Origin: an uncultured Bacteroidales bacterium
GTDB lineage: Bacteria; Bacteroidota; Bacteroidia; Bacteroidales; UBA7960
DNA length: 64,000 nucleotides
Direction: 5' to 3'
Assembly: GCA_964614525.1 (NCBI GenBank)
Contig: CAZTPA010000001.1
Coordinates: 152,282-216,281 of the forward strand
In this document: piece after piece, positions 1 through 64,000 of the stretch
How positions within the stretch are numbered: the first letter of the stretch is position 1
How the letters are laid out: each line of letters opens with the position of its first letter
The notes under the pieces: model-generated
Told to the model about the DNA's origin: nothing
What the model saw: the letters and a program-made list of their open reading frames with translations, nothing else
Databases searched by the model: none
Translations under genes and position numbers: made by a program

Positions 1-1557
1 ATTTGTATCAATATCGCCATCAAGGTATGTAGAATAAGTTTCAACAAAAGAGCTGTCATTTTTTATCTTTCTTACAATCCAATTCTTTATATTTTTTTCA
101 GGAATAGGTTCCTTCCAGGTAAACCATTCTTCTCCTCTTTCATCCCATTTAATTGCTTCAGGCGATTTTAATTCACGATACACTCCTTGCCTTGCTGCCT
201 CATAATCCGGCAGTGTTACAACCACCCAAAAGCGTTCACTTGGTTTTAGTTTAAGAAAAGTTTCCCAATATGCTTCTTTATTCATCCACCACCAGTGTAT
301 TGCATTGTTATTATATTGCAATGTTTGAAATTGATTAAATGCAATCAAGAGGACAAATACTCCAATTATAAATGACTTCAACAATCTTTTCCGGCTGTAT
401 GCATAATCAATCATACATGCCATTGGCAATGCCAAAAGAGCATAAGATTCAATAAAAGCTCGGAGCCCAAAACCTCCACCAAACCACCAGCTCCACCATG
501 AAGCAAGAATATATATATTTATGATTTTAAATACAGCTATTGGCAATAATGCTCCCGGAACTCTTTTAGGAGTATAAAACAAACCAATAAATGCAAGAAT
601 CATGATTGGAGTATAAACCAACCATCCCTTTTTATAACTAAACAGAATATTAAATATCTGGGGATTATGAAAGAAAAAGCTGTCTCCTTTTTCCCCATAT
701 GTAAAATACAGAATCTTTCCCGAAATGCTATACCAATAAAGGAATTGAGGCACCCACACCAAAATAAAGACTCCCGCCATTATCAAAACCCAATAATACT
801 TTTTTAAAAAAAACAGTATTCTTTCTTTAAATTCTGAAAATGAAGATATTCCCCAAAGGAAAAAAACCAAAAGAATGATAATATTTGTAGGACGCACCAG
901 GGTGATCAATCCGGCAAGCAATCCTGCATGAATTATTCTTTTAACAGATGGCTTTTCATAAAAACGAACTGTGAGCCATAAAAAAATTGCGAATAAAGAA
1001 AATCCGAATGAGTGAGACATTGGAGCTTCCCTGGTTGTGTAGTAAAACAAATTTGTTCCTATCACAACTGCGAATAATGTAAATGCTACAATATTATCTT
1101 TAAAGAAGCGCCGTAAAACCCTTGCCAGGCATATCAATCCAAGCCATAAATAAAACATGGCACTGAAATTTAGTGCTACATGATACGGCCGTGAATACCC
1201 GTCAGCTTCATAGTTAGTTACCAATGCTACTAAATGTCCGACTAAGAAAAAAGGTGAATATAATATTGACATGCCCATTGATGCTCTGATAGCTTTTTTA
1301 CCGGATGGGCTTTCAAAAGGCCATATCCATTTACTGAACTTGCCGGTCCCATCTTCCATAAATTCGAAAGATAAATCATTATATATTAAAGTAGCAGGCA
1401 AATAAGCATAATAAGATTTTATATCCCAGATTATGACTCCCTCGCCCCTGTTATACCTGGCCTGAACAATTATTGTAAACGCTATTAAAATCAATATTAT
1501 TCGTATTGTTTTATTAATAACATTTGTTGAGAACCAGATTTTTATTTTATGAATCAT
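1..1557 (-). CDS. Polytopic membrane protein, candidate GT-C (ArnT/PMT, family-39-like) glycosyltransferase; 3' end runs off the window
   Basis: Absent from the ORF track because there is no stop inside the window. My translation from the ATG at 1557 (MIHKIKIWFSTNVINKT...YYAYLPATLIYNDLSF...) stays open for 519 codons down to base 1. It has many hydrophobic helices and aromatic-rich loops, as in GT-C enzymes. Confidence 0.45.
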   Translation of the reverse strand, partial: MIHKIKIWFSTNVINKTIRIILILIAFTIIVQARYNRGEGVIIWDIKSYYAYLPATLIYNDLSFEFMEDGTGKFSKWIWPFESPSGKKAIRASMGMSILYSPFFLVGHLVALVTNYEADGYSRPYHVALNFSAMFYLWLGLICLARVLRRFFKDNIVAFTLFAVVIGTNLFYYTTREAPMSHSFGFSLFAIFLWLTVRFYEKPSVKRIIHAGLLAGLITLVRPTNIIILLVFFLWGISSFSEFKERILFFLKKYYWVLIMAGVFILVWVPQFLYWYSISGKILYFTYGEKGDSFFFHNPQIFNILFSYKKGWLVYTPIMILAFIGLFYTPKRVPGALLPIAVFKIINIYILASWWSWWFGGGFGLRAFIESYALLALPMACMIDYAYSRKRLLKSFIIGVFVLLIAFNQFQTLQYNNNAIHWWWMNKEAYWETFLKLKPSERFWVVVTLPDYEAARQGVYRELKSPEAIKWDERGEEWFTWKEPIPEKNIKNWIVRKIKNDSSFVETYSTYLDGDIDTN

Positions 1558-1796
1558 GCTATAAATTTAAATTTCAACACCTTAATAATCAAATTCATAA
1601 TTGCCATTAAAATCAAAGCGCACTTTATTCTTTTCAGAAATAAAACAGGTCTATTATTGCCTTTAGAGTTTTATGCGAAAATACAATTTATAAAACTAAT
1701 TTCTATTTTTATAATATGCTTTTGAAAAATTATTTTTTTCTATTTAAACAAATTGTCAAATAAAATTGTTGTACGTTGGAAACTTTTTTTGTTTTT

Positions 1797-1828
1797 TTTG
1801 TTTCCGATAATTTCTTTTTTTACCTTTG
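1797..1828 (+). promoter_or_regulatory. Candidate Bacteroidota-type promoter of the tetR-efflux operon (-33 TTTG, -7 TACCTTTG)
   Basis: TTTG at 1797-1800 and TACCTTTG (TAnnTTTG) at 1821-1828 are 20 nt apart, about 64 nt upstream of the ATG at 1892. Confidence 0.35.
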
Positions 1829-1842
1829 CAATGTTTTGCAAA
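1825..1842. promoter_or_regulatory. Candidate TetR operator: two TTGCAA palindromes one helical turn apart (TTTGCAAtgtTTTGCAAA)
   Basis: TTGCAA at 1826-1831 and 1836-1841. The pair overlaps the -7 box directly upstream of the TetR gene. Confidence 0.3.
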
Positions 1843-1891
1843 AAAAAAAACAAGCAAGATTAACATATAAGCATAAAGCACAGCAATAATA

Positions 1892-2503
1892 ATGAATGAA
1901 TATATAGGAAAAATTTCCGCGTTTTACTTCAAGTATGGAATCAAAAGCGTTACAATGGATGATCTTGCAAGAGAGTTAGGTGTCAGTAAAAAAACGCTAT
2001 ATCAGCATTATAATGATAAAGAAGATGTCGTTTTTAATGTAATCCAGCATCATATAATAAATCAACAGCAGGAGATTAAAGAGATACTGAAAGATAAAGA
2101 GTATAATGCAATAGATCATTTACTACATATGAGCAGATATATCTCTGAAAACATAAAAAATATGAATCCTTCAATCACCTATGATTTACAAAAATACTAT
2201 CCAAATGCTTGGAAAAAACTTATGAAATTCAAAAGGGAACATGTTTATAAAAAAATAATGGAAAATATTTCCAAAGGCATAAAAGAAGATTTATATCAAA
2301 AAAATTTAAACTACGAGATTATAACAAGCATTTATGTAAACATGATGGAAATATTTTCAGGTGGCAAATATGCTGAATTAAAAAAATTCTCAAATGAAGA
2401 AATATTCAGAACCTTATTTATTTACCATATAAGAGGTATTTGTAATGAAAATGGCAATAAATATCTTAATAAGAAATTAAAAGAAAGCAAGGAGCTTCTA
2501 TAA
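1892..2503 (+). CDS. TetR/AcrR family transcriptional regulator
   Basis: N-terminal HTH (VTMDDLARELGVSKKTLYQHYNDKEDVV), about 200 aa, immediately upstream of the efflux genes. Confidence 0.85.
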   Translation: MNEYIGKISAFYFKYGIKSVTMDDLARELGVSKKTLYQHYNDKEDVVFNVIQHHIINQQQEIKEILKDKEYNAIDHLLHMSRYISENIKNMNPSITYDLQKYYPNAWKKLMKFKREHVYKKIMENISKGIKEDLYQKNLNYEIITSIYVNMMEIFSGGKYAELKKFSNEEIFRTLFIYHIRGICNENGNKYLNKKLKESKELL

Positions 2504-2519
2504 ATGTAAAAACAAAAAT

Positions 2520-3878
2520 ATGAAGACAATGAAACTAGTTTTATTATCACTATTGATAGCTCTGACACAGTTGAATGCAAATGCTGATTCTTTAAGCATA
2601 AGCGATTCCACTCCATTAAGCTTAAAGGAAGCTCATGAATATGCTGTAAAAAATAGCGCATCTATGAAAAATGCAAGAATTGACGCATCAATTGCAGAAA
2701 AACAAATTGCAGAAACCAGGGCAATCGGTTTACCACAAATAAATGCTTCAGCCGAATATCAGTATTACTTTGAGATTCCCACAAGCCTTATTCCCGCAGA
2801 ATTTTTTGGTGGTCAGCCCGGAGAGTTTGCCGAAATCCAATTTGGTACTGAACAAAACTTATCAGCAAACCTGAATGTAAATCAACTGATTTTTGACGGA
2901 TCCTATTTTATTGGCTTACGAGCGGCTAAAATCTACAGGGATATATCAAACAAAAACATTGAAAAATCAGAAATTGACATAAAAGTAAGTGTATCACAAA
3001 CATACTATCTCGCCCTTATTACTCAAGAGAATATAAAGATTTTACAGGAAAATCTTGAAAATATGAATAAAATCTACTATGAAACCGAGAAGATGTTTGA
3101 AGCAGGCTTTACTGATCAGATTAATAAGGAACAGCTTATTCTGGCAGTGTCAAGATTAAAGAACACTTTATCTAACCTTAAGCGCCAAGAAAAACTAACA
3201 AATAATCTGCTAAAGTTCCAAATAGGAATGGATATGCAAACAGATTTGGAATTAACTGATGATTTAACAGAACTAATAAAGCAGATAAATCTTGAAACAG
3301 TTAAATCAGAAAACTTTAATCATGAAAACCATATTGATTACAAGATAGTTAAGTCGTATGAATACATGCAGGAAATGAATTTTAAGAGAGAGCGATCTGC
3401 ATATTGGCCTAAAATATCAGGAAACTACGTTTATCAGCAATCTGCAATGAGGAATGAGTTTAACTTTTTAGATAGTGAAGAATCCTGGTTTCCTACTTCA
3501 TTTTTTGGGGTTAGTATAAGCATCCCGATATTCTCATCAGGCATGAAAAATTCCCGGGTACAGCAGGCCAAATTGGAACTGAATAAGGCTAAAATCTCAA
3601 CACAGCAAACATCCAGTTCTATACAATTGCAAATGGAAGAAGCCCGTGCGGAATTTAATACAGCAATGGAAAAATATCAAAACGACAAAGAAAACCTTGA
3701 GCTTGCAAACAAGATTTTAAAAAGAACAAATATAATGCATAAAGAGGGGCTTGCTTCCAGCCTTGAGCTTACACAAGCGAATGATCAGTTGCTGGAAACA
3801 CAAGGCAGCTATTTGCAGGCAATTTTTGAACTGTTAAATGCAAAAAATGAGCTGGACAAAGCATTAGGAAGATTATAA
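2520..3878 (+). CDS. TolC-family outer membrane efflux protein
   Basis: Signal peptide, two-fold repeat architecture, about 450 aa. It is first in a TolC-MFP-RND gene order. Confidence 0.85.
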   Translation: MKTMKLVLLSLLIALTQLNANADSLSISDSTPLSLKEAHEYAVKNSASMKNARIDASIAEKQIAETRAIGLPQINASAEYQYYFEIPTSLIPAEFFGGQPGEFAEIQFGTEQNLSANLNVNQLIFDGSYFIGLRAAKIYRDISNKNIEKSEIDIKVSVSQTYYLALITQENIKILQENLENMNKIYYETEKMFEAGFTDQINKEQLILAVSRLKNTLSNLKRQEKLTNNLLKFQIGMDMQTDLELTDDLTELIKQINLETVKSENFNHENHIDYKIVKSYEYMQEMNFKRERSAYWPKISGNYVYQQSAMRNEFNFLDSEESWFPTSFFGVSISIPIFSSGMKNSRVQQAKLELNKAKISTQQTSSSIQLQMEEARAEFNTAMEKYQNDKENLELANKILKRTNIMHKEGLASSLELTQANDQLLETQGSYLQAIFELLNAKNELDKALGRL

Positions 3879-3929
3879 TCACAAAATTTAATAAAAATAT
3901 CATTGAATAACCAAGAAACTAATAAAGGT

Positions 3930-5129
3930 ATGAAAAGCATAAAAAACAATTTAAAAAGTATCTTCTTAGTAAGAAGTATCATATTAACAGCTGTATTGGC
4001 ACTATTATCATTCGGATTAAATTCATGCAGCGAAAATGCAGATAAAAGCCCTGATGAAATTAAAGAAAGAATTACAGAAAAAAACAATTCTATTAATGAA
4101 TTAACAAAAGAAATTGCAGAGCTTGAAAGAGAGTTGGAAAGCATGGGCGCAGTTTCAAACAACAGAACCCGCATACCTGTTACTGTTTCAAAGCTAGAAC
4201 AACAACATTTTGATCATTACGTCAAGCTCAATGGATCAGTTGAGGCAGTGAAATCAGCAACTATAACGCCGGAAATTAGTGGTCATATAAAAATAATTAA
4301 TGTTGATAAAGGCGATAAAGTAAAAAAGGGAACAGTAGTGGCGAGGCTAAATTCTGAAGTTATTGAAAATAATATTAAGGAAGTAAAAACCTCTATGGAG
4401 TTAGCAGAAACAATGTATAACAGACAAAAGAGTTTGTGGGAACAAGAGATTGGCAGTGAAATTGAGTATTTGCAAGCAAAAAATAATTACGAAAGCCTGG
4501 TTTCAAAACTCAAAACATTAGAATCACAATTAGAAATGTCTGTAATAAAAGCTCCTTTTGACGGTATTATTGAAAACACTTTTCAAAAGCAAGGCGAACT
4601 GGCAACTCCGGGAGCGCCTATGATGCAAATAATAAATCTGGAAGCTCTTTATATTAATGCTGATGTATCGGAAAGGTACTTGCCTGTTATGAATCAAAAC
4701 AAAGAGGTAATACTAAGATTCCCTTCATACCCTGAATATGAAGAAAAAGTAGCGGTAAACAGAATCGGTAACGTAATTAATCCTGATAACAGGACATTTA
4801 ATATTCAATTAAAAATCAATAATCAGGAAGGAAAGTTCAAGCCAAACATGACAGCTATTGTCAGTTTAATGACTTTTTCAACAGATGAAGCGGTGATTGC
4901 GCCTTCATTCCTTATAAAACAAGATACTCAAGGTCATTATGTATTTATCGCAAAAAAAATAAATGAAGATTTAAGAGCTAAGAAAGTTTACCTTGAAAGA
5001 GGATTAGATGGAGAAGGACAAACAATAATTGAATCAGGGATAAGTGCCGGTGATCTTTTAATTATAAAAGGGCATAACCAGGTCAATGACGGCTCTCTGC
5101 TTAGTATTTCAGATACTAACCAAAGTTAA
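3930..5129 (+). CDS. Efflux RND periplasmic adaptor (membrane fusion protein, HlyD family), lipoprotein
   Basis: Coiled-coil, lipoyl and beta-barrel regions (VKLNGSVEA..., SPEISGHI, VIKAPFDGII). The track ORF starts at a TTG (3903); the ATG at 3930 gives MKSIK... with a signal sequence ending LNSC. Confidence 0.85.
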   Translation: MKSIKNNLKSIFLVRSIILTAVLALLSFGLNSCSENADKSPDEIKERITEKNNSINELTKEIAELERELESMGAVSNNRTRIPVTVSKLEQQHFDHYVKLNGSVEAVKSATITPEISGHIKIINVDKGDKVKKGTVVARLNSEVIENNIKEVKTSMELAETMYNRQKSLWEQEIGSEIEYLQAKNNYESLVSKLKTLESQLEMSVIKAPFDGIIENTFQKQGELATPGAPMMQIINLEALYINADVSERYLPVMNQNKEVILRFPSYPEYEEKVAVNRIGNVINPDNRTFNIQLKINNQEGKFKPNMTAIVSLMTFSTDEAVIAPSFLIKQDTQGHYVFIAKKINEDLRAKKVYLERGLDGEGQTIIESGISAGDLLIIKGHNQVNDGSLLSISDTNQS

Positions 5130-5164
5130 AACTGAGATTTATTTAATACTCAAATAATCATACA

Positions 5165-8100
5165 ATGTCAGAAAAAGAAGTAAAAACAACAGATATTAGA
5201 GAGTTTAAACCAACAACGATTGCTTTAAAAAACAAAAATACTATCTTTTTATTAGCGATTATATTGGCAATATTCGGCACAATCTCATACAGAATTTTAC
5301 CGAAAGAACTGTTTCCGGATGTTGTTATACCAACAATTATGGTAAAAACAATATATCCAGGAAATTCTCCGGTGGATATGGAAAACCTCATATCACGACC
5401 GTTGGAAAATGAAATAAATACAATCAGTGAAATAAAAAAACTATCATCAGAATCAACCCAGGATAATTCCGATATTTTTGTAGAATTCCAAACCGATGTT
5501 GAAATTAAATCTGCTCTTCAGGATGTAAAAGATGCTGTCGACCGGGCAAAGTCAGAATTACCAAGCGACTTGCAAGTTGACCCGATGGTTATGGAAATTG
5601 ATTTTTCCGAGTTTCCTATAATCAACATAAATATTTCAGGAGATTATTCTCTAAACGAATTAAAGCGTTATGCCGATTTTTTGACTGAAAATATAGAAGC
5701 AATCCCTGAAATTTCAAAAATTGAAATGACAGGAATTGAAGAAAGAGAAATTCAAATTAACGTGGATCCAATAAAGCTAAATGCTAATGAACTTAGTTTC
5801 GGAGATATTGAGAATGCGGTAAGAATGGAAAATGTTTCAATATCAGGAGGTACAATTCTTTTCCAAGACAATACAAGGTGGGCTGTTCGCAGTGTAGGCG
5901 AGTTTACAGATGTTAGAGAAATTGAAAAAATAATTGTTAAGCATGAATTTGGAAATATAGTTTATTTGGGAGACATTGCAGAGATTACTGACACTTATGC
6001 CGAACCTATGAGTGTTTCCAGGCTTGACGATCAAGCTGTTGTTTCACTTCAGGTTGTTAAAAAATCAGGAGAAAATCTAATTGCAGCAACTAATAAAATA
6101 TTTGATGTATTGCAAGAATCAAAAGAAAACGGCAACATCCCTGATGATCTTAACATAACTATAACTAACGATCAATCTGAAAATATCAGAAATCAGTTAT
6201 CAAATCTTGAAAACAGCGTAATAATGGCTGTTATTCTAATAATTATTGTGCTGTATTTATTTTTGGGTATTAAAAATGCTCTATTTGTTGGCATGGCAAT
6301 ACCTCTCTCAATACTAACATCTTTTATGGTTTTGGGAATATTAGATATCCAAATAAATATGATAGTACTTTTCTCTATCATTTTAGCATTAGGATTATTA
6401 GTAGATAATGCAATCGTTGCTGTTGACAATATTTTTCGATTTATTGAAAGAGGTTATCCGGTTTTTGAAGCTTCAAAAAAAGCAATAGGCGAGATAGCAA
6501 TACCCATCATTACATCAACAGCAACAACACTTTCAGCATTTCTGCCGTTGGCATTTTGGCAGGGCATGGTAGGTGAATTTATGAAGTACATGCCTATTAC
6601 ACTAATAATTGTTTTATTATCTTCTTTATTTGTAGCTCTTATTATTATTCCGGTATTATCTTATACATTTTTTAGAAATGAAAAAGCTAAAGCAAATGAA
6701 GAAATTGAAGCTGATGTTTTAATTAAGAAGCGAAAAAATAATTTGAGAAGGCTGTTAATCTCTATTGCTATTATAGCTGTTGGCGGATTATTGCACATTT
6801 TAGGAGTTACATTGTTAGCTAATATATTAATTCTTATTGCTCTTGTAGTTTTAGCTGCAAAATATGTGTTTTCACCATTAGCAAAATGGTTTCAAAATAG
6901 CATTTTACCTTTTAATGAAAAATTATATTCAAGAACATTAAATTATGCATTAAGAGGCAAAAGACCATATTACTTTGTATTCGGAACATTTGTATTCCTT
7001 ATTCTTGCAACTTCTTTTTTCTTTATTAAAAGTCCAAACATATTGTTTTTTCCGGACAATCAACCTAACTTTATTAATATTTTAGTCGATTTGCCTTTAG
7101 GTACAGATATTAAAGAAACTGACATCAGAATTCAGGCCGTTGAAAATCATCTTAAAGAAATTCTTGAACCCAACAAAAATATAGTTAAGTCGATTCATAC
7201 AACTGTTGGACGTGGTGCTGTTGGTGAAATGGAGTTTAGTGCAGGTGACACACCAAATCGTGGGCGCATTACAATCACTTTTGTTGAGCAGGAAGACCGA
7301 ATGGGTGTTAATACAAACTCACTAATTGCTGAAATAAGTGATGAACTCATTGGAGAATATCCGGGAATGGATATAAAGGTTGAAAAAAACAGTATGGGTC
7401 CACCTTCTGGAAAACCTATCAATATTGAGATTAGTGGAAAAGAATATGAACGATTGATTTCAATTACTGAAGATGTTAAAAGTAGAATTAATAATGCAGG
7501 AATTGAAGGAATAGAAGGTTTAAGAATGGACTTAGATACTGACAAACCTGAAATTATTATTAATATTGACAGGGAACAAGCCCGCAGATATGGAGTATCT
7601 ACTTATGCTGTTTCAAATACAATCAGAACTGCTTTGTTTGGACTTGAAGTTTCTTCCTTCAAATTGGAAGAAGAAGACATCCCTATTCAACTAAGACTTA
7701 AAGAGGAATACAGGAACAGCATGTCTTCGCTAATGAACCAATTTATTACATTCAGAAGTCAAAGTACAGGAAAATTAATGCAGGTTCCAATATCCGCTGT
7801 TGCATCCTATGAATACAGCAAAACTTATGGTTCTATTAGTCGGATAGACCTTGATCGTGTAATAACACTATATTCTAATGTTTTACCAGGATATAATGCA
7901 AACCGGATTAATGATCAAATTGCTGAAGTACTTGAGAATATTATTTTACCGGAGGGCTATGCATATGAATTTACCGGCGAGCAGCAAGAACAGCAAGAAT
8001 CTATGGCTTTTCTAATACAGGCATTATTTATTGCCCTGGCAATTATAGCATTGATATTGGTAACTCAATTTAACTCGATTATTAAACCTTTCATTATAAT

Positions 8101-8659
8101 TATGAGTGTTATATTTAGCACAGCTGGTGTCTTTTTTGGCCTTGCGCTGTTTAATATGGATTTTATAATAATTATGACAGGAATTGGTATTATTAGTCTT
8201 GTTGGGGTTGTAGTTAATAATGCTATTGTATTAATTGATTATACCGACTATCTGCATTTAAGAAAAAAAATAGAAAATGATATTCCCGAAGAAAAATATC
8301 TTGAGCCTGCTGATTCATTAGAATGTATAAAGGAAGCCGGAAAAACTCGTTTTCGACCGGTTATTCTAACTGCAATCACCACAGTGCTAGGCTTGGTTCC
8401 TTTAGCAATTGGTTTAAATATCAACTTTATAACATTATTCACTGATTTTAATCCACAAATATATTTTGGTGGCGATAATGCTGCTTTTTGGAGTCCAATG
8501 GCATGGACTATCATTTTTGGTTTAACATTAGCCACATTCTTAACATTAATTGTGGTTCCAAGTATGTATCAAATCTTGCTATCATCAAAAAGGAAATTTA
8601 AAAAAATCAGAAAAGACATTTTAATAAAAGCAGGATATCAGTCAGATAATGAAGACTAA
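5165..8659 (+). CDS. RND efflux transporter permease (AcrB/AcrD/AcrF family), unusually long at 1164 aa
   Basis: Typical RND N-terminus (IFLLAIILAIFGTISYRILPKELFPDV), two-fold TM/porter repeat, conserved GLLVDNAIV and VGVVVNNAIVLID motifs. Confidence 0.9.
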   Translation: MSEKEVKTTDIREFKPTTIALKNKNTIFLLAIILAIFGTISYRILPKELFPDVVIPTIMVKTIYPGNSPVDMENLISRPLENEINTISEIKKLSSESTQDNSDIFVEFQTDVEIKSALQDVKDAVDRAKSELPSDLQVDPMVMEIDFSEFPIININISGDYSLNELKRYADFLTENIEAIPEISKIEMTGIEEREIQINVDPIKLNANELSFGDIENAVRMENVSISGGTILFQDNTRWAVRSVGEFTDVREIEKIIVKHEFGNIVYLGDIAEITDTYAEPMSVSRLDDQAVVSLQVVKKSGENLIAATNKIFDVLQESKENGNIPDDLNITITNDQSENIRNQLSNLENSVIMAVILIIIVLYLFLGIKNALFVGMAIPLSILTSFMVLGILDIQINMIVLFSIILALGLLVDNAIVAVDNIFRFIERGYPVFEASKKAIGEIAIPIITSTATTLSAFLPLAFWQGMVGEFMKYMPITLIIVLLSSLFVALIIIPVLSYTFFRNEKAKANEEIEADVLIKKRKNNLRRLLISIAIIAVGGLLHILGVTLLANILILIALVVLAAKYVFSPLAKWFQNSILPFNEKLYSRTLNYALRGKRPYYFVFGTFVFLILATSFFFIKSPNILFFPDNQPNFINILVDLPLGTDIKETDIRIQAVENHLKEILEPNKNIVKSIHTTVGRGAVGEMEFSAGDTPNRGRITITFVEQEDRMGVNTNSLIAEISDELIGEYPGMDIKVEKNSMGPPSGKPINIEISGKEYERLISITEDVKSRINNAGIEGIEGLRMDLDTDKPEIIINIDREQARRYGVSTYAVSNTIRTALFGLEVSSFKLEEEDIPIQLRLKEEYRNSMSSLMNQFITFRSQSTGKLMQVPISAVASYEYSKTYGSISRIDLDRVITLYSNVLPGYNANRINDQIAEVLENIILPEGYAYEFTGEQQEQQESMAFLIQALFIALAIIALILVTQFNSIIKPFIIIMSVIFSTAGVFFGLALFNMDFIIIMTGIGIISLVGVVVNNAIVLIDYTDYLHLRKKIENDIPEEKYLEPADSLECIKEAGKTRFRPVILTAITTVLGLVPLAIGLNINFITLFTDFNPQIYFGGDNAAFWSPMAWTIIFGLTLATFLTLIVVPSMYQILLSSKRKFKKIRKDILIKAGYQSDNED

Positions 8660-8753
8660 TTCATAAAATCAGTTTTACTTTGCCTTATTAATACAAAACA
8701 TAAATAAGGCCTAAGAATTATACATTTTAAATTATTACTTTTGTCAAAAAGAC

Positions 8754-9305
8754 ATGATAGTTATAGGTATCACAGGCACTTTAGGTGCAGGTAAAGGAAC
8801 AGTTGTCAATTATCTGGTTAATGAAAAAGGATTTACTCATTATTCTGTAAGGGGCTTACTTACAGAAAAACTTCATGAGGCCGGAAAAACTGTCAATAGA
8901 GACTCGCTAACAAATCTGGCAAACAAACTCAGAGCCGGGAACTCTCCCGCCTACCTTATTGAACTATTATATGAAAAAGCAGTTGAAAACGGGAAAAATT
9001 GCATAATTGAGAGCATTAGAACTCCCGGAGAAATTGAATTGCTAAGAAAAAAACCGAACTTTTTCCTTCTCGCTGTTGATGCTGATCCAAAAATAAGATA
9101 TCAGAGGATTGTTTTAAGGAACTCCGAAACCGACAACATTAGCTATGAAACTTTTCTTGCAAATGAAAAACGTGAAATGCAATCAAATGACCCAAACAAA
9201 CAAAACCTTAGTGCTTGTATAAAACAAGCTGATTTTGTAATTATCAATAATGGTAATATAGAGGAGCTTAATAAAAAAACTGAATATTTTTATCAGCAAT
9301 TATAA
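8754..9305 (+). CDS. P-loop nucleotide/nucleoside kinase-like protein (dephospho-CoA-kinase-like fold)
   Basis: Walker A motif at the N-terminus (IGITGTLGAGKGT), about 180 aa. TACTTTTG -7 box at 8736-8743. Confidence 0.5.
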   Translation: MIVIGITGTLGAGKGTVVNYLVNEKGFTHYSVRGLLTEKLHEAGKTVNRDSLTNLANKLRAGNSPAYLIELLYEKAVENGKNCIIESIRTPGEIELLRKKPNFFLLAVDADPKIRYQRIVLRNSETDNISYETFLANEKREMQSNDPNKQNLSACIKQADFVIINNGNIEELNKKTEYFYQQL

Positions 9306-9326
9306 AGGTTTTTATCAAGTATTTAG

Positions 9327-11726
9327 CTAGTTTACCAGAGTAACAATGCCAATTTCAGTGTGAGTTTCTCCTTTTTCGTCAGTATATTGAACTTTATAAG
9401 AGTATGGGCCAACGGGAGCCTTTGCTCCATCCGCTGTGCCATTCCATCCTTGAGTAAAATCCTCAGAACTAAACACAACAGAACCCCAGCGATTAAAAAT
9501 TATCATAGAATAATCTGAAGGAACGAATTCAAAAATAGGTTTAAAAGTCCTGTTAACTTCAATATGGCTGTTTGGATTAAATGCATTAGGGAAGAATACT
9601 ATTTGTTGTTCAAGCTCAGTAATAAAAGACAAAACTTCTCCGTATTCTGCTCCCACACTATTTACAGCATATGCCTGGAAATAATAAGTTGTAGCGGCTT
9701 CCAGGCCACTTAACATTTCAGAAAAAGAGCCTTCATCTCCGGCAAGGCTAATATTTTCACCATCATCTATCGGATCCGGATTTAATCCCCAGTAAAATCC
9801 TCTCTCAGTAACCTCAGCGCCGCCATTAAAAAGAACTTCAGCATTTATCCTTGCAGAATTGTTTGTTATCTCAGAGGCATCAACTGTAATAACATCCGGA
9901 ACACTTGGCTCAGTAGTAAACTCCTCAACTTCACCATATCCTGTGCCTGCACTATTTGTAGCATATGCGACGAAGTAATAAGTTGTCACCGGCTCTAATC
10001 CATCCAACAATCCTGAAAACTCTCCTAATCCCGCACCTAAATCCATTTGAACACCCGAAGATTGAGGATCAGAATCTGTACCCCAGTAAACACCTCTGCC
10101 GGTAATGGCAACGCCGCCATCATAATCAACAATTCCTCCAATCATAGCAGAATTATTAGTAATATCATAAGCCGGTTCTGTAATAACTTCCGGGGGCAAA
10201 CCTAAGGTAGTAAATGATTTCTCCTCGCCTAATGCAATTCCCTCTGAGCTATCAACAAAAGCACGAAAATAATAAGTTGTACCGGGATTTAAGCCTTCTA
10301 CAATATCTGAGAATTCACCCATTCCATTTCCGATGACATATTCAACACCTGTAGTTTCTGTGTTCTGGTCGAGGCCATAATAAACTCCCCTGGTATATAA
10401 GTCACTTCCACCATCATCGGTTACTTCACCACCAAGTCTTGCCGATTCTGCAGTAATGCTGGTGGCATCATCTGTCACTACAGTAGGCATTGCTGCCGAT
10501 GTTGTAAAAGTAAGTTCATCTCCATATGCTGTTCCAACACTATTAGTTGCATATGCCAACACATAATAAGTTGTTCCCGGAAGCAGGCTTTCTATCACAT
10601 CATTAAAGGTCCCAATGCCAAAACCCATAGTATGCTGAACTCCATTAGTGACTGCATCAGGTATATCACTTAAAAAAACACCTCTTTCGCTAACACTTGC
10701 TCCTCCTGATGAAGTCACATTACCACCTAATCTTGCAGATTCTGTTGTAATATCCTGTGGTGTTGCTGTTTCAACAATTGGTTCTGTATCACCAAAATAT
10801 ATTAAGACAATATCTTCAGAAATAAGTGTTAAAGCAGTAGCAACTGTATTTTCAATCTCACAATGATAAGTTCCTTCATCTATAGCATCATCAAAGCTGG
10901 CAATAGTATATGATGTTGATGTAGCTCCCACGATCTCCACTCCATCAAGATACCATTGATATGTGTTATTTACACCACCTACTGTTACTGAAATAGTTCT
11001 TGACTCTCCAAAAACCATTGTATATTCCTCATAATTACCAACTTTGGCCTGTGGTGAATAAGTAAATTCCGAGGAAGCAATTCCTATATTTTGCTCAATA
11101 GCATCAAATTGCATACTGTTATTTTGAACTCTTAAAACTTCTAACGAAACACAAGCTGACAAATCAGGCAAATTTGTTAAGTCATTATTACTTAAAATTA
11201 ATCTTCTGATATTTAACAAATTCTGAAATGAAGCCGGAACAATTCCCGTAAATGAATTATTTTGTAATTGAATAATTTCTGCACTGCTCAACAGACCCAT
11301 ATCAGCAGGCAAATTTCCTGTCAAAGAATTATCATTCAAATCCAACCTCACAAGATTGGTAAGCCCTCCTATTTCACCAGGAATTGTACCCGTTAATGAG
11401 TTATTATTAATTCTCAGTTCACTCAACTCAAGGAAATCACCTATTTCTGTTGGAATGGTTCCACTTAAATTATTATTTTGCAGGTTAATCAATTCTACAT
11501 GACCGGCTACAACAATTAAACCGTACCAGGCATCAGTGACGTCGTTTTCATCTCCTGTAAAATCCCATCCGGTATTATCTGTCCAATTATTGCCATCTGT
11601 TGCATTATATATAGCTTCAAGCGCCTGATATTCTGCAAGTGTAACCTGGGCATTAAGTTTGTTAAATAAAACAGCGGCTAATATAATCGCCATAGAGAGT
11701 AAAAAAGTAAAAGTATTTTTCATCAT
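9327..11726 (-). CDS. T9SS cargo surface protein: signal peptide, plant-type LRRs, Ig-like domain, four FN3-like repeats, type-B (gliding-associated) C-terminal sorting domain
   Basis: 24-residue LRRs (LxxLxLxxNxLTGxIPxEIG), an Ig-like segment (TYQWYLDGVEI...GTYHCEI), and four repeats of about 98 aa ending GTTYYxxAYATNSxGxxYGE. The C-terminus is FFPNAFNPN...IFNRWGSVVF...GWNGT...GPYSYKV. Confidence 0.75.
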   Translation of the reverse strand: MMKNTFTFLLSMAIILAAVLFNKLNAQVTLAEYQALEAIYNATDGNNWTDNTGWDFTGDENDVTDAWYGLIVVAGHVELINLQNNNLSGTIPTEIGDFLELSELRINNNSLTGTIPGEIGGLTNLVRLDLNDNSLTGNLPADMGLLSSAEIIQLQNNSFTGIVPASFQNLLNIRRLILSNNDLTNLPDLSACVSLEVLRVQNNSMQFDAIEQNIGIASSEFTYSPQAKVGNYEEYTMVFGESRTISVTVGGVNNTYQWYLDGVEIVGATSTSYTIASFDDAIDEGTYHCEIENTVATALTLISEDIVLIYFGDTEPIVETATPQDITTESARLGGNVTSSGGASVSERGVFLSDIPDAVTNGVQHTMGFGIGTFNDVIESLLPGTTYYVLAYATNSVGTAYGDELTFTTSAAMPTVVTDDATSITAESARLGGEVTDDGGSDLYTRGVYYGLDQNTETTGVEYVIGNGMGEFSDIVEGLNPGTTYYFRAFVDSSEGIALGEEKSFTTLGLPPEVITEPAYDITNNSAMIGGIVDYDGGVAITGRGVYWGTDSDPQSSGVQMDLGAGLGEFSGLLDGLEPVTTYYFVAYATNSAGTGYGEVEEFTTEPSVPDVITVDASEITNNSARINAEVLFNGGAEVTERGFYWGLNPDPIDDGENISLAGDEGSFSEMLSGLEAATTYYFQAYAVNSVGAEYGEVLSFITELEQQIVFFPNAFNPNSHIEVNRTFKPIFEFVPSDYSMIIFNRWGSVVFSSEDFTQGWNGTADGAKAPVGPYSYKVQYTDEKGETHTEIGIVTLVN
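9610..10790 (-). repeat. Four diverged tandem coding repeats (about 295 nt each) inside the LRR/T9SS cargo gene
   Basis: The protein repeats align unit to unit: TxESARLGGxV..GG..V..RGVxxx.....GV......G.G.F...L.GL.P.TTYY..AYA.NS.G..YGE...FTT. Confidence 0.7.
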
Positions 11727-12056
11727 TTTAAAATTTATTTTTAATAAACATATGCCTGTATTTCTTTCCCGGTGAGGGAATTATTCGCATTATTCTCATT
11801 CTCCTCTGTGGCAATTGTTTGATAATACATTTTTAAACAGAAAATTATAATTTGAAATACTAATTTAAATATTGCCGCAACAATAATTATAGCAAATCAA
11901 AATTAATCATTATCAAAGTTAAATAATTTTAGTAATTACACTTAATTTAAGCCAATAAATAAACACGAAGTTTGGAGTAATTGTTTTAATTTTGAACGAT
12001 AAACAAAACTAAAAACAAGAAGCATTAAACTATAATTAATTTATAATATTTTTTTA

Positions 12057-12554
12057 ATGAAAAAAGAAGCAGAAAAATATTCCAGACCAAGCTGGGATGA
12101 GTATTTTATGGAAATTGCGCATACAGTTAGCAAGCGGGCAACATGCGATCGTGGCAGAAGTGGTTGTGTTATAGCTCGTGATAGGCAAATTCTCGTAACA
12201 GGTTATGTTGGATCACCCAAAAACCTGCCACATTGCGATGATGTTGGCCATGAAATGAAAAAGGTATTACATGAAAATGGTTCCACAAGCATGCATTGTG
12301 TCAGGACAGTACATGCTGAGCAAAACGCAATATGTCAGGCTGCAAGATTAGGAATTAGTATTGAAGGAGCAACATTATATTGCAGAATGACACCCTGCCG
12401 TGTTTGCGCGATGCTAATTATAAATTGCGGAATAAAAAAAGTGATTTGCGAAAAAAAGTATCACGCCGGCGGCGAATCCGAAATTATGTTTAAAAATGCT
12501 AATGTTGAATTAGTTTACTTTAGTGAAGATTATATGAAATACGATAATCAATAG
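12057..12554 (+). CDS. dCMP (deoxycytidylate) deaminase, zinc-dependent CMP/dCMP deaminase family
   Basis: HAEQNAI and PCRVCAMLI zinc-binding motifs; about 165 aa. Confidence 0.85.
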   Translation: MKKEAEKYSRPSWDEYFMEIAHTVSKRATCDRGRSGCVIARDRQILVTGYVGSPKNLPHCDDVGHEMKKVLHENGSTSMHCVRTVHAEQNAICQAARLGISIEGATLYCRMTPCRVCAMLIINCGIKKVICEKKYHAGGESEIMFKNANVELVYFSEDYMKYDNQ

Positions 12555-12586
12555 CTTGCAAATAAAGCCACATAGTATTTTGAGCT

Positions 12587-13225
12587 TTACCCTATATTGA
12601 AAACTTTTATTATTCCCTCTACAATAAACTGCAATGATATTGCCACTACAATTATCCCAAACAGCCTTGTAAGAACATTAAAGAAAATGGGATCTATTAG
12701 TTTTTCAATTTTTACCGAAAATACAAATACAAATAAAACTATTGCCAATATCACCAATAAAATCAAAGAAAGAACAAAATAATCCAAAGGGCTGCTTAGC
12801 CTGTTACCGAACAATAAGACAGTAGTAATTGAACCGGGACCTGACATCATAGGAATAGCCAAAGGCACAAGTATTTCCCTAAAACGAGTTCTTACAAGTT
12901 GATGAGGATCCTTTGCTTCAAGCTTGCGCGATTCTATTTGAAATATTTTCCCATTTACCATTGATAATCCTGTGAAGAGCAATAATATTCCTCCTGCCAT
13001 TTGAAAAACAGGCAGCTCAATAGAAAAGAAAGTTAGAATAGTTTTGCCAAAAATCATGAATGTAACCAATATAATTGCTGCAGTAGCAATTAACAGTCGT
13101 GCTAATTCTCTTCTGCCTGATTTGGTTAAATCATTTGTAAGCTCTGACCATAATGGAATTAATCCCAATGGATTCATAATAGCCATCATGGCAGCCAAAA
13201 AATTGAGATATAAGTTCCAGTTCAT
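12587..13225 (-). CDS. MarC-family (UPF0056) integral membrane protein
   Basis: About 210 aa with six hydrophobic helices. N-terminal MNPLGLIPLW-type motif. Confidence 0.7.
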   Translation of the reverse strand: MNWNLYLNFLAAMMAIMNPLGLIPLWSELTNDLTKSGRRELARLLIATAAIILVTFMIFGKTILTFFSIELPVFQMAGGILLLFTGLSMVNGKIFQIESRKLEAKDPHQLVRTRFREILVPLAIPMMSGPGSITTVLLFGNRLSSPLDYFVLSLILLVILAIVLFVFVFSVKIEKLIDPIFFNVLTRLFGIIVVAISLQFIVEGIIKVFNIG

Positions 13226-13365
13226 ATTCTGATAATAAAGAGTTTTTATTCTTTAATTCTCTGAATCTATTCTAAAACAAAAGATCTTAAAATATAAAGT
13301 AATTATAAGGTTAAAAGCAATTAAAGAAACTATTGCTCAGATTTAAAATGTAATAAAATAATAAT

Positions 13366-14358
13366 TTAATTATCAAAAATCAATACTCCCTGATCGCCGC
13401 TTGATTTTACAAAACCTCTAAACATTGCAGTAGTATTAAAAATCATTGCAACATTACCATCTTTATCCACAGCAATTATACCACCATTAGCTTTTTGTTC
13501 TACGAGCTTTCCTTTAATAACATTCTCTGCGGCATTAACAAGGCTGCTTCCTCCATACTTTATTTGTGCGGCTATATCGTAAGCTATAACATTTCTGATA
13601 AAATATTCGCCATGACCTGTCGAAGAGACTGCACAAACATCATTGTCGGCATAGGTACCTGCACCAATAATGGGGCTGTCTCCTACTCTGCCATATTTTT
13701 TGGCTAACATTCCTCCCGTTGAAGTTGCGGCTGCAAGATTACCTTGCATATCAAGAACCACAGCACCAACAGTTCCCATCTTATTATCCTGAGGAATATA
13801 GCCCTGATCTTTCTTAATATATTTTTGATATTGATTCCATCTTCGCTGATCAAAAAAATACGAAGGATCCACAATTTCCACATGCTGTTCAACAGCAAAT
13901 TGCTCTGCTCCTTTCCCAACAAGCATAACATGAGGAGAATTATCCATTACCTTTCTTGCTGCTTCTATCGGATTTTTAATATTGGTAACTCCGGCAACTG
14001 CTCCGGCATTACCGGTCTTACCGCACATAATTGAAGCGTCAAGTTCATTTTTACCGTCAATATTAAATACTGCTCCTTTACCTGCATTAAACATAGGGGA
14101 ATCTTCCAAAAGCTTTATCACAGCTACGGCAACATCTAAAGCATCCATGCCGTTTTTAAGCATTTCTTCACCTGTCTTTAGTGAAGATTCAAGAACTTTT
14201 TCATATTCCAGAATTGCTTCCTCACTGAGACTTTCTTTTGGGATATTACCTGATCCACCGTGTATAACTAAGGTGTACTTTTCTTTTGCATTAAGTTGAA
14301 AAACACCTAAAAACAGAAATGCAAACAGACAAATAATTAAACGATAATGCTTCATCAT
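13366..14358 (-). CDS. Isoaspartyl peptidase / plant-type L-asparaginase (Ntn hydrolase), secreted
   Basis: Signal peptide, HGGSG N-terminus, autoprocessing site GTVGAVVLD, GAGxxADN motif. Confidence 0.85.
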   Translation of the reverse strand: MMKHYRLIICLFAFLFLGVFQLNAKEKYTLVIHGGSGNIPKESLSEEAILEYEKVLESSLKTGEEMLKNGMDALDVAVAVIKLLEDSPMFNAGKGAVFNIDGKNELDASIMCGKTGNAGAVAGVTNIKNPIEAARKVMDNSPHVMLVGKGAEQFAVEQHVEIVDPSYFFDQRRWNQYQKYIKKDQGYIPQDNKMGTVGAVVLDMQGNLAAATSTGGMLAKKYGRVGDSPIIGAGTYADNDVCAVSSTGHGEYFIRNVIAYDIAAQIKYGGSSLVNAAENVIKGKLVEQKANGGIIAVDKDGNVAMIFNTTAMFRGFVKSSGDQGVLIFDN

Positions 14359-14452
14359 CTTTTTGTTTTTAAGTTTTGATTAAAACTCTGTGGAAATAAT
14401 ACTTTTAAAAACACATGATATTAAAAAAAAACAATAAAATCCTGGAAAACTT

Positions 14453-15106
14453 CTATTTCGTTTCTTCTTCTTTTAGCATCTCAATAACCTCATCTGTAAT
14501 ATCCAAATCAGGATTGGCAAGCAAGATACCACCACCACGAGCATATCCAAAAATAAAGTCGTAATCTTTATCTTCATTATATCTTTCCAAAAACATAGAA
14601 ATGCTATCTGTTAGCTGTTCTTGCATTTCCATTTCTTTGCGAATCAATTGCTCAGAAAACTGTTCATTAAGATTATAAAGTTCCTGTTGAGCCATCATAA
14701 GCTCCTGTTCTTTTTGTTGTGCATTAACGGATGAAATTGCACCGGTTTGAACATCTCTCTGGAATTTCTCTACCTCACTTTGAAAGTTTCGTTGTTTTTT
14801 AGAAAATTCATTTTCTAACCTTCTTTTTTCTTCATCAAGTTGAGAGCTTAAAACATCCGACAAATAATACTCTTCAACAATCACATCGCTATTTACATAT
14901 GCAATAGCAGGCATTTTTTGTTCAATTTTCTCTTCAAGAGTAGTTTTTCCATCTTCATTTTTTGTAAACCCACCTCTTTCAGAAGCAAAAAACAATATAT
15001 AAAGAGCTACCAATCCAATTATTAGAACAATATTAAGACCTGCGACTAAAAAAGGGATTCTTCCTTTAGTGTTTTGATTTTCTAATTTATCACTAGTATT
15101 TTCCAT
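14453..15106 (-). CDS. OmpH/Skp-like periplasmic chaperone with N-terminal membrane anchor
   Basis: N-terminal TM followed by a long charged coiled-coil region (QQKEQELMMAQQELYNLNEQ) typical of the OmpH family. Confidence 0.55.
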   Translation of the reverse strand: MENTSDKLENQNTKGRIPFLVAGLNIVLIIGLVALYILFFASERGGFTKNEDGKTTLEEKIEQKMPAIAYVNSDVIVEEYYLSDVLSSQLDEEKRRLENEFSKKQRNFQSEVEKFQRDVQTGAISSVNAQQKEQELMMAQQELYNLNEQFSEQLIRKEMEMQEQLTDSISMFLERYNEDKDYDFIFGYARGGGILLANPDLDITDEVIEMLKEEETK

Positions 15107-15145
15107 GCTTAGTATTTTTCAGTATTTATAAATGATTAAAAAATA

Positions 15146-17344
15146 TTAATTACCCATTTCCGACAAGAATTTAATTCTCATCAATCTTATTTCTTCTTCA
15201 GTAAAATCATCTTCTCCAAGCTCTATTAAAGCTTCACTAAAAGAATCGGTTTCAGCAGTAGTAAAATATTCAAAAATCTCATCCTGTTTATCTGCTTCAA
15301 TAACCTGATTGATGTAATAACTAATATCAATTTTGGTTCCTGAGGCAACAATACTTTCTATTTCAGCGATTACCTCTTCCAATTCAACGCCTTTAGTAAA
15401 AGCGATATCCTCCAAAGGAATTTTCCTGTCAATATTTTGAATAATATAAACTTTAAGTCCGGATTTATTAACAACCGACTTCACAATCATATCCATAGGT
15501 CTTTCAACCTCGTTTTCTTCAACATATTTTGTAATGAGATCAACAAATGGCTTTCCGAACTTCTCCGCCTTACCGGAGCCTACACCTGTTATTTGCTTAA
15601 GTTCACTAATATTCACTGGATATTGAATCGCCATATCTTCCAGTGAAGGATCCTGAAAAATAACAAATGGAGGTAGGTTATTCTTTTTGGCTATCTCTTT
15701 TCTTAAATCTTTAAGAAGAGCAAATAACACTTTATCGCTGGCACTGGTCTTTTGGCCTCCTCTTCCCATTGATTCTTCTTCATCAGGATTATTATAATCA
15801 TGGTCTTTACTTATTTTAACCGAAGTGGGTTTATCGAGATACTTCTTACCCTTAGGTGAAACTTTCAAAAGACCGTAATTCTCAATATCTTTTTCAAGCA
15901 GCCTTTCAACCAAGCTTTGCCTGATAACAGCATTCCAAAATTTCTCATCCTGATCTGCTCCTTTGCCAAAAATTTCCAGTTTATTATGTTTACAGGATTT
16001 TATTGTTGCGGTATTTTTTCCCATAAGAATGTTAATTACATGTTTTGCGTTAAATATTTCTTTAATTTCAAGTACTGTTTCTAATAAAAGGCAAATATAT
16101 TCTTTTCCTTCAAATTTTTCTTTAGGATATAAACAATTATCACAAGTTCCACAATTTTCATTTACGTATATTTCACCGAAATAGTTTAGCAACATCTTTC
16201 TCCTGCATATTGAAGATTCAGCATAGGCAACAGTTTCATATAATAATTGCATTCCGATTTCCTGCTCGGCAACAGGTTTTCCTTTTAAAAATTTTTCTAA
16301 TTTTTTAATATCTTCATAAGCATAAAATGCGATACAATTTCCTTCGCCATCATCACGGCCTGATCTGCCGGTTTCCTGATAATAAGCTTCCAGGCTTTTG
16401 GGAATATCATAATGTATTACAAACCTCACATCCGGCTTATCAATACCCATACCGAAAGCGATAGTTGCAACGATAACATCAACATCTTCCATTAGAAACT
16501 TATCCTGATTTGTCACTCTAACAGCACTGTCAAGTCCGGCATGATAAGGCAATGCTTTAATGCCATTAACCTGAAGAGTTTCTGCAATTTCTTCAACTTT
16601 TTTTCTGCTTAGGCAATAAACTATTCCTGATTTGCCGGTATTATTTTTTATAAACCTGATAACATCTTTAATTGCATTTTCAGTTTTAGGTCTAACTTCA
16701 TAATACAAATTTGGCCTGTTAAAAGAAGAAACAAAGACAGTAGCATTTTGCATATTAAGATTTTTCCTGATATCTTGTTGCACTTTTGGAGTAGCAGTAG
16801 CTGTAAGAGCAATTACAGGCACGGGTTTCTCAAAAGCATTAATAATAGGGCGCAACCGGCGATATTCAGGCCTAAAATCATGTCCCCACTCAGAAATACA
16901 ATGCGCTTCATCAACAGCAAAAAAGGAGATATTAATTTCTTTAAGAAACTGTACGTTTTCATCTTTTGTCAATGACTCCGGAGCAACATATAACAGCTTA
17001 GTAATTCCTTCTTTCAAATCTTTTTTTACCTGAACTATTTCACTTTTCGTCAATGAAGAATTTAAAACATGAGCAATACCTCTATAACTGGCAAAATTGC
17101 GTATTGCATCCACTTGGTTCTTCATTAAAGCAATAAGCGGAGAAACAATAATAGCAGTTCCCTCGCTAATTAATGCCGGAAGTTGATAACACATAGATTT
17201 CCCGGCTCCCGTTGGCATAATTACGAAAGTATCCTTACCCTGCAACAAATTTTGAATGATTATTTCCTGATCACCTTTAAAATTGCTATACCCGAAGATT
17301 TTCTTTAATAATTCTCTTAGTGAAACATCACTCTTTGTTTCCAT
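15146..17344 (-). CDS. recQ: ATP-dependent DNA helicase RecQ
   Basis: FGYSNFKGDQEIII, PTGAGKS, DEAH, zinc-finger CxxCDNC, RQC and C-terminal HRDC region; 732 aa. Confidence 0.95.
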   Translation of the reverse strand: METKSDVSLRELLKKIFGYSNFKGDQEIIIQNLLQGKDTFVIMPTGAGKSMCYQLPALISEGTAIIVSPLIALMKNQVDAIRNFASYRGIAHVLNSSLTKSEIVQVKKDLKEGITKLLYVAPESLTKDENVQFLKEINISFFAVDEAHCISEWGHDFRPEYRRLRPIINAFEKPVPVIALTATATPKVQQDIRKNLNMQNATVFVSSFNRPNLYYEVRPKTENAIKDVIRFIKNNTGKSGIVYCLSRKKVEEIAETLQVNGIKALPYHAGLDSAVRVTNQDKFLMEDVDVIVATIAFGMGIDKPDVRFVIHYDIPKSLEAYYQETGRSGRDDGEGNCIAFYAYEDIKKLEKFLKGKPVAEQEIGMQLLYETVAYAESSICRRKMLLNYFGEIYVNENCGTCDNCLYPKEKFEGKEYICLLLETVLEIKEIFNAKHVINILMGKNTATIKSCKHNKLEIFGKGADQDEKFWNAVIRQSLVERLLEKDIENYGLLKVSPKGKKYLDKPTSVKISKDHDYNNPDEEESMGRGGQKTSASDKVLFALLKDLRKEIAKKNNLPPFVIFQDPSLEDMAIQYPVNISELKQITGVGSGKAEKFGKPFVDLITKYVEENEVERPMDMIVKSVVNKSGLKVYIIQNIDRKIPLEDIAFTKGVELEEVIAEIESIVASGTKIDISYYINQVIEADKQDEIFEYFTTAETDSFSEALIELGEDDFTEEEIRLMRIKFLSEMGN

Positions 17345-17447
17345 TCTTTAACTTTATTAATAAATTCGATACATTTGTAACGTAAATTTAGCATTTATAT
17401 ATATCAGCGCAAAATTAAATCTATTTATTTTTTTATTTTTATGAGTT

Positions 17448-18413
17448 GTGGAAAGTATTGAAAACATAAAACGTACAGCGAAAAATACAATCAGGCTGGA
17501 AGCAAATGCCATTAGCAAGCTTGAAGATTATATCGATGATGATTTTGCACGCATTGTTGAAAAAGTTTTTAACTGTGATGGCAGAGTTGTAATAACCGGG
17601 ATTGGGAAAAGTGCAATAATTGCCTCAAAAATAGTTTCAACCTTAAATTCAACAGGAACACCGGCAATTTTCATGCATGCTGCTGATGCAATACATGGCG
17701 ATTTAGGCATAGTCCAAAGAGATGACATTGTTATATGTATTAGTAATAGCGGAAATACTCCTGAAATAAAAGTTTTGGTGCCTATGTTGAAAAGCCTGGG
17801 AACCTGCCTTATTGGAATGACAGGAAATTTAAAATCTTTTCTTGCGTTTCAGAGCGAGTTTGTTATAAAAACTTCAGTTGACTCAGAAGCTTCACCGGGC
17901 AACCCGGCACCAACAACAAGTACAACAGCTCAGTTAGTTATGGGCGACGCCCTTGCAGTTTCATTGCTAGAACTTAGAGGATTTTCCCAAAACGATTTCG
18001 CAAGATATCATCCCGGAGGTTCATTGGGCAAACAGTTATATCTTAAAGTTGAGGATTTATATTTATTTAATGAAAGACCACATGTAGATATAAATTCTGA
18101 TGTTAAGAAAGTTATCCTTGAAATTTCCACCAAAAGACTCGGAGCAACTGCTGTGTTAAACAAAAACAAAATCGTTGGAGTAATTACTGATGGTGATTTA
18201 AGACGTATGCTCGAAAAAGATCTTAATATTGCCAATGTAAAAGCCAAAGATATTATGAGCGAGAACCCTAAAACAATTTCTCCCGGTACTATGGCTGTTG
18301 ATGCTTTGCAAATTATGAGAAATCATAATATTACACAATTGATAGTGGAAAATAATGGAGAGTATTTGGGCGTTCTTCATTTGCATGATATTTTACAGGA
18401 AGGGATTATTTAA
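17448..18413 (+). CDS. kdsD: KpsF/GutQ-family arabinose-5-phosphate isomerase (SIS + 2 CBS domains)
   Basis: SIS motif (VITGIGKSAIIASKI) and two C-terminal CBS domains. GTG start. TACATTTG -7 box at 17370-17377. Confidence 0.85.
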   Translation: MESIENIKRTAKNTIRLEANAISKLEDYIDDDFARIVEKVFNCDGRVVITGIGKSAIIASKIVSTLNSTGTPAIFMHAADAIHGDLGIVQRDDIVICISNSGNTPEIKVLVPMLKSLGTCLIGMTGNLKSFLAFQSEFVIKTSVDSEASPGNPAPTTSTTAQLVMGDALAVSLLELRGFSQNDFARYHPGGSLGKQLYLKVEDLYLFNERPHVDINSDVKKVILEISTKRLGATAVLNKNKIVGVITDGDLRRMLEKDLNIANVKAKDIMSENPKTISPGTMAVDALQIMRNHNITQLIVENNGEYLGVLHLHDILQEGII

Positions 18414-18488
18414 AATCCAAAAACTTCCTTAGCTGAGAATATTATAGACTATATTTAAGATTAATGATAAAAGAAGAAAATTAATAAA

Positions 18489-19214
18489 ATGAAGTTATAT
18501 ACTGAGAATCTGATAAAAAAATACAAGAACAGAGCAGTTGTTAATCATGTTTCTGTTTCGGTTGACCAAGGTGAAATTGTTGGTTTGCTCGGTCCAAATG
18601 GTGCCGGCAAAACAACAACCTTTTACATGATAGTTGGCTTGATAAAACCACTTGAAGGCAATATTTATTTAGGCAACGAAAATATAACAAAACTGCCTAT
18701 GTATAAAAGAGCTCAAAAGGGAATCGGATACCTTGCACAGGAAGCAAGCGTATTCAGACATTTAAGTGTTGAGGATAATATAAAGGCAGTTTTGGAATTT
18801 ACCAATAAAAGTAAGCAAGAGCAAAAAGAAAAACTTGAAGAGCTGTTGGATGAATTTGGCTTACAAGCTATTAGAAAAAGTAAAGGAAATACTCTTTCAG
18901 GTGGTGAAAGAAGAAGAATTGAGATTGCCAGATCATTGTCGGTTGATCCAAAGTATATCCTGCTTGATGAGCCCTTTGCAGGAGTTGACCCAATTGCCGT
19001 TGAAGATATTCAAAGTATCGTTCGTAAACTAAAAGAAAGAAATATTGGTGTTCTTATTACTGACCATAATGTACACGAAACTCTTAATATCACAGACAGG
19101 GCATATCTGTTGTTTGAAGGTAAAATTCTCAAATCAGGCACAGCTGAAGATCTAGCCTCAGATGAAGAAGTGAGAAGAGTATATTTGGGTGAAAGTTTTA
19201 AACTAGACAGATAA
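18489..19214 (+). CDS. lptB: LPS export ABC transporter ATP-binding protein LptB
   Basis: Walker [10 protein letters not shown], signature LSGGERRR, Walker B LLDEPF; 241 aa. Adjacent to kdsD, as in many genomes. Confidence 0.9.
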
Positions 19215-19275
19215 GTATTAATGCTAATTTGAAATTATGCTTAATATAAATTAGTCCTATGCCGGGATGATTTTA

Positions 19276-19752
19276 TTATTTAGTAATTAAACAAACTGCT
19301 TGAGCTGACACGCCTTCACCTTTACCAACAAAACCAAGTTTTTCTGTAGTTGTGGCCTTAATGTTGACTCTGTCAGTATCTACTCCTAATACAAGCGCAA
19401 TTTGTTTTTGCATTTCAGGAATGAATGAAGAAATTTTGGGATTTTGCAAACAAACTATCGAGTCAATATTAACTATCTTCCAACTATTTTCAGTAAGCAA
19501 GTCTAGTACCCTCTTCAACAAAACTTTACTGTCAATATTCTTGTATTGATTATCATTATCGGGAAAATGAGCACCTATATCTTTAAGACTCGCAGCTCCA
19601 AGCAAGGCATCCATAATCGCATGTATTAAAACATCAGCATCCGAATGGCCATGCAAACCTTTTTCAAAAGGAATATTTACTCCTCCAATAATCATTGAAC
19701 AAGCTTCTTCAAGACGATGAACATCGTAACCGATACCTACTCTAATATTCAC
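19276..19752 (-). CDS. ispF: 2-C-methyl-D-erythritol 2,4-cyclodiphosphate synthase IspF
   Basis: IRVGIGYDVHRL and HSDADVLIHA motifs. The track ORF (to 19812) starts at a TTG and adds 20 hydrophobic residues. The in-frame GTG at 19752 gives the canonical MNIRVGIGYDVH N-terminus (159 aa). Confidence 0.88.
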   Translation of the reverse strand: MNIRVGIGYDVHRLEEACSMIIGGVNIPFEKGLHGHSDADVLIHAIMDALLGAASLKDIGAHFPDNDNQYKNIDSKVLLKRVLDLLTENSWKIVNIDSIVCLQNPKISSFIPEMQKQIALVLGVDTDRVNIKATTTEKLGFVGKGEGVSAQAVCLITK

Positions 19753-19843
19753 AGAATAATTTTTATAATAAGAATATAAAATAATTATAACAGAGATAAT
19801 TGCCGGGCACAAAAGAGTTTAAATGCATTATTGCTAAAAGCTG

Positions 19844-21007
19844 TTATATTTGCTGAGCAGCTCCCCATGCATTAAAATCAAACGACAAAGATATTCTCAT
19901 TGTATTTTGAAGCGGACTTAATGTGCCAACAGGCACAAGATAACTAAAATCTAATCCAAGTACACTATATTTCAAACCAAGACCAACAGTAAAATACTTT
20001 CTGTTTCCTTTATATTGATGTTCATTAAAATAACCGGCTCTAATAGCAAATTGCTTGTCATAAATATATTCTAAACCGGCAGAATAAGTAATTTCGGTTA
20101 AATGTTCACTAAAACCACCGGGAGCAGTAGAAAAGGAATTAAACATACCTGAAACTACACCCATTTCCTCAATTTCTTCTCTCCTGTCGGGGTTTGGAGT
20201 TGGAACAAGCAATTTGTTTAAATCGAGCATTACTGCAAACTGGTTATATTCATCAAGATCAAACAGCATAGATGGCCCAAGCCTTAAATTAATTGGGATG
20301 AAGTTAGAATTAATATCATCTGTATATGAAATTTTATTTCCAATATTAGAAATGTTTACTCCGAAAGAAAATAAAGCAGGAGTTTTCATTTCAATTTCTT
20401 TTTTATAATATGCTGCCACATCTGCCGCAATAGCTCTGCCCGGCCTAGTCTCAATAGTACCGCCACCAACGTATTGTCCTTGCGTTAAATCCGAATAAAT
20501 ATATCTTACAGCAACAGCACCGGAAAAATTATCACTTAATAATCTTGAATAAGCAAAATCAACAGCTAATTCATTTGGCTTATATATACCTGTAGGAACA
20601 GCATTTTCATCAGTAAACTGAATTTCACCAAGCGAAAAATACATCAAAGAAGCAGCAATAGTTTGAAGTTCGTCAATTTTATAAAAACCGCTTAAATATG
20701 ACAAGCCTATATCATTAACCAAATTACGCAACCAGGGTGTATAACTCACTGCTGCACCAATTTTACCATCAACAAATGCATATTTAGCTGGATTCCAATG
20801 CATAGAAAACACATCCGGTGTTGAAGAAACCCCTGCATCTCCCATTGCTCCGGCGCGTGCATCAGGAGTAATCATAAGAAAAGGAACAGCAGTAGTAACG
20901 GTATTCACTGTATTTGTATTATCATCATTGTCCTGAGCAAATAAATTCAGATTAAATGCAAATAAAAAACTTACAATTACTAATGTTTTTAAAAATTTGT
21001 AATTCAT
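19844..21007 (-). CDS. porV: T9SS outer-membrane beta-barrel shuttle protein PorV (LptO)
   Basis: Signal peptide, then TTAVPFLMITPDARAGAMGDAGVS, which is typical of PorV. About 390 aa, directly downstream of porU. Confidence 0.8.
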   Translation of the reverse strand: MNYKFLKTLVIVSFLFAFNLNLFAQDNDDNTNTVNTVTTAVPFLMITPDARAGAMGDAGVSSTPDVFSMHWNPAKYAFVDGKIGAAVSYTPWLRNLVNDIGLSYLSGFYKIDELQTIAASLMYFSLGEIQFTDENAVPTGIYKPNELAVDFAYSRLLSDNFSGAVAVRYIYSDLTQGQYVGGGTIETRPGRAIAADVAAYYKKEIEMKTPALFSFGVNISNIGNKISYTDDINSNFIPINLRLGPSMLFDLDEYNQFAVMLDLNKLLVPTPNPDRREEIEEMGVVSGMFNSFSTAPGGFSEHLTEITYSAGLEYIYDKQFAIRAGYFNEHQYKGNRKYFTVGLGLKYSVLGLDFSYLVPVGTLSPLQNTMRISLSFDFNAWGAAQQI

Positions 21008-21156
21008 ATTCTGTTATTTTTATAAATAAAAACTTTCTGGAAATCAATTATATATATAAATAAAATTGCAAAATTAATTTTTAAATTTCAAAAAAGAAAT
21101 AAGTCGCAAATATAACGATAAAATAAAACGCATATTGCAAAAATTTATTTTTGCAA

Positions 21157-24100
21157 TTATCTTATAATTACCATTCTGCTTGAACCCGAAACTTTAGTTC
21201 CATCTTGTGTTTTAACAATGAGTCTGTAAATATAAACTCCTGTATCAATTGGTCTTCCTCCATTATCATTGCCATCCCATTCTATAGGAGGCGATTGGTA
21301 TCCTGAAGACATTATATTTGTTTGCAGGTTTTTCACAATTTGCCCATTCAAATTATAAATATTTATTTCAACATCAAGATCTTCGGAAGGAAAATTATGT
21401 TTAAAAACGATATTAGTATTTATATTAAATGGATTCGGATAGTTATATATTTCGTACAATGCAAGTTTCGCAGAACTGGCTACAACAAATTCAATAGACT
21501 CTTCCGAAAAATTATTATGAACATCCCATGCTCTAAGTGTAACTGAATGTCGTCCTTCAGGAATACCGAAAAAAGGATAAGCGATTTTTCCACTTTTATA
21601 AGTGTCCGAATCAGATTCATAATATTGATTTAAGACATAAGAAGTAGATCTGTCATCATCAAGATAAGCAACCAGATCATGTCCAATATTACCGGTAAGA
21701 TTAATGCCATTCTCATCATAAAGAAGAGCTAATAAAACAGGATTTTCATCAGTATTATCGCCGGAAACAAAAGTAGTATCATTCATAAAGAGGTTAATTA
21801 CAGGCCCTGCATTATCGGGAATATAATCATCGGAAGTGCCTCCAACAATAAAATCATAGCTATATCCTTTTGCATCGAGTTGACCATTATCTGCATAATA
21901 ACTTATCTTTCCATTTCCATATGAATAAACAATATCTTTGGGAACAACAAAAGAAAACGAGAATTTCCCGTCATTTACGGTTGCTTTCCCTTTATAGATT
22001 AGTGAATTTTGCATTATAAAAGTATCCTCAAAACTATTTTGATCATTTGCGCGAGTGCTGATTACTTTTTCTTTATCATAAACTTTTGGAAAAACAACAC
22101 CATTAAAGTTCTCTGCGAGCTCTCCGTATTCATTAGTAATATATCCTGAAACGGTCACTTCCTGGAATGCTTTGATAGTATCAGGCAGAGATTCTGTCAC
22201 TACATTATATTCCGGATAAGCCATTTTCATTGAGGGGTCTCCCAAAAGAACAAAATTCTTAACATTATCAGAAGATGTTTTCGAAAGTCTCAGCAGGTCA
22301 CCTAAACGTGGCATTTTCCCATTTTCCATAGGGATAAAAGCATTATTGACAAATCTGTTATTAAGAGTAAAATTACTGCTCGACCAGGCTAATCTTGTTG
22401 TTGTAAAAAGAGCTACAGCTCCACCATTATTTCTAAGAAAAATTCTTACTCCTGCCGATAAATCTTCCGGAGAAGGGATATCAAATGCACTAAACTCACA
22501 GGTAGCAGTCATAAAAACCGGCATATTGTAATAATTATTCCAGGAATTTATATCATCAAAAGTTACAACACGCTCGTGAGCTAAACCGAGCTTTCCTCCA
22601 TGTCCAATATAATTAACTAATAAAGCACCTTGATTTACCCTGCTATTTATGGCTTTATTAACATCCGGATACCTGGAACCGCCAGCCATTGTAATTTGCT
22701 CATATGAATCGAGATAAATTTTTTCTACATTATAAACAGGGTAGTCATCTTCTAGTATTAATGCCAATTTCTCAGAGTCATCAAAATGCAAATTATTATC
22801 CTGATCGTCAGCTATTAAAGTTATCATATTTCTCCAACCTGCATAATTCGAAATTTTTCCAACCCACTGAAGATCATCACTGCCCGGCTCCCATCCATCT
22901 ATTCTTTTATCATATCTAATTATCTTATCAACAATATCCTCTGCTTGTTCAATTGTTCTAACGGGCAAGCGGCCAATTCCGATATCTAAAATTCCTTCAG
23001 CCTCTTCTCCCTCATGCTCATCAAGCAAACCGAAAAAATCATCACTCATCCATGATGAGCCTTTATTCAAAGATGCTATTGTTTGAAATGTTGGAATTAA
23101 ATTGCCACCATAACCCAGAATGTCCTTATTATCATAAGTGCCATTACCAAATAACAATAAATACTGTGGAAAATCATCACTTCCGGCAGCCCTGTCATAA
23201 AACATTCTCATAAAATTTCTAATGGCAGAAATATCCTGAACACCTGATGAAAACTCATTATATATCTGATTGGGACTTACAATTTCTGAAACAATTCCAT
23301 CATTATCAAGTCTGAAATCAGCCAATTTTTCAGCTTCCGTCCTAAACTCTTCAGGACAAACAATAATCATATCCATATTGTATTCCAGTGCATGCAAATT
23401 TTGATTGGCAATCTTTCCTTTCAACATCGGCGATAAAAAAGAAGAACCATTAAAGGCAACAAATTCTGTAAGTTTTTCGGTTTCTACTTTAAACCTGGCA
23501 TCAGATCCCGTTAATTGATAATTCTGTTTTATAATATTAAATTTATCACTTACGTCCCAAATAATCAGAGAATTATTAACGTTACTAATTGTATATTCAG
23601 AAACATTTCCTTCTCCTATATTATGAACATTCCTGAAATTCATCTGAGATGAATGTAAGTGCAATTTTCTTGTTGCATTAACACTAATATAATTCAGCCA
23701 CCCACGAGCACCGGCTACTGCTTTGTTATAGGTCAGCTCTACATTGATATTATTTCCTGAACCCGGATAAAAATTAATACTACCTGATGCTCCCTTTGCA
23801 TAATATGATGTAACACCAGCAGGATTAATTGGATCAACATAAATACCGGATTGTGTACTTCCTGATTTAAGAGTAAAACTACTGGTTTCTGAAGATCTGG
23901 CAGCAACATCAGCAGTAATGAAGACTTTTGAGCCCGTATCAATATTAGGAAAGCTAAAATCAAAATTTCTGTTTAAGGTAACATCAAATATTTCGCCATA
24001 CCAAATTCTGCCGCTTTCGATTAAGTTATGATTATCTTTTTCGTAAAATAAATAATCCTGGAAATTTGTTATTTGATGAGTGGCAGATGCTGAAGATGAA

Positions 24101-25032
24101 GATCTTGTGGAAATTCTTTTTGGATTGTCGGCATTAGTAGTAAGAAAATAACAAGTCTCTTCAGAATATAAATGTTTTTGATGGTAAAAAAGATTTTGCG
24201 ATTCATCAAAAGACCATTCATGAGGAGACTCCCCATAAAATAATATATAATCATTTTGATCGAAGACTCCACTTGAACCACTAACAAAAATAGCATTTTC
24301 AGCCAAATCATCAATATGGAGTTCACTATTTGCTTCAGGCAGCATTCCACCACCGTTTCCATAAAGAGCTATCGAAGACTTTTGAATTTGTTCCGGATTT
24401 ATCTCAAGTTGCAATAAATCATCATAATCTATTTTATACACTCCTGTTTCGTCAACACATATTTTGTACCAATTTCCTGAAGACAAAACAGAATTGTTTT
24501 TATAATCATTTGCCGAGTCATAATACAACTTCGAATCATAAACATAATTATAAGCTATCTCAAAAGAAATGAGTTTTTCATATACATCATTATTTTTATT
24601 ATATCTCACTGGAACAATAAAATAATTCATGGAATGAGACTTCCGCGCACTTTCTAAAACACTGAATTCTTCAAATTCCAAGTTTGAAAACCCAATTTTT
24701 CTAAGAAAAGCATCTTCTTCAGGTTTAACATTAACAATTTTGTGTGGTATTAATAAAACTTCAGGCGAAAAATGGGGAATATTCAGAGGAAAAAGCTTAT
24801 TAAAGACCTCAATACCTTCAGGTTTTCCAACATATACAGAGCCATTAAAAGACAGAAACTCAACAGAATTCTCTTCATCATAATTATATGATTTTACACC
24901 TTCCCACTCCAACTCATAGTATAGTGTATCAGATTCATAGGCTTTAGCCTTTTGAAATAAAAAGACAGAAAAAAATAATACAAAAAACACAGACCAAAAT
25001 GTTCTGTAATTGCATTTTTCAATAATAGCCAT
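21157..25032 (-). CDS. porU: T9SS C-terminal signal peptidase/sortase PorU (peptidase C25 family)
   Basis: 1291 aa with a gingipain-like C25 core (NYIGHGG...MTATCEF) and its own type-A CTD (NYPNPFN...GVYIYRL). Adjacent to porV. Confidence 0.85.
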   Translation of the reverse strand: MAIIEKCNYRTFWSVFFVLFFSVFLFQKAKAYESDTLYYELEWEGVKSYNYDEENSVEFLSFNGSVYVGKPEGIEVFNKLFPLNIPHFSPEVLLIPHKIVNVKPEEDAFLRKIGFSNLEFEEFSVLESARKSHSMNYFIVPVRYNKNNDVYEKLISFEIAYNYVYDSKLYYDSANDYKNNSVLSSGNWYKICVDETGVYKIDYDDLLQLEINPEQIQKSSIALYGNGGGMLPEANSELHIDDLAENAIFVSGSSGVFDQNDYILFYGESPHEWSFDESQNLFYHQKHLYSEETCYFLTTNADNPKRISTRSSSSASATHQITNFQDYLFYEKDNHNLIESGRIWYGEIFDVTLNRNFDFSFPNIDTGSKVFITADVAARSSETSSFTLKSGSTQSGIYVDPINPAGVTSYYAKGASGSINFYPGSGNNINVELTYNKAVAGARGWLNYISVNATRKLHLHSSQMNFRNVHNIGEGNVSEYTISNVNNSLIIWDVSDKFNIIKQNYQLTGSDARFKVETEKLTEFVAFNGSSFLSPMLKGKIANQNLHALEYNMDMIIVCPEEFRTEAEKLADFRLDNDGIVSEIVSPNQIYNEFSSGVQDISAIRNFMRMFYDRAAGSDDFPQYLLLFGNGTYDNKDILGYGGNLIPTFQTIASLNKGSSWMSDDFFGLLDEHEGEEAEGILDIGIGRLPVRTIEQAEDIVDKIIRYDKRIDGWEPGSDDLQWVGKISNYAGWRNMITLIADDQDNNLHFDDSEKLALILEDDYPVYNVEKIYLDSYEQITMAGGSRYPDVNKAINSRVNQGALLVNYIGHGGKLGLAHERVVTFDDINSWNNYYNMPVFMTATCEFSAFDIPSPEDLSAGVRIFLRNNGGAVALFTTTRLAWSSSNFTLNNRFVNNAFIPMENGKMPRLGDLLRLSKTSSDNVKNFVLLGDPSMKMAYPEYNVVTESLPDTIKAFQEVTVSGYITNEYGELAENFNGVVFPKVYDKEKVISTRANDQNSFEDTFIMQNSLIYKGKATVNDGKFSFSFVVPKDIVYSYGNGKISYYADNGQLDAKGYSYDFIVGGTSDDYIPDNAGPVINLFMNDTTFVSGDNTDENPVLLALLYDENGINLTGNIGHDLVAYLDDDRSTSYVLNQYYESDSDTYKSGKIAYPFFGIPEGRHSVTLRAWDVHNNFSEESIEFVVASSAKLALYEIYNYPNPFNINTNIVFKHNFPSEDLDVEINIYNLNGQIVKNLQTNIMSSGYQSPPIEWDGNDNGGRPIDTGVYIYRLIVKTQDGTKVSGSSRMVIIR

Positions 25033-25342
25033 AATGATAGATATTTATTATAAAGGCCTAAAAAAGAAGTAAAATATAAATAAAAATATTACTGTATTTT
25101 TTTGTCAATTCCAAACCTGTAATAATCAAGTAATTATGCAAAGCATAAATATTTTGTATTTTTCATAAAACATAATATTTTTACAAACGATAAAAAAACA
25201 GAAATATTACTGAATAAAATTCTAAATAATTAGTATAAGTTTGTATTTATAAAAATAAAGTTTTAATTATATAGTTATATATTTGAACAGTATAATATAT
25301 ACAATGTTCAAGATAAGCCGGCACTAAAATCTATTACTAAAA

Positions 25343-26341
25343 ATGGATATTCTAAAAAACATATACATTAAGATACTTTTCATTATAAGTTTCATAATAT
25401 TGATAATTTCAGGAAATTCATACGCACAGGATGCAATATTCTCTCAGTTTTACGCAAATCCATTATATTTAAATCCTGCTTTTGCCGGCACACAATGTTC
25501 AAATGTCAGATTAAGTTATCGTAATCATCCCTGGCCAACCTTTGGCACATACTCAACTTATAGCATTGCTTATGACACAGATATTCCTGTTTTATCCGGA
25601 GGCTTGGGTATAATGGCATATGCAGACAGACAAGCCGGTATGTTAGCCACTTATGATGTTAGTGGCATATATTCATATCATTTAAAACTCTCAGATAATT
25701 ACTCTGCAAGTTTTGGTGTGATGGCAGGCTACCACAGGAAAGAATTAAACTATGGCAATTTAATATTTGCGGATCAGTATGATCCATTTAACAACACTGT
25801 TTTACCAAGTCAGGAATCTCCTCCTCAATCAGACAGCAGATATAATGTAGATTTTGCTGCGGGGATATTGATTTTTTCCGATAATTTATTTGGTGGAATT
25901 TCTGCTTATCATCTGTCACAACCGGATATGGGATTTTATGAAACTCAAAGATTACCTTATAAACTGACAGCACATTTAGGTTTTAATTTGCTTTCCGGGA
26001 ATAGCAGAAGAAATTTTCAGAATGACAAAAGCTTGACAATATCGCCTAATATAATATATCAAAGACAGAGTCAATATCAAAGAATTAATGCAGGAGCTTA
26101 TTTTGATTATGGTATAATGACTATCGGTTCTTGGTTAAGATATGATTTTAAGAATAATTATTATTTAATTTTTCTGGCAGGTATAAATCAAGGTAATTAC
26201 CGCATAGGCTATAGTTATGACTATTCATTATCAGGCCTTTATGGAATTACATCAGGCGTACACGAAATCAGTGTTTCACTGAAATTTAATTGTAGAACAA
26301 AAAAATCAAAATATCGTATACTAAATTGTCCAACATTTTAG
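25343..26341 (+). CDS. PorP/SprF-family T9SS membrane protein
   Basis: Signal peptide then QDAIFSQFYANPLYLNPAFAG, the family signature. About 330 aa beta-barrel. Confidence 0.8.
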   Translation: MDILKNIYIKILFIISFIILIISGNSYAQDAIFSQFYANPLYLNPAFAGTQCSNVRLSYRNHPWPTFGTYSTYSIAYDTDIPVLSGGLGIMAYADRQAGMLATYDVSGIYSYHLKLSDNYSASFGVMAGYHRKELNYGNLIFADQYDPFNNTVLPSQESPPQSDSRYNVDFAAGILIFSDNLFGGISAYHLSQPDMGFYETQRLPYKLTAHLGFNLLSGNSRRNFQNDKSLTISPNIIYQRQSQYQRINAGAYFDYGIMTIGSWLRYDFKNNYYLIFLAGINQGNYRIGYSYDYSLSGLYGITSGVHEISVSLKFNCRTKKSKYRILNCPTF

Positions 26342-26376
26342 TTATTTTTGTGAAAATTCATTAAATCTATAGTATT

Positions 26377-27849
26377 ATGACAAGGAAACCCAAAAACCTG
26401 ACGTTAATTGTTTTCTTTCTTTTTGCAATGATGTTTATATCCTCATGTAAAAATGAGTATTCCGAAAAAACCGGATGGTATTATAATGACCCCAGAACAG
26501 GCGGTTTTGAAGTACAACCATATGCAGGCCAGGAAACAGGCCCCGGCTTAGTATTTATAGAAGGTGGTACATTTGTTATGGGAAGATCAGAACAAGATGT
26601 TATGTTTGACTGGAATAATATTCCACGTCGAGTTACAGTGGCCTCATTCTATATGGATCAAACAGAAGTCAGAAATCTGGACTATGTAGAATATCTATAT
26701 TGGGTAAGTCGTGTATTCGGCGATACATATCCTGAAGTATATGAAAATGCTTTGCCTGATACTCTTGTTTGGAGAGACAGGCTGGCTTATAATGAGCCAT
26801 ATATATATGATTATTTAAGACACCCTGCCTACAGAGATCATCCTGTTGTTGGTGTTAGCTGGAGACAAGCAGCTGATTACTCTCAGTGGAGAACTGACAG
26901 GGTTAACGAAATGATTCTTATTCGTGAAGGCATCCTTGATTGGGATCCTGACCAGGTTAATGAAAGAAACTTTAGTACTGAAGCTTATCTTGCAGGTCAA
27001 TATGAAGGAGTTGTTAGGGTTAATCTTCGCGACCTGGATCCAAGAGGTACGGGCGAAAGAAGAGTACGCAGAGAAGATGGGATGTTGCTTCCTGCATACA
27101 GATTACCAACTGAGGCTGAATGGGAATTTGCAGCGCTTGGATTAATAGGTAATACTGTATATGAGAGAATCGTTGAAAAAAGAATGTATCCTTGGGATGG
27201 TCATAATATTCGCAGCTCTGAAAGCAATTCAATGGGTAACTTCATGGCTAATATTCAAAGAGGACGCGGTGACTTAATGGGTGTTGCAGGTAATCTTAAT
27301 GATGCTGCTGATATAACTGCTCCTGTTTATGCATATTGGCCAAATGATTACGGTTTATATAATATGGCAGGTAATGTTAGCGAATGGGTTAAAGACGTTT
27401 ACAGACCTATATCCCATGAAGATATTTCTGATTTCAGACCTTTTAGAGGTAATGTTTTCCAAACTTTAGCTACAGATGAAGAAGGTGAGATATTGCCAAA
27501 AGACAGCTTAGGCCGTCTTATCTGGGAAGATGTATCAATGGAAGATAATGTTACTCGTAGAAACTACAGATATGCTGACAATATCAGTTATCGTGATGGT
27601 GATCACGCATCAAGTATCTATTTTGACAATGAAGATATGGCTAATGAACCTGATAAACTAATGTATGAATACGGAGTTACTTCTTTGATAAATGATGACT
27701 CAAGAGTTTATAAAGGTGGTAGCTGGAGAGATCGTGCTTACTGGATTGTCCCCGGTACAAGAAGATTCCTTGATGAAAGTGAAGCTACAAGCACTATTGG
27801 ATTCCGTTGTGCTATGAACAGAGTTGGTAGTTCTGTTGGCGGATACTAA
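26377..27849 (+). CDS. gldJ: GldJ-like (GldJ/PorK family) gliding/T9SS lipoprotein with SUMF1/FGE-type domain
   Basis: Lipobox FISSC, KTGWYYNDPRTGGF, GLVFIEGGTFVMG, YRLPTEAEWEFAA, GGSWRD. It neighbours porU/porV and murF, the arrangement I recall for Flavobacterium gldJ. TATTTTTG -7 box at 26343-26350. Confidence 0.7.
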   Translation: MTRKPKNLTLIVFFLFAMMFISSCKNEYSEKTGWYYNDPRTGGFEVQPYAGQETGPGLVFIEGGTFVMGRSEQDVMFDWNNIPRRVTVASFYMDQTEVRNLDYVEYLYWVSRVFGDTYPEVYENALPDTLVWRDRLAYNEPYIYDYLRHPAYRDHPVVGVSWRQAADYSQWRTDRVNEMILIREGILDWDPDQVNERNFSTEAYLAGQYEGVVRVNLRDLDPRGTGERRVRREDGMLLPAYRLPTEAEWEFAALGLIGNTVYERIVEKRMYPWDGHNIRSSESNSMGNFMANIQRGRGDLMGVAGNLNDAADITAPVYAYWPNDYGLYNMAGNVSEWVKDVYRPISHEDISDFRPFRGNVFQTLATDEEGEILPKDSLGRLIWEDVSMEDNVTRRNYRYADNISYRDGDHASSIYFDNEDMANEPDKLMYEYGVTSLINDDSRVYKGGSWRDRAYWIVPGTRRFLDESEATSTIGFRCAMNRVGSSVGGY

Positions 27850-27869
27850 AATATAAAGATTTTATATTA

Positions 27870-27902
27870 AACCCATTTGCAATATTGCAGATGGGTTTTT
27901 TT
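27870..27902 (+). terminator. Rho-independent terminator after gldJ-like gene
   Basis: Stem AACCCATTTGC / GCAGATGGGTT (one G-U pair), 6-nt loop, followed by a T7 run. Confidence 0.55.
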
Positions 27903-27982
27903 ATTTCTTATTCTTACATTTAAATCAAAATCATTTATATATTTGATTGTTTATTTTTTGCAAATTATATTACAATTATAAA

Positions 27983-29311
27983 GTGAAAGAACCAGAAGAA
28001 TTTATTCAAAAGTTAATAAACAAAGGTTATAGCATTTGTACCGACAGTAGGCTGGCAAATAATAACAACTTATTTTTTGCTCTAAAAGGTGATAATTTCA
28101 ATGGAAACGACTTTGCAATTGATGCTTTAAATAAGGGTTGTGAATATGCTTTTGTTGATAAAAAAATTAATACCGATAAAAAAGGAATTATATACGTAAA
28201 AAATGTTTTGTCTCTACTGCATAAAGTTGCAAAAAATCACAGGCAACAATTCTCTATTCCGCTTATCGCAATTACCGGATCAAATGGAAAAACCACCACA
28301 AAAGAATTAATCAGTAAAGTCTTATCTGAAAAATTTAATGTGCTATATACAAAAGGGAACCTTAATAATCACATTGGCGTCCCTCTTTCTCTTCTTAAGC
28401 TAAACCAATCTCATGAAATTGCAGTAATTGAAATTGGAGCCAATCAGCCCGGAGAAATCAAAATGCTTAGTGAAATTGCTTGCCCAACACATGCCATAAT
28501 CACTAATATTGGTAAAGCACATCTTGAAGGTTTCAACAATTTAGAAACTATAAAAAATAATAAGGCAGCTTTGTATCATTATATAATAAAAAACAAAGGT
28601 ATAATATTTCAAAATGGTGATAATCAAATCCTTAAAGACATATCAGGTAATTATAGCAACATAATTACTTACGGCAAAAATACAAAGAATGATTTGCAGG
28701 GCGATTTGCAAAAGCAAACACCTTACTTAACAATAAGCTATAGTGCTAATAAAGCATTTGGTAAATGCAAGGGCAATATTAATTCAATAATTGAAACTGC
28801 ATTAACAGGAAATTATAATTTCGAGAATGTATTAGCTGCAGTTTCAGTCGGTTTATACTTTGGCGTTGAACCCGAATTAATTAAAAAAGCAATAAAATCT
28901 TATGTGCCCGACAATAGTCGTTCACAGATTATAAAGACAAAAGACAATCTCATATTACTTGATGCATATAATGCCAATCCAACAAGTATGATGGCCTCCC
29001 TGGAAAGTTTTCTGAGCTTTGGCAAAGAACCAAAATCATTAATACTTGGAGATATGTTGGAAATGGGCGAATATGCAAAAAACGAACATAAAATCATTTT
29101 AAACTGGATTAACAAGCATAGGTTTCACAAAGTAATACTTATTGGAAGTGAGTTTCTCTCATTTAAGAATATTTTTAGCAACTATCATTATTTTAAGGAT
29201 GCAAAAAGTGCATCCCAATGGATAGAGAATAACCCGATAAATAATAATACTATTTTAATAAAAGGTTCACGTGGAATTAAGCTTGAATCAGTTCTAAACA
29301 GCATTTCTTAA
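27983..29311 (+). CDS. murF: UDP-N-acetylmuramoyl-tripeptide--D-alanyl-D-alanine ligase MurF
   Basis: ICTDSR, ITGSNGKTTTKE, DAYNANP motifs. The track start (TTG 27947) adds an odd N-terminus; the GTG at 27983 is more plausible, but the start is uncertain. Confidence 0.85.
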   Translation: MKEPEEFIQKLINKGYSICTDSRLANNNNLFFALKGDNFNGNDFAIDALNKGCEYAFVDKKINTDKKGIIYVKNVLSLLHKVAKNHRQQFSIPLIAITGSNGKTTTKELISKVLSEKFNVLYTKGNLNNHIGVPLSLLKLNQSHEIAVIEIGANQPGEIKMLSEIACPTHAIITNIGKAHLEGFNNLETIKNNKAALYHYIIKNKGIIFQNGDNQILKDISGNYSNIITYGKNTKNDLQGDLQKQTPYLTISYSANKAFGKCKGNINSIIETALTGNYNFENVLAAVSVGLYFGVEPELIKKAIKSYVPDNSRSQIIKTKDNLILLDAYNANPTSMMASLESFLSFGKEPKSLILGDMLEMGEYAKNEHKIILNWINKHRFHKVILIGSEFLSFKNIFSNYHYFKDAKSASQWIENNPINNNTILIKGSRGIKLESVLNSIS

Positions 29312-29378
29312 TAAAATAATACATCACAAAACATAATTACAAACAGGATACTATTGCCTCACAATAATTCGCTTAAAC

Positions 29379-30494
29379 ATGAAGAAATATAAAGCTTTAG
29401 GCTTGATGTCCGGAACTTCTCTTGACGGTCTTGATATTGCATATTGCATTTTTAAGAATAATGATGAAAAATGGGAATATGAGATATTACATGCTGAAAC
29501 ATTTCCCTATGATAAAGAGTGGGAAACGAAACTAAAATCAGCAACAGAACTAAATGGCAGAGAACTCATATTGTTACATAATGAATATGGTAAATATATG
29601 GGTCAGCAAGTGAATAAATTTTTATCTAAACACAAAGACTCTGAACCGGATTTTATTGCAAGTCACGGACATACGGTTTTTCACCAACCGGAAAAACAGA
29701 TGACTTTTCAAATTGGCAGCCCCGCCTCTCTGGCAGCCGAGAGCGGAAAAACCGTAATAGGAGATTTCAGAACTTTGGATGTAGCTATGGGTGGACAAGG
29801 TGCACCTTTGGTTCCAATTGGAGATATTCATTTATTTAGTGAATATGACTTTTGTCTTAACCTGGGAGGTTTTGCAAATATTTCATTTACACAAAAAAGT
29901 AAAGCTATTGCTTATGATATTTGCGCCGTAAACTTTGTTATCAATAAGCTAGTAATTGAAAAAAAAATACCTTTAAAAGATTATTTTAATTGTGAAGGCG
30001 ATTCAAAATATTTAAAATGTGATCCTGACGGATTTATTGCTTCAAAAGGAAGCGTAAACATGGATTTGCTGGACAAATTAAATAATTTAGAGCATTATAA
30101 TACATCAGGCCCTAAAAGTCTTGGAGAGGAATGGGTTGTAAAAAATATATGGCCAATACTAAATTCTTACAATCTTTCAATAGAAAACACTTTGTGCACA
30201 TACTACCATCATGTTGCAATGCAAATACAAAATACAATTGATAAAGAAAAAGGCAATAAAGTTTTAATAACAGGAGGCGGTGCATATAATAAATATCTAA
30301 TAAAATTATTAAAGCGACATATTGAAAAAGAGATATGTATCCCTCCAAAAAAAATAATAGAATATAAGGAAGCCCTGATATTTGCGTTTATGGGCTTGCT
30401 TAGAACGCTTGAAAAAGTCAATAGCCTTGCTTCAGTAACAGGTAGTTCAGCAAACAACATAGGCGGTTCCATAATGATTGGTGGTTCTAAATAG
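29379..30494 (+). CDS. anmK: Anhydro-N-acetylmuramic acid kinase AnmK
   Basis: GLMSGTSLDGLDIA N-terminus, DFRTLDVAMGGQGAPLVP, ITGGGAYN. Confidence 0.9.
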   Translation: MKKYKALGLMSGTSLDGLDIAYCIFKNNDEKWEYEILHAETFPYDKEWETKLKSATELNGRELILLHNEYGKYMGQQVNKFLSKHKDSEPDFIASHGHTVFHQPEKQMTFQIGSPASLAAESGKTVIGDFRTLDVAMGGQGAPLVPIGDIHLFSEYDFCLNLGGFANISFTQKSKAIAYDICAVNFVINKLVIEKKIPLKDYFNCEGDSKYLKCDPDGFIASKGSVNMDLLDKLNNLEHYNTSGPKSLGEEWVVKNIWPILNSYNLSIENTLCTYYHHVAMQIQNTIDKEKGNKVLITGGGAYNKYLIKLLKRHIEKEICIPPKKIIEYKEALIFAFMGLLRTLEKVNSLASVTGSSANNIGGSIMIGGSK

Positions 30495-30671
30495 AAAAAT
30501 TGAATCACAGTTGTTAACAACAAACATTTTAATTAAGCGTTACAAAATAAACGTCCAAACATTTATTCCAATTATACAAATTTGATTATTTTTGTACCCT
30601 GCTTAATATTCAAAAATTCCACATAGGAATCATTGTAAGCAAATAATAATAATAATAACAACAAGAAACAC

Positions 30672-31565
30672 ATGAAAAATATAAACTACTTCATTACTTT
30701 AGTTCTATTTATGGTTATATTAACTAACCCCGGTATTATAAGAGCACAGGAAGATACTCTTTCTGTAAAACGTTTAATGCTAGAAGGTATTGAAAAAATG
30801 GAATCGGGCAATGAAAAAGCAGCTATTGAAATGTTTGACAGGGGAAGAGAAATGCTTCATAAAATTGCAGTGAAGAAAGATGAAAGAAATATAAATATAA
30901 TACGCTCATCAGAAATTACAAGAAAAGCTGAAAAAGAAATACAAAAAGGCAATTTTGAAGATGCATTAGTATTGCTAAATGAGGCAATAGAGTATAATGA
31001 CAGAAATATCGAAGCCTACAAATTCAGAGGATCTGTAAGATTAGTATTAGAAGAAAGAATTGAAAGAAAAAGAAACAGAGATTACTCCAGCTTGCTTAAT
31101 GATTACACAAATGCTATTAGAATTACGGAAAGAAGCATTAATGACACGCCAAGAAATTCACAGGAAAGAAAAGAACTTGAAAAAGAAATGGCTAAAATTC
31201 TAATTAACAGAGCCTTCGTAAAAATGCAATCAGGCAGAAGATCCGGCTTTAATTCAGCTATTGATGATTATACTTTAGCTATTAGATATAATGATCAAAA
31301 TTGGGATGGCTTTCTTGGCAGAGCTGTTGCATACAATAATATTAAAGATTACAGAAAAGAAGTACAGGATTATCTGAAAGCTATTGAATTAATTGAAAAA
31401 TATGATTTTAGATTAACAGATGAAGAATGGAGCAAAATGTTTCTTAATGTTGCAATGGCTTATACAAATTTAAGACAAGACATGCTTGCTCACGAATACG
31501 CGACCAAATCATATAATTTAGGAAATCTTGATGCAGAAAAAATTATGGAAAGAACAAGACCATAA
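30672..31565 (+). CDS. Secreted TPR-like repeat protein, function unknown
   Basis: Signal peptide and repeated A..Y..AI....P-type helical motifs. TATTTTTG -7 box at 30587-30594. Confidence 0.4.
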   Translation: MKNINYFITLVLFMVILTNPGIIRAQEDTLSVKRLMLEGIEKMESGNEKAAIEMFDRGREMLHKIAVKKDERNINIIRSSEITRKAEKEIQKGNFEDALVLLNEAIEYNDRNIEAYKFRGSVRLVLEERIERKRNRDYSSLLNDYTNAIRITERSINDTPRNSQERKELEKEMAKILINRAFVKMQSGRRSGFNSAIDDYTLAIRYNDQNWDGFLGRAVAYNNIKDYRKEVQDYLKAIELIEKYDFRLTDEEWSKMFLNVAMAYTNLRQDMLAHEYATKSYNLGNLDAEKIMERTRP

Positions 31566-31591
31566 TCTTAATAAATATTTAAAAATAAAAA

Positions 31592-31623
31592 AAGTTGCTT
31601 AACAAACTAAGCAACTTTTTTTT
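31592..31623 (+). terminator. Rho-independent terminator
   Basis: Perfect 10-bp stem AAGTTGCTTA / TAAGCAACTT, 6-nt loop, T8 run. An A-run upstream means it could work in both directions. Confidence 0.65.
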
Positions 31624-31678
31624 ATTTTTATACTTTGATAATTTAATATTTTAAATCAAATATTAATAGAAATTCATT

Positions 31679-33418
31679 ATGAAAAAAATAGATCAAGACA
31701 TTCTTAATAAAGCAGAAAAATGGCTGGGAAACGAATATGATGCTGAAACAAAAAAGCAGGTCGAGTCTTTAATTGAAAACAATCCTGATGAACTTATCGA
31801 GTCCTTTTACAAAGATCTTGAATTTGGAACAGGTGGCCTCAGAGGAATAATGGGTGTTGGGACAAACAGAATGAATAAATATACTGTTGGCATGGCTACT
31901 CAAGGCTTTGCCAATTTTCTTATAAAAAATTACTCTGATAAAGAAAAAATTAAAGTTGCCATAGCCTATGACTGCCGAAATAACAGCCAGTATTTTGCAG
32001 AAATTACTTCTAATGTATTATCGTCAAATAATATTGAGGTTCATATTTTCCCGGAATTAACTCCTGTTCCCTTACTTTCATATGCCGTAAGAGAATTAAA
32101 ATGTCAGGGTGGTATTGTCATAACGGCTTCACATAATCCAAAAGAATATAATGGATATAAGGTTTACGGTGATGACGGAGGACAATTAATTTCTCCTAAA
32201 GATAAGGAAGTTATTGATGAGGTTAAGAAAATAAATAATATCAGTGAAGTGAAATTTGACAAAATAGAAAGCAATATTTTCTCTATACCCGAATCATTAA
32301 CTGAGAATTATTTAAAAGCGATATCCTCTTTTTCAATGTCACCGGATATAATAAAAAAACATAGTGATTTAAAAGTTGTCTTCTCCCCTATTCACGGCTC
32401 TGCTTACAAAATTGTACCTCTAGCTTTAAAAAAATTCGGGTTTAATAATATCATCAATATTCCTGAGCAGGATGTTGTTGACGGAAATTTTCCTACTGTT
32501 AAATATCCTAATCCCGAAGAACCTGCAGCTTTGAAAATGTCTATTGATAAAGCAATAGAAAGAAATGCAGATTTAGTAATGGCGACAGATCCTGACTGTG
32601 ACAGAGTCGGAGTTGCAATAAGAGATCTAAATGATGAATTTATTACACTAAACGGTAATCAAACAGCTTCAATAATTATATACTATTTATTAGAACAATG
32701 GAAAAAACAAGAAAAAATAAAAGGTAAAGAATATATTGTAAAAACCATTGTTACATCCGACATCTTATTTGATATAGCTAAAAAGTATGATGTTGAATGC
32801 TTTAATGTTTTAACAGGATTTAAATACATCGCTGAGATTATAAGAAAATTAGAGGGTAAGAAGCAGTTCATAGCCGGCGGAGAAGAAAGCTATGGATATT
32901 TGATAGGTGAGCATGCCAGAGATAAAGATGCTGTGATATCGTGTTGTATAATTGCTGAAGCAGCAGCCTGGGCAAAAGAAAACGGTAAATCTTTGCAGGA
33001 ACTGTTAATTGACATTTATCTTGAATTTGGTTTATATAAAGAAACTTTGATTTCTCTTACAAAAAAAGGAAAAGAAGGTCTTGAGGAAATTCAATCTATG
33101 ATGGAGAATTACAGGAATAATCCACCGTCAGAAATTAATGATTCTAAAGTACTGCTAATTAAAGATTTCCAATTATCTATAGAAAAAAACACCCAAACAA
33201 ATTCACAATCAAATATTGATTTACCAAAATCAAATGTGATTCAATTTTTCCTTGAAGACGGCAGCAGAATAACCATGCGCCCCAGTGGCACAGAACCAAA
33301 GATTAAATTCTATTTTGGTGTAAAAGGGAAGCTAAACAACCGACAGGACTATAATTCTGTAAATAGCAGACTTGACGACAAGGTAAAATCAATAATAAAA
33401 TCTTTGGGGATAGAATAA
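31679..33418 (+). CDS. Phospho-sugar mutase (phosphoglucomutase/phosphomannomutase family)
   Basis: Active-site TASHNPKEYNGYK, metal loop DPDCDR, GGEESYG sugar-binding loop; 579 aa. Confidence 0.85.
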   Translation: MKKIDQDILNKAEKWLGNEYDAETKKQVESLIENNPDELIESFYKDLEFGTGGLRGIMGVGTNRMNKYTVGMATQGFANFLIKNYSDKEKIKVAIAYDCRNNSQYFAEITSNVLSSNNIEVHIFPELTPVPLLSYAVRELKCQGGIVITASHNPKEYNGYKVYGDDGGQLISPKDKEVIDEVKKINNISEVKFDKIESNIFSIPESLTENYLKAISSFSMSPDIIKKHSDLKVVFSPIHGSAYKIVPLALKKFGFNNIINIPEQDVVDGNFPTVKYPNPEEPAALKMSIDKAIERNADLVMATDPDCDRVGVAIRDLNDEFITLNGNQTASIIIYYLLEQWKKQEKIKGKEYIVKTIVTSDILFDIAKKYDVECFNVLTGFKYIAEIIRKLEGKKQFIAGGEESYGYLIGEHARDKDAVISCCIIAEAAAWAKENGKSLQELLIDIYLEFGLYKETLISLTKKGKEGLEEIQSMMENYRNNPPSEINDSKVLLIKDFQLSIEKNTQTNSQSNIDLPKSNVIQFFLEDGSRITMRPSGTEPKIKFYFGVKGKLNNRQDYNSVNSRLDDKVKSIIKSLGIE

Positions 33419-33420
33419 AA

Positions 33421-34005
33421 CTATTTTATATAGCGTCTTTCGTCTTTTAATTTCTCCTGCGTTTCAGGATCATCCGGATTTTCTCGGTATTCTTTGTATG
33501 CCTCAATAAATCCGGGATGGTCTTTATAAAAGACTTCTAACCTTGTATCTATGGGTGTAAGCCAAAATGCAAAAAGGAATACACCGAATATCAATGATCT
33601 CCGGTATATTTGGTTATAAAAACTTTGCAAGGGCATATTCAGTGTATTATAAACCCCGACAAGTGTAGTAGATGATACTAATGCTATTATAGCGCTTATT
33701 AAAAAAAAGTTCATTGCTGAATAAAAATAGATATTATACATAATTGCCAAAATGCAAAATGAATAAACCATTCCCATTACAATTCCGGCGGCAGTTTTAA
33801 ATGCACTTATTCGTTGTCTTACTTCTCTGTTTAATAAATCAACTAAACTAGTTCTGTTAAAGAGAAAAAATCCGCACCATAAATAAAAAATAGCGAATAA
33901 TATCAAAACAATCCGAAGTAATACATCGAAATAAGAACCAAACAATACTTTATATATAAATAGCAAAAAAACAAAAATCCCAACTATTCTTTCAAATTTC
34001 CTCAT
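33421..34005 (-). CDS. Hypothetical integral membrane protein (about 5 TM)
   Basis: Long ORF with hydrophobic helices. No motif recognised. Confidence 0.4.
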   Translation of the reverse strand: MRKFERIVGIFVFLLFIYKVLFGSYFDVLLRIVLILFAIFYLWCGFFLFNRTSLVDLLNREVRQRISAFKTAAGIVMGMVYSFCILAIMYNIYFYSAMNFFLISAIIALVSSTTLVGVYNTLNMPLQSFYNQIYRRSLIFGVFLFAFWLTPIDTRLEVFYKDHPGFIEAYKEYRENPDDPETQEKLKDERRYIK

Positions 34006-34117
34006 CAGTAAATAAATTATCTTTCAATCTTATCATTAATAAATTGTCAGGCAAATTTAATCAGTTTTTTTTATGATATCAATCATTAATTGAATAAGTA
34101 ATATTATTAGAAGAAAA

Positions 34118-35143
34118 TTACTTGCTGCCAATAATATTTACCTCCGGTTCAATAGTGACCTCAAACTTTTCTTTGACAGAATTTTTTATTTTTTCAACCA
34201 AGCATAAGATTTCCTTTCCAGTCGCATTTCCATAGTTAACAATCACCAATGCCTGATTTTTATATACTCCGGCATCACCTATTCTGAATGCTTTCCAACC
34301 TGCTTTATCAATTAACCAACCGGCTGCCAATTTGTAATTCCCTTCTTCTTTAAAAGCAACAATGTCAGGAAATTTCTCAATAAGCTGTTGATATTTGCCG
34401 GATGAAACATATGGGTTTTTAAAAAAACTACCGGCACTCCCAATACTTTCAACATCAGGCAATTTATTACTTCTAACATCGCATACAATTTTTCTGACGT
34501 CCATAATTGTAGGAGATGAAATATTATGTTTTTCCATCTCCTCTTTAAGTCTTCCATAGTTAAGATTAAGATTATGAGGGAGTTTATTTAATTTAAAAAC
34601 AACTGATATGATTATAAAATTACCTTTCTTTTCTTTCTTGAAAATGCTATCTCTATACCCAAATTTGCAATCATTAGAATAAAACTCAAGCACTTCTCCG
34701 GAGAAAACATTCATCGCTTTGAGAGAATAAAACACATCTTTTAGTTCAACACCGTATGCTCCAATATTTTGGACAGGACTTGCTCCCACTTGCCCCGGAA
34801 TCAAAGATAGGTTCTCCAATCCTCCCCAATTATTACCAACACAATATTCAACAAAATCATCCCAAATTTCACCGGCTTGAGCCTCTACAAGAACAAAATC
34901 AGGCTCATCTTTTAATAATTCAACACCTTTATTAGAAAGCTTCACTAGCAGACCGTCAAAATCATCAACAAAAAGAACATTGCTACCTCCACCAATAAAA
35001 AAAACATTTTTATAACCGAAATATTTTTTTTCATATAATGTTTTAAAATCATCAAGAGACTTAAGCTCAACAAATGCTTTAGCCTTTGCTGCAATTTTAA
35101 AAGTATTCAAGTTTTGAAGAGGGTAGTTTTTTTTCAATAACAT
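34118..35143 (-). CDS. murB: UDP-N-acetylenolpyruvoylglucosamine reductase MurB
   Basis: FAD-binding GGGSNVLF, NIGAYGVE, GSAGSFFKNP. Confidence 0.9.
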   Translation of the reverse strand: MLLKKNYPLQNLNTFKIAAKAKAFVELKSLDDFKTLYEKKYFGYKNVFFIGGGSNVLFVDDFDGLLVKLSNKGVELLKDEPDFVLVEAQAGEIWDDFVEYCVGNNWGGLENLSLIPGQVGASPVQNIGAYGVELKDVFYSLKAMNVFSGEVLEFYSNDCKFGYRDSIFKKEKKGNFIIISVVFKLNKLPHNLNLNYGRLKEEMEKHNISSPTIMDVRKIVCDVRSNKLPDVESIGSAGSFFKNPYVSSGKYQQLIEKFPDIVAFKEEGNYKLAAGWLIDKAGWKAFRIGDAGVYKNQALVIVNYGNATGKEILCLVEKIKNSVKEKFEVTIEPEVNIIGSK

Positions 35144-35230
35144 AATAAGTTTTGTAGAATTAATCTCAAATGTACAAAAAACGAGGCTACAATTGAATAA
35201 TTGCAGCCTCTAAACATTTAAAAGAAATCT

Positions 35231-35815
35231 TTATCGTGTAATTACGACAGATTTTTCCTCAACAAGTTTCCTGAGATTAATTAGTGCATACCTCATTCTG
35301 CCAAGTGCGGTATTTATACTGACACCTGTTTGATCAGCAATCTCTTTAAAGCTAAGGTCTAGATAATGCCTCAAAATCAAAACTTTTTTTTGCTCATCAG
35401 GCAAATACTTGATGAGATTTTTAACATCAGCATGAATTTGATCAATAATCATTCTATCTTCGACATTATCCTCAAGCATATCCAGGGTTTCGAAGATATC
35501 GTAATCTTCCTGAGTTTCGACATATTGCATCCTTTTAGACTTTCTAAAAAAGTCAATTACAAGATTATGAGCAATACGCATAACCCATGGAAGGAATTTT
35601 CCTTCCTCATTATAAGAACCGGCTCTTAAGGTATTTATAACCTTAATGAAGGTATCCTGAAACAGGTCTTCAGCTAATTGCTTATCTTTTACGATAATAA
35701 GAATGTACGAAAAAATTTTTCGTTGATGTCTTTTAATAAGATCTTCCAGTGAAGTGTGGTCACCTGCAATATAGCGGCGAACTAACTCCTGATCGCTAGT
35801 AATCTGGTCATTCAT
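35231..35815 (-). CDS. ECF-type sigma-70 family RNA polymerase sigma factor
   Basis: Region 2 (LFQDTFIKV...WVMRIAHNLVIDFFR) and region 4 HTH (LSFKEIADQTGVSINTALGRMRYA). Confidence 0.85.
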   Translation of the reverse strand: MNDQITSDQELVRRYIAGDHTSLEDLIKRHQRKIFSYILIIVKDKQLAEDLFQDTFIKVINTLRAGSYNEEGKFLPWVMRIAHNLVIDFFRKSKRMQYVETQEDYDIFETLDMLEDNVEDRMIIDQIHADVKNLIKYLPDEQKKVLILRHYLDLSFKEIADQTGVSINTALGRMRYALINLRKLVEEKSVVITR

Positions 35816-35823
35816 AATAATGG

Positions 35824-35830
35824 CCTCCTT
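35824..35830 (-). promoter_or_regulatory. Perfect Shine-Dalgarno AAGGAGG, 8 nt upstream of the sigma-factor ATG
   Basis: The minus strand reads AAGGAGGCCATTATTATG. No comparable SD was seen before the other starts I inspected in this window. Confidence 0.5.
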
Positions 35831-35988
35831 AAGTTAATAATCAAGAGTAAAAGTTCTAATCTATATGCTGTCCTCCATTTTTAGTTAAAAAAATTGTTTG
35901 CAGGTGCCTAAATGGCAGTATTTATTTAATACAAATATAAATATTATTTTAAACTCTGCAATATTTATATTGTTTTTATAATCAATAA

Positions 35989-36177
35989 ATATGCCATTTA
36001 ATAATTACAGGACGTGAAATAGCAAAAGAAGCAGGCATTAATGCCATTCATTATAAATTAAAAGATATTCACAAAAAAAGTGGCCTAAAACAACGAAACC
36101 CCATTTTCAAATACAGAAAATGTATTCTAAATTTCATAAATAATAATAAGAAAGAGAAGATTTCGCTCTTGTTTTGA
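35989..36177 (+). pseudogene. Possible remnant of a LuxR/GerE-type HTH C-terminus with no usable start codon
   Basis: The frame is open for 62 codons after a TAA. It translates to ...TGREIAKEAGINAIHYKLKDIHKKSGLKQRN..., resembling helices 2-4 of LuxR-type HTH. There is no ATG/GTG/TTG near its 5' end. Confidence 0.2.
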
Positions 36178-36203
36178 TAAATTTGCAATGAAAGAAAAAG
36201 AAA

Positions 36204-39035
36204 ATGCAAAAAGCAACACAAATAGAAAAACCAGATCCAAAAAGACATATCCTTATAAAAGGAGCCCGTGTTCACAATTTAAAAAATATTGACATTGCCA
36301 TTGAACGTAATAAGTTGGTGGTAATAACAGGTTTGTCGGGCTCAGGAAAATCCTCCCTTGCATTTGACACTTTATATTCTGAGGGACAAAGAAGATATGT
36401 TGAAAGTTTAAGTGCATATGCGCGTCAATTTTTAGGGCGTATGCATAAGCCGGAAGTTGACTATATAAAAGGTATATCACCGGCAATAGCTATTGAACAA
36501 AAAGTTAATACCCGAAATCCCAGATCTACTGTTGGGACTTCCACTGAGATTTATGAGTTTTTGAAATTATTATTTGCCAGAATTGGCAAAACATATAGCC
36601 CTGTTTCAGGTAATCCTGTTGTTCGTCATACTGTCACAGATGTTGTGGATTTTGTTTTCTCTTTAGAGCAAAACACAAAAGTTTCAATCTATTCACCATT
36701 AGATATTCAAAGAGGAAGAAGCATTGACGAACAATTAAAAATACTTTTGCAGCAAGGTTTTAACAGGTTGTTAATTAATGATGAACTTGTTAGAATAGAG
36801 GAAATTCTTCCACAAATTCGAAATTACAAAATCGGGAAAAAACCTTCAATACTAATTGACAGACTAAAGGTAAGCAATGAAGATAATGAACTGGCAACCA
36901 GGCTAGCCGATTCTGTTCAAATAGCTTTTTATGAAGGAAACGATGAGTGTTTCCTTGAAGTAATTAATAAGAATGACAAGAAAAATTATTATTTCTCTAA
37001 TAAGTTTGAACTTGACGGAATTATTTTTGAAAAGCCATCGGTAAATCTTTTCACATTTAATAATCCTTATGGAGCATGTAAAACATGCGAAGGATTTGGA
37101 AGCATTATTGGAATAGACGAAGACCTTGTTATACCAAACAAAAATCTGTCTATTTATGAAAATGCGATAGCTTGTTGGAAAGGCGAAAAAATGGGTAAAT
37201 GGAGAGACAACTTAGTTAACAATGCTTACAAATTTGATTTCCCGATACACAAACCTTATTATCAATTAAGCGAGGAACAAAAGGATATAGTATGGAAAGG
37301 GAATAAGTATTTTAAAGGCTTGAATGCTTTTTTTAAAATGCTCGAAGAGGGAATGTATAAAATACAATACAGAGTTATGCTTTCCAGGTACAGAGGAAAA
37401 ACTATATGCCCTGATTGCAATGGGACAAGAATAAGGCAAGATGCTAATTACGTTAAAATATCCGGCAAGTCAATCTCCGAAATTGTTCTTACTCCTATTT
37501 CAGAATTAAAAAGCTTTTTCAACAATCTTATGTTGGATCAATATCAGCTTGATGTTTCAAAAAGATTACTGACAGAGATCCAGAACAGAATTGATTACTT
37601 GTGCAATGTAGGTTTGGGATATCTAACACTAAACCGTCTTTCATCGACTCTTTCGGGAGGCGAATCTCAAAGAATAAATCTTGCAACATCATTAGGCAGT
37701 AGTTTAGTGGGTTCTATATATATCCTCGATGAGCCAAGCATAGGTTTGCATCAGCGCGATAACCAAAGATTAATAAGTGTTTTAAAAAATCTACGAGATA
37801 TAGGAAATACTGTAATAGTTGTTGAACATGACGAAGAGATTATCAGGGAAGCAGACCAGGTAATAGATATTGGCCCTTTGGCCGGAAGAAATGGCGGAGA
37901 GCTTATTTTTCAGGGAACTGTCAAAGATTTAATAAAAAACGGAGAAGGTCTCACCGCAAAATACCTGAATAAAGAATTAGAAATAGAAACACCGCCAAAA
38001 AGAAGAAAATGGAAAGAGTTTATTGAGATTCAAGGCGCAAGACAGCATAATTTAAAAAATATTAATGTAAAGTTTCCTTTAGGAACTTTTACTGTTATAA
38101 CCGGAGTAAGCGGCTCAGGGAAAAGTACATTGGTAAAAAACATTCTTTTTCCTGCCTTAAAAAAAATTCATGGCGGTTATGGTGAAAGAACAGGGAAATA
38201 CGATAATATAAGCGGAGATTTTAATAGTATAATTGATGTAGAATTTATTGATCAAAATCCTATTGGCAGATCATCGAGGTCCAATCCTGTGACTTATATT
38301 AAAGCATACGATGATATAAGAACATTATTTGCTTCTCAAGCTCTGGCAAAAAGCAGAGGATATACTCCGGGATTTTTCTCATTTAATGTAGAGGGCGGCA
38401 GATGCCCTGAATGTGAAGGTGAAGGTGAAGTGAAGATTGAAATGCAATTTATGGCTGATATTAATCTTGTTTGTGAATCATGCAATGGCAAAAGGTTTAA
38501 AGATGAGGTTTTGGATATAAAGTTTGAAGAGAAAAATATATGGGATGTTTTGAGTATGACAATTGAAGAAGCAATAACATTCTTTAATGAGGCAAAAGAC
38601 AATCAAACCAATAGCAAAAGAATAGCAAATAAATTACAAGCTTTAATGGATGTTGGACTAGGCTATGTTACCATGGGACAATCATCAAGCACTCTGTCAG
38701 GAGGAGAAGCTCAAAGAATCAAGCTGGCTTCTTTTTTATCTAAAGGCTCTAAAAATGGTAACATATTATTTATTTTTGATGAACCAACCACCGGTTTACA
38801 TTTCCATGATATAAATAAGCTCTTAAGTTCATTTAATGCGCTCTTAGACAGAGGACATTCTTTGATAGTAATAGAGCACAATCCTGACATAATTAAATGT
38901 GCCGATTGGATAATTGATCTCGGCCCCGATGGCGGAGATAAAGGCGGACAAATTCTTTTTGAGGGTACTCCTGAAGACATTGTTAACAATAAAAATTCCT
39001 TTACCGGACATTTTATTGCTGATAAACTACAATAA
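36204..39035 (+). CDS. uvrA: Excinuclease ABC subunit A (UvrA)
   Basis: Two ABC modules (GLSGSGKSSLAFDT, GVSGSGKSTL, LSGGE signatures) and zinc modules CxxC. TAAATTTG -7 box at 36178-36185. Confidence 0.95.
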   Translation: MQKATQIEKPDPKRHILIKGARVHNLKNIDIAIERNKLVVITGLSGSGKSSLAFDTLYSEGQRRYVESLSAYARQFLGRMHKPEVDYIKGISPAIAIEQKVNTRNPRSTVGTSTEIYEFLKLLFARIGKTYSPVSGNPVVRHTVTDVVDFVFSLEQNTKVSIYSPLDIQRGRSIDEQLKILLQQGFNRLLINDELVRIEEILPQIRNYKIGKKPSILIDRLKVSNEDNELATRLADSVQIAFYEGNDECFLEVINKNDKKNYYFSNKFELDGIIFEKPSVNLFTFNNPYGACKTCEGFGSIIGIDEDLVIPNKNLSIYENAIACWKGEKMGKWRDNLVNNAYKFDFPIHKPYYQLSEEQKDIVWKGNKYFKGLNAFFKMLEEGMYKIQYRVMLSRYRGKTICPDCNGTRIRQDANYVKISGKSISEIVLTPISELKSFFNNLMLDQYQLDVSKRLLTEIQNRIDYLCNVGLGYLTLNRLSSTLSGGESQRINLATSLGSSLVGSIYILDEPSIGLHQRDNQRLISVLKNLRDIGNTVIVVEHDEEIIREADQVIDIGPLAGRNGGELIFQGTVKDLIKNGEGLTAKYLNKELEIETPPKRRKWKEFIEIQGARQHNLKNINVKFPLGTFTVITGVSGSGKSTLVKNILFPALKKIHGGYGERTGKYDNISGDFNSIIDVEFIDQNPIGRSSRSNPVTYIKAYDDIRTLFASQALAKSRGYTPGFFSFNVEGGRCPECEGEGEVKIEMQFMADINLVCESCNGKRFKDEVLDIKFEEKNIWDVLSMTIEEAITFFNEAKDNQTNSKRIANKLQALMDVGLGYVTMGQSSSTLSGGEAQRIKLASFLSKGSKNGNILFIFDEPTTGLHFHDINKLLSSFNALLDRGHSLIVIEHNPDIIKCADWIIDLGPDGGDKGGQILFEGTPEDIVNNKNSFTGHFIADKLQ

Positions 39036-39192
39036 GTTAATAACTATAAATATTAAGCAAAGCATAATTAACATTGATTGTATCTAAATATGTTAATTTT
39101 TTATATTTGTTATCCTGATAATCCCAGAATAAAAAGACTTTTTTGTTTATATTTGTTTCATTATTTTTATGAAGTAAAAATCTAATGGAAAA

Positions 39193-41661
39193 ATGAAGCA
39201 AAAGTTCATTCTTGTTTTTCTTACTATTATTAGTTTTTCCATTACAGGTTTATTTGGACAGCTTAATCCTATTGATTCTTTACACAATGAACTCAGAAAA
39301 GCCCGCCATGATACTACCCGCATTAAAATAAATATTCAAATTGGGTCAAAACATATTTACAACAAGCCTGATAGCGCAATTTTCTATTTACAAAGAGCTA
39401 ATAATCTAATTGAAAGTTTAGATAATAAGAAAGAATTAAACACTTTTATATCAGACAGAAAGGCAAAGTGTTTGTATTATAAGGGAATTGCCTCTACTTT
39501 TATTAGAGATTATGACCAAGCACGCGATTGTACTCTTAAATCAATTGAAATTTATGAAAAACTTCAAGACAAACCGGGTTTATCTGATTGTTATAATAGT
39601 TTAGGTAATCTTTATTACTTTCAGGGAGTATATTCAACTGCAGTAGAGTATTATGAAAAATCATTAACAATCAGGAAAGAATTAGGAGATCAAAGCAAAA
39701 TAGCTTCCTGTTATAATAATTTAGGAGTTGTCTCCAGGCTTCAGGGATCACTTGCAAATGCTATTGAATACTACCAAAAATCGTTGAAAATAAGCGAAGA
39801 GCTCGAAGATACAACAGCAATAGGACAATGTTATAACAATATTGGAATCATATACAGATTACAGGGTCTGTATGCTGAAGCCCTTGATTATCAGCACAAA
39901 GCATTGAAGATTCATGAAGAAGCTGAGAATTATAGAAGTATGGGTATAACATATAATAGTATAGGTGGAATTCATCATCAATTATCATCATATTCAGATG
40001 CAATTGTTTATTATAATAAAGCCCTTGAGATTGAGAAACAACGAAATGATAAAAGAGGGATTGCCAGAGCATATGACAATATTGGAAATTCATACAGGGC
40101 TAAAGGATCCTATTCTCTCGCTATTGAGCATTATAAAAAAGCTTTAAAAATCAATGAAGAATTTTCTGAAAAATACGGAATAAGTCTAAATTACAGTAAT
40201 CTTGGAATGGCTTATCAGGAACAGGGACAATATGCTAAGGCTATAGACTATCATCTTAAATCATTAAAAATAAAAGAAGAACTTGGAACCAAAAATGGCA
40301 TTGCACATTCTTTAGGGAATTTAGCCGATATTAATATCAGGATGGGACAGGAATCTTTAACAAAAGAGAAGAAAAATAAGTATTATAGAAAAGCACTGGA
40401 ATATTCTGAAAAAGCATTGGAAATAGCAAAAGAATTAAATGCCTTACTAATTGAAAACTTCCAGTACAAAAATATGCATACTGCCTATAGTGGCTTAGGA
40501 GACTTTAAAAAAGCTTATGAATATTCAAAGCTTTACATTAAAACTAATGACAGCCTTTTTAATGAGGATAAAGCTAAAATTATTACAGAAATCCAAACTA
40601 AATATGAAACAGTAAAAAAGCAACAAGAAATTGAAAATCAAAGATTAATTATTGAGCAGCAAGAGTCTGATAAGCAAAAGCAAGTGATGTTGCATTATTT
40701 GCTTGGCATAATAGTAATACTGCTACTTATACTTATAATCGTTATACTTTTTGCATACAGAAACAAAAGATTAAGTCACAATGCCATTGAAATAAAGAAT
40801 AATATGCTGGAACAAGCAAATGAGGAAATAAACGCACAAAAAGATGAATTGACAGCTCAAAGAGACACTGTTGTTCATCAAAATAAACGCATTGAACAAC
40901 AAAAAGAAAAAATCACGAACAGTATAAACTATGCTAAAGTAATTCAAAAAGCGGTACTACCTTCTGATGAAAATATTAACAAAATACTCAAAGATTATTT
41001 CATCATATACAAACCCAAAGAAATTGTTTCAGGTGATTTTTATTGGGTTAGCAGTACAAACGGACTTATAGTATTCTCGGTAGCTGACTGCACGGGACAT
41101 GGAGTTCCCGGCGCTTTCATGAGTATGCTGGGCTTGTCTTTTTTGAACGAAATAGTTAGTAAAAAAGGAATTACACAGCCGAATATTATTTTAGACCTAA
41201 TGCGCGAATCAGTAATTGAGGCATTACAACAAAAAGGACGATTTGCTGATCAGAGTGAAGGAATTAATATGTCACTCTGTACATGGGATACAGCAAATAA
41301 TAAATTATATTTTGCAGGTGCAAAAAATCCCATAATAATCATTAAAGACAAGAAAACCTTAAAAACCATACCTGCAGATAAGCAACCTATCGCAACCCAC
41401 AAAAAGCTTCAAGCATTTACTTTACAAGAGATACAACTCGAAAAGGGAGACAAAATATATTTATCTACTGACGGATTTCATGATCAATTCGGAGGCCAAA
41501 ATTATCAAAGATTTAAAAGAAAGAATCTTAAAGACTTACTTTTAAGTATCTCTGATTATTCATTACAAAATCAAAAAGAAATATTAGATAAAACTTTTGA
41601 AGATTGGAAAGGGGATAATGAACAAATTGATGATGTTACCATTATGGCTATAAAAGTATAA
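39193..41661 (+). CDS. Signalling protein: signal peptide, about 9 TPRs, TM helix, coiled coil, PP2C-type (SpoIIE) phosphatase domain
   Basis: Repeated CYNNLGxxYxxQGxYxxAIEYYxKSLxI units, TM LLGIIVILLLILIIVILFAY, and PP2C motifs SGDFYW, DCTGHGVPGAF, STDGFHDQ, DDVT. TATATTTG boxes at 39102-39109 and 39148-39155. Confidence 0.8.
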   Translation: MKQKFILVFLTIISFSITGLFGQLNPIDSLHNELRKARHDTTRIKINIQIGSKHIYNKPDSAIFYLQRANNLIESLDNKKELNTFISDRKAKCLYYKGIASTFIRDYDQARDCTLKSIEIYEKLQDKPGLSDCYNSLGNLYYFQGVYSTAVEYYEKSLTIRKELGDQSKIASCYNNLGVVSRLQGSLANAIEYYQKSLKISEELEDTTAIGQCYNNIGIIYRLQGLYAEALDYQHKALKIHEEAENYRSMGITYNSIGGIHHQLSSYSDAIVYYNKALEIEKQRNDKRGIARAYDNIGNSYRAKGSYSLAIEHYKKALKINEEFSEKYGISLNYSNLGMAYQEQGQYAKAIDYHLKSLKIKEELGTKNGIAHSLGNLADINIRMGQESLTKEKKNKYYRKALEYSEKALEIAKELNALLIENFQYKNMHTAYSGLGDFKKAYEYSKLYIKTNDSLFNEDKAKIITEIQTKYETVKKQQEIENQRLIIEQQESDKQKQVMLHYLLGIIVILLLILIIVILFAYRNKRLSHNAIEIKNNMLEQANEEINAQKDELTAQRDTVVHQNKRIEQQKEKITNSINYAKVIQKAVLPSDENINKILKDYFIIYKPKEIVSGDFYWVSSTNGLIVFSVADCTGHGVPGAFMSMLGLSFLNEIVSKKGITQPNIILDLMRESVIEALQQKGRFADQSEGINMSLCTWDTANNKLYFAGAKNPIIIIKDKKTLKTIPADKQPIATHKKLQAFTLQEIQLEKGDKIYLSTDGFHDQFGGQNYQRFKRKNLKDLLLSISDYSLQNQKEILDKTFEDWKGDNEQIDDVTIMAIKV

Positions 41662-41671
41662 TAATCTAAAA

Positions 41672-41707
41672 AGAGTTCAGAGATCATAGAAATGAAATCT
41701 GAACTCT
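41672..41707. terminator. Hairpin between convergent genes (possible bidirectional terminator)
   Basis: 10-bp stem AGAGTTCAGA / TCTGAACTCT with a 16-nt loop. There is a TTTT run on the minus-strand side. Confidence 0.45.
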
Positions 41708-41734
41708 AATATTATAAAAATAATAGTTACATCT

Positions 41735-42934
41735 TTACTTTATTCTGCCGGGATATACCTTCAATGATTCTTCGAGGCATTTTATAGATTTCTTAAGATC
41801 CTCAACATTTAAAACATAAGAAATTCTAACTTCATCTTTACCGGAGCCCGGGGTAGAATAGAATCCGGTAGCAGGAGCAAGCATAACAGTTTCATTTTTA
41901 TAATTAAAATCGTCCAGTAACCATTGGCAGAATCTGTCACAATCATCAATAGGCAGTTTTGCAGTCACATAAAATGCACCTTTAGGATTTGGACAAACAA
42001 CTCCCGGAATTTTATTTAAAGCTTCAACCACGGTATTTCTGCGTGCCAAATATTCTTCAATAACTTCTGTAAAATATGAATCAGGAGTATCGATAGCTGC
42101 CTCTGCGGCAATTTGCCCTAATGAGGGTGGACTTAAACGTGCCTGGGCAAACTTCAATGCTGTTTTCATTACATCTTTATTTCTTGAAATCATCGCTCCT
42201 ATTCTTATTCCGCAAGCACTATAACGTTTAGAGACAGAATCAAAAAGCACAACATTATTTTCAATGCCTTTTAAGTTCATTACAGAATAATGAGTTGTGC
42301 CATCATAGCAAAACTCCCTATAAACTTCATCGGCAAATAAGAAGAGGTCATGTTTTTTCACTATTTCGCGCAAAACATCAAGCTCTTTCTTAGAATACAG
42401 ATATCCTGTAGGATTATTAGGATTACAAACCATTATGGCTTTTGTTCTGGATGTAATAGCTTTTTCAAATTCAGCTATAGGAGGCAAAGCAAATCCATTT
42501 TCAATTGTAGATTTTATAGGCTTTACTTTAACACCGGCACTAATTGCGAAGCCATTATAATTTGCATAAAATGGTTCCGGAATAATAATTTCATCACCGG
42601 GATTAAGGCATGTCTGAACAGCAAATAGTATAGCTTCAGAAGCTCCGGCACCAATTATTATTTCATCCGGTGTGATATTAATATTATGCTTTTTATAATA
42701 TCCGCAAAGCTTCTCACGATATGAAAGAATACCGGCTGAATGGCTATACTCAATAACTTTTTCATCAAGATTATGCATAGCATCAATCATACTCTTGGGA
42801 GTTGGAATATCCGGCTGCCCTATGTTCAAATGATAAACCTTAATTCCTCTTTTTTTTGCATTTTCTGCAAAAGGAACTAATTTACGAATTGGTGATTCGG
42901 GCATCATTTGCCCTTTTACTGATATATTTGGCAT
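41735..42934 (-). CDS. Class I/II PLP-dependent aminotransferase (aspartate/aromatic type)
   Basis: IGQPD, NPNNPTG, SVSKRYSACGIRIG (PLP lysine) motifs; 399 aa. Confidence 0.85.
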   Translation of the reverse strand: MPNISVKGQMMPESPIRKLVPFAENAKKRGIKVYHLNIGQPDIPTPKSMIDAMHNLDEKVIEYSHSAGILSYREKLCGYYKKHNINITPDEIIIGAGASEAILFAVQTCLNPGDEIIIPEPFYANYNGFAISAGVKVKPIKSTIENGFALPPIAEFEKAITSRTKAIMVCNPNNPTGYLYSKKELDVLREIVKKHDLFLFADEVYREFCYDGTTHYSVMNLKGIENNVVLFDSVSKRYSACGIRIGAMISRNKDVMKTALKFAQARLSPPSLGQIAAEAAIDTPDSYFTEVIEEYLARRNTVVEALNKIPGVVCPNPKGAFYVTAKLPIDDCDRFCQWLLDDFNYKNETVMLAPATGFYSTPGSGKDEVRISYVLNVEDLKKSIKCLEESLKVYPGRIK

Positions 42935-43014
42935 GTTTATATAATTTTATATTTGTATAATATTGTTTGGGCAAAATTGAGGAAAATTTTATATATATCC
43001 TAATAATTTTAGAA

Positions 43015-43044
43015 GGTATCAGGTGTCAGGTATCGGGTATCGGG
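43015..43044. repeat. Tandem heptamer array, left arm: GGTATCA GGTGTCA GGTATCG GGTATCG GG
   Basis: Read directly from the sequence. It is the reverse complement of the array at 43537-43587. Confidence 0.85.
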
Positions 43045-43110
43045 AAAAATTAAAATAAATATTTTTTATATTATATTTTACTCATATTTGCATAAATATA
43101 TGTTGTATCT

Positions 43111-43472
43111 ATGGGTGATTTTAGATATTTAAAGGTTTAGAGTAAGTCAAAAGCCTTAAGTGTATTAATATATAGCTTAACAAGTTCTGGCAGGATTTCA
43201 AAAGATTATGGCTTGATTGATCAAATGATGCGAGCTGCTGTGAGTATTCCTAGTAATATTGCAGAAGGAGATCAACTTGGTAGTAATCAACAATCAATTA
43301 GACATTTTATATTGCGAGAGGATCTGCTTCTGAACTTTTAACACAAGCAATTATAGCAGAAGAAATTAAATATTTATCAAAAAATGATTTGCAAACTATA
43401 GAACAAGAGTGCAATGTAATATGTTCTATGCTCACACGTTTAATTCAATCAAGAAATAAAAAGTTAGAATAA
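43111..43472 (+). pseudogene. Decayed four-helix-bundle protein gene (23S rRNA intervening-sequence protein / DGR Avd-like family)
   Basis: My translation gives MGDFRYLKV*SKSKAL...[21 protein letters not shown]...IRHF then, after a 1-nt shift, [23 protein letters not shown]...LIQSRNKKLE*. TAG at 43138-43140 replaces the conserved Trp. The frameshift lies near 43306-43312. Length is 362 nt (3n-1). Confidence 0.75.
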
Positions 43473-43536
43473 TATAAATTAAAAAATGCAACCCTTGTTT
43501 AACCTAAAAACGGTCAACCTATTCGGGCATGGACAA

Positions 43537-43587
43537 CCAGATACCCGATACCCGATACCAGACACCAGACACCCGATACCAGACACC
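43537..43587. repeat. Tandem heptamer array, right arm: (CCAGATA CCCGATA CCCGATA CCAGACA CCAGACA CCCGATA CCAGACA) CC
   Basis: Seven heptamers. 43544-43573 is complementary to the left arm at 27 of 30 positions, including a perfect 16-bp run. Confidence 0.85.
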
Positions 43588-43591
43588 TTTG

Positions 43592-45055
43592 TTATTTCAT
43601 AAAGTTTTCGATTTCACGCATTTTCTTTGGTAAATGCCCCGATAATATTTCATTTCCATCCTTAGTTATTAAAACAACATCTTCTATTCTAATACCAATT
43701 CCGGAATATTTTTCATAAATCGGCCTGACTTTATCTGCAAACTCATCCAATTCATCAGCAGTAGCAATATCGCCAAAAAGTTCATGAAGTTGATCAAGTT
43801 TATTATCCATCAAATACAAACCCGGCTCCATTGAAAGCACCATTCCCGGTTTTAAGTCCCTACCGCGAAATTCAGGATTTAGAAGATGTTCATCCCTATT
43901 ATCAATATCAAAATCACCGTAACTTCCAACATCATGGACATTAAGACCAATATAGTGACTTGTTCTGTGTTGAATATAGAAACGTTTTTGCCACCATTTT
44001 GTGGTATCAGTGATAAGCCCCATATTATACAAGCCTTCCACCATTATACTATTCGCTTTATGATTAGCATCCAGAATTTTATTCTCCGGAGATAATTCCT
44101 TAACACCTTCCTCAAAAGCTTTCAAAACCAGTTTATAAAGAACTTTTTGTTCAGTAGAAAACTTTCCGTTTACGGGTACTGTCCGAGTAATATCTGCACT
44201 ATATCCTGCTCTGCTGGAGGCGCCAATATCAACTAACAAGAGATCACCTGACTGCATTTCCCTATTATTCTTAAAATGATGCAATACTGTAGCATTTGGA
44301 CCTGATCCAACTATAGAATAAAAACCCACTCCCAGTCCGTTCTTTCTGTATACATATTCAATTTCAGCCTGAGCTTCATACTCTTTCTGACCGGGAGAAA
44401 CAGTTTTCCAAACTCTTTGATGAGCAAAGGCTGTTACCTGCACTGCTTGTTTTATCTGAGAAATCTCCCAATCATCTTTTATTACTCTCATTTCATGAAT
44501 TATTGGATCAATTTCTTTAATATCAATAGCTTTTCCTATTATATCATAAATTTCAAGTAACTGATTTTTAATTGATTTATCCTTAGAATGAAGGTATATT
44601 CTATTTGTATTTTTCAGTAAATCAGGCAAAACATCCAGAAGTGAATCAATATTATAGGCTTTATCAGCACCAAATTTCTCCACAGCTCCTTCCAGACCGT
44701 ATAGTTCGCCTGTCCATTGAGCTGCATGAAGATTATAGGGTTCGAGAAACATTACAAACTGATTTTCTTCATCAGGTCTAAAACATGCAACTCCTGTTCT
44801 CTCATCAAAACCGGTCATGTATTTAAAATCTGCAGCTGCTGCGGTTGACATTATAACAACACCATCCTTTGTTTCGCTTAGTAGCTTATTCCTGCGGTTT
44901 TCAAACACTTCCGGTTTAAAATCAGGTTCAGTCATTTCATAAATAAACTTATTAGGTAAAACGCAGTAATTCTTTTGTGTAAGCATATTTTTTAATATTA
45001 TTATTTGAATAATAATCACTACAAGAATAAGAATTATTATAATATATCTTTTCAT
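43592..45055 (-). CDS. Xaa-Pro aminopeptidase (M24B, aminopeptidase P family) with N-terminal membrane anchor
   Basis: M24 metal ligands (DIGASSRAGYSADITRT, HYIGLNVHD, MEPGLY, IRIEDVV) and an N-terminal hydrophobic helix. Confidence 0.85.
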   Translation of the reverse strand: MKRYIIIILILVVIIIQIIILKNMLTQKNYCVLPNKFIYEMTEPDFKPEVFENRRNKLLSETKDGVVIMSTAAAADFKYMTGFDERTGVACFRPDEENQFVMFLEPYNLHAAQWTGELYGLEGAVEKFGADKAYNIDSLLDVLPDLLKNTNRIYLHSKDKSIKNQLLEIYDIIGKAIDIKEIDPIIHEMRVIKDDWEISQIKQAVQVTAFAHQRVWKTVSPGQKEYEAQAEIEYVYRKNGLGVGFYSIVGSGPNATVLHHFKNNREMQSGDLLLVDIGASSRAGYSADITRTVPVNGKFSTEQKVLYKLVLKAFEEGVKELSPENKILDANHKANSIMVEGLYNMGLITDTTKWWQKRFYIQHRTSHYIGLNVHDVGSYGDFDIDNRDEHLLNPEFRGRDLKPGMVLSMEPGLYLMDNKLDQLHELFGDIATADELDEFADKVRPIYEKYSGIGIRIEDVVLITKDGNEILSGHLPKKMREIENFMK

Positions 45056-45128
45056 AAAAATTAATATTTAGATTTACTGAATAAATTTAATTTCTTATTA
45101 ATAATACATTCTTATATAAAAGATAAAA

Positions 45129-45521
45129 TCACTCCGGAACAATCTCACCTCTTATTCTGATTTTTAATGTGTTATTCTCGCTATTTGAATGAATAGTCAG
45201 ATATCTTTCAAAGATTCCTAATCTTGATGAGTCATATTTTATATTTATAGCAGCTGTATCTCCCGGAGCAATATCCTCTCGCGGATAAGAAACTACCATA
45301 AGTCCGCAACCTCCTCTAACATTAGAAATTCTTAATTTACGATTTCCTTTATTAATCACTTCTATTTGGCTGTTAATTTTATCTCCCTGATTAACAGTTT
45401 TAAAATCAACAATAGTATCTTTTACAAAAATCACAGGACTATCATTGCTATGTTTTTGAGCATAAAGTGATAATTGCAGGGATAAGAAAATAACAGCCGG
45501 AAAAAACAAAAACTTCATCAT
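45129..45521 (-). CDS. DUF1573-type secreted protein
   Basis: Signal peptide, then the family pattern DFKTVNQGDK....I.NKGN..L.I..V...CG.....Y......PGD...I.I.YD. About 130 aa. Confidence 0.65.
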   Translation of the reverse strand: MMKFLFFPAVIFLSLQLSLYAQKHSNDSPVIFVKDTIVDFKTVNQGDKINSQIEVINKGNRKLRISNVRGGCGLMVVSYPREDIAPGDTAAINIKYDSSRLGIFERYLTIHSNSENNTLKIRIRGEIVPE

Positions 45522-45624
45522 AAATAAGTAATTTGCACAAATTTAGAAGTTATTTTTGTAATTCTAAGGTATTAAGAATTATAAAATATTGTAAATAACG
45601 AACAAAGCAATTTTCACAAAGAAG

Positions 45625-45858
45625 ATGGATAACATTAAGCCTGAGTTATTACTTGATTTGGTTAAAATGCAAATGCCTTTTGGAAAATATAAAGGCAGAA
45701 TTCTGTGTGACTTGCCTGTATCTTATCTAGAATGGTTTAATCGTGAAGGCTTTCCAAAAAACAAACTTGGAATGCTGTTACAAAGTATGTACGAAATAAA
45801 AATGAACGGCCTGGAATATTTATTAACACCTCTAAAGGAGAATCATAGAAAAAAATAA
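45625..45858 (+). CDS. DUF3820-family small protein
   Basis: MPFGKYKGRILCDLPVSYLEWF...GFPKNKLG motif; 77 aa. Confidence 0.65.
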   Translation: MDNIKPELLLDLVKMQMPFGKYKGRILCDLPVSYLEWFNREGFPKNKLGMLLQSMYEIKMNGLEYLLTPLKENHRKK

Positions 45859-45892
45859 ACTTCTCAAAGTCAAAACAGCTTCTTATAAAAAA

Positions 45893-46672
45893 CTATTTCG
45901 GTGGAATAAGATCATTTTCCACCATAATTCCACCATCAACTGTAATAATGCTACCTGTAACCCAGGAAGCTTTCTCAGACAAAAGAAACCCAACCATTTC
46001 CGATATATCCTCGGGGGTTCCTATCCGCCCGATTGGATATCGTTTCGCCGACTTCACAATCATATTATCATATGAACTCTTATCGGAAAATATTTCATTA
46101 TCAAGGTGAATATTAGTTTTAACCAATCCCGGGCTTACAGCGTTAACTCTGATTTTATAAGGGCCAAGATCACCCGCAAGAAAACGCGTAAGCATATCAA
46201 GGCCTGCTTTTGAAACAGAGTATGCTATGCTTGTGCCGGGTTTTAGCCCGGCAACTGAAGAAATATTAACTATAGAAGCACCATCAGCTTTTTTTAGTAA
46301 GGGCAACAGCATTTTTATAACAATATAAGGCCCTGACAAATTCACATTAAGCAAAGACTGCCAATCATCAATACTTATTGTTTCAATTGTGCCTTTATTA
46401 AGCACTGCAGCGCTGTTTACAAGTCCATGCAAAACTCCATATTTCTTATTCAAATATTTAAAAATCTCCTCCATATCTTCCACGCAGGAAGTATCACAAC
46501 TAATAAAATCCACTTTTCCTTTAAGATGCGGCATTTGTTTCAAAGCCCTGTCAATCTTTTCTTGACTTCTGCTAAGGGATATAACACTATGGCTTTCAGA
46601 TACCAGTAAGTTCGCAATGCTCAGCCCTATACCTGAGCTACCGCCTGTAATTAAATACACTTTCTTTGTCAT
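45893..46672 (-). CDS. SDR-family oxidoreductase
   Basis: TGGSSGIG cofactor motif, NSAA, SSVAG...YSVSKAG catalytic motif. The ATG at 46672 (MTKKVYLITGG) is preferred over the track start at 46705. Confidence 0.85.
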   Translation of the reverse strand: MTKKVYLITGGSSGIGLSIANLLVSESHSVISLSRSQEKIDRALKQMPHLKGKVDFISCDTSCVEDMEEIFKYLNKKYGVLHGLVNSAAVLNKGTIETISIDDWQSLLNVNLSGPYIVIKMLLPLLKKADGASIVNISSVAGLKPGTSIAYSVSKAGLDMLTRFLAGDLGPYKIRVNAVSPGLVKTNIHLDNEIFSDKSSYDNMIVKSAKRYPIGRIGTPEDISEMVGFLLSEKASWVTGSIITVDGGIMVENDLIPPK

Positions 46673-46715
46673 ATGAAAAATCTTTATATGTTCAACAAGA
46701 TGCAATATACAAAAA

Positions 46716-47297
46716 TCACCTATTAAATAAAAGTCCGATTTGTAATACAGGATTTTGATAATTCATTTTATCTGCAAAGAAGTAGCTGGTTTGCAAGGTA
46801 AGAAGTAGTCTTTTGGTGAGTTCATAATCTACACCAACAAATGGCACATACACTGCTGTTCCAAAATCATATAAAAAAGCTTCAGAAAGTTCATTTTCAT
46901 TTTGGCTTTCCACATGCAAATTATTTATACCTCCCCTTCCAACACCCATTGATGCATTATAGCGCCATCTGCCGGCTTTATGAGTGAGTCCTAAAAACAA
47001 GCCACCGTGCCCCAGGTTAATATATGAAGCCTCAGACTTTTCAGTATCATAAGATGCTCTTTGGCTACCTCCGTATATTCCTGCAGATAAGTTTGAGCCA
47101 ATATAAAAACGCAAAATACCACCTATTCCACTTCCAACAGTAGAGAAACTCCCGTGTGAATTTTGAAACATCAAATAAGATGGCTGTAGAATATGCATTC
47201 CGCCGCTATAAATATTTCGGTCATTTTTTTCACTTTTTTCAGCGGCACTAAGAAAAAAAGGAATACAAAGAAATATATAGATATAAATTAATCGCAT
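46716..47297 (-). CDS. Small outer-membrane beta-barrel-like protein, function unknown
   Basis: Signal peptide, alternating Gly/aromatic beta-strand pattern, C-terminal ...QIGLLFNR. Confidence 0.4.
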   Translation of the reverse strand: MRLIYIYIFLCIPFFLSAAEKSEKNDRNIYSGGMHILQPSYLMFQNSHGSFSTVGSGIGGILRFYIGSNLSAGIYGGSQRASYDTEKSEASYINLGHGGLFLGLTHKAGRWRYNASMGVGRGGINNLHVESQNENELSEAFLYDFGTAVYVPFVGVDYELTKRLLLTLQTSYFFADKMNYQNPVLQIGLLFNR

Positions 47298-47473
47298 TAC
47301 ATTATTGTTTTCGCAAAAGTATTAAAAACAATTTTACTATATAATGATTGAATTAAATAAAGCGCAAAAAAACATTTGCAATCGAATTAAACAAAGAATA
47401 CTACAAAATCTTAATAGCATCAACTATTTATTTCAATTGCAAATTCCTAAAACAATATTTGCATTCACATTTT

Positions 47474-48532
47474 TTACAATCCCTGAAAACTATATCTAAG
47501 TCCAAATCTAAATCCAACTATCATATCTTTCTTGTCATTAATATGATGCTCAAAAATAGGTAAGAAAGGTTTGTATGAATCTATACTATCAGGATTATAA
47601 TTCCATGCAACTGAAGGGCCTGCTATAATATGGATATTTGGAGTAATTGCATAACCAAAACCTGCGGTAAATGAAGTTGTTTGTTGGCAGCTATTTCCAA
47701 GTGTATTTAAAGATACAAGTTCGGGATTAAAAAATAGTGATTCATTTATAGAAATTACAGATCCCATACCTGCACCTACTGCGAATTTCTTTTCAAAACC
47801 TGGATTATAAGATGTAATAAATGAGGTATAAAACATAGGAACCCCTATCTTAAATGATAAGTTAAGAGGATACATTTCATTTACACTAAGTTCTATAGCC
47901 TGATACCCTCCTTTTCTGACGATGGATAAAAAACCAATAGGTAAACCCTCGTCTAATGAATCTGCTAAATTGACAAAACCTATTTGCAAGCCTTTTAGAT
48001 TTCCCGACACATTAACAAAACCGGCCTGTAGGCCTTCAATTTCATCGCGTGCAGCATTAACAAAACCTATTTGCACTCCGGAAATCTTCTCGGAACAAGC
48101 ATTTACAAAACCACTTTGCACTCCTTTTGCCTCCTTTGCCGAAGTATTTACAAAACCAACTTGTACACCTTGTGTAGTATCCGTAATTGTATTAACAAAC
48201 CCATATTGCAAACCTTTAAAAGAAGAGGTTGTTGTATTAACGAATCCAGCTTGAACTCCTTCAGCAGAGCCTCCTGAAGTGTTAACATAACCCAATTGCA
48301 ACCCACTAAAACTCTTATAATTAAAATTTACAAACCCGACATGGGCACTCTTGTGATGCCCCTTAGCTATATTAACAAAGCCAATTAAAGGAGCATTGAA
48401 ACCATCCGGTACAATATTCAAAGCCACCGTATAGATTGTTGTTTCATTTTCTTGTTTTATAGTATCCTGGGCTAATGCCTTTGTGTTAATTAATACGAAG
48501 GCAATAATTAAAGTTTTAAATAAAGTTTTCAT
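47474..48532 (-). CDS. Secreted protein with about 10 tandem 14-15-aa G(V/L)QxGFVN repeats and a C-terminal beta-rich domain
   Basis: The ATG at 48532 gives the signal peptide MKTLFKTLIIAFVLINTKALAQ. Repeats include GLQLGYVNTSGGSAE, GVQAGFVNTTTSSFK and GLQYGFVNTITDTTQ. Confidence 0.55.
   Translation of the reverse strand: MKTLFKTLIIAFVLINTKALAQDTIKQENETTIYTVALNIVPDGFNAPLIGFVNIAKGHHKSAHVGFVNFNYKSFSGLQLGYVNTSGGSAEGVQAGFVNTTTSSFKGLQYGFVNTITDTTQGVQVGFVNTSAKEAKGVQSGFVNACSEKISGVQIGFVNAARDEIEGLQAGFVNVSGNLKGLQIGFVNLADSLDEGLPIGFLSIVRKGGYQAIELSVNEMYPLNLSFKIGVPMFYTSFITSYNPGFEKKFAVGAGMGSVISINESLFFNPELVSLNTLGNSCQQTTSFTAGFGYAITPNIHIIAGPSVAWNYNPDSIDSYKPFLPIFEHHINDKKDMIVGFRFGLRYSFQGL
47920..48350 (-). repeat. 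Tandem 42-45-nt coding repeats (GFVN units)
   Basis: Periodic G(V/L)QxGFVN in the translation. An antisense ORF (47922..48254) is also periodic, which I take to be an artefact of the repeat. Confidence 0.7.
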
Positions 48533-48666
48533 GATAATAAGTTTAATTTGTATTTTTATTAGAATTTGAATAATCCATTTACCGGATATAATTTGCACAA
48601 TGAAATATTGAAAAATTATGTGAAAAAAATTGGAGTAAGCTTAGGAAATATATTGAACCCAAAACA

Positions 48667-49068
48667 TTATAAAAGAATTACTGACAGTACCATAAGAACC
48701 AAGCCGAACACTCCAGCCAATACATCTACAGCCACTATTTTTTTCCCATTATTTTTACTTAGCATATCTGCAACCCATTTTTGAAATTTCTGATAGTTAA
48801 AAATAAAAAAGATAGCTTTGATTGCAGTTAAAGAAAACATTACACTGATAATAACAGAATACTTTATATCAGTAGTCAACTCCATATACCAAGTAAAACC
48901 AACCAATGCTAATCCAATAAGTGCAACAAAAGGTATCCACTTTGGTCTTTTCCCTGAATATGTTTTTGCAATAAATCTGTTTTCATCCCATGGTAAGAGA
49001 TGCATATAAAAAGGTTTCAGAAAAGCTGCCAATCCAAAACCGAGACCTAGAATTTGAAAGTAGTTCAT
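48667..49068 (-). CDS. Small 4-TM membrane protein, function unknown; first gene downstream of the LytTR regulator
   Basis: Four hydrophobic helices in 133 aa. Preceded by the composite motif and a -7 box. Confidence 0.45.
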   Translation of the reverse strand: MNYFQILGLGFGLAAFLKPFYMHLLPWDENRFIAKTYSGKRPKWIPFVALIGLALVGFTWYMELTTDIKYSVIISVMFSLTAIKAIFFIFNYQKFQKWVADMLSKNNGKKIVAVDVLAGVFGLVLMVLSVILL

Positions 49069-49090
49069 ATCTGTAAAATTTGATTTAAAG

Positions 49091-49157
49091 CAAATTTAGA
49101 TATAGGTTTAGCTAGGTTAAAAAAAAACTAGATGAATGACGAAAAAATCTGTATGAA
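49091..49157 (-). promoter_or_regulatory. Composite promoter, site c: TTCATACAGATTTTTTCGTCATTCA, 34 nt, then TAAATTTG
   Basis: Motif at 49157-49133 and -7 box at 49098-49091 (minus strand), 22 nt before the start at 49068. Confidence 0.55.
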
Positions 49158-49226
49158 CCAGAATAAATGGATACAGGCAACTAATTTTCAAACTCACAAG
49201 ATAGAATAGGAATAAAACCAAATATA

Positions 49227-49991
49227 TTATTCATTTCCTCCGAGCCATTTTTTAAATGAAGAAGTCTTATCTATACTCACTAAGACATCACCTTCAGGCT
49301 TTGGAATAATATTGAGTTTCAATCTGCTAGATGAATAAATATGAACATCTTTAATGGCATTAAGAGCGACGAGCATTTGGCGATTGATTCTAAAAAAACT
49401 TTCTGGATTCAACTCTCCTAAAAGAGCATCAAGGCTAAAATCAACATAATATGAATTGCCATCATACAAATATGCAGTAGTAAAACCTCCTTCACTTTTA
49501 AAATAGCCAATATCTGAAGTTGCAAAGGTCTTTATTCTTTGACCGACTCTGACAGAAAACCTTTCTTTGTAACTTGCATTATTGTTGACTATCAATTTAT
49601 ATAGCTTGTGTAATTCCTGATCAGCATTACTATCAGCTTTTAAGTCATGAAATTTTTTAAGAGCAGCATTAAGTTCTTCTTGAACAATAGGCTTAAGCAA
49701 ATAATCAATACTTTTTAGTTTAAAAGCTTTAATTGCATATTCATCAAAAGCAGTTGTAAAGATGATTGAGCTGTTTATTTTTACATTTTCAAAAATAGTA
49801 AAGCTAAGTCCGTCCTCAAGATGAATATCAAGAAATATAAGTTCCGGTTGCTCATTATTTTCAAACCAATTAATAGAATCCTCAACAGATTCCAATTGAG
49901 CCACTATCTCAATACTTTTGTCATAAGCAAGTATCATTTTCTTTAATCTTTCTGATGCGAGTACTTCATCTTCTATAATTACTACTTTCAT
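49227..49991 (-). CDS. LytR/AlgR-family response regulator (REC + LytTR DNA-binding domain)
   Basis: REC domain (MKVVIIEDE...FLDIHL...KP), C-terminal LytTR (FFRINRQMLVALNAIKDV). Confidence 0.9.
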   Translation of the reverse strand: MKVVIIEDEVLASERLKKMILAYDKSIEIVAQLESVEDSINWFENNEQPELIFLDIHLEDGLSFTIFENVKINSSIIFTTAFDEYAIKAFKLKSIDYLLKPIVQEELNAALKKFHDLKADSNADQELHKLYKLIVNNNASYKERFSVRVGQRIKTFATSDIGYFKSEGGFTTAYLYDGNSYYVDFSLDALLGELNPESFFRINRQMLVALNAIKDVHIYSSSRLKLNIIPKPEGDVLVSIDKTSSFKKWLGGNE

Positions 49992-50015
49992 ATGGAAACT
50001 ATTTTAATTTGTTTT

Positions 50016-52229
50016 TTAGTTTTTAATTAAGGGTATCTTTGCAATAAACTGTTTTTTAGTTATTTCGAACACCGGCTCTTTGCCACAAAGTAACTTATAG
50101 CGTTTGCTAATATTATCCAGTCCAATGCCTGTTGATTTTTTTTGAGTATCTCTATTTTGCAAGTTATTTACAACATTGAGAAAATCATCATCAACAAACA
50201 AATCAACAATTAAAGGACTTTTTTTTGAAAAAGCATTGTGCTTTATTGCATTTTCAATCAGCAATTGCAGAGCCAGAGGAACAACATATAAATCAAGATA
50301 ATCATTGTCGAAGCCAATATTTACGAAAACTTTATTTGCAAACCTAATATCAATTAAAAACACATAAGCTTTTAGAAACTCCATTTCTGTTTTAAGAGTA
50401 ACTATATCTTTATCTTTGTTCTCCAACACATAACGATACACTTTTGATAATCTTTCCGTAAATGTCTCAGCCAGATCGGAGTCAACTTTAATCAATGAAG
50501 TTAATACATTAAGGCTGTTAAATAAAAAATGCGGATTTACCTGCTGTTTTAAAACTTCAAATTGTGACTGCAAATTTTCTTTTTGCATTTTCAATAATTG
50601 AGTATTTGCCATAGTAAGTTGCGTTGTTCTTTCTTCAATCTTATATTCTAAATCTTCATTTAGTTTTTCTAACTCCTGCTTAGCTTCATATAGGGCTTGT
50701 TCCGCAATTTTTTTCTGAGTTATATCTGTTGTAATTCCATCAAGATAAATGACATTCCCTTCGTTATCGCAAACCGGTTGGCCATTTTCATTTATCCACA
50801 CAATTTTTCCATTTTTATGAATTATACGAAATTCTATTGAGTATGGCTTCTTATCTTTAATGCATTCACCTAAATAACGGCTCAAATATTCTAAATCACC
50901 AGGGTAAATAATGTCGGTAAAACTGATATTCTTATTATCTATAAAATCAGTTGCATAGTACCCTGTTATATCGTAAATCTTATCACTGTAAAATTTTGTT
51001 GTAAATTTTTTATCATTTAAGCATCTTGAAACAGCTCCAACAAGGTTTGATATTATATTATTTACTAATCCTTGGGTTTCTTCAAGCTCGATCTCTGCTT
51101 GCTTTTTTAAAGTAATGTCTGTAATAATCCCATCAATGAAAAGGATATTGCCCTTTTCATCATAAATTCCTTTACCAGCTTCATGTACCCATACAACATT
51201 TCCGTTCCTGTGTTTGATTCTGTATTCCAGGTCAAACTGTGTCCTTGCTGTAATTGCTTCAGATATTTGTTGGTCCACAAATTCAACATCATCCGGGAAT
51301 ATTAGTTTATTAAAAGAAATAATATTATTATCAGAAACAATATCCTGAGGTTTATAACCACAAACATCTTCAACTTGATCACTAACAAACAGCATAGTCC
51401 ATTCATCATCAGGTAAGCATCTATATGTAAAACCAAGCAAATTAGAAATAATACTTTTTAACTGTTCTTTGCTCTTTTCAAGTTTACTTGCCAGTATATC
51501 TTTTTTCTTTATTTCATTTGCAAGTTCTTGATTTAATATTTTTTCCTTTTCTATTAGTTGTTTTGCTGATCTGTTCTTCTCATGTTGAAGTTTAATTTCA
51601 GTATCCAACATTGCTTTTTCTTCAGCATGAATTAACTGCTTATTAATAAATTTAAAAACAGAGAATTGAAGATAGATACACAACAAACCAATAAATACTA
51701 AATAAAACGACTTAAACAACTGAGATATGGGAGACAAAGAAAGGAATTGATTATAAAATTCAGGCTGTTGAAAATAGTTTGCAAAATAGATAAGGTTAAA
51801 TCCTATCAGTGCAATGATAATAATATAAATTAAAAGTCCTCTGTCAAGCCTGAAGGTATATATTAGAAAAAAAATCGGCAGAAAAAATATCGTTGCTGCT
51901 GCAGATACTGCAGTGTAATCGGACAAAGCAGCCATGCCATATATATGATAACAAATAACGACAATATCAAGAGTAGCACTTAAAAACTTTAAATATCTGG
52001 GGTCATATTTATTAATCAATACCCAGTGCAAAATTATATTTACTAATATATAGATAAATAATAATGCTATGGCTTGTTTTGATATTAAAGTATGTCCCAT
52101 ATAAAACTGCACAAACAGAAGCACAGTTAATAAAGAAATGAAAGCCCATCTGAAATACACAGATATTCGGAATCCTTTCAAACGTTCCTCCTTCAATAGT
52201 TGTTCGGGGATTTTTATTCTTTTCTCCAC
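50016..52229 (-). CDS. LytS/YehU-type sensor histidine kinase: about 6 TM, coiled coil, 2 PAS, His_kinase/HATPase
   Basis: QQVNPHFLFNSLNVL (PF06580-type H-box), two PAS-like blocks (EYRIKHRNGNVVWVHE and EFRIIHKNGKIVWINE), LIENAIKH N-box. GTG start. It ends 24 nt upstream of the regulator gene start. Confidence 0.85.
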   Translation of the reverse strand: MEKRIKIPEQLLKEERLKGFRISVYFRWAFISLLTVLLFVQFYMGHTLISKQAIALLFIYILVNIILHWVLINKYDPRYLKFLSATLDIVVICYHIYGMAALSDYTAVSAAATIFFLPIFFLIYTFRLDRGLLIYIIIIALIGFNLIYFANYFQQPEFYNQFLSLSPISQLFKSFYLVFIGLLCIYLQFSVFKFINKQLIHAEEKAMLDTEIKLQHEKNRSAKQLIEKEKILNQELANEIKKKDILASKLEKSKEQLKSIISNLLGFTYRCLPDDEWTMLFVSDQVEDVCGYKPQDIVSDNNIISFNKLIFPDDVEFVDQQISEAITARTQFDLEYRIKHRNGNVVWVHEAGKGIYDEKGNILFIDGIITDITLKKQAEIELEETQGLVNNIISNLVGAVSRCLNDKKFTTKFYSDKIYDITGYYATDFIDNKNISFTDIIYPGDLEYLSRYLGECIKDKKPYSIEFRIIHKNGKIVWINENGQPVCDNEGNVIYLDGITTDITQKKIAEQALYEAKQELEKLNEDLEYKIEERTTQLTMANTQLLKMQKENLQSQFEVLKQQVNPHFLFNSLNVLTSLIKVDSDLAETFTERLSKVYRYVLENKDKDIVTLKTEMEFLKAYVFLIDIRFANKVFVNIGFDNDYLDLYVVPLALQLLIENAIKHNAFSKKSPLIVDLFVDDDFLNVVNNLQNRDTQKKSTGIGLDNISKRYKLLCGKEPVFEITKKQFIAKIPLIKN

Positions 52230-52579
52230 TGTTTAATTACTCTCCATACTCTATTAATTGACTAAAATACAATATATTATGCAACATAAAATAATGTATT
52301 CAATTTGTTTAAATTACTTTTTTATAATATTCTCATGGCAAATTTAACAACTAAAAAATTGAAAACTCCACAAATGTAAAGATTGTTATTTTAAAGCAAA
52401 GCGAAACTATTATATCCGCACAGCTTAATACATTATAGACATAACTTAATGCCATATTACATCCGTCATACTGCAGCATATAATCCCGTTTATCAAGATA
52501 AAACTTCAAAGAAAGCAACATACTTCACTTACATATTTGTATAAGCGAGGAAAAACATAGGAAGTATATCATCTTATTA

Positions 52580-53425
52580 TTATTTTCCTAAAACATTACA
52601 ATTGTATTCAACATCAACAGTAATAAATTCACCATAACAAAAATCTTGGTCCGGTCTTTTATAATAAACTTCAGCTCGCTTTGGCAAAGTGTTTCTTCCG
52701 AAGACTCCGAATTCCTTTACGGGTGTATACCATGGCCTTAGGAATGCTTCCTTATTATTAATTTCGTATCTGTCATTGCTAATAAAATCAGTTAGCCAGC
52801 CCTCTTCATTAAAAATCAATTCAGCGCAAATAGTTTGCAAACCATTTGTATAGGTTGCTTTTAGACGTGTATTGCTAATTAGTTCCCAACTAATATTATT
52901 TAAATCAACCAATGCTGCAGGCGCAAAAAAACAAATGTCATTTAAAAATGTGACTGTTTCGCTCTGATTCATTTCCTCCCCAGAAACATCAATAATTTTA
53001 AAAATCCGTGCAAGTTTTATTTTCATATAGGCTTCTCCATCTTGGTACATGTGCAATCCATTTGCCGGAATACCCATTTTTTTTGCCTTTATATAAAATG
53101 CTCGTGTTGGTTTGTCAAAGAAATTGTACTGTTCTGATATAAAATTCATCCATGGCTCATCAGGATTTGAACGCATTCTGCCCTTAAACGTAATTTTCAC
53201 ATTATGCACCCGCTCTTGTCCAACAACACCAGCTAATTTAAGATATCTCTGTAATAATTCAGGCAAGTGTTCAATATCTTGTTCATTAATGATATCTAGA
53301 GGAAATTGTGCTGTTCGAGCTAAGCCCTCATTAACAACATTTTTATAAGTTCGCTTGAGATTCTGGCAAAAAAGGCCATTAATTGAAATTGAAATTAGTG
53401 TCATAATTAATACTATTCTTTTCAT
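52580..53425 (-). CDS. Secreted conserved hypothetical protein (possibly DUF6544-like)
   Basis: The ATG at 53425 gives the signal peptide MKRIVLIMTLISISINGLFCQ. The LPELLQRYLKLAGVVGQERVHNVKITFKGRMR segment resembles that family from memory only. Confidence 0.4.
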   Translation of the reverse strand: MKRIVLIMTLISISINGLFCQNLKRTYKNVVNEGLARTAQFPLDIINEQDIEHLPELLQRYLKLAGVVGQERVHNVKITFKGRMRSNPDEPWMNFISEQYNFFDKPTRAFYIKAKKMGIPANGLHMYQDGEAYMKIKLARIFKIIDVSGEEMNQSETVTFLNDICFFAPAALVDLNNISWELISNTRLKATYTNGLQTICAELIFNEEGWLTDFISNDRYEINNKEAFLRPWYTPVKEFGVFGRNTLPKRAEVYYKRPDQDFCYGEFITVDVEYNCNVLGK

Positions 53426-53587
53426 TATATATTCTTTTTGAAACTGATTCAATTCACGGCAACAATCTCCTTATATTAAGCATTATTGCTTTTTGAATTT
53501 GTTAATAAAGCATTATGAATAGCAGGGATGTATGCCTATGCTAAAAAAGCATTCAACATTAATTCATTTCTGGATTCACCAAAATTG

Positions 53588-53773
53588 TTAGTCTTGCTTT
53601 TTTTTATTTTTCACATTGCCCAACATAGCTCCTGACACAATACCTAAACCGGCTCCAACTCCTGCAAATATGGGGGCATAAATTGGATTAGATATGATTA
53701 ATCCAAGACCAAACCCAATTGCAACACCCATGATCAAACCAAGACCAACATATTTTTTATTTTCTTTTTCCAT
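53588..53773 (-). CDS. 61-aa glycine-zipper two-TM membrane peptide
   Basis: MEKENKKYVGLGLIMGVAIGFGLGLIISNPIYAPIFAGVGAGLGIVSGAMLGNVKNKKKQD: charged ends and GxxxG-rich helices. A frameshifted paralog lies at 58647-58852. Confidence 0.5.
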   Translation of the reverse strand: MEKENKKYVGLGLIMGVAIGFGLGLIISNPIYAPIFAGVGAGLGIVSGAMLGNVKNKKKQD

Positions 53774-53928
53774 TTTATCATATTATTAAGACAAAGAATA
53801 TTTTTTAAATCTATGCATAACTACAGTTCTAATAAGAATACATTATTGTAGATGTCTGAAGCTGTGATTTATAAGCCTTAAAATGGTTTTATAAAACTCA
53901 TTATTAATGAATGACTGATTTTTTGTTT

Positions 53929-55047
53929 TTAATGACACGATATAGCTTTTAGTGCTTTTTCTTTAACAATAGAATTAAACTTATCCACTTCTTCCATACA
54001 AGGGCTATGAGCTGAATTCTCAAAAGTAAAAAATTCTTTCACAGGAGCGTCCATTTGGTCGAAGAAGTCTTTAGCCACAGTATACGATGTTTGGTAATCA
54101 TTAATTCCGTTAAAAATATAAACAGGTATTTGCATGCTGTCAATATGGTTAAATAGGTTAGTATTTATTACCTCCATCCAAAGATTTTCAAGGCAAAACA
54201 TGCTTGAATTCATGAAGTTTAGTTTTTCACGGAAAGTATATTCAGGAGAGTAAAGTACAATCTTGACCAAAGGCCACATGCCTGTTATTTCGCGGGTAAC
54301 GCCTCCTCCAAATTTACTTACATACCTTCTTTCCACCATTAAAAAGTCTATCCACTCCTTAACTGTTGCAGTTGAGTCAGGAAAACTAAGCTTTGACAAA
54401 GTTGAGATTGCGGATTGGTCATTTTTTAGTTTTGCCTGTTCCTTAACCCATTCAAAAGATACTTTTTCGGCTTGATATTGGTCTGCAACCTGCCCAATGC
54501 CATAGTATGCATAATAAAGTTCAGGGTGTTTGTATGCGGTGAGTATCCCCAAAAATGAACCCCAGGAATGTCCCATTAAGAAAAGTTTCTCTTGATTGAA
54601 GCGTTTTATAAGGTATTCACTTAATTCTTGCGTATCAGAGATCATTTGCTCAAGCGTCATGCTCTCCGGAGGTATGTTTTTTGAGAATGATTTGCCGGCT
54701 CCTCTTTGCTCCCAGTAAACCATTACATAGTCATTTTCAATATCCCTATTGAAATGTTTCATAAATGCAGCTTCAGGGCTTCCGGGACCACCATGCAGAA
54801 ATAGCATCACAGGCTTAGTTTTATCTACGCCACGAATAATTAAATACTGATCCAAACCTCCGAGATTAATCGTTATAATCTCAGATATACTTCCTTCAAT
54901 TGTTTCTCCCCGGGCATCCTTAATTAGGTCTGACTTCCCGGGACTTTTTGCCCATAAGATTATGGCTAATATACCAACAATCAAAATAGCTCCACCAAGT
55001 AAATACGAAACTATTTTTGCTGCTTTCTTAAAAATCTTTTTTGCCAT
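53929..55047 (-). CDS. Membrane-anchored alpha/beta hydrolase (proline-iminopeptidase-like, S33-type)
   Basis: N-terminal TM, HGGPG oxyanion motif, GHSWGS nucleophile elbow, C-terminal His region. Confidence 0.8.
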   Translation of the reverse strand: MAKKIFKKAAKIVSYLLGGAILIVGILAIILWAKSPGKSDLIKDARGETIEGSISEIITINLGGLDQYLIIRGVDKTKPVMLFLHGGPGSPEAAFMKHFNRDIENDYVMVYWEQRGAGKSFSKNIPPESMTLEQMISDTQELSEYLIKRFNQEKLFLMGHSWGSFLGILTAYKHPELYYAYYGIGQVADQYQAEKVSFEWVKEQAKLKNDQSAISTLSKLSFPDSTATVKEWIDFLMVERRYVSKFGGGVTREITGMWPLVKIVLYSPEYTFREKLNFMNSSMFCLENLWMEVINTNLFNHIDSMQIPVYIFNGINDYQTSYTVAKDFFDQMDAPVKEFFTFENSAHSPCMEEVDKFNSIVKEKALKAISCH

Positions 55048-55146
55048 GTGATTTTGTTTAAATAATGTATAAATTTAAATTACATTGTTTTAATTCTTAC
55101 TTTACTCAAATATTTGTCATTTTGAAATTCAAAGCTATATCTTTTT

Positions 55147-55608
55147 TTAGATCAACAGCCATGCTGATAAAAGTCCGAACATTATGCTGTACATTATTGC
55201 TTCAAGCTGGATCGTCCAAAAAACTCTTTTTTCGACAAACTCTTTCTTCAAATAAACAAAGCCTTCAATGGTATTAGAGAAAGGGATTGCACTGGCAAAA
55301 TCAGCATAAACAAACATCAAGGAAGCCATAAAAACAAACTGCATCCCAAAAGAAAGTTCTCCCAAAAACGGAAGAATCGGGTACAGAACCATAGACATAA
55401 TAATTCCTCTTACAAACTGGGAAGGTAACATAAGTTTAGCAATTCGCATGCTTTCTTTCTTGTCGTCCATGTCTCTGAAAAAAGACTTGTACAAACGGTT
55501 TTTACCTGAATAAAACTTTTTTGAAAGTTGAAAATCAATAACTCCTGCCATAATATAGCAGGCTAAATGAATTGCAAAAAACAGGAAACTGAAAATTACA
55601 TAAGTCAT
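55147..55608 (-). CDS. Hypothetical 4-TM membrane protein
   Basis: 153 aa and hydrophobic. Its start is 15 nt after the stop of the upstream serine hydrolase gene, so it is probably co-transcribed. Confidence 0.4.
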   Translation of the reverse strand: MTYVIFSFLFFAIHLACYIMAGVIDFQLSKKFYSGKNRLYKSFFRDMDDKKESMRIAKLMLPSQFVRGIIMSMVLYPILPFLGELSFGMQFVFMASLMFVYADFASAIPFSNTIEGFVYLKKEFVEKRVFWTIQLEAIMYSIMFGLLSAWLLI

Positions 55609-55623
55609 GATTATTGAAACTTT

Positions 55624-56706
55624 TTAGTTGTTACTATATTTTATTAGCTCTCTGATCACTTTCCTAAGCATAAATTGCAAAGCTTTTGAAGTATATGAAA
55701 TATCGTTAAATGTTCCTATTATATATGATTCTGTTAATGGATGGTAAAACATAAAAGCACCTGTAACACCAACTCCACCCCAACAAAAATATTTTTTCGG
55801 GAGTAATACCGGAATTGCCTTTGGCTTCCATATAGAATATCCGTAATCAAAGGCAATGGCAGGCAAACCCATTTTTACATCATCATAAATCATTTTATTA
55901 AGAGTGCTTTCTTTCACGAGTTTATGAGTCACCAGTGCCTTCATAAAAACCAGGTATTCCTCCAGGGGAGCTACAACGCCTCCACCGGCGTAATCAATCT
56001 GTGCAAAACGTACATCTTCAATACAATTAAGGTTCTCAACATGCACTCCAGCAGTTGGAAACTGAGATTCAACTTTTGGCTTTGAATATCCAAACATATA
56101 AGCTCTATTCATGCCTAATGGCTCAAAAATCATTTCATGCAAAACTTCATGATAAGGTACTTTTGTAAGACTTTCGATAATCAAGCCAAGTAAATAATAA
56201 TTAGTATCTGTATAAAAATGCTTTTCACCGGGTTTTCCTATGGGTTGCAAATTGTTTTTGCTCCATATTACAGCCTCTTTTGGAGTAATTTTAAACTCAG
56301 GGTCGTTTTTTAATTTATTTAACAAGTGGTAAAAAACATCATTTAATCCGGATGTTTGTTTTAGCAAATTCTTTACAGTTATCTCACCTGAATAGTCTAC
56401 GCCTTTAAAAATATGTAGGCCACTCATTATCTCTGAATCAAGGTAATTATTGATTTTTGCCTCATAGTCCAAAACTCTCCGCTCGTGCAACATTCCGATT
56501 ATCGTTGCGGTGAATAACTTGCCAACAGAAGCCAGGTAATTTGGTTGCTGATTATTAGCAGGAAAATTTCCGGTTGCTCCTTCTGCAATATTAATATCAA
56601 TACCAAGTTTTTCAGAATTCACAAGTAAGTATGCATTTTTGACATTTTTGTCTTTTCTTGCTATTTTTCTAAAATTTTCTTCAATTTTAAGCTGAGCTTT
56701 CATCAC
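55624..56706 (-). CDS. Beta-lactamase-fold serine hydrolase (class C/esterase-like), no signal peptide
   Basis: SxxK motif (ASVGKLF) and a YxN-like YTDTNY. 360 aa with a hydrophilic N-terminus. Confidence 0.8.
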   Translation of the reverse strand: MMKAQLKIEENFRKIARKDKNVKNAYLLVNSEKLGIDINIAEGATGNFPANNQQPNYLASVGKLFTATIIGMLHERRVLDYEAKINNYLDSEIMSGLHIFKGVDYSGEITVKNLLKQTSGLNDVFYHLLNKLKNDPEFKITPKEAVIWSKNNLQPIGKPGEKHFYTDTNYYLLGLIIESLTKVPYHEVLHEMIFEPLGMNRAYMFGYSKPKVESQFPTAGVHVENLNCIEDVRFAQIDYAGGGVVAPLEEYLVFMKALVTHKLVKESTLNKMIYDDVKMGLPAIAFDYGYSIWKPKAIPVLLPKKYFCWGGVGVTGAFMFYHPLTESYIIGTFNDISYTSKALQFMLRKVIRELIKYSNN

Positions 56707-56753
56707 AATTTTATTTACTTCCTAATCTAAATAGATTGCTTTATTAAACATTT

Positions 56754-56820
56754 CAAAAATATATACAAACATTTAATGAGGTAACAAAAACCTGGTGAAT
56801 GACGGAATTTTATGGTTGAA
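56754..56820 (-). promoter_or_regulatory. Composite promoter, site a: TTCAACCATAAAATTCCGTCATTCA, 34 nt, then TATTTTTG
   Basis: Motif at 56820-56796 and -7 box at 56761-56754 (minus strand), 47 nt before the start at 56706. Confidence 0.55.
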
Positions 56821-56915
56821 TCAGGGAAAATGGCCTTTCTTATACGGAAGCCGATTGCGATAAAGTGCTGAAAGCTTACTAATAGAAAACAATCTGCATA
56901 GCGGCGACACAATGT

Positions 56916-58601
56916 CTATCTCCTCACAAACTTCACGTTTTGTAATCTTCCAATGTCCAACATCACAAAGCCAATTACATCCTTATCGGAATTGCGGGTG
57001 AATTCAACCATGCCAAAACGGTCGGTTGCAAAAATGTTTCCGTTTACGTGATTTAAAGGGATAATTGATGCTCTAAAGTATCTTTCAAAAGTTGCCGGAG
57101 GAATTATTTTCAGCTGTTCATCCTCAAAAATAACATTGTAATCAGTGCTCAAATCCGGATGGTAATAATCTCCGGCAAAAGAGGCAATTTCTTCAATTGA
57201 CAGAAGCACCTTTTCAGATGTTCTTGATGCATGATAATCGTTTCCTCCTTGATGCCATATGATTTCATTTACTTCTCCATCGGAACCATCAATAAAAGTT
57301 ACCTGTGCGTCAAAGTCTTTTAAAAAGAATTCGTTATCACTCTCGGCAAATAGCTCAAATTTTTGATCTCCCGGTAAAAGTAGCCAAAATGTATCCAATT
57401 CAAAAGCAAATTCAAGTTCCATTCCATCAGGCATTTTATAGTTTCCAGCATATTTTTCAATTTTTTCATAGTTAAGATCAACAGCAATTCTTGGGGCTAC
57501 TTCTTTTACAAAAATTCTATCAGCAAGAAACAGCTCAGCAACTCCGGTAGCAATTGCGCGTGAGTTTATGCTTTCATTATTGAGCATAGTAATAACTACA
57601 AGCTCATCATCAGGGAAAATCGTAATGCGACTTCTGAATCCCGGAATGCCTCCACTGTGTGAAACCATTTTTACACCTTTGTAAGTGGAAACATAAAAGC
57701 CGTATGTATAAGACAAGCTGTCACCATTTTCAAGGGTGTTGTATTTGGTTAGCATCCTGTTGACAAGTTCATGACCTCCAACTTTAGGAGTTATAAAGTT
57801 CTGACCCCAATTAATCATATCGTTGAGACTGGCAAATATATTACCTTGTCCATAGCTATAATCTTCGGAAGAGCTAATTAAAACAGCTTTATCATCAAGC
57901 ATTTCATATCCAAATGCAGTGTTTTTCTGTTCAATATCAGGGCTATAGTAAATTATTGCTGTTTCCATCGACAAAGGAGTGAAAACATTTTTCTTCAGAA
58001 AACCAGGAAGGGGCATTCCACTCGCAGAATTAACTATTTCAGCCAGGAGGGAGTAGCCTGAGTTTGAATAAACATGCTTGGTATTTGGCTCGAAATTAAG
58101 ACAGGAATATTTATAAATAATATCAATCTCATCCTGCTGTGTCCATTTAACATCAAATGGAATCCCGGATAGAAGCCTTAACCAATCAGTTGATGCGACT
58201 CCGCTTGTATGTTGCATCAGATGCCTCACAGTTATTATATGTCCGTAATCAGGCATATCAGGCAGGTAATACCTGATGTCCCTGTCAAGTTCAATTTTAC
58301 CATCCTGCTCGAGTAGCAAAATAGCAAAAGCAGTAAACTGTTTTGCAACAGATGCTATATCGAAAAGAGTTGTTTCGGTAATAGCTTTGTTATTTTCGAC
58401 ATCCATAATCCCAAAGCTTTTCTTCACTACTACGTCGCTACCCGATATTACACCAATTACTCCTCCCGGCTGACCGGCAGTGTGCTGCAAAGAAATGATT
58501 GAATCGATCTTTTGAGATAGATTTATTGGTTTTGACACTGCTCTTGCATTCATAACTACAGTTATGCTTATCACTGCAATTAAAAAATTCTTCGTTTTCA
58601 T
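56916..58601 (-). CDS. Secreted beta-lactamase-fold serine hydrolase with two C-terminal lipocalin-like (DUF3471-type) domains
   Basis: Signal peptide, SxxK (IASVAKQF), YSNSGY, HSGGIPG. The C-terminus has two YAGNY/FAGDYY-initiated modules. Confidence 0.85.
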   Translation of the reverse strand: MKTKNFLIAVISITVVMNARAVSKPINLSQKIDSIISLQHTAGQPGGVIGVISGSDVVVKKSFGIMDVENNKAITETTLFDIASVAKQFTAFAILLLEQDGKIELDRDIRYYLPDMPDYGHIITVRHLMQHTSGVASTDWLRLLSGIPFDVKWTQQDEIDIIYKYSCLNFEPNTKHVYSNSGYSLLAEIVNSASGMPLPGFLKKNVFTPLSMETAIIYYSPDIEQKNTAFGYEMLDDKAVLISSSEDYSYGQGNIFASLNDMINWGQNFITPKVGGHELVNRMLTKYNTLENGDSLSYTYGFYVSTYKGVKMVSHSGGIPGFRSRITIFPDDELVVITMLNNESINSRAIATGVAELFLADRIFVKEVAPRIAVDLNYEKIEKYAGNYKMPDGMELEFAFELDTFWLLLPGDQKFELFAESDNEFFLKDFDAQVTFIDGSDGEVNEIIWHQGGNDYHASRTSEKVLLSIEEIASFAGDYYHPDLSTDYNVIFEDEQLKIIPPATFERYFRASIIPLNHVNGNIFATDRFGMVEFTRNSDKDVIGFVMLDIGRLQNVKFVRR

Positions 58602-58646
58602 GATTATTGTGTTTTATGTTTTTTGATTAATTATAAAATTTCCGAT

Positions 58647-58852
58647 TTAAAAACAAGCCTCCGCCGCCCTATAATGATGAATCCTCTCTGTAGCGATTAT
58701 TTTGATAATTCCGCACAACACCAATCCGGCTCCAACTAATTCAAATACGGGGCATAGGTTGGATTATATATAATTAATCCAAAACCAATTGCAAGTCCTA
58801 AAATTAATCCAAATCCAATATATTTGGTGCTTTGTTTATTATCTTTTAGCAT
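58647..58852 (-). pseudogene. Frameshifted paralog of the 61-aa glycine-zipper peptide gene
   Basis: MLKDNKQSTKYIGFGLILGLAIGFGLIIYNPTYAP then a stop. Shifting one base restores FELVGAGLVLCGII.... Aligned against 53588-53773, one base is missing just after TATGCCCC. Length is 206 nt (3n-1). Confidence 0.5.
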
Positions 58853-58877
58853 TTTATCAAATTTTAAAGCATAAAAA

Positions 58878-59786
58878 TTATTTTAAATCAATATTTTTAA
58901 AGAAAATATCTTCTTTACTTATGTATTTATCATAAAGCAGAAACAACAAAGTGATTACTGAAAGGGCTATAAACCCGGCCAACCCGGTGGAACCTATCAT
59001 TAATTCATTACCACCTTTCAGTGTCATAATAGAAATACCTATTGTACCATTTAATGTTCCATGCATAATTGCAGCAGCAATTACCGATTTCGCTTTGATT
59101 GTTATATAAAGGAAAAGCGGACTTAGTAATATACACCATACTATCATCATAAGCACTCCAAAGACAGGATATGTTGGATAATTATGTCCCATTAATATAA
59201 GTGGTGAATGCCAGATGCCCCATACCAAACCAATAATCAATGCAGCTTTCATAAATTTTTGATTTTCAAACCGCCTAACAAGAAAACCTCTCCAACCAAG
59301 CTCTTCACCAAAGCCTGCAACAGCATTAATGGTTATACCGGCAAATAAACCTTGTATCAAAGCTATCCATATAGGATGAAAGGGCATTATTTCCATAGAT
59401 TCTTTCATTTCCCTCATTTGATCAGGAGTTAAAATGCTTTCAAATCTATCAAACATTCCCTCCATACCGGGCGAAAAGCTAACATCCGGAAAAAGCAAAG
59501 CTATTCCCATTGCAACAAAAGCGATTACAGGGGTAATTAGCCATGCAACCACAAACCATTTATTAATTCTAAAAGATATGAGCAATTTCTTTTTTATTGC
59601 TTCCTTGTATATCAGTTTTTCAATAATTAAAACTGAAATAGTTGGAATAAACATGTAAAAAATTGCTAAGATTATTCCGGCAGTAGAATCATATTTTGCT
59701 CCGGAAAAATAGAAAGTGCCTGCTGAAATTAAACTTATCACAGCGACAATAACATAAAATAAATTTGTTTTGCTTATTGTTTTCAT
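58878..59786 (-). CDS. CPBP-family intramembrane glutamic endopeptidase (CAAX protease / Abi family)
   Basis: GFGEELGWRGFL, WGIWH and AIMHGTLN motifs in an 8-TM protein. Confidence 0.85.
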   Translation of the reverse strand: MKTISKTNLFYVIVAVISLISAGTFYFSGAKYDSTAGIILAIFYMFIPTISVLIIEKLIYKEAIKKKLLISFRINKWFVVAWLITPVIAFVAMGIALLFPDVSFSPGMEGMFDRFESILTPDQMREMKESMEIMPFHPIWIALIQGLFAGITINAVAGFGEELGWRGFLVRRFENQKFMKAALIIGLVWGIWHSPLILMGHNYPTYPVFGVLMMIVWCILLSPLFLYITIKAKSVIAAAIMHGTLNGTIGISIMTLKGGNELMIGSTGLAGFIALSVITLLFLLYDKYISKEDIFFKNIDLK

Positions 59787-59869
59787 GACTTCAAAAATTA
59801 TTTGTGTTGAAACAATGTTATTCAGTAAAAATTATAAAACTATTTCTTATAAACGCTATTATATTACTT

Positions 59870-61108
59870 TTATATGCTCCTAATAAAACTGTTCAATGCT
59901 TGCGAAAGATCAACAAGCTTGGAACAATCAATAATGGATATTCTGTCCTTGTCAGTATGAGTGATATCCTGATCGTAATTGTCCAGCAACCATTCGGATG
60001 TAATTGCAATAGCGGGCCTATCTCTCTGAACAAAAATACTATGATCACCTTGTGGCCATGGCTGACCTTTAACAATACCAGGGAAGTCACGCATTACCTT
60101 AACAGCTTTTTTTTCTTGATTTTCGGATAAATCAAAGAAAGAGAAAGATGTTTTGCCAATTTTATAACCGGGACCATCAATATTTATATTTAGCATTATT
60201 TCTTCAAACTTATCTCTATTAGCTTGAATATAGTTCATTTGCCCTGGATTTGAATAATAATCTTCGCCATTTAGAGCAACCATTTCAATGCATTTATCAC
60301 CTGAGTAATCACTTAGCAAATCGGCCAGAAGCAGCATTGTGACAACACCTGAAGCATTATCCAGAGCACCCGGTGTTCCGCTTTTAGTATCAATATGGGC
60401 TGTAATAACTACTTTTTCACCTGAAGTATTTCCTTTTCGACCAATTACATTATTGGCTTTGCTATTAATTCGTTCTGAATAAATATTTAATTGGGCTTCC
60501 TGACCTTCAAATTGACAAAGCTTACTGCCTTCTTCTTCAGTCAAATAAACAGAAGGTATATTAAAGTCGCCATCTTCAATAAGAGGGAATGGATAAACTC
60601 CGCCGGCAAGAGCAACATTTCTACCTGTAGCGCATATTATTGCTTTTGCACCACTATTTTCCAACAATGAAACTATTTTCTTATGATTATCCGGATTATA
60701 AAAAACAAAATTTTTTGGCATAAGCTGTTCACTGGCAATCTCTCCTTTGAGAAGCAACACAGTATTGTTGAAATTCCCATTCTCAAGTTCTGATATTTTT
60801 TCAACTACTTTCAATGGTGCATTTACTGAGCATCCCAGAGAATATGGGCTAACAAAAACATTAAAGCCAGAACCATTAAGGCTTAATTCTGCTCCATTTT
60901 GCTTCCAATCAATTACCGCGAATTCGGGTATTTCAATATCCCAACCCAAAAAATCAAATTCCTCTTTTAACAGGTCTGTTGCCTTTCTGTTAGCGTCACT
61001 GCCAACAGGTCTTTCGCCAATATCATCACAAATAGCTCTTAAAAAAGATAAACACTTTACATTTAAATACATCGCCTTCATTTCAAATATTTTTTTTAAA
61101 AAAACCAT
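59870..61108 (-). CDS. M28-family metallopeptidase (aminopeptidase-like), no signal peptide
   Basis: VITAHIDTKSGTPGALDNASGVVTMLLLA (metal ligands H, D), NGEDY, and a later H region. Confidence 0.75.
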   Translation of the reverse strand: MVFLKKIFEMKAMYLNVKCLSFLRAICDDIGERPVGSDANRKATDLLKEEFDFLGWDIEIPEFAVIDWKQNGAELSLNGSGFNVFVSPYSLGCSVNAPLKVVEKISELENGNFNNTVLLLKGEIASEQLMPKNFVFYNPDNHKKIVSLLENSGAKAIICATGRNVALAGGVYPFPLIEDGDFNIPSVYLTEEEGSKLCQFEGQEAQLNIYSERINSKANNVIGRKGNTSGEKVVITAHIDTKSGTPGALDNASGVVTMLLLADLLSDYSGDKCIEMVALNGEDYYSNPGQMNYIQANRDKFEEIMLNINIDGPGYKIGKTSFSFFDLSENQEKKAVKVMRDFPGIVKGQPWPQGDHSIFVQRDRPAIAITSEWLLDNYDQDITHTDKDRISIIDCSKLVDLSQALNSFIRSI

Positions 61109-61173
61109 AAATACTTATTGCAAAAAGCTTTTGGTATTTATGGTTTTCATAATTATACAATTTAGTTTCAGTA

Positions 61174-61240
61174 CAAATATGCTTATCGCTGTTCCATTTA
61201 AAAAATAATTGCTTGTGAATGACGGAATTTCTTCCATGAA
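61174..61240 (-). promoter_or_regulatory. Composite promoter, site b: TTCATGGAAGAAATTCCGTCATTCA, 34 nt, then CATATTTG
   Basis: Motif at 61240-61216 and box at 61181-61174 (minus strand), 65 nt before the start at 61108. Confidence 0.5.
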
Positions 61241-61264
61241 TAGTTATTATTTATTCCTGAATAA

Positions 61265-63724
61265 TTACAACAGACCTCCGCCTCCTTGAGGAGTAGCATC
61301 ATCTTCTTTGCGACGATTTTGATAATTATTAATTTTATAACTCAAAGTGAGCATCACAATTTGTTGTTCCATGTTATAGATAAAGTTTGTACTACTTCCT
61401 TCATCAAAAGCTTCAAAAGAATAAACCATAGTTTTAAATACATCACGTACACTAAGGGTGATATTTAATTGCTTCTCAAATAACTCTTGGCTAAGCGCTA
61501 CATTCATTCCAAATATAGCATTGCTTGTGCCTTGATGAGTGATTCCGGGACTATTATAAAAACCAGTGAGTTGAAAACGTGTCCCTTTAACAGGTATTAC
61601 ATTTGCATTTAACATCAAATTATATCTTAACGTACTCATATCAGCATCTCTATAGCTGTTCTCTGTATTTATTGTATAATTAAAAATATTTGCAGTTGCA
61701 TATAAACTTAAATATTTTGCAAGGCTCATATTAGAAGATAACTCGACACCATATGCCAGTGTTTCATCAATATTTTCATGATTAATAAGTGTTCTTCCAT
61801 CATCCATCAAGCTGATATTTTGAGAAAAGCTATTGTAGTTTTGACGATAATAAGCTTCTCCTGAGATAAAACCTAACTTATTATATTTCATATAGTTCAG
61901 CTCATAAGAATTGGTAAACTCCGGAAGTAATCCTGGATTTCCTGATTGAGCCAAATAAGCATCTGAATATACTTCAAGTGGATTTAACAACCATATTTCA
62001 GGTCTGTTGATTCTGCGGCTATAGCTTAGCTGCAGTTGCTGATTATGAGGCAAAGGTTTGGAAATATGAACTGTAGGAAATAGATTAATTTTATCATATT
62101 TATAATCCTGACCGGCAAACATCATTCTGTCAGTATATTCAGCTCTTAAACCAGCCTGATATTGAAAACCTTTTACCTCACCGTTAAAGGTACTATATAG
62201 TGAATGTATGTGTCTGTCATACAAAATATTATTAGAAAAATCAGGATTCTCATTCCAAATATCTTGCTCATTATTATAATCAAATTTTTTAAAAGCATTG
62301 GTTTCATCTTTTAACCTGTACTGATAACCAGCTTCAAATTTAAATTGTTCTGTAAAGGATTTTGTATAATCAGACTTAAACCTCAGTTCGTAATTATCAC
62401 TTTTATTTGTTGTTTTGTAATAATCTGTATTTATAATTGTTTGTCCGGCTTCATCAGTGACATGGTCATTTATTTCCGTAGAATTGCCTCCATCCCATTT
62501 TGAAACATAAACTGAGGATACTAGCTTTGAATCTTCAGAAACATCATGATCATAATATAAGCTACCATTAACATATTGACCACCAATAAGTAAAGTTGAG
62601 ATAGTATTTTTAAAAAATTCAAGGTCATTTGGCTTTGTTATTTCATTAACATCAGCATCCATTAATAATGTATTTCCCCAATGGCCAAACTCACCATTTA
62701 AAGTTATCATATTTCCATTATCCAAATAATAATCAACACCACCAGAAATAGCATATGGATTATTGTTTTCCTGTCTCTCAGTGTATTGATATACGTATCT
62801 TGTTGAGTTTTCAAAATCTGTTTCATTAATAATTTCTGTATGCGGATACCTTGGTCTTTCAGCATATCGACCACTTAGGAAGTAATTGAATTTATTTTTT
62901 CGGTAATTAACGGCAAAGTCGCCACTACGTTTCCAGGATGTACCTGCAGCAAGATTTAAAAGGCTGTTAAATCCGTCTGTATGATTCTTTTTCATAACAA
63001 TGTTTATAATACCGGCTGTTCCATCCGGATCATATTTGGCAGAAGGATTAGTAATTATCTCTATTTTCTCAACTGCAGATGCAGGAATTTGCCTTAATGC
63101 TTCTGATCCGCTAAGCGGGCTGGGTTTGCCGTCTATCAAAACAATAAAGGAGCTGCTACCTCGTAATAGAACATTCCCCTCAGCATCCAGATTTATTGAG
63201 GGATTGTTTTCTAAGGCTTCTATAACAGTACCCCCGGCTGATTGAAGATTCTTATCAATATTCAAAACTTTTTTATCCACTCTGTATTCCATCGCACTCT
63301 TCTCTGCAGTTATCTCAACTTCATTCAACAACTCATAAGCTTTTTTAAGGAAAACAGGTCCTAAATCTAAACTTTTGGTTTTATTATCTATGGTAATGTC
63401 CTCTATAATTGTCTTAGTATAACCCATGAAATTTACCTCAAGAAAATAATTTCCGGAAGGAACTTGTTCCAGAAGAAAAACACCGGAATCATTAGTAATT
63501 GTACCTGTCACAAGACTAGATTCTGCCTCTTTGAATAATGCTACAGTGGCATACGGAATTAATCCGGAATCATCTGCATCTATTACTTTGCCGGAAATTC
63601 CTTTGCTTATTTCGGAGACAGAATTGCCTGTCTCACCATAAGTTGGATTTATAGAAAAAAGGACCAACAAGAAAAAACTAACAACTAACAGTTTTATCTT
63701 ACTAAAAAATTTAAAAATCTTCAT
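61265..63724 (-). CDS. TonB-dependent-receptor-like outer membrane beta-barrel protein with carboxypeptidase-regulatory-like N-domain
   Basis: Signal peptide, ISGKVIDADDSGLIPYATVALF (CarbopepD_reg-like), plug-like segment (GGTVIEALENNPSINLD...VLLRG) and a long barrel. Confidence 0.8.
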   Translation of the reverse strand: MKIFKFFSKIKLLVVSFFLLVLFSINPTYGETGNSVSEISKGISGKVIDADDSGLIPYATVALFKEAESSLVTGTITNDSGVFLLEQVPSGNYFLEVNFMGYTKTIIEDITIDNKTKSLDLGPVFLKKAYELLNEVEITAEKSAMEYRVDKKVLNIDKNLQSAGGTVIEALENNPSINLDAEGNVLLRGSSSFIVLIDGKPSPLSGSEALRQIPASAVEKIEIITNPSAKYDPDGTAGIINIVMKKNHTDGFNSLLNLAAGTSWKRSGDFAVNYRKNKFNYFLSGRYAERPRYPHTEIINETDFENSTRYVYQYTERQENNNPYAISGGVDYYLDNGNMITLNGEFGHWGNTLLMDADVNEITKPNDLEFFKNTISTLLIGGQYVNGSLYYDHDVSEDSKLVSSVYVSKWDGGNSTEINDHVTDEAGQTIINTDYYKTTNKSDNYELRFKSDYTKSFTEQFKFEAGYQYRLKDETNAFKKFDYNNEQDIWNENPDFSNNILYDRHIHSLYSTFNGEVKGFQYQAGLRAEYTDRMMFAGQDYKYDKINLFPTVHISKPLPHNQQLQLSYSRRINRPEIWLLNPLEVYSDAYLAQSGNPGLLPEFTNSYELNYMKYNKLGFISGEAYYRQNYNSFSQNISLMDDGRTLINHENIDETLAYGVELSSNMSLAKYLSLYATANIFNYTINTENSYRDADMSTLRYNLMLNANVIPVKGTRFQLTGFYNSPGITHQGTSNAIFGMNVALSQELFEKQLNITLSVRDVFKTMVYSFEAFDEGSSTNFIYNMEQQIVMLTLSYKINNYQNRRKEDDATPQGGGGLL

Positions 63725-63935
63725 AGCTTAAATATTTAAAATGAATAAATGATATTTTGAACTTTGTAATATATGACAGACTCTTTATACCCAAAACATA
63801 CTCTTTAAACAACTTATTTGTTATTAGAGGTATATTTTTAAAGAATTCACGCGTAAGACGTAAGATGTCTTAAAAAGTTACTTTATTGAATACATTTAAT
63901 AATTTTTAAGCAATTTTAATCTGCGTTGACTACTT

Positions 63936-64000
63936 CCCCAATTCCCAATATCTCTTTTATAACAATAGGATTACCTTTATAATACACTTTCCCAATACCC
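63936..64000 (-). CDS. 3' end of an unidentified minus-strand ORF entering from the right edge
   Basis: My translation gives ...GIGKVYYKGNPIVIKEILGIGEVVNAD* with the stop at 63936-63938. Too short to identify. Confidence 0.2.

Follow-up and report, generated by a model that had tools for sequence, protein, structure and literature searches.

Locus and surroundings

The sequence analyzed here is a stretch of 64,000 nucleotides (the window), and the feature under study is an insert at positions 43015–43587, between two protein-coding genes assigned by profile matches. Within the insert, a decayed gene of the four-helix-bundle (4HB) family is enclosed by two arrays of tandem heptamers that are complementary to each other. 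The features, in the order of their positions, are as follows.

41735–42934, minus strand: class I/II aminotransferase gene (profile match)
43015–43044, plus strand: left (5') arm, four tandem heptamers GGTATCA GGTGTCA GGTATCG GGTATCG (43015–43042) plus GG
43045–43110, plus strand: AT-rich leader from the left arm to the ATG
43111–43474, plus strand: 4HB pseudogene (PF05635/TIGR02436); lesions: TAG at codon 10, deletion of 1 nt
43475–43536, plus strand: trailer from the stop codon to the right arm
43537–43587, plus strand: right (3') arm, about 7.3–7.4 tandem units of CCNGAYA, complementary to the left arm
43592–45055, minus strand: Xaa-Pro aminopeptidase (M24) gene (profile match)

A gap of 4 nt separates the end of the right arm from the stop codon of the aminopeptidase gene (43592–43594), exactly as the initial annotation of this DNA had stated, and comparison with empty sites places the other edge of the insert at a CCTAAT box (42999–43004) in the conserved region upstream of the aminotransferase gene. 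Read-through from the aminopeptidase gene would run antisense to the 4HB gene. In the surroundings, 12 large ORFs at 34.1–52.2 kb encode UvrA, a TPR-SpoIIE protein, DUF1573, SDR, a two-component system and MurB, and a Pfam scan of these 12 ORFs found housekeeping genes only and no reverse transcriptase, in agreement with the earlier remark that none is nearby. The remark that the copy lies far from any rRNA gene also agrees with our search, in which the whole 64-kb window gave nothing at the gathering score of Rfam, rRNA included. A local Rfam scan at E ≤ 1 gave a single sRNA match, which we dismissed as chance. No transposase was found near the cassette, and a sigma-70 and terminator scan, which does not cover Bacteroidota-like hosts, gave promoter-like sites in smaller number than in shuffled sequences.

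The four-helix-bundle gene and its decay

When its two lesions are read through, the interior gene encodes a protein of 120 aa that matches both PF05635 (E = 7.6e-32; 110 bits against a cut-off of 33.8; profile positions 3–105 of 106) and TIGR02436 (E = 5e-32; 110 bits against a cut-off of 24), and these full-length matches support the family assignment made previously. The lesions become evident by comparison with the best database match, an intact protein of 129 aa with 77% identity (P0001) encoded in the MAG GCA_018335675.1: a TAG at 43138–43140 stands in place of the Trp codon 10 (TGG in the ortholog), and between 43307 and 43308 a base is missing that is a C in P0001. Both had been pointed out in the initial annotation. 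We searched P0001 by sequence against PDB, where 2GSC (E = 2e-18) is the closest solved structure and 2RLD follows at E = 9e-5; the closest solved homologs have five chains in the crystal. The 4HB protein gave no match to PADLOC or PHROGs, and the subfamily to which it belongs comprises 1731 clusters at E ≤ 1e-10. The name "Avd-like", which was first given to this gene, appears too strong, because no DGR feature is present.

Contigs of the source microbial-mat metagenome also revealed two or more additional 5'-end alleles: one has an ATA start codon and TGG at codon 10, and another has the TAG plus a K-to-N change. The frameshift is present in the sole contig, from one metagenome run, that spans its site. 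Therefore, on the basis of the TAG at codon 10, the 1-nt deletion and the second allele starting with ATA, we regard the window copy as a pseudogene member of PF05635/TIGR02436, and at least three broken alleles coexist in this lineage, as expected from neutral decay following the first lesion. One low-depth contig with a double match of 18–19 nt to 43051–68 and 43468–86 was attributed to chance similarity of AT-rich sequence, not to a deletion allele.

Arms and the predicted stem

The number of units reported initially for the two arms was reproduced: the left arm consists of GGTRTCR repeated four times at 43015–43042 and is G-rich when read inward, and the seven complementary heptamers of the right arm are present at 43537–43587. 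TRF places the right array from 43536/7 to 43587 and detects in it also a super-period of 21 nt with 90% matches. The pairing was reproduced as well, with 27 of 30 positions complementary between 43015–43044 and 43544–43573, of which the inner 16 bp, as read from the sequence, are perfect. In addition, 43061–43089 in the leader is 76% complementary to 43459–43487, by which the predicted stem is lengthened inward.

The pattern GGTRTCRGGTRTCR, with at most one mismatch, has eight matches in the 64 kb, every one of which belongs to the locus at 43015–43587, compared with a mean of 0.06 matches in the shuffled window, and a generic search of the 64-kb window for tandem heptamers found no array besides those of this locus. 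The RNA fold that had been proposed as a check was computed for a region of 591 nt, giving −147.1 kcal/mol (z = −6.2 vs shuffles) for the plus strand and −143.9 kcal/mol (z = −6.0) for the minus strand; a long stem in the transcript is therefore predicted, at z of about −6 on both strands. The arm–arm duplex itself has −50.4 kcal/mol as plus-strand RNA and −55.8 kcal/mol as minus-strand RNA, compared with −20.1 ± 3.2 kcal/mol for shuffled arms.

We define a stem-enclosed 4HB cassette as a PF05635 gene with inverted arrays of tandem 7- to 9-mers within about 150 nt on both sides, the arrays being G-rich when read inward. All of these features are present in the window, and the locus at 43015–43587 also has the enclosing stem formed from terminal inverted repeats by which intervening sequences (IVSs) are recognized.

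The orthologous site in related genomes

The gene order of GCA_018335675.1 is the same as that of the window (TPR-SpoIIE, aminotransferase, 4HB, aminopeptidase P, DUF1573), and P0001 is enclosed by longer inverted heptamer arrays, of 8 and about 14 units, whose duplex has −91 kcal/mol. The initial annotation had allowed for relatives that carry the gene without arms; the ortholog retains both. Its units differ partly from those of the window and include GGTATTA, GGTGTCA and GGTGTTG; both arms of P0001 contain the last, as GGTGTTG/CAACACC, whereas the window has it in none of its arms, a pattern suggestive of concerted evolution of the two arms. For the 4HB gene of this species pair we obtained dN/dS = 0.115 and dS = 1.59, and for the neighbouring aminotransferase, with 87% amino-acid identity, dS = 1.93. 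Because the dS values are similar and dN/dS is low, the gene has had a long vertical residence followed by recent inactivation: the cassette at the pepP/aminotransferase site was already present in the ancestor shared with GCA_018335675.1, the 4HB protein has been mostly under purifying selection, and its inactivation in the window lineage is recent.

Further relatives were gathered via the aminopeptidase, and their intergenic regions were read in the aminopeptidase orientation. In L207, the site contains GGTGTCA GGTGTCA GGTATCA attttcta CCTGACA CCTGATA CC, that is, an arms-only hairpin with a predicted stem of 20 bp (−35 kcal/mol), and the sequence of its distal arm matches exactly the final two units of the distal arm of the window. 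L205 has a single array of five units without a partner, L217 has an unrelated hairpin of 15 bp, and in L208, which has no heptamers, the stop codon runs straight into the ATTAGG box that is conserved upstream of the aminotransferase gene. In a neighbour-joining tree of the aminopeptidase, the window groups with L205 and the species with the intact gene groups with L207, L208 being sister to the latter pair.

Given the vertical history of the gene, repeated loss is the simplest reading of these site variants, and they can be arranged as a series from the intact gene through the pseudogene of the window, the arms only and one array to nothing. Alternatively, the gene may have been inserted into a pre-existing hairpin. 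We compared the filled and empty junctions at this site and recognized no target-site duplication; of the marks of a MITE or transposon, a target-site duplication is thus missing at this site, and in place of multiple copies with like ends the 64-kb window holds a single copy.

Inverted arrays around four-helix-bundle genes of other phyla

We surveyed 80 loci encoding relatives of the protein (36–100% identity), taking one genome per GTDB species, in Bacteroidota, Pseudomonadota, Nitrospirota, Planctomycetota, Clostridia, Acidobacteriota, Gemmatimonadota and others. For the 73 loci with enough flank, the score was the best ungapped complementarity between 300 nt upstream and 300 nt downstream. 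The complementarity exceeded that of all 20 dinucleotide shuffles at 56 of the 73 loci, and a score of at least 17 was reached at 36 of 73, compared with 0 of 134 control windows of like geometry, which were displaced along these loci and scored 13 at most. Of the 36 strong loci, 27 have arms with a period of 7 nt, six with 8 nt and two with 9 nt. About one quarter to one half of the 73 family loci lack clear arms. The initial annotation had called heptamer arms unusual, whereas this survey shows them to be the usual flanks of free-standing 4HB genes across phyla; arms and 4HB gene are one unit across many phyla.

The units are specific to the locus, such as GGCGTAG, GGCTAAA, GGTCATG, AGTTCAC, GGGAACA and GGATCGT, and GGCGTAG is shared by a gammaproteobacterial MAG and a clostridial one. 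Where two loci have a unit in common, their 4HB proteins tend to be more similar (rho = −0.17, the pairs of loci being non-independent), and the hosts of some such pairs are unrelated. When the arms are read inward, G exceeds C in 29 loci and C exceeds G in five (p = 4e-5), and because the arms are inverted, this G-rich-first polarity applies to transcripts of both directions. Mismatches in the arms were examined for wobble asymmetry, and those that are G:U in sense RNA (52) and those that are G:U only in antisense RNA (49) show no bias. These numbers give no evidence for a constraint specific to sense RNA, and the constraint may act at the DNA level.

Information at the RNA level was available for a Brocadia cassette, whose transcript depth in metatranscriptomes is 10–20 times that of its flanks, as estimated from assembled contigs, which break at repeats. 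In one library, again from assembled contigs, the high-depth region takes in both arms. These depths show that one member of the family is expressed.

Arrays without a gene

Metagenome contigs searched for exact matches to three GGTATCG units gave at least 120 loci, of which about 76 uncensored arrays were classified, and 4HB genes beside them were sought with a narrow HMM and then with a broad HMM of the family. Among the matches listed, 67 arrays are solitary and intergenic, five are short arms-only hairpins and two flank a 4HB gene; two further pairs among these matches enclose 180–240 nt with no gene. One contig (L104) carries five arrays of the GGTATCG unit in consecutive intergenic regions spanning no more than 7 kb, and two of these arrays form a pair around a 4HB gene.

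The supposition that GGTATCG arrays always mark 4HB genes was thus rejected, the gene being found beside only two of about 76 arrays among the matches listed. Because arrays without a gene predominate, the arrays exist independently of 4HB genes too. With respect to the systematic association between such arrays and this gene family that the initial annotation had envisaged, the inference from gene to arms proved strong and that from array to gene weak, and the objection it had foreseen, namely arrays occurring with no association to the family, applies in half.

Cassettes of cyanobacteria

Copies on cyanobacterial plasmids are built alike and illustrate the variety of the arms. The arms are built of GGAGTCA on pNPUN02 of N. 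punctiforme and of GGGTGTG/GGGTGTA on pNPUN01 of the same species, of GGAGATA in Picosynechococcus, and of GGGAAGA and TTTTCCC in Geminocystis, and in Anabaena 90 an array (GGTGACA/GGGAACA)n of about 300 nt has (TGTCACC)4 as its partner. In Anabaena 90, the arms overlap the annotated start of the cas4 gene. Plasmid copies of Nostoc PCC 7120 have lost their upstream arms to ISL3 insertions and were therefore dropped as models. The one true DGR avd that we inspected, on pANA02, has no enclosing arms.

Two sites differ between close relatives. Picosynechococcus PCC 7003 has the gene with its arms between cas10 and cmr3, where PCC 7002, with 91% identity, has a bare junction of 12 nt without arms; in Anabaena 90 the cassette separates cas6 from cas4, where Dolichospermum UHCC 0315A, with 98.7% identity, has a different inverted-repeat element of 245 nt. 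No target-site duplication was recognizable at either site. A comparison of filled and empty sites had been recommended at the outset, and presence and absence at these two sites and at the pepP/aminotransferase site fits gain or loss of the cassette as a unit.

Proposed explanation

We consider it fairly probable that the insert at 43015–43587 is a resident and recently inactivated copy of a widespread stem-enclosed 4HB cassette, the stem of which is putatively cut by RNase III. The 4HB gene would occupy the apical part of a long stem whose two sides are inverted arrays, usually of 7-nt units, and any transcript across the cassette, in either direction, would fold the arms into a double-stranded RNA stem of about 30 bp with −50 to −56 kcal/mol. 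By analogy with rRNA intervening sequences, such as that of Coxiella, where the cut is at the first heptamer, RNase III may cut this stem, and the cut would release the cassette from the RNA in which it is embedded. At this site that RNA would be a read-through from pepP to the aminotransferase gene, if these two genes of one strand are co-transcribed, and the 4HB gene would be antisense in it. Arms made of tandem units would have pairing that tolerates shifts of register and would evolve by slippage. It can be speculated that the G-rich-first polarity may hold C-rich RNA in paired form, out of reach of Rho. After loss of the gene, the stem could persist as an intergenic hairpin.

One alternative is that the cassette is mobile at the DNA level, in which case the arrays would be terminal inverted repeats or would form cruciform or hairpin DNA, serving transposition or site-specific insertion, and the 4HB protein or a host enzyme would mobilize gene and arms together. 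The aforementioned cyanobacterial differences at cas10/cmr3 and, despite the 98.7% identity, at cas6/cas4, together with L208, which has neither gene nor arms, are of the kind expected from such an element; the same can be said of the tendency of arm units to follow 4HB protein identity across unrelated hosts (rho = −0.17, from non-independent pairs) and of arm mismatches without a bias to one RNA strand. These presence/absence differences, however, can be read as gain or as loss, no recognizable target-site duplication was found at the compared junctions, no transposase is nearby, and units differ within one genome, as on the two plasmids of N. punctiforme. The copy studied here is old; it was vertically inherited and under purifying selection for most of its history, and the suggestion of the initial annotation that it is a small selfish or mobile cassette is not supported at this locus. 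We regard mobility as an unlikely explanation, although one to be kept in mind.

A wider view would make 4HB cassettes the gene-bearing "master" form of a very large class of intergenic heptamer arrays and hairpins across phyla, with a pentameric 4HB protein that binds, seeds or propagates the arrays and with rRNA IVSs as the special case of copies that came to lie in rRNA helices. Such a class may take in the Geobacter pairs and the cyanobacterial STRR arrays discussed below and the lone GGTATCG arrays, and the relation may be similar to that of REP elements and their transposase. We mention this view as doubtful.

The arrays could instead be phased sites of protein binding, for autoregulation by a pentameric 4HB protein or for IHF/HU, with the stem being incidental. 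The five chains in the crystals of the closest solved homologs suit this proposal, and so do the 21-nt super-period of the right arm, which corresponds to about two helical turns, and the reading of inverted tandem pairs in G. metallireducens as sites of global regulators (PMC2700814). Three observations point in the other direction: units vary between loci and within genomes, which makes a single sequence-specific binder unlikely; the complementarity between arms is maintained, although simple binding sites need none; and the arms outlast the gene, as in L207. Binding sites as the main role of the arrays thus seem improbable to us.

That heptamer microsatellites are simply common between genes, and that the 4HB gene happens to lie between two of them, might be argued from the frequency of lone GGTATCG arrays in metagenomes; such a coincidence is nevertheless very improbable, because none of the 134 control windows reached the score attained by 36 of 73 gene flanks, the 64-kb window contains no other array, and the ortholog P0001 retains both arms. 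The idea that the locus is a DGR remnant whose gene is Avd, based on the homology of PF05635 proteins to Avd (PMC10053308), deserves hardly any credence, because none of the 12 large ORFs scanned at 34.1–52.2 kb encodes a reverse transcriptase, the locus of the intact ortholog likewise lacks one and has the same housekeeping neighbours, and the true avd examined has no arms around it.

Returning to the resident stem-enclosed cassette, we can state that the window locus is a normal family member in the course of decay, and that the family-wide design of the arms appears to be undescribed; among the matches listed in a literature source that covers few subscription journals, we found no report of heptamer-array stems around free-standing 4HB genes. 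Free-standing 4HB genes are systematically packaged in heptamer-repeat stems, and this design recurs in an rRNA IVS, so that three features become tied together: rRNA intervening sequences, intergenic tandem heptamers and orphan 4HB genes. For practical annotation, arms-only hairpins become recognizable as relics of cassettes, and the arms themselves may cause breaks in assemblies and spurious associations with repeats or CRISPR.

Comparison with known systems

DGR Avd shares the homologous four-helix-bundle fold, but the cassette has neither a reverse transcriptase nor template and variable repeats. The cyanobacterial STRR sequences are tandem intergenic heptamers, and the cyanobacterial 4HB cassettes found here are flanked by arrays of such a type, whereas the window comes from a Bacteroidota-like genome of a microbial mat; a connection of STRR sequences with the 4HB family is not known to us from the literature.

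REPtrons consist of a gene flanked by inverted short elements, and these elements occur far oftener alone in intergenic regions. The likeness lies in the flanking inverted element being commoner alone, as illustrated by the five arrays of L104, one pair of which surrounds a 4HB gene. The differences are that the repeats of the cassette are tandem 7-mers whereas REP elements are palindromic, that units of 4HB cassettes vary even within one genome, and that the 4HB protein has no transposase fold.

In Geobacter metallireducens, 24, 21 and eight intergenic pairs of inverted tandem 8-, 9- and 7-mers have been described, with IS110-family insertions beside them, and were proposed to be binding sites of the global regulators IHF/HU; no link to the PF05635 family was drawn (PMC2700814). 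These pairs (Aklujkar 2009, classes 1–3) resemble our arrays in being short tandem repeats on opposite strands with variable spacing, and they are equivalent to the arms-only hairpins of L207 and L103. They differ in having been described without an enclosed 4HB gene and in being multicopy, with one consensus per class.

The 23S rRNA IVSs are known from helix 9, 25 or 45. PF05635 was named after the ORFs found in these IVSs. In the Coxiella IVS, the stem is cleaved by RNase III, on its 5' side at the first heptamer of a tandem series (GACAGAT, three copies), the copy number of which varies between strains, and the authors deemed the RNA part more relevant than the ORF, which is decaying (PMC4990558). 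The organization noted initially as IVS-like therefore does match that of ORF-bearing rRNA IVSs, and heptamers are located even at the RNase III site of one of them. The cassette of the window differs from these in lying between two protein-coding genes, antisense to both, and not in rRNA, in having overt heptamer microsatellites as both arms, and in that RNase III processing is only predicted for it. As in the ORF-bearing IVSs of Coxiella and Leptospira (S23p ORF), a PF05635 protein is encoded inside a stem of inverted repeats, and in both cases the ORF is prone to decay while the RNA element remains.

Alleles in the mat population

Two further alleles beyond the window sequence are present in the mat population over window 43052-43169, as found in run X1, a sequencing run of the source microbial-mat metagenome. 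One carries ATG>ATA at 43113 and TAG>TGG at 43139, which occur together, and the other carries G>T at 43134; the same run shows polymorphic arm positions at 43035 and 43539.

Elsewhere in the window, three consecutive ORFs gave no Pfam match at E <= 1e-5:

46716-47297, minus strand, first ORF, 193 aa
47474-48598, minus strand, second ORF, 374 aa
48667-49068, minus strand, third ORF, 133 aa

Arrays in other organisms and at other genes

A heptamer array near-identical to that of window 43014-43045, having unrelated flanks, was observed in a 92-nt contig of run X1 (contig 2), which comes from a different, higher-GC organism of the same mat. In a high-GC metagenome contig (L104 2823-9066), five successive intergenic regions contain GGTATCG-type arrays; one array pair encloses a gene of the four-helix-bundle family (4HB; PF05635/TIGR02436), and the array at 5103-5218 is a hairpin of arms only. 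At a further locus (L202 1-430), a repeat some 55-69 nt long is present in seven tandem copies; every copy contains a short array of CCCGATA/CCCGACA heptamers and, after it, a conserved segment of 35 nt, GGGATATTCCCCACGCATAGGATTGCCACTCCCCG.

Plasmids alpha and gamma of Nostoc PCC 7120 (L209 and L210) have two near-identical 4HB genes retaining a downstream (CYTCTGC)n array, and directly upstream of each gene, at the place expected for the left arm, an ISL3-family transposase gene is found. In the DGR of the Anabaena 90 plasmid pANA02, three tandem ACCAATT units lie between the bona fide avd and the reverse transcriptase gene (L220 10108-10128), and no complementary array was found upstream of this avd.

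Cassettes within CRISPR-cas operons

Cassettes, in which inverted arrays enclose the 4HB gene, were found within CRISPR-cas operons of cyanobacterial plasmids:

L213 1150-1579, Picosynechococcus PCC 7003 plasmid, 4HB cassette in the cas10/cmr3 interval
L214 819-1661, Anabaena 90 pANA02, 4HB cassette in the cas6/cas4 interval

The annotated cas4 start of Anabaena 90 overlaps the right arm, (TGTCACC)4 (L214 1596-1661, equal to NC_019429.1 44155-44220). Because cas4 of Dolichospermum is 45 nt shorter, the Anabaena 90 start has probably been called too far upstream. On the plasmid of Dolichospermum UHCC 0315A, the cas6/cas4 junction, at which Anabaena 90 has the 4HB cassette, is filled by an element of 245 nt whose ends are the inverted repeats GTAGGTTGGGTT...AACCCAACCTAC (L215 819-1065), and the site resembles a hotspot of small hairpin elements. 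Altae-Tran et al. (2023; PMC10910872) listed '23S rRNA IVP' with CRISPR-associated genes, and it may appear there because 4HB cassettes sit in CRISPR-cas operons.

Follow-up and report, generated by a model that had tools for sequence, protein, structure and literature searches.

The question raised by this locus is whether a direct repeat that recurs upstream of three units is the operator of the LytTR response regulator encoded among them. The earlier note had described a composite architecture at three minus-strand units flanking a LytS/LytTR system and had read it as a candidate LytTR regulon. Its coordinates and sequences for sites a, b and c were checked and are all correct (Table 1), and the architecture was recovered in full, as three pattern matches each followed by a box and a gene. 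In the window (the whole 64-kb stretch of DNA that was analysed), the pattern TTCA-N12-CGTCATTCA has exactly three matches, all on the minus strand, and it gave none across 100 dinucleotide-preserving shuffles of the window; exact CGTCATTCA is found within the window at sites a, b and c only. Sites a and b have a 16-nt core, AAATTCCGTCATTCAC, in common and their flanks are unrelated, as had been reported. LytTR regulators typically bind two repeats of 9-11 nt with 11-13 nt between them (PMC4847170) and, this being taken as the criterion for a LytTR operator, repeats and spacers of that kind are present at the window sites. The period of the half-sites is 21 bp at all window sites and at 31 sites of other genomes; site c, with its half-sites 21 bp apart, lies 70 nt downstream of the stop codon of the regulator gene. 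The repeats are predicted here, with a probability of about 0.8, to be the operator of the adjacent kinase/LytTR regulator system, which would bind them and thereby control the local units.

Table 1. Motif sites, promoter elements and genes of the region, in window coordinates.
Feature	Coordinates	Strand	Description
Site a	56796..56820	-	DR1 tgATTCAac, DR2 cCGTCATTCAcc; 31.1 bits, top score in window
Site b	61216..61240	-	DR1 ctATTCAtg, DR2 cCGTCATTCAca; 28.0 bits
Site c	49133..49157	-	DR1 ggTTCAta, DR2 tCGTCATTCAtc; 24.8 bits
Site d, candidate, weak	53908..53932	-	GTCATTAA-N13-GTCATTCA; 19.0 bits, position-weight-matrix scan
-7 box, promoter a	56754..56761	-	TATTTTTG; starts 34 nt after motif
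-7 box, promoter b	61174..61181	-	CATATTTG; starts 34 nt after motif; kept in five-genome alignment
-7 box, promoter c	49091..49098	-	TAAATTTG; starts 34 nt after motif; ends 22 nt before ATG 49068
-33 T-run, promoter b	61205-61200
-33 T-run, promoter c	49127-49119
LA_2272-family surface-repeat protein	47474..48598	-	374 aa; NCBIfam
133-aa hydrophobic protein	48667..49068	-	Unit c, first gene; no Pfam or NCBIfam family
Response regulator	49227..49991	-	REC + LytTR (Pfam); proposed binder of repeats
Sensor histidine kinase	50016..52229	-	N-terminal multi-pass membrane domain, coiled coil, two PAS, PF06580
Exported DUF6544/DUF6920 protein	52580..53452	-	Pfam; signal-peptide-like N-terminus; between site d and kinase gene
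61-aa Gly-rich membrane ORF	53588..53773	-	First ORF after site d
Unit a genes	53929..56706	-	Three genes (Pfam), listed next
Membrane-anchored alpha/beta hydrolase	53929-55047	-	Unit a
153-aa membrane protein	55147-55608	-	Unit a
Beta-lactamase-fold serine hydrolase	55624-56706	-	Unit a; Pfam
Unit b genes	56916..61108	-	Three genes (Pfam), listed next
Exported beta-lactamase-fold + DUF3471 protein	56916-58601	-	Unit b
CAAX/Rce1-like membrane protease	58878-59786	-	Unit b
M28 peptidase	59870-61108	-	Unit b; Pfam; behind motif in 5 genomes
TonB-dependent-receptor-like outer-membrane protein	61265..63724	-	Pfam: CarboxypepD_reg + Plug + OMP_b-brl_3

A TAnnTTTG-type box had been proposed to follow each motif after exactly 34 nt, 22-65 nt before the start codon. 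Boxes TATTTTTG, CATATTTG and TAAATTTG are all at that offset and at those distances from the start codons at promoters a, b and c. Because A..TTTG is found at only 0.26% of window positions, the chance of three such boxes out of three at one fixed offset is ~2e-8, and the 34-nt spacing is kept at 17 of the 31 non-window sites. With the canonical Bacteroidota -33 element defined as TTTG about 19-21 nt upstream of the -7 box, the earlier claim that the spacers have no -33 TTTG holds in that the element usually lacks its G, but the position is not empty, since a degenerate T-tract is conserved there. This T-run, a TTT that occupies positions +11 to +13 past the motif, coincides with the position of the -33 TTTG and is present in its best column at 29 of 34 sites, a G following at the fourth position in 10 of 34. 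At the three window sites the T-run has no correctly placed G, and the conserved TTT is 20 nt before the -7 box. With good TAnnTTTG-type -7 boxes upstream of the window genes, these promoters resemble the primary-sigma promoters of Bacteroidota, from which they differ by the degenerate -33 and by a fixed operator of activator type 10 bp upstream of it. A scan for sigma-70 promoters and terminators gave counts no higher than in shuffles, its consensus being inapplicable to Bacteroidota. An Rfam scan of the whole window gave no match, and therefore no known RNA element accounts for the conserved blocks.

The same geometry bears on two other readings of the sites. The regulator could bind them as mainly repressing or dual-function operators, and the three phased half-sites observed at loci L001, L004 and L092 could serve such more complex control. 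However, the sites are wholly upstream of -33 and never overlap the -33, the -7 or the start region, their spacing to the -7 box is rigid, and the degenerate -33, with its infrequent G, is typical of activator-dependent promoters, all of which makes predominant repression improbable. Less probable still is that the conserved blocks constitute a promoter for an ECF-type sigma factor, in which TTCA would correspond to a -35 and CGTC to a -10 element. In favour of this reading, CGTC matches the classic -10 core of ECF promoters, and the motif is directional and upstream of genes. Yet the blocks are only 12 nt apart versus the ~16-17 nt of ECF spacers, and they form a direct repeat because both contain an ATTCA(t)c unit; in addition, a primary-sigma -7 box, needless for an ECF promoter, is conserved exactly 34 nt downstream, no sigma or anti-sigma gene was found in the cluster, and the linkage is to the LytTR regulator. 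The spacing, the direct-repeat structure and the -7 box conserved further downstream led to rejection of the ECF promoter.

Pfam analysis confirmed the identities that had been given from the sequence alone to proteins encoded among the sites, and assigned a REC+LytTR regulator, a kinase with PAS and His_kinase (PF06580) domains, a serine hydrolase and an M28 peptidase. The regulator gene is the only LytTR regulator gene in the window and is placed in the middle of the sites. The LytTR domain of its product (PF04397, residues 152-250) was detected with E = 1.1e-14 and 54.9 bits against a cutoff of 22.6, and its receiver domain (PF00072) with 44.1 bits; in an alignment with E. coli YpdB, its residue D55 (in FLDI) is the counterpart of D53, the phospho-acceptor. 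When the PDB was searched with the regulator sequence, only receiver domains were matched, the LytTR domain having diverged too far to be recognised by sequence. A gap of 24 nt separates the kinase gene from the regulator gene. The kinase is of the LytS/YpdA type, with a His_kinase domain (PF06580) at 82.5 bits, an NPHFLFN H-box and QVNPHFLFNSLN, and aligns to the core of YpdA/PyrS. Its Pfam domains do not include a LytS-type sensor module (5TM-Lyt then GAF); its N-terminal membrane region was assigned to no family and is followed by the two PAS domains.

Sites of similar geometry are found in the Firmicutes, where AgrA, ComE and PlnC/D recognize two 9-bp direct repeats with a spacer of ~12 bp, just upstream of the activated promoter, and are commonly autoregulated. 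The earlier note had invoked the binding geometry of AgrA, ComE and PlnC, an analogy that extends to geometry only: the half-site sequences are unlike, the kinases of those systems are of the AgrC/ComD (HPK10) type, in contrast to the PF06580 kinase here, and no genes for a pheromone precursor or for its processing or export were revealed in the cluster by Pfam or NCBIfam. With E. coli YpdA/YpdB (PyrS/PyrR) the system has in common a LytS-type PF06580 kinase, a REC+LytTR regulator and the aligned phospho-acceptor Asp, at which the substitution D53E has been used as a phosphomimic in YpdB (PMC4847170). The YpdB site GGCATTTCAT, validated in E. coli, recurs with a 21-bp period, and in the yhjX promoter fragment used in the same study CGTCATTCAT precedes the two mapped sites by one 21-bp period (PMC4847170). 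The sites described here are likewise direct repeats of ~10 nt with a 21-bp period upstream of a promoter that would be activated, and their half-site cGTCATTCAt resembles GGCATTTCAT. By contrast, identity amounts to only 28% for the regulator (to YpdB/PyrR) and 29% for the kinase core, the kinase has another membrane domain and two PAS domains, and the promoter context is the -33/-7 of Bacteroidota. The one target of YpdB is an MFS transporter (PMC4847170), whereas several promoters are present here, driving envelope hydrolases, peptidases and outer-membrane proteins. Compared with NCBIfam equivalogs, the regulator scored far below cutoff both for LytR (94.6 bits, cutoff 375) and for BtsR (93.6 bits, cutoff 246); these scores, the low identity to YpdB and the lack of LrgAB, CstA or MFS targets do not mark it as an orthologue of LytR or BtsR/YpdB.

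The genes behind the motif were compared with those at other loci. At locus L161 the same motif precedes the serine hydrolase (82% identity) and the 153-aa protein (88%) of unit a, and both are also present at L114. CAAX proteases like that of unit b are behind the motif at loci L053, L056 and L149. The first gene of unit c encodes what is, judging from its sequence, probably a multi-pass membrane protein, a 73%-identical orthologue of which is behind the same motif at L168. The LA_2272-family gene is probably co-transcribed with it; the intergenic region in the window contains no site of its own, and orthologues have their own motif at loci L168, L123 and L002. No motif was found at 63725-64000, before the gene for the TonB-dependent-like receptor, a family that is the commonest behind the motif elsewhere (16 sites), and at loci L160 and L003 the gene order is motif-M28-receptor.

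Site d is probably a fourth promoter of the local regulon. It has a T-run at the -33 position, and at the -7 position TATAAATC (53873-53866), a poor match that falls outside the TAnnTTTG definition of a -7 element. From this site the small membrane peptide and the DUF6544 protein would be weakly driven, with possible read-through into the kinase and regulator genes. Homologues of the DUF6544 protein are in motif-driven operons at four other loci. Directly upstream of the kinase gene no recognisable site was found in the window, and weak sites are at that position at loci L003 and L161.

The link between regulator and motif was observed from two independent directions. In the direction from regulator to motif, 1.3 Mb of regulator-orthologue loci contained nine exact matches to the window-derived pattern, all nine on the regulator's strand, where ~0.04 were expected. 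All the computational tests by which the earlier note could have been refuted were carried out, and the interpretation withstood each of them: the expectation that the motif would avoid coding regions, keep one orientation and persist at orthologous loci was borne out. Thirty-eight of 41 matrix matches of at least 20 bits were outside ORFs of at least 120 aa, in DNA that is 85% ORF-covered, and matches of that score in the regulator-anchored loci were on the regulator's strand in 33 cases and on the opposite one in 5, the matrix having been trained on the same loci that were later scanned, so that only the exact-pattern counts are non-circular. Comparison of the orthologous promoters of the M28 peptidase (five genomes), the 133-aa protein and the serine hydrolase showed the motif to be kept, conservation being limited, in the manner of a footprint, to the half-sites, the T-tract and the -7 box. 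Flanks have diverged at the orthologues of site a (locus L161, 34.3 bits) and site c (locus L168), and site b is conserved before M28 orthologues at loci L160, L004, L003 and L092. In many genomes the kinase-regulator operon is itself preceded by the motif, suggesting autoregulation.

In the opposite direction, from motif to regulator, a scan of a 596-Gb genome collection for the composite pattern gave 89 stretches, of which ~70 were from Bacteroidota; the ~18 matches outside this phylum compare with ~17 expected by chance. An orthologous regulator (48-88% identity) and kinase were encoded within 8 kb in at least 15 of the 89, versus ~0.3 expected. The presence of the motif follows three clades of the regulator tree, with 15 of 16 members of the clade of the window's regulator and 8 of 9 members of a Chitinophagaceae clade having it. 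Among cultured isolates, Paracnuella aquatica N24 (L048) and Flavihumibacter stibioxidans YS-17 (L052) possess the regulator as well as the motif, and the motif is also present in Flavisolibacter ginsengisoli DSM 18119 (L144). In sister clades it is absent or nearly so, the largest of these (~24 members) giving one dubious match, and no copy lies within 10 kb of many regulator homologues that are 52-57% identical. The regions downstream of motif-less homologues were compared by 7-mer counts and read through, but no other convincing shared motif emerged. The recurrence beside the regulator, the spacing, the clades and the orthologous promoters thus support the interpretation of the sites as a LytTR regulon.

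These data also weigh on the possibility that the sites are real cis-elements bound by another factor, be it a LytTR paralogue encoded elsewhere or an unrelated direct-repeat binder such as one of AraC type. Five further stretches with the composite pattern, from Chryseobacterium, Saprospiraceae and Flammeovirgaceae contigs (L093, L115, L134, L139 and L165), adjoin a distant LytTR regulator of only 27-29% identity, and therefore paralogues may share specificity; most genome-wide matches have no regulator within the 8 kb examined, and the source genome is visible for 64 kb only. Such a binder is nevertheless unlikely, given that the single LytTR regulator of the window sits amid the sites, that orthologues accompany the pattern far more often than expected, that motif presence follows the clades of the adjacent regulator, and that the cluster contains no AraC or other DNA-binding gene.

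A chance similarity, or the remnant of a dispersed repeat or mobile-element end, was also considered, as tandem arrays with 7-bp and 21-bp units that contain GTCATTCA are common in many phyla. A scan of the genome collection for the perfect direct repeat (GTCATTCA-N12-CGTCATTCA) indeed returned at least 120 stretches, mostly tandem arrays and chance matches from many phyla, and a -7 box at +34 was found in 0 of 144 among the matches listed. The sites of the window, by contrast, are intergenic, directional and gene-proximal, have unrelated flanks, and are conserved across Bacteroidota families with a fixed promoter spacing. Together with the shuffles and the exact matches, this effectively refutes an origin by chance or from a dispersed repeat, to which we attach next to no probability. 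Otherwise uninformative, the perfect-repeat scan agreed with the matrix in pointing to degeneracy of the distal half-site at functional sites.

Direct observation covers the motif and its conservation, its fixed geometry relative to the promoter, and its association with the lineage of the regulator both in gene neighbourhoods and in phylogeny. For physical binding, the direction of control, namely activation, and the transcription start sites, we infer the following mechanism. The phosphorylated regulator would bind as a dimer to two directly repeated half-sites which, at a spacing of 21 bp, are on one face of the helix, the promoter-proximal one being presumably strong (cCGTCATTCAtc) and the distal one weaker (c[A/G]TTCAtc). 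With the TAnnTTTG box taken as the -7 element, the two half-sites would span roughly -76 to -47, 10 bp upstream of the degenerate -33 T-run and 34 bp upstream of the good -7 box. From this upstream position the regulator would activate otherwise weak primary-sigma promoters and so drive three units in the window, and probably a fourth, with products that are mostly envelope proteins. Because the conserved part of the kinase is its membrane domain, and because of these envelope products, an envelope or membrane-associated cue may be guessed, with low confidence, to be the signal.

On a wider scale, the balance tips towards an undescribed, phylum-wide class of Bacteroidota promoters, in which a LytTR lineage would control itself and an envelope regulon through a rigid operator-promoter cassette, c[A/G]TTCAtc-N11-cCGTCATTCAtc-N10-TTT-N21-TAnnTTTG. 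The lineage would comprise three or more clades, distributed over Bacteroidales, Prolixibacteraceae and Chitinophagaceae, and the regulon the CarboxypepD_reg/OMP_b-brl_3 TonB-dependent-like receptor, peptidases, hydrolases, CAAX proteases and efflux components. Two-component systems of the LytS/LytTR type are found all across Bacteroidota, and osmotic induction of such gene pairs was observed in a study of B. thetaiotaomicron. In the full-text literature searched, no description of the motif in Bacteroidota was found, nor any LytS/LytTR system of the phylum with a defined operator, regulon or signal. If such a promoter class exists, it would be the phylum's first case of a LytTR regulator with both operator and regulon defined, and would supply a promoter module that is portable and depends on a signal. 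The accepted view of how LytTR regulators act is left unchanged.

The predicted operator, being conserved, provides a concrete basis for designing reporters and EMSA or DAP-seq probes, and permits prediction of the regulon in any genome of the motif-bearing clades. Its fixed placement would be a rare worked example of activator position at the -33/-7 promoters of Bacteroidota. With an outer-membrane receptor, peptidases, CAAX proteases and efflux parts in the predicted regulon, the response would seem to concern the envelope or peptides. Scattered variants resembling CGGCATT(C/T)A were also observed in the list of best hits (L013, L023, L060/61 and L071/73), some of them with a -7 box at the 34-nt offset.

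The gene calls of the earlier note were confirmed by Pfam and NCBIfam. The response regulator (REC+LytTR) and the adjacent kinase, which combines a multi-pass membrane N-terminus with two PAS domains and a His_kinase domain of the LytS/YpdA type (PF06580; H-box NPHFLFN), lie in a 17-kb stretch whose genes are all co-directional, and most products of this cluster have a signal peptide or membrane segments. Across the 64-kb window there is neither another LytTR regulator nor another LytS-type kinase. The repeat-pair sites a, b and c were re-read and agree exactly, in sequence and coordinates, with the original description.

Repeat-pair sites and genes of the cluster, in cluster order
Order	Feature	Coordinates	Strand	Site sequence	Genes that follow
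1	TonB-dependent-like receptor	61265-63724	minus		
2	Site b	61240-61216	minus	TTCATGGAAGAAATTCCGTCATTCA	M28 peptidase (start 61108), CAAX protease, beta-lactamase-fold + DUF3471 protein
3	Site a	56820-56796	minus	TTCAACCATAAAATTCCGTCATTCA	serine hydrolase, 153-aa membrane protein, alpha/beta hydrolase
4	Site d (weak; matrix score 19 bits)	53908-53932	minus		61-aa membrane peptide, DUF6544
5	Kinase	50016-52229	minus		
5	Response regulator	49227-49991	minus		
6	Site c	49157-49133	minus	TTCATACAGATTTTTTCGTCATTCA	133-aa membrane protein, LA_2272 surface-repeat protein, 193-aa protein, further genes

The pattern TTCA-N12-CGTCATTCA matched three times in the window and never in 100 dinucleotide-preserving shuffles, and the exact 9-mer CGTCATTCA is confined within the window to sites a, b and c. 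As had been claimed, a -7-type box (TATTTTTG, CATATTTG, TAAATTTG) follows each of the three at a constant 34 nt and stands 22-65 nt ahead of the gene start. Since A..TTTG occurs at 0.26% of positions of the window (G+C 33%), the constant offset is not a composition effect. The window contains no known RNA element. On the minus strand past promoter b, an ORF of 11 codons only (ATGAAAACCATAAATACCAAAAGCTTTTTGCAATAA) begins with an ATG near 61150, ahead of the M28 start at 61108. Relatives have an ATG that aligns at this position and may be the true gene start; for the window, either a mini-ORF preceding the gene or a displaced start is possible.

With the regulator as query, 185,579 species genomes yielded 80 loci totalling 1.3 Mb, the nearest from Bacteroidales metagenome bins of sediment samples (79% identity) and further ones from Prolixibacteraceae, Rikenellaceae, Lentimicrobium, Chitinophagaceae and others. 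In these loci the pattern derived from the window alone had nine exact matches against about 0.04 expected, all nine on the regulator's strand. Allowing one mismatch gave 31 non-window sites, of which 29 shared that strand, so that orientation is not random, and 17 kept exactly the window's TTTG offset. Sites usually lie directly 3' of the regulator gene, like site c, or directly 5' of the kinase gene. The composite pattern TTCA-N12-CGTCATTCA-N35-A-NN-TTTG (18 specified bases) was also scanned alone over the whole genome collection. It retrieved 89 stretches, about 70 from Bacteroidota and one from Ignavibacteria; about 18 matches, found singly in unrelated phyla (taxa by record titles), are at the level of chance, for which some 17 are expected assuming even base composition. 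At least 15 of the 89 stretches, each of 8 kb, hold a regulator orthologue (48-88% identity) with its kinase, where fewer than one would be expected if motif and regulator were unrelated, as inferred from 8 kb per ~4-Mb genome. The closest relative (L168; regulator 88% and kinase 80% identical) has the gene order of the window, with motifs ahead of the 133-aa membrane protein orthologue and of an LA_2272 gene.

A matrix built from the collected motif sites has c[A/G]TTCAtc as the consensus of the promoter-distal half-site (DR1) and cCGTCATTCAtc as that of the promoter-proximal one (DR2). Direct repetition at 21 bp was borne out by full or near-full second copies at some sites, such as CGTCATTCA-N12-CGTCATTCG, and by three phased half-sites at each of the loci L001, L004 and L092. 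The matrix also retains the TAnnTTTG box and, 11-13 nt past DR2, a TTT located 20 nt ahead of that box, in the place of the -33 TTTG; just 10 of 34 sites also have the G. The element is therefore degenerate rather than absent, and the previously reported lack of a -33 TTTG holds at the window sites for a correctly placed G but not for the T-run. Orthologous promoters were aligned for the M28 peptidase in five genomes and for the 133-aa protein and the serine hydrolase in two each; conservation was confined to the T-tract, the -7 box and the two half-sites DR1 and DR2, the remainder having diverged. ORFs cover 85% of the DNA, yet 38 of 41 matrix matches scoring 20 bits or more lay beyond any ORF of 120 aa or longer; the motif is thus not spread through coding sequence. 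Shuffles, exact matches, rigid spacing, orthologous footprints and intergenic location combined exclude chance similarity or a dispersed repeat. Reading the two blocks as an ECF-sigma promoter, instead of a factor site, also fails: they are 12 nt apart, repeat each other and are followed by a conserved -7 box.

Mapped on a neighbour-joining tree of more than 90 regulator homologues, motif presence is clade-specific. It was found in 15 of 16 members of the window's clade, in most of a Prolixibacteraceae-type clade and in 8 of 9 of a Chitinophagaceae clade; a large sister clade had essentially none, its one match among about 24 members lying inside an ORF, and the Flavobacteriia and Cytophagales clades of the tree had none. 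Mariniphaga bin 30dZY2.bin.126 encodes two regulator paralogues, with the motif near one (L141) and not the other (L037). The sites might instead be bound by a different factor, given that distant LytTR paralogues also adjoin the motif and that the source genome is seen only in part, but genomic linkage and the clade pattern favour the adjacent regulator.

A further five 8-kb stretches encode a LytTR regulator that is only distantly related (27-29% identity). The composite motif adjoins such regulators in L134 and L165 (Chryseobacterium), L093, L115 and L139; in Chryseobacterium it separates the kinase-regulator operon from a divergent VWA-domain gene. Distant LytTR lineages of the phylum may share operator specificity. 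In motif-negative clades, a variant half-site, C(C)GGCATT(C/T)A, nearer to the GGCATTTCAT of Escherichia coli YpdB, occurs near some regulator homologues (L013, L023, L060/L061, L071/L073), and in L060/L061 and L071/L073 a CAAnTTTG box follows it at the same 34-nt offset. This hints, from sequence comparison, that one or two operator bases changed clade by clade within a conserved promoter frame. Regulator homologues of 45-55% identity were also present on contigs labelled Chloroflexota (L017) or Desulfobacterota (L059, L062, L065). The former carries the motif and a TonB-dependent-like receptor, and is thus probably a mis-binned Bacteroidota contig; the latter three are without the motif.

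LytTR regulators typically recognize two repeats of 9-11 nt separated by 11-13 nt, and the site bound by YpdB repeats GGCATTTCAT directly every 21 bp, with CGTCATTCAT one further period upstream in the yhjX promoter fragment (PMC4847170). Both the spacing and the 21-bp period agree with the LytTR-type geometry attributed to the sites, and the half-site resembles, through these YpdB elements, a validated LytTR site. The window regulator shares 28% identity with YpdB, whose phospho-acceptor D53 is matched in the alignment by D55. At the family level, the window pair is predicted to operate as a YpdAB/BtsSR-type LytS/LytTR two-component system. The regulator scores far under the NCBIfam equivalog cutoffs and is therefore not orthologous to LytR, BtsR or YpdB; the kinase lacks the sensor module of LytS, and the system is not an Agr/Com/Pln-type pheromone circuit. 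The literature searched yielded no earlier account of this operator or of any Bacteroidota LytTR regulon; one B. thetaiotaomicron study only mentions osmotic induction of LytS/LytTR-type gene pairs. The operator is well supported and mechanistically unsurprising; it can aid the annotation of regulons and illustrates how an activator may be placed at -33/-7 promoters.

We infer regulator binding, the direction of regulation and the start sites as follows. The phosphorylated regulator would bind the repeats as a dimer, DR2 more strongly, and recruit RNA polymerase to the motif promoters. Taking TAnnTTTG as the -7 element places the repeats at about -76 to -47, entirely upstream of the weak -33, which is an activator position. 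The predicted regulon comprises, directly behind the motif, a TonB-dependent-like receptor (CarboxypepD_reg + Plug + OMP_b-brl_3; 16 sites), the kinase-regulator operon as autoregulation (first gene at 10 sites; regulator within motif-driven gene strings at 17), M28 peptidase (5), a small outer-membrane beta-barrel (4), CAAX protease (3-4), LA_2272 repeat protein (3) and alpha/beta hydrolase (3), with single cases of a TolC-like protein, MacB/FtsX permease, MATE transporter, LiaF-like protein, DUF3795, TetR regulator, DUF4932 and VWA protein. The part of the kinase kept across clades is the membrane domain, PAS domains occurring in some lineages only; because of this conservation and the mostly envelope products, an envelope or membrane-associated cue is favoured as the signal, with low confidence. 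Weak site d is supported by DUF6544 homologues in motif-driven operons at four other loci and by weak sites directly ahead of the kinase in L003 and L161, and both observations likewise favour a possible read-through autoregulation of the kinase-regulator pair from site d. The window receptor has no site of its own in the window. In L160 and L003, both close relatives, the motif is followed by M28 and then the receptor, whereas in the window, as in L092, the receptor gene lies upstream of the M28 promoter; this order points to a local rearrangement that would have taken the receptor out of obvious motif control.

Related half-sites also occur in tandem arrays. A 302-nt contig of the Chitinophagaceae isolate Limnovirga soli KCS-6 (NZ_WHPF01000059.1; L227:1-302) consists wholly of 21-bp units, each with the strong half-site (CCGTCATTCATCAAAYTTGCT), giving at least eight overlapping pattern matches; this array of perfectly phased candidate LytTR half-sites may serve as a multi-dimer operator or as a decoy, or be just a satellite repeat. 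Rumen and gut Bacteroidales bins (Prevotellaceae and Bacteroidaceae contigs L196, L203, L204, L240, L248, L260, L225, L190 and others) commonly carry long arrays of heptamers, (TCATTCG/TCATTCA)n, which predominate among the matches listed in a perfect direct-repeat scan. Arrays of 21-bp units with GTCATTCA were seen in various other phyla (L174, Kuenenia; L189, L244, L262).
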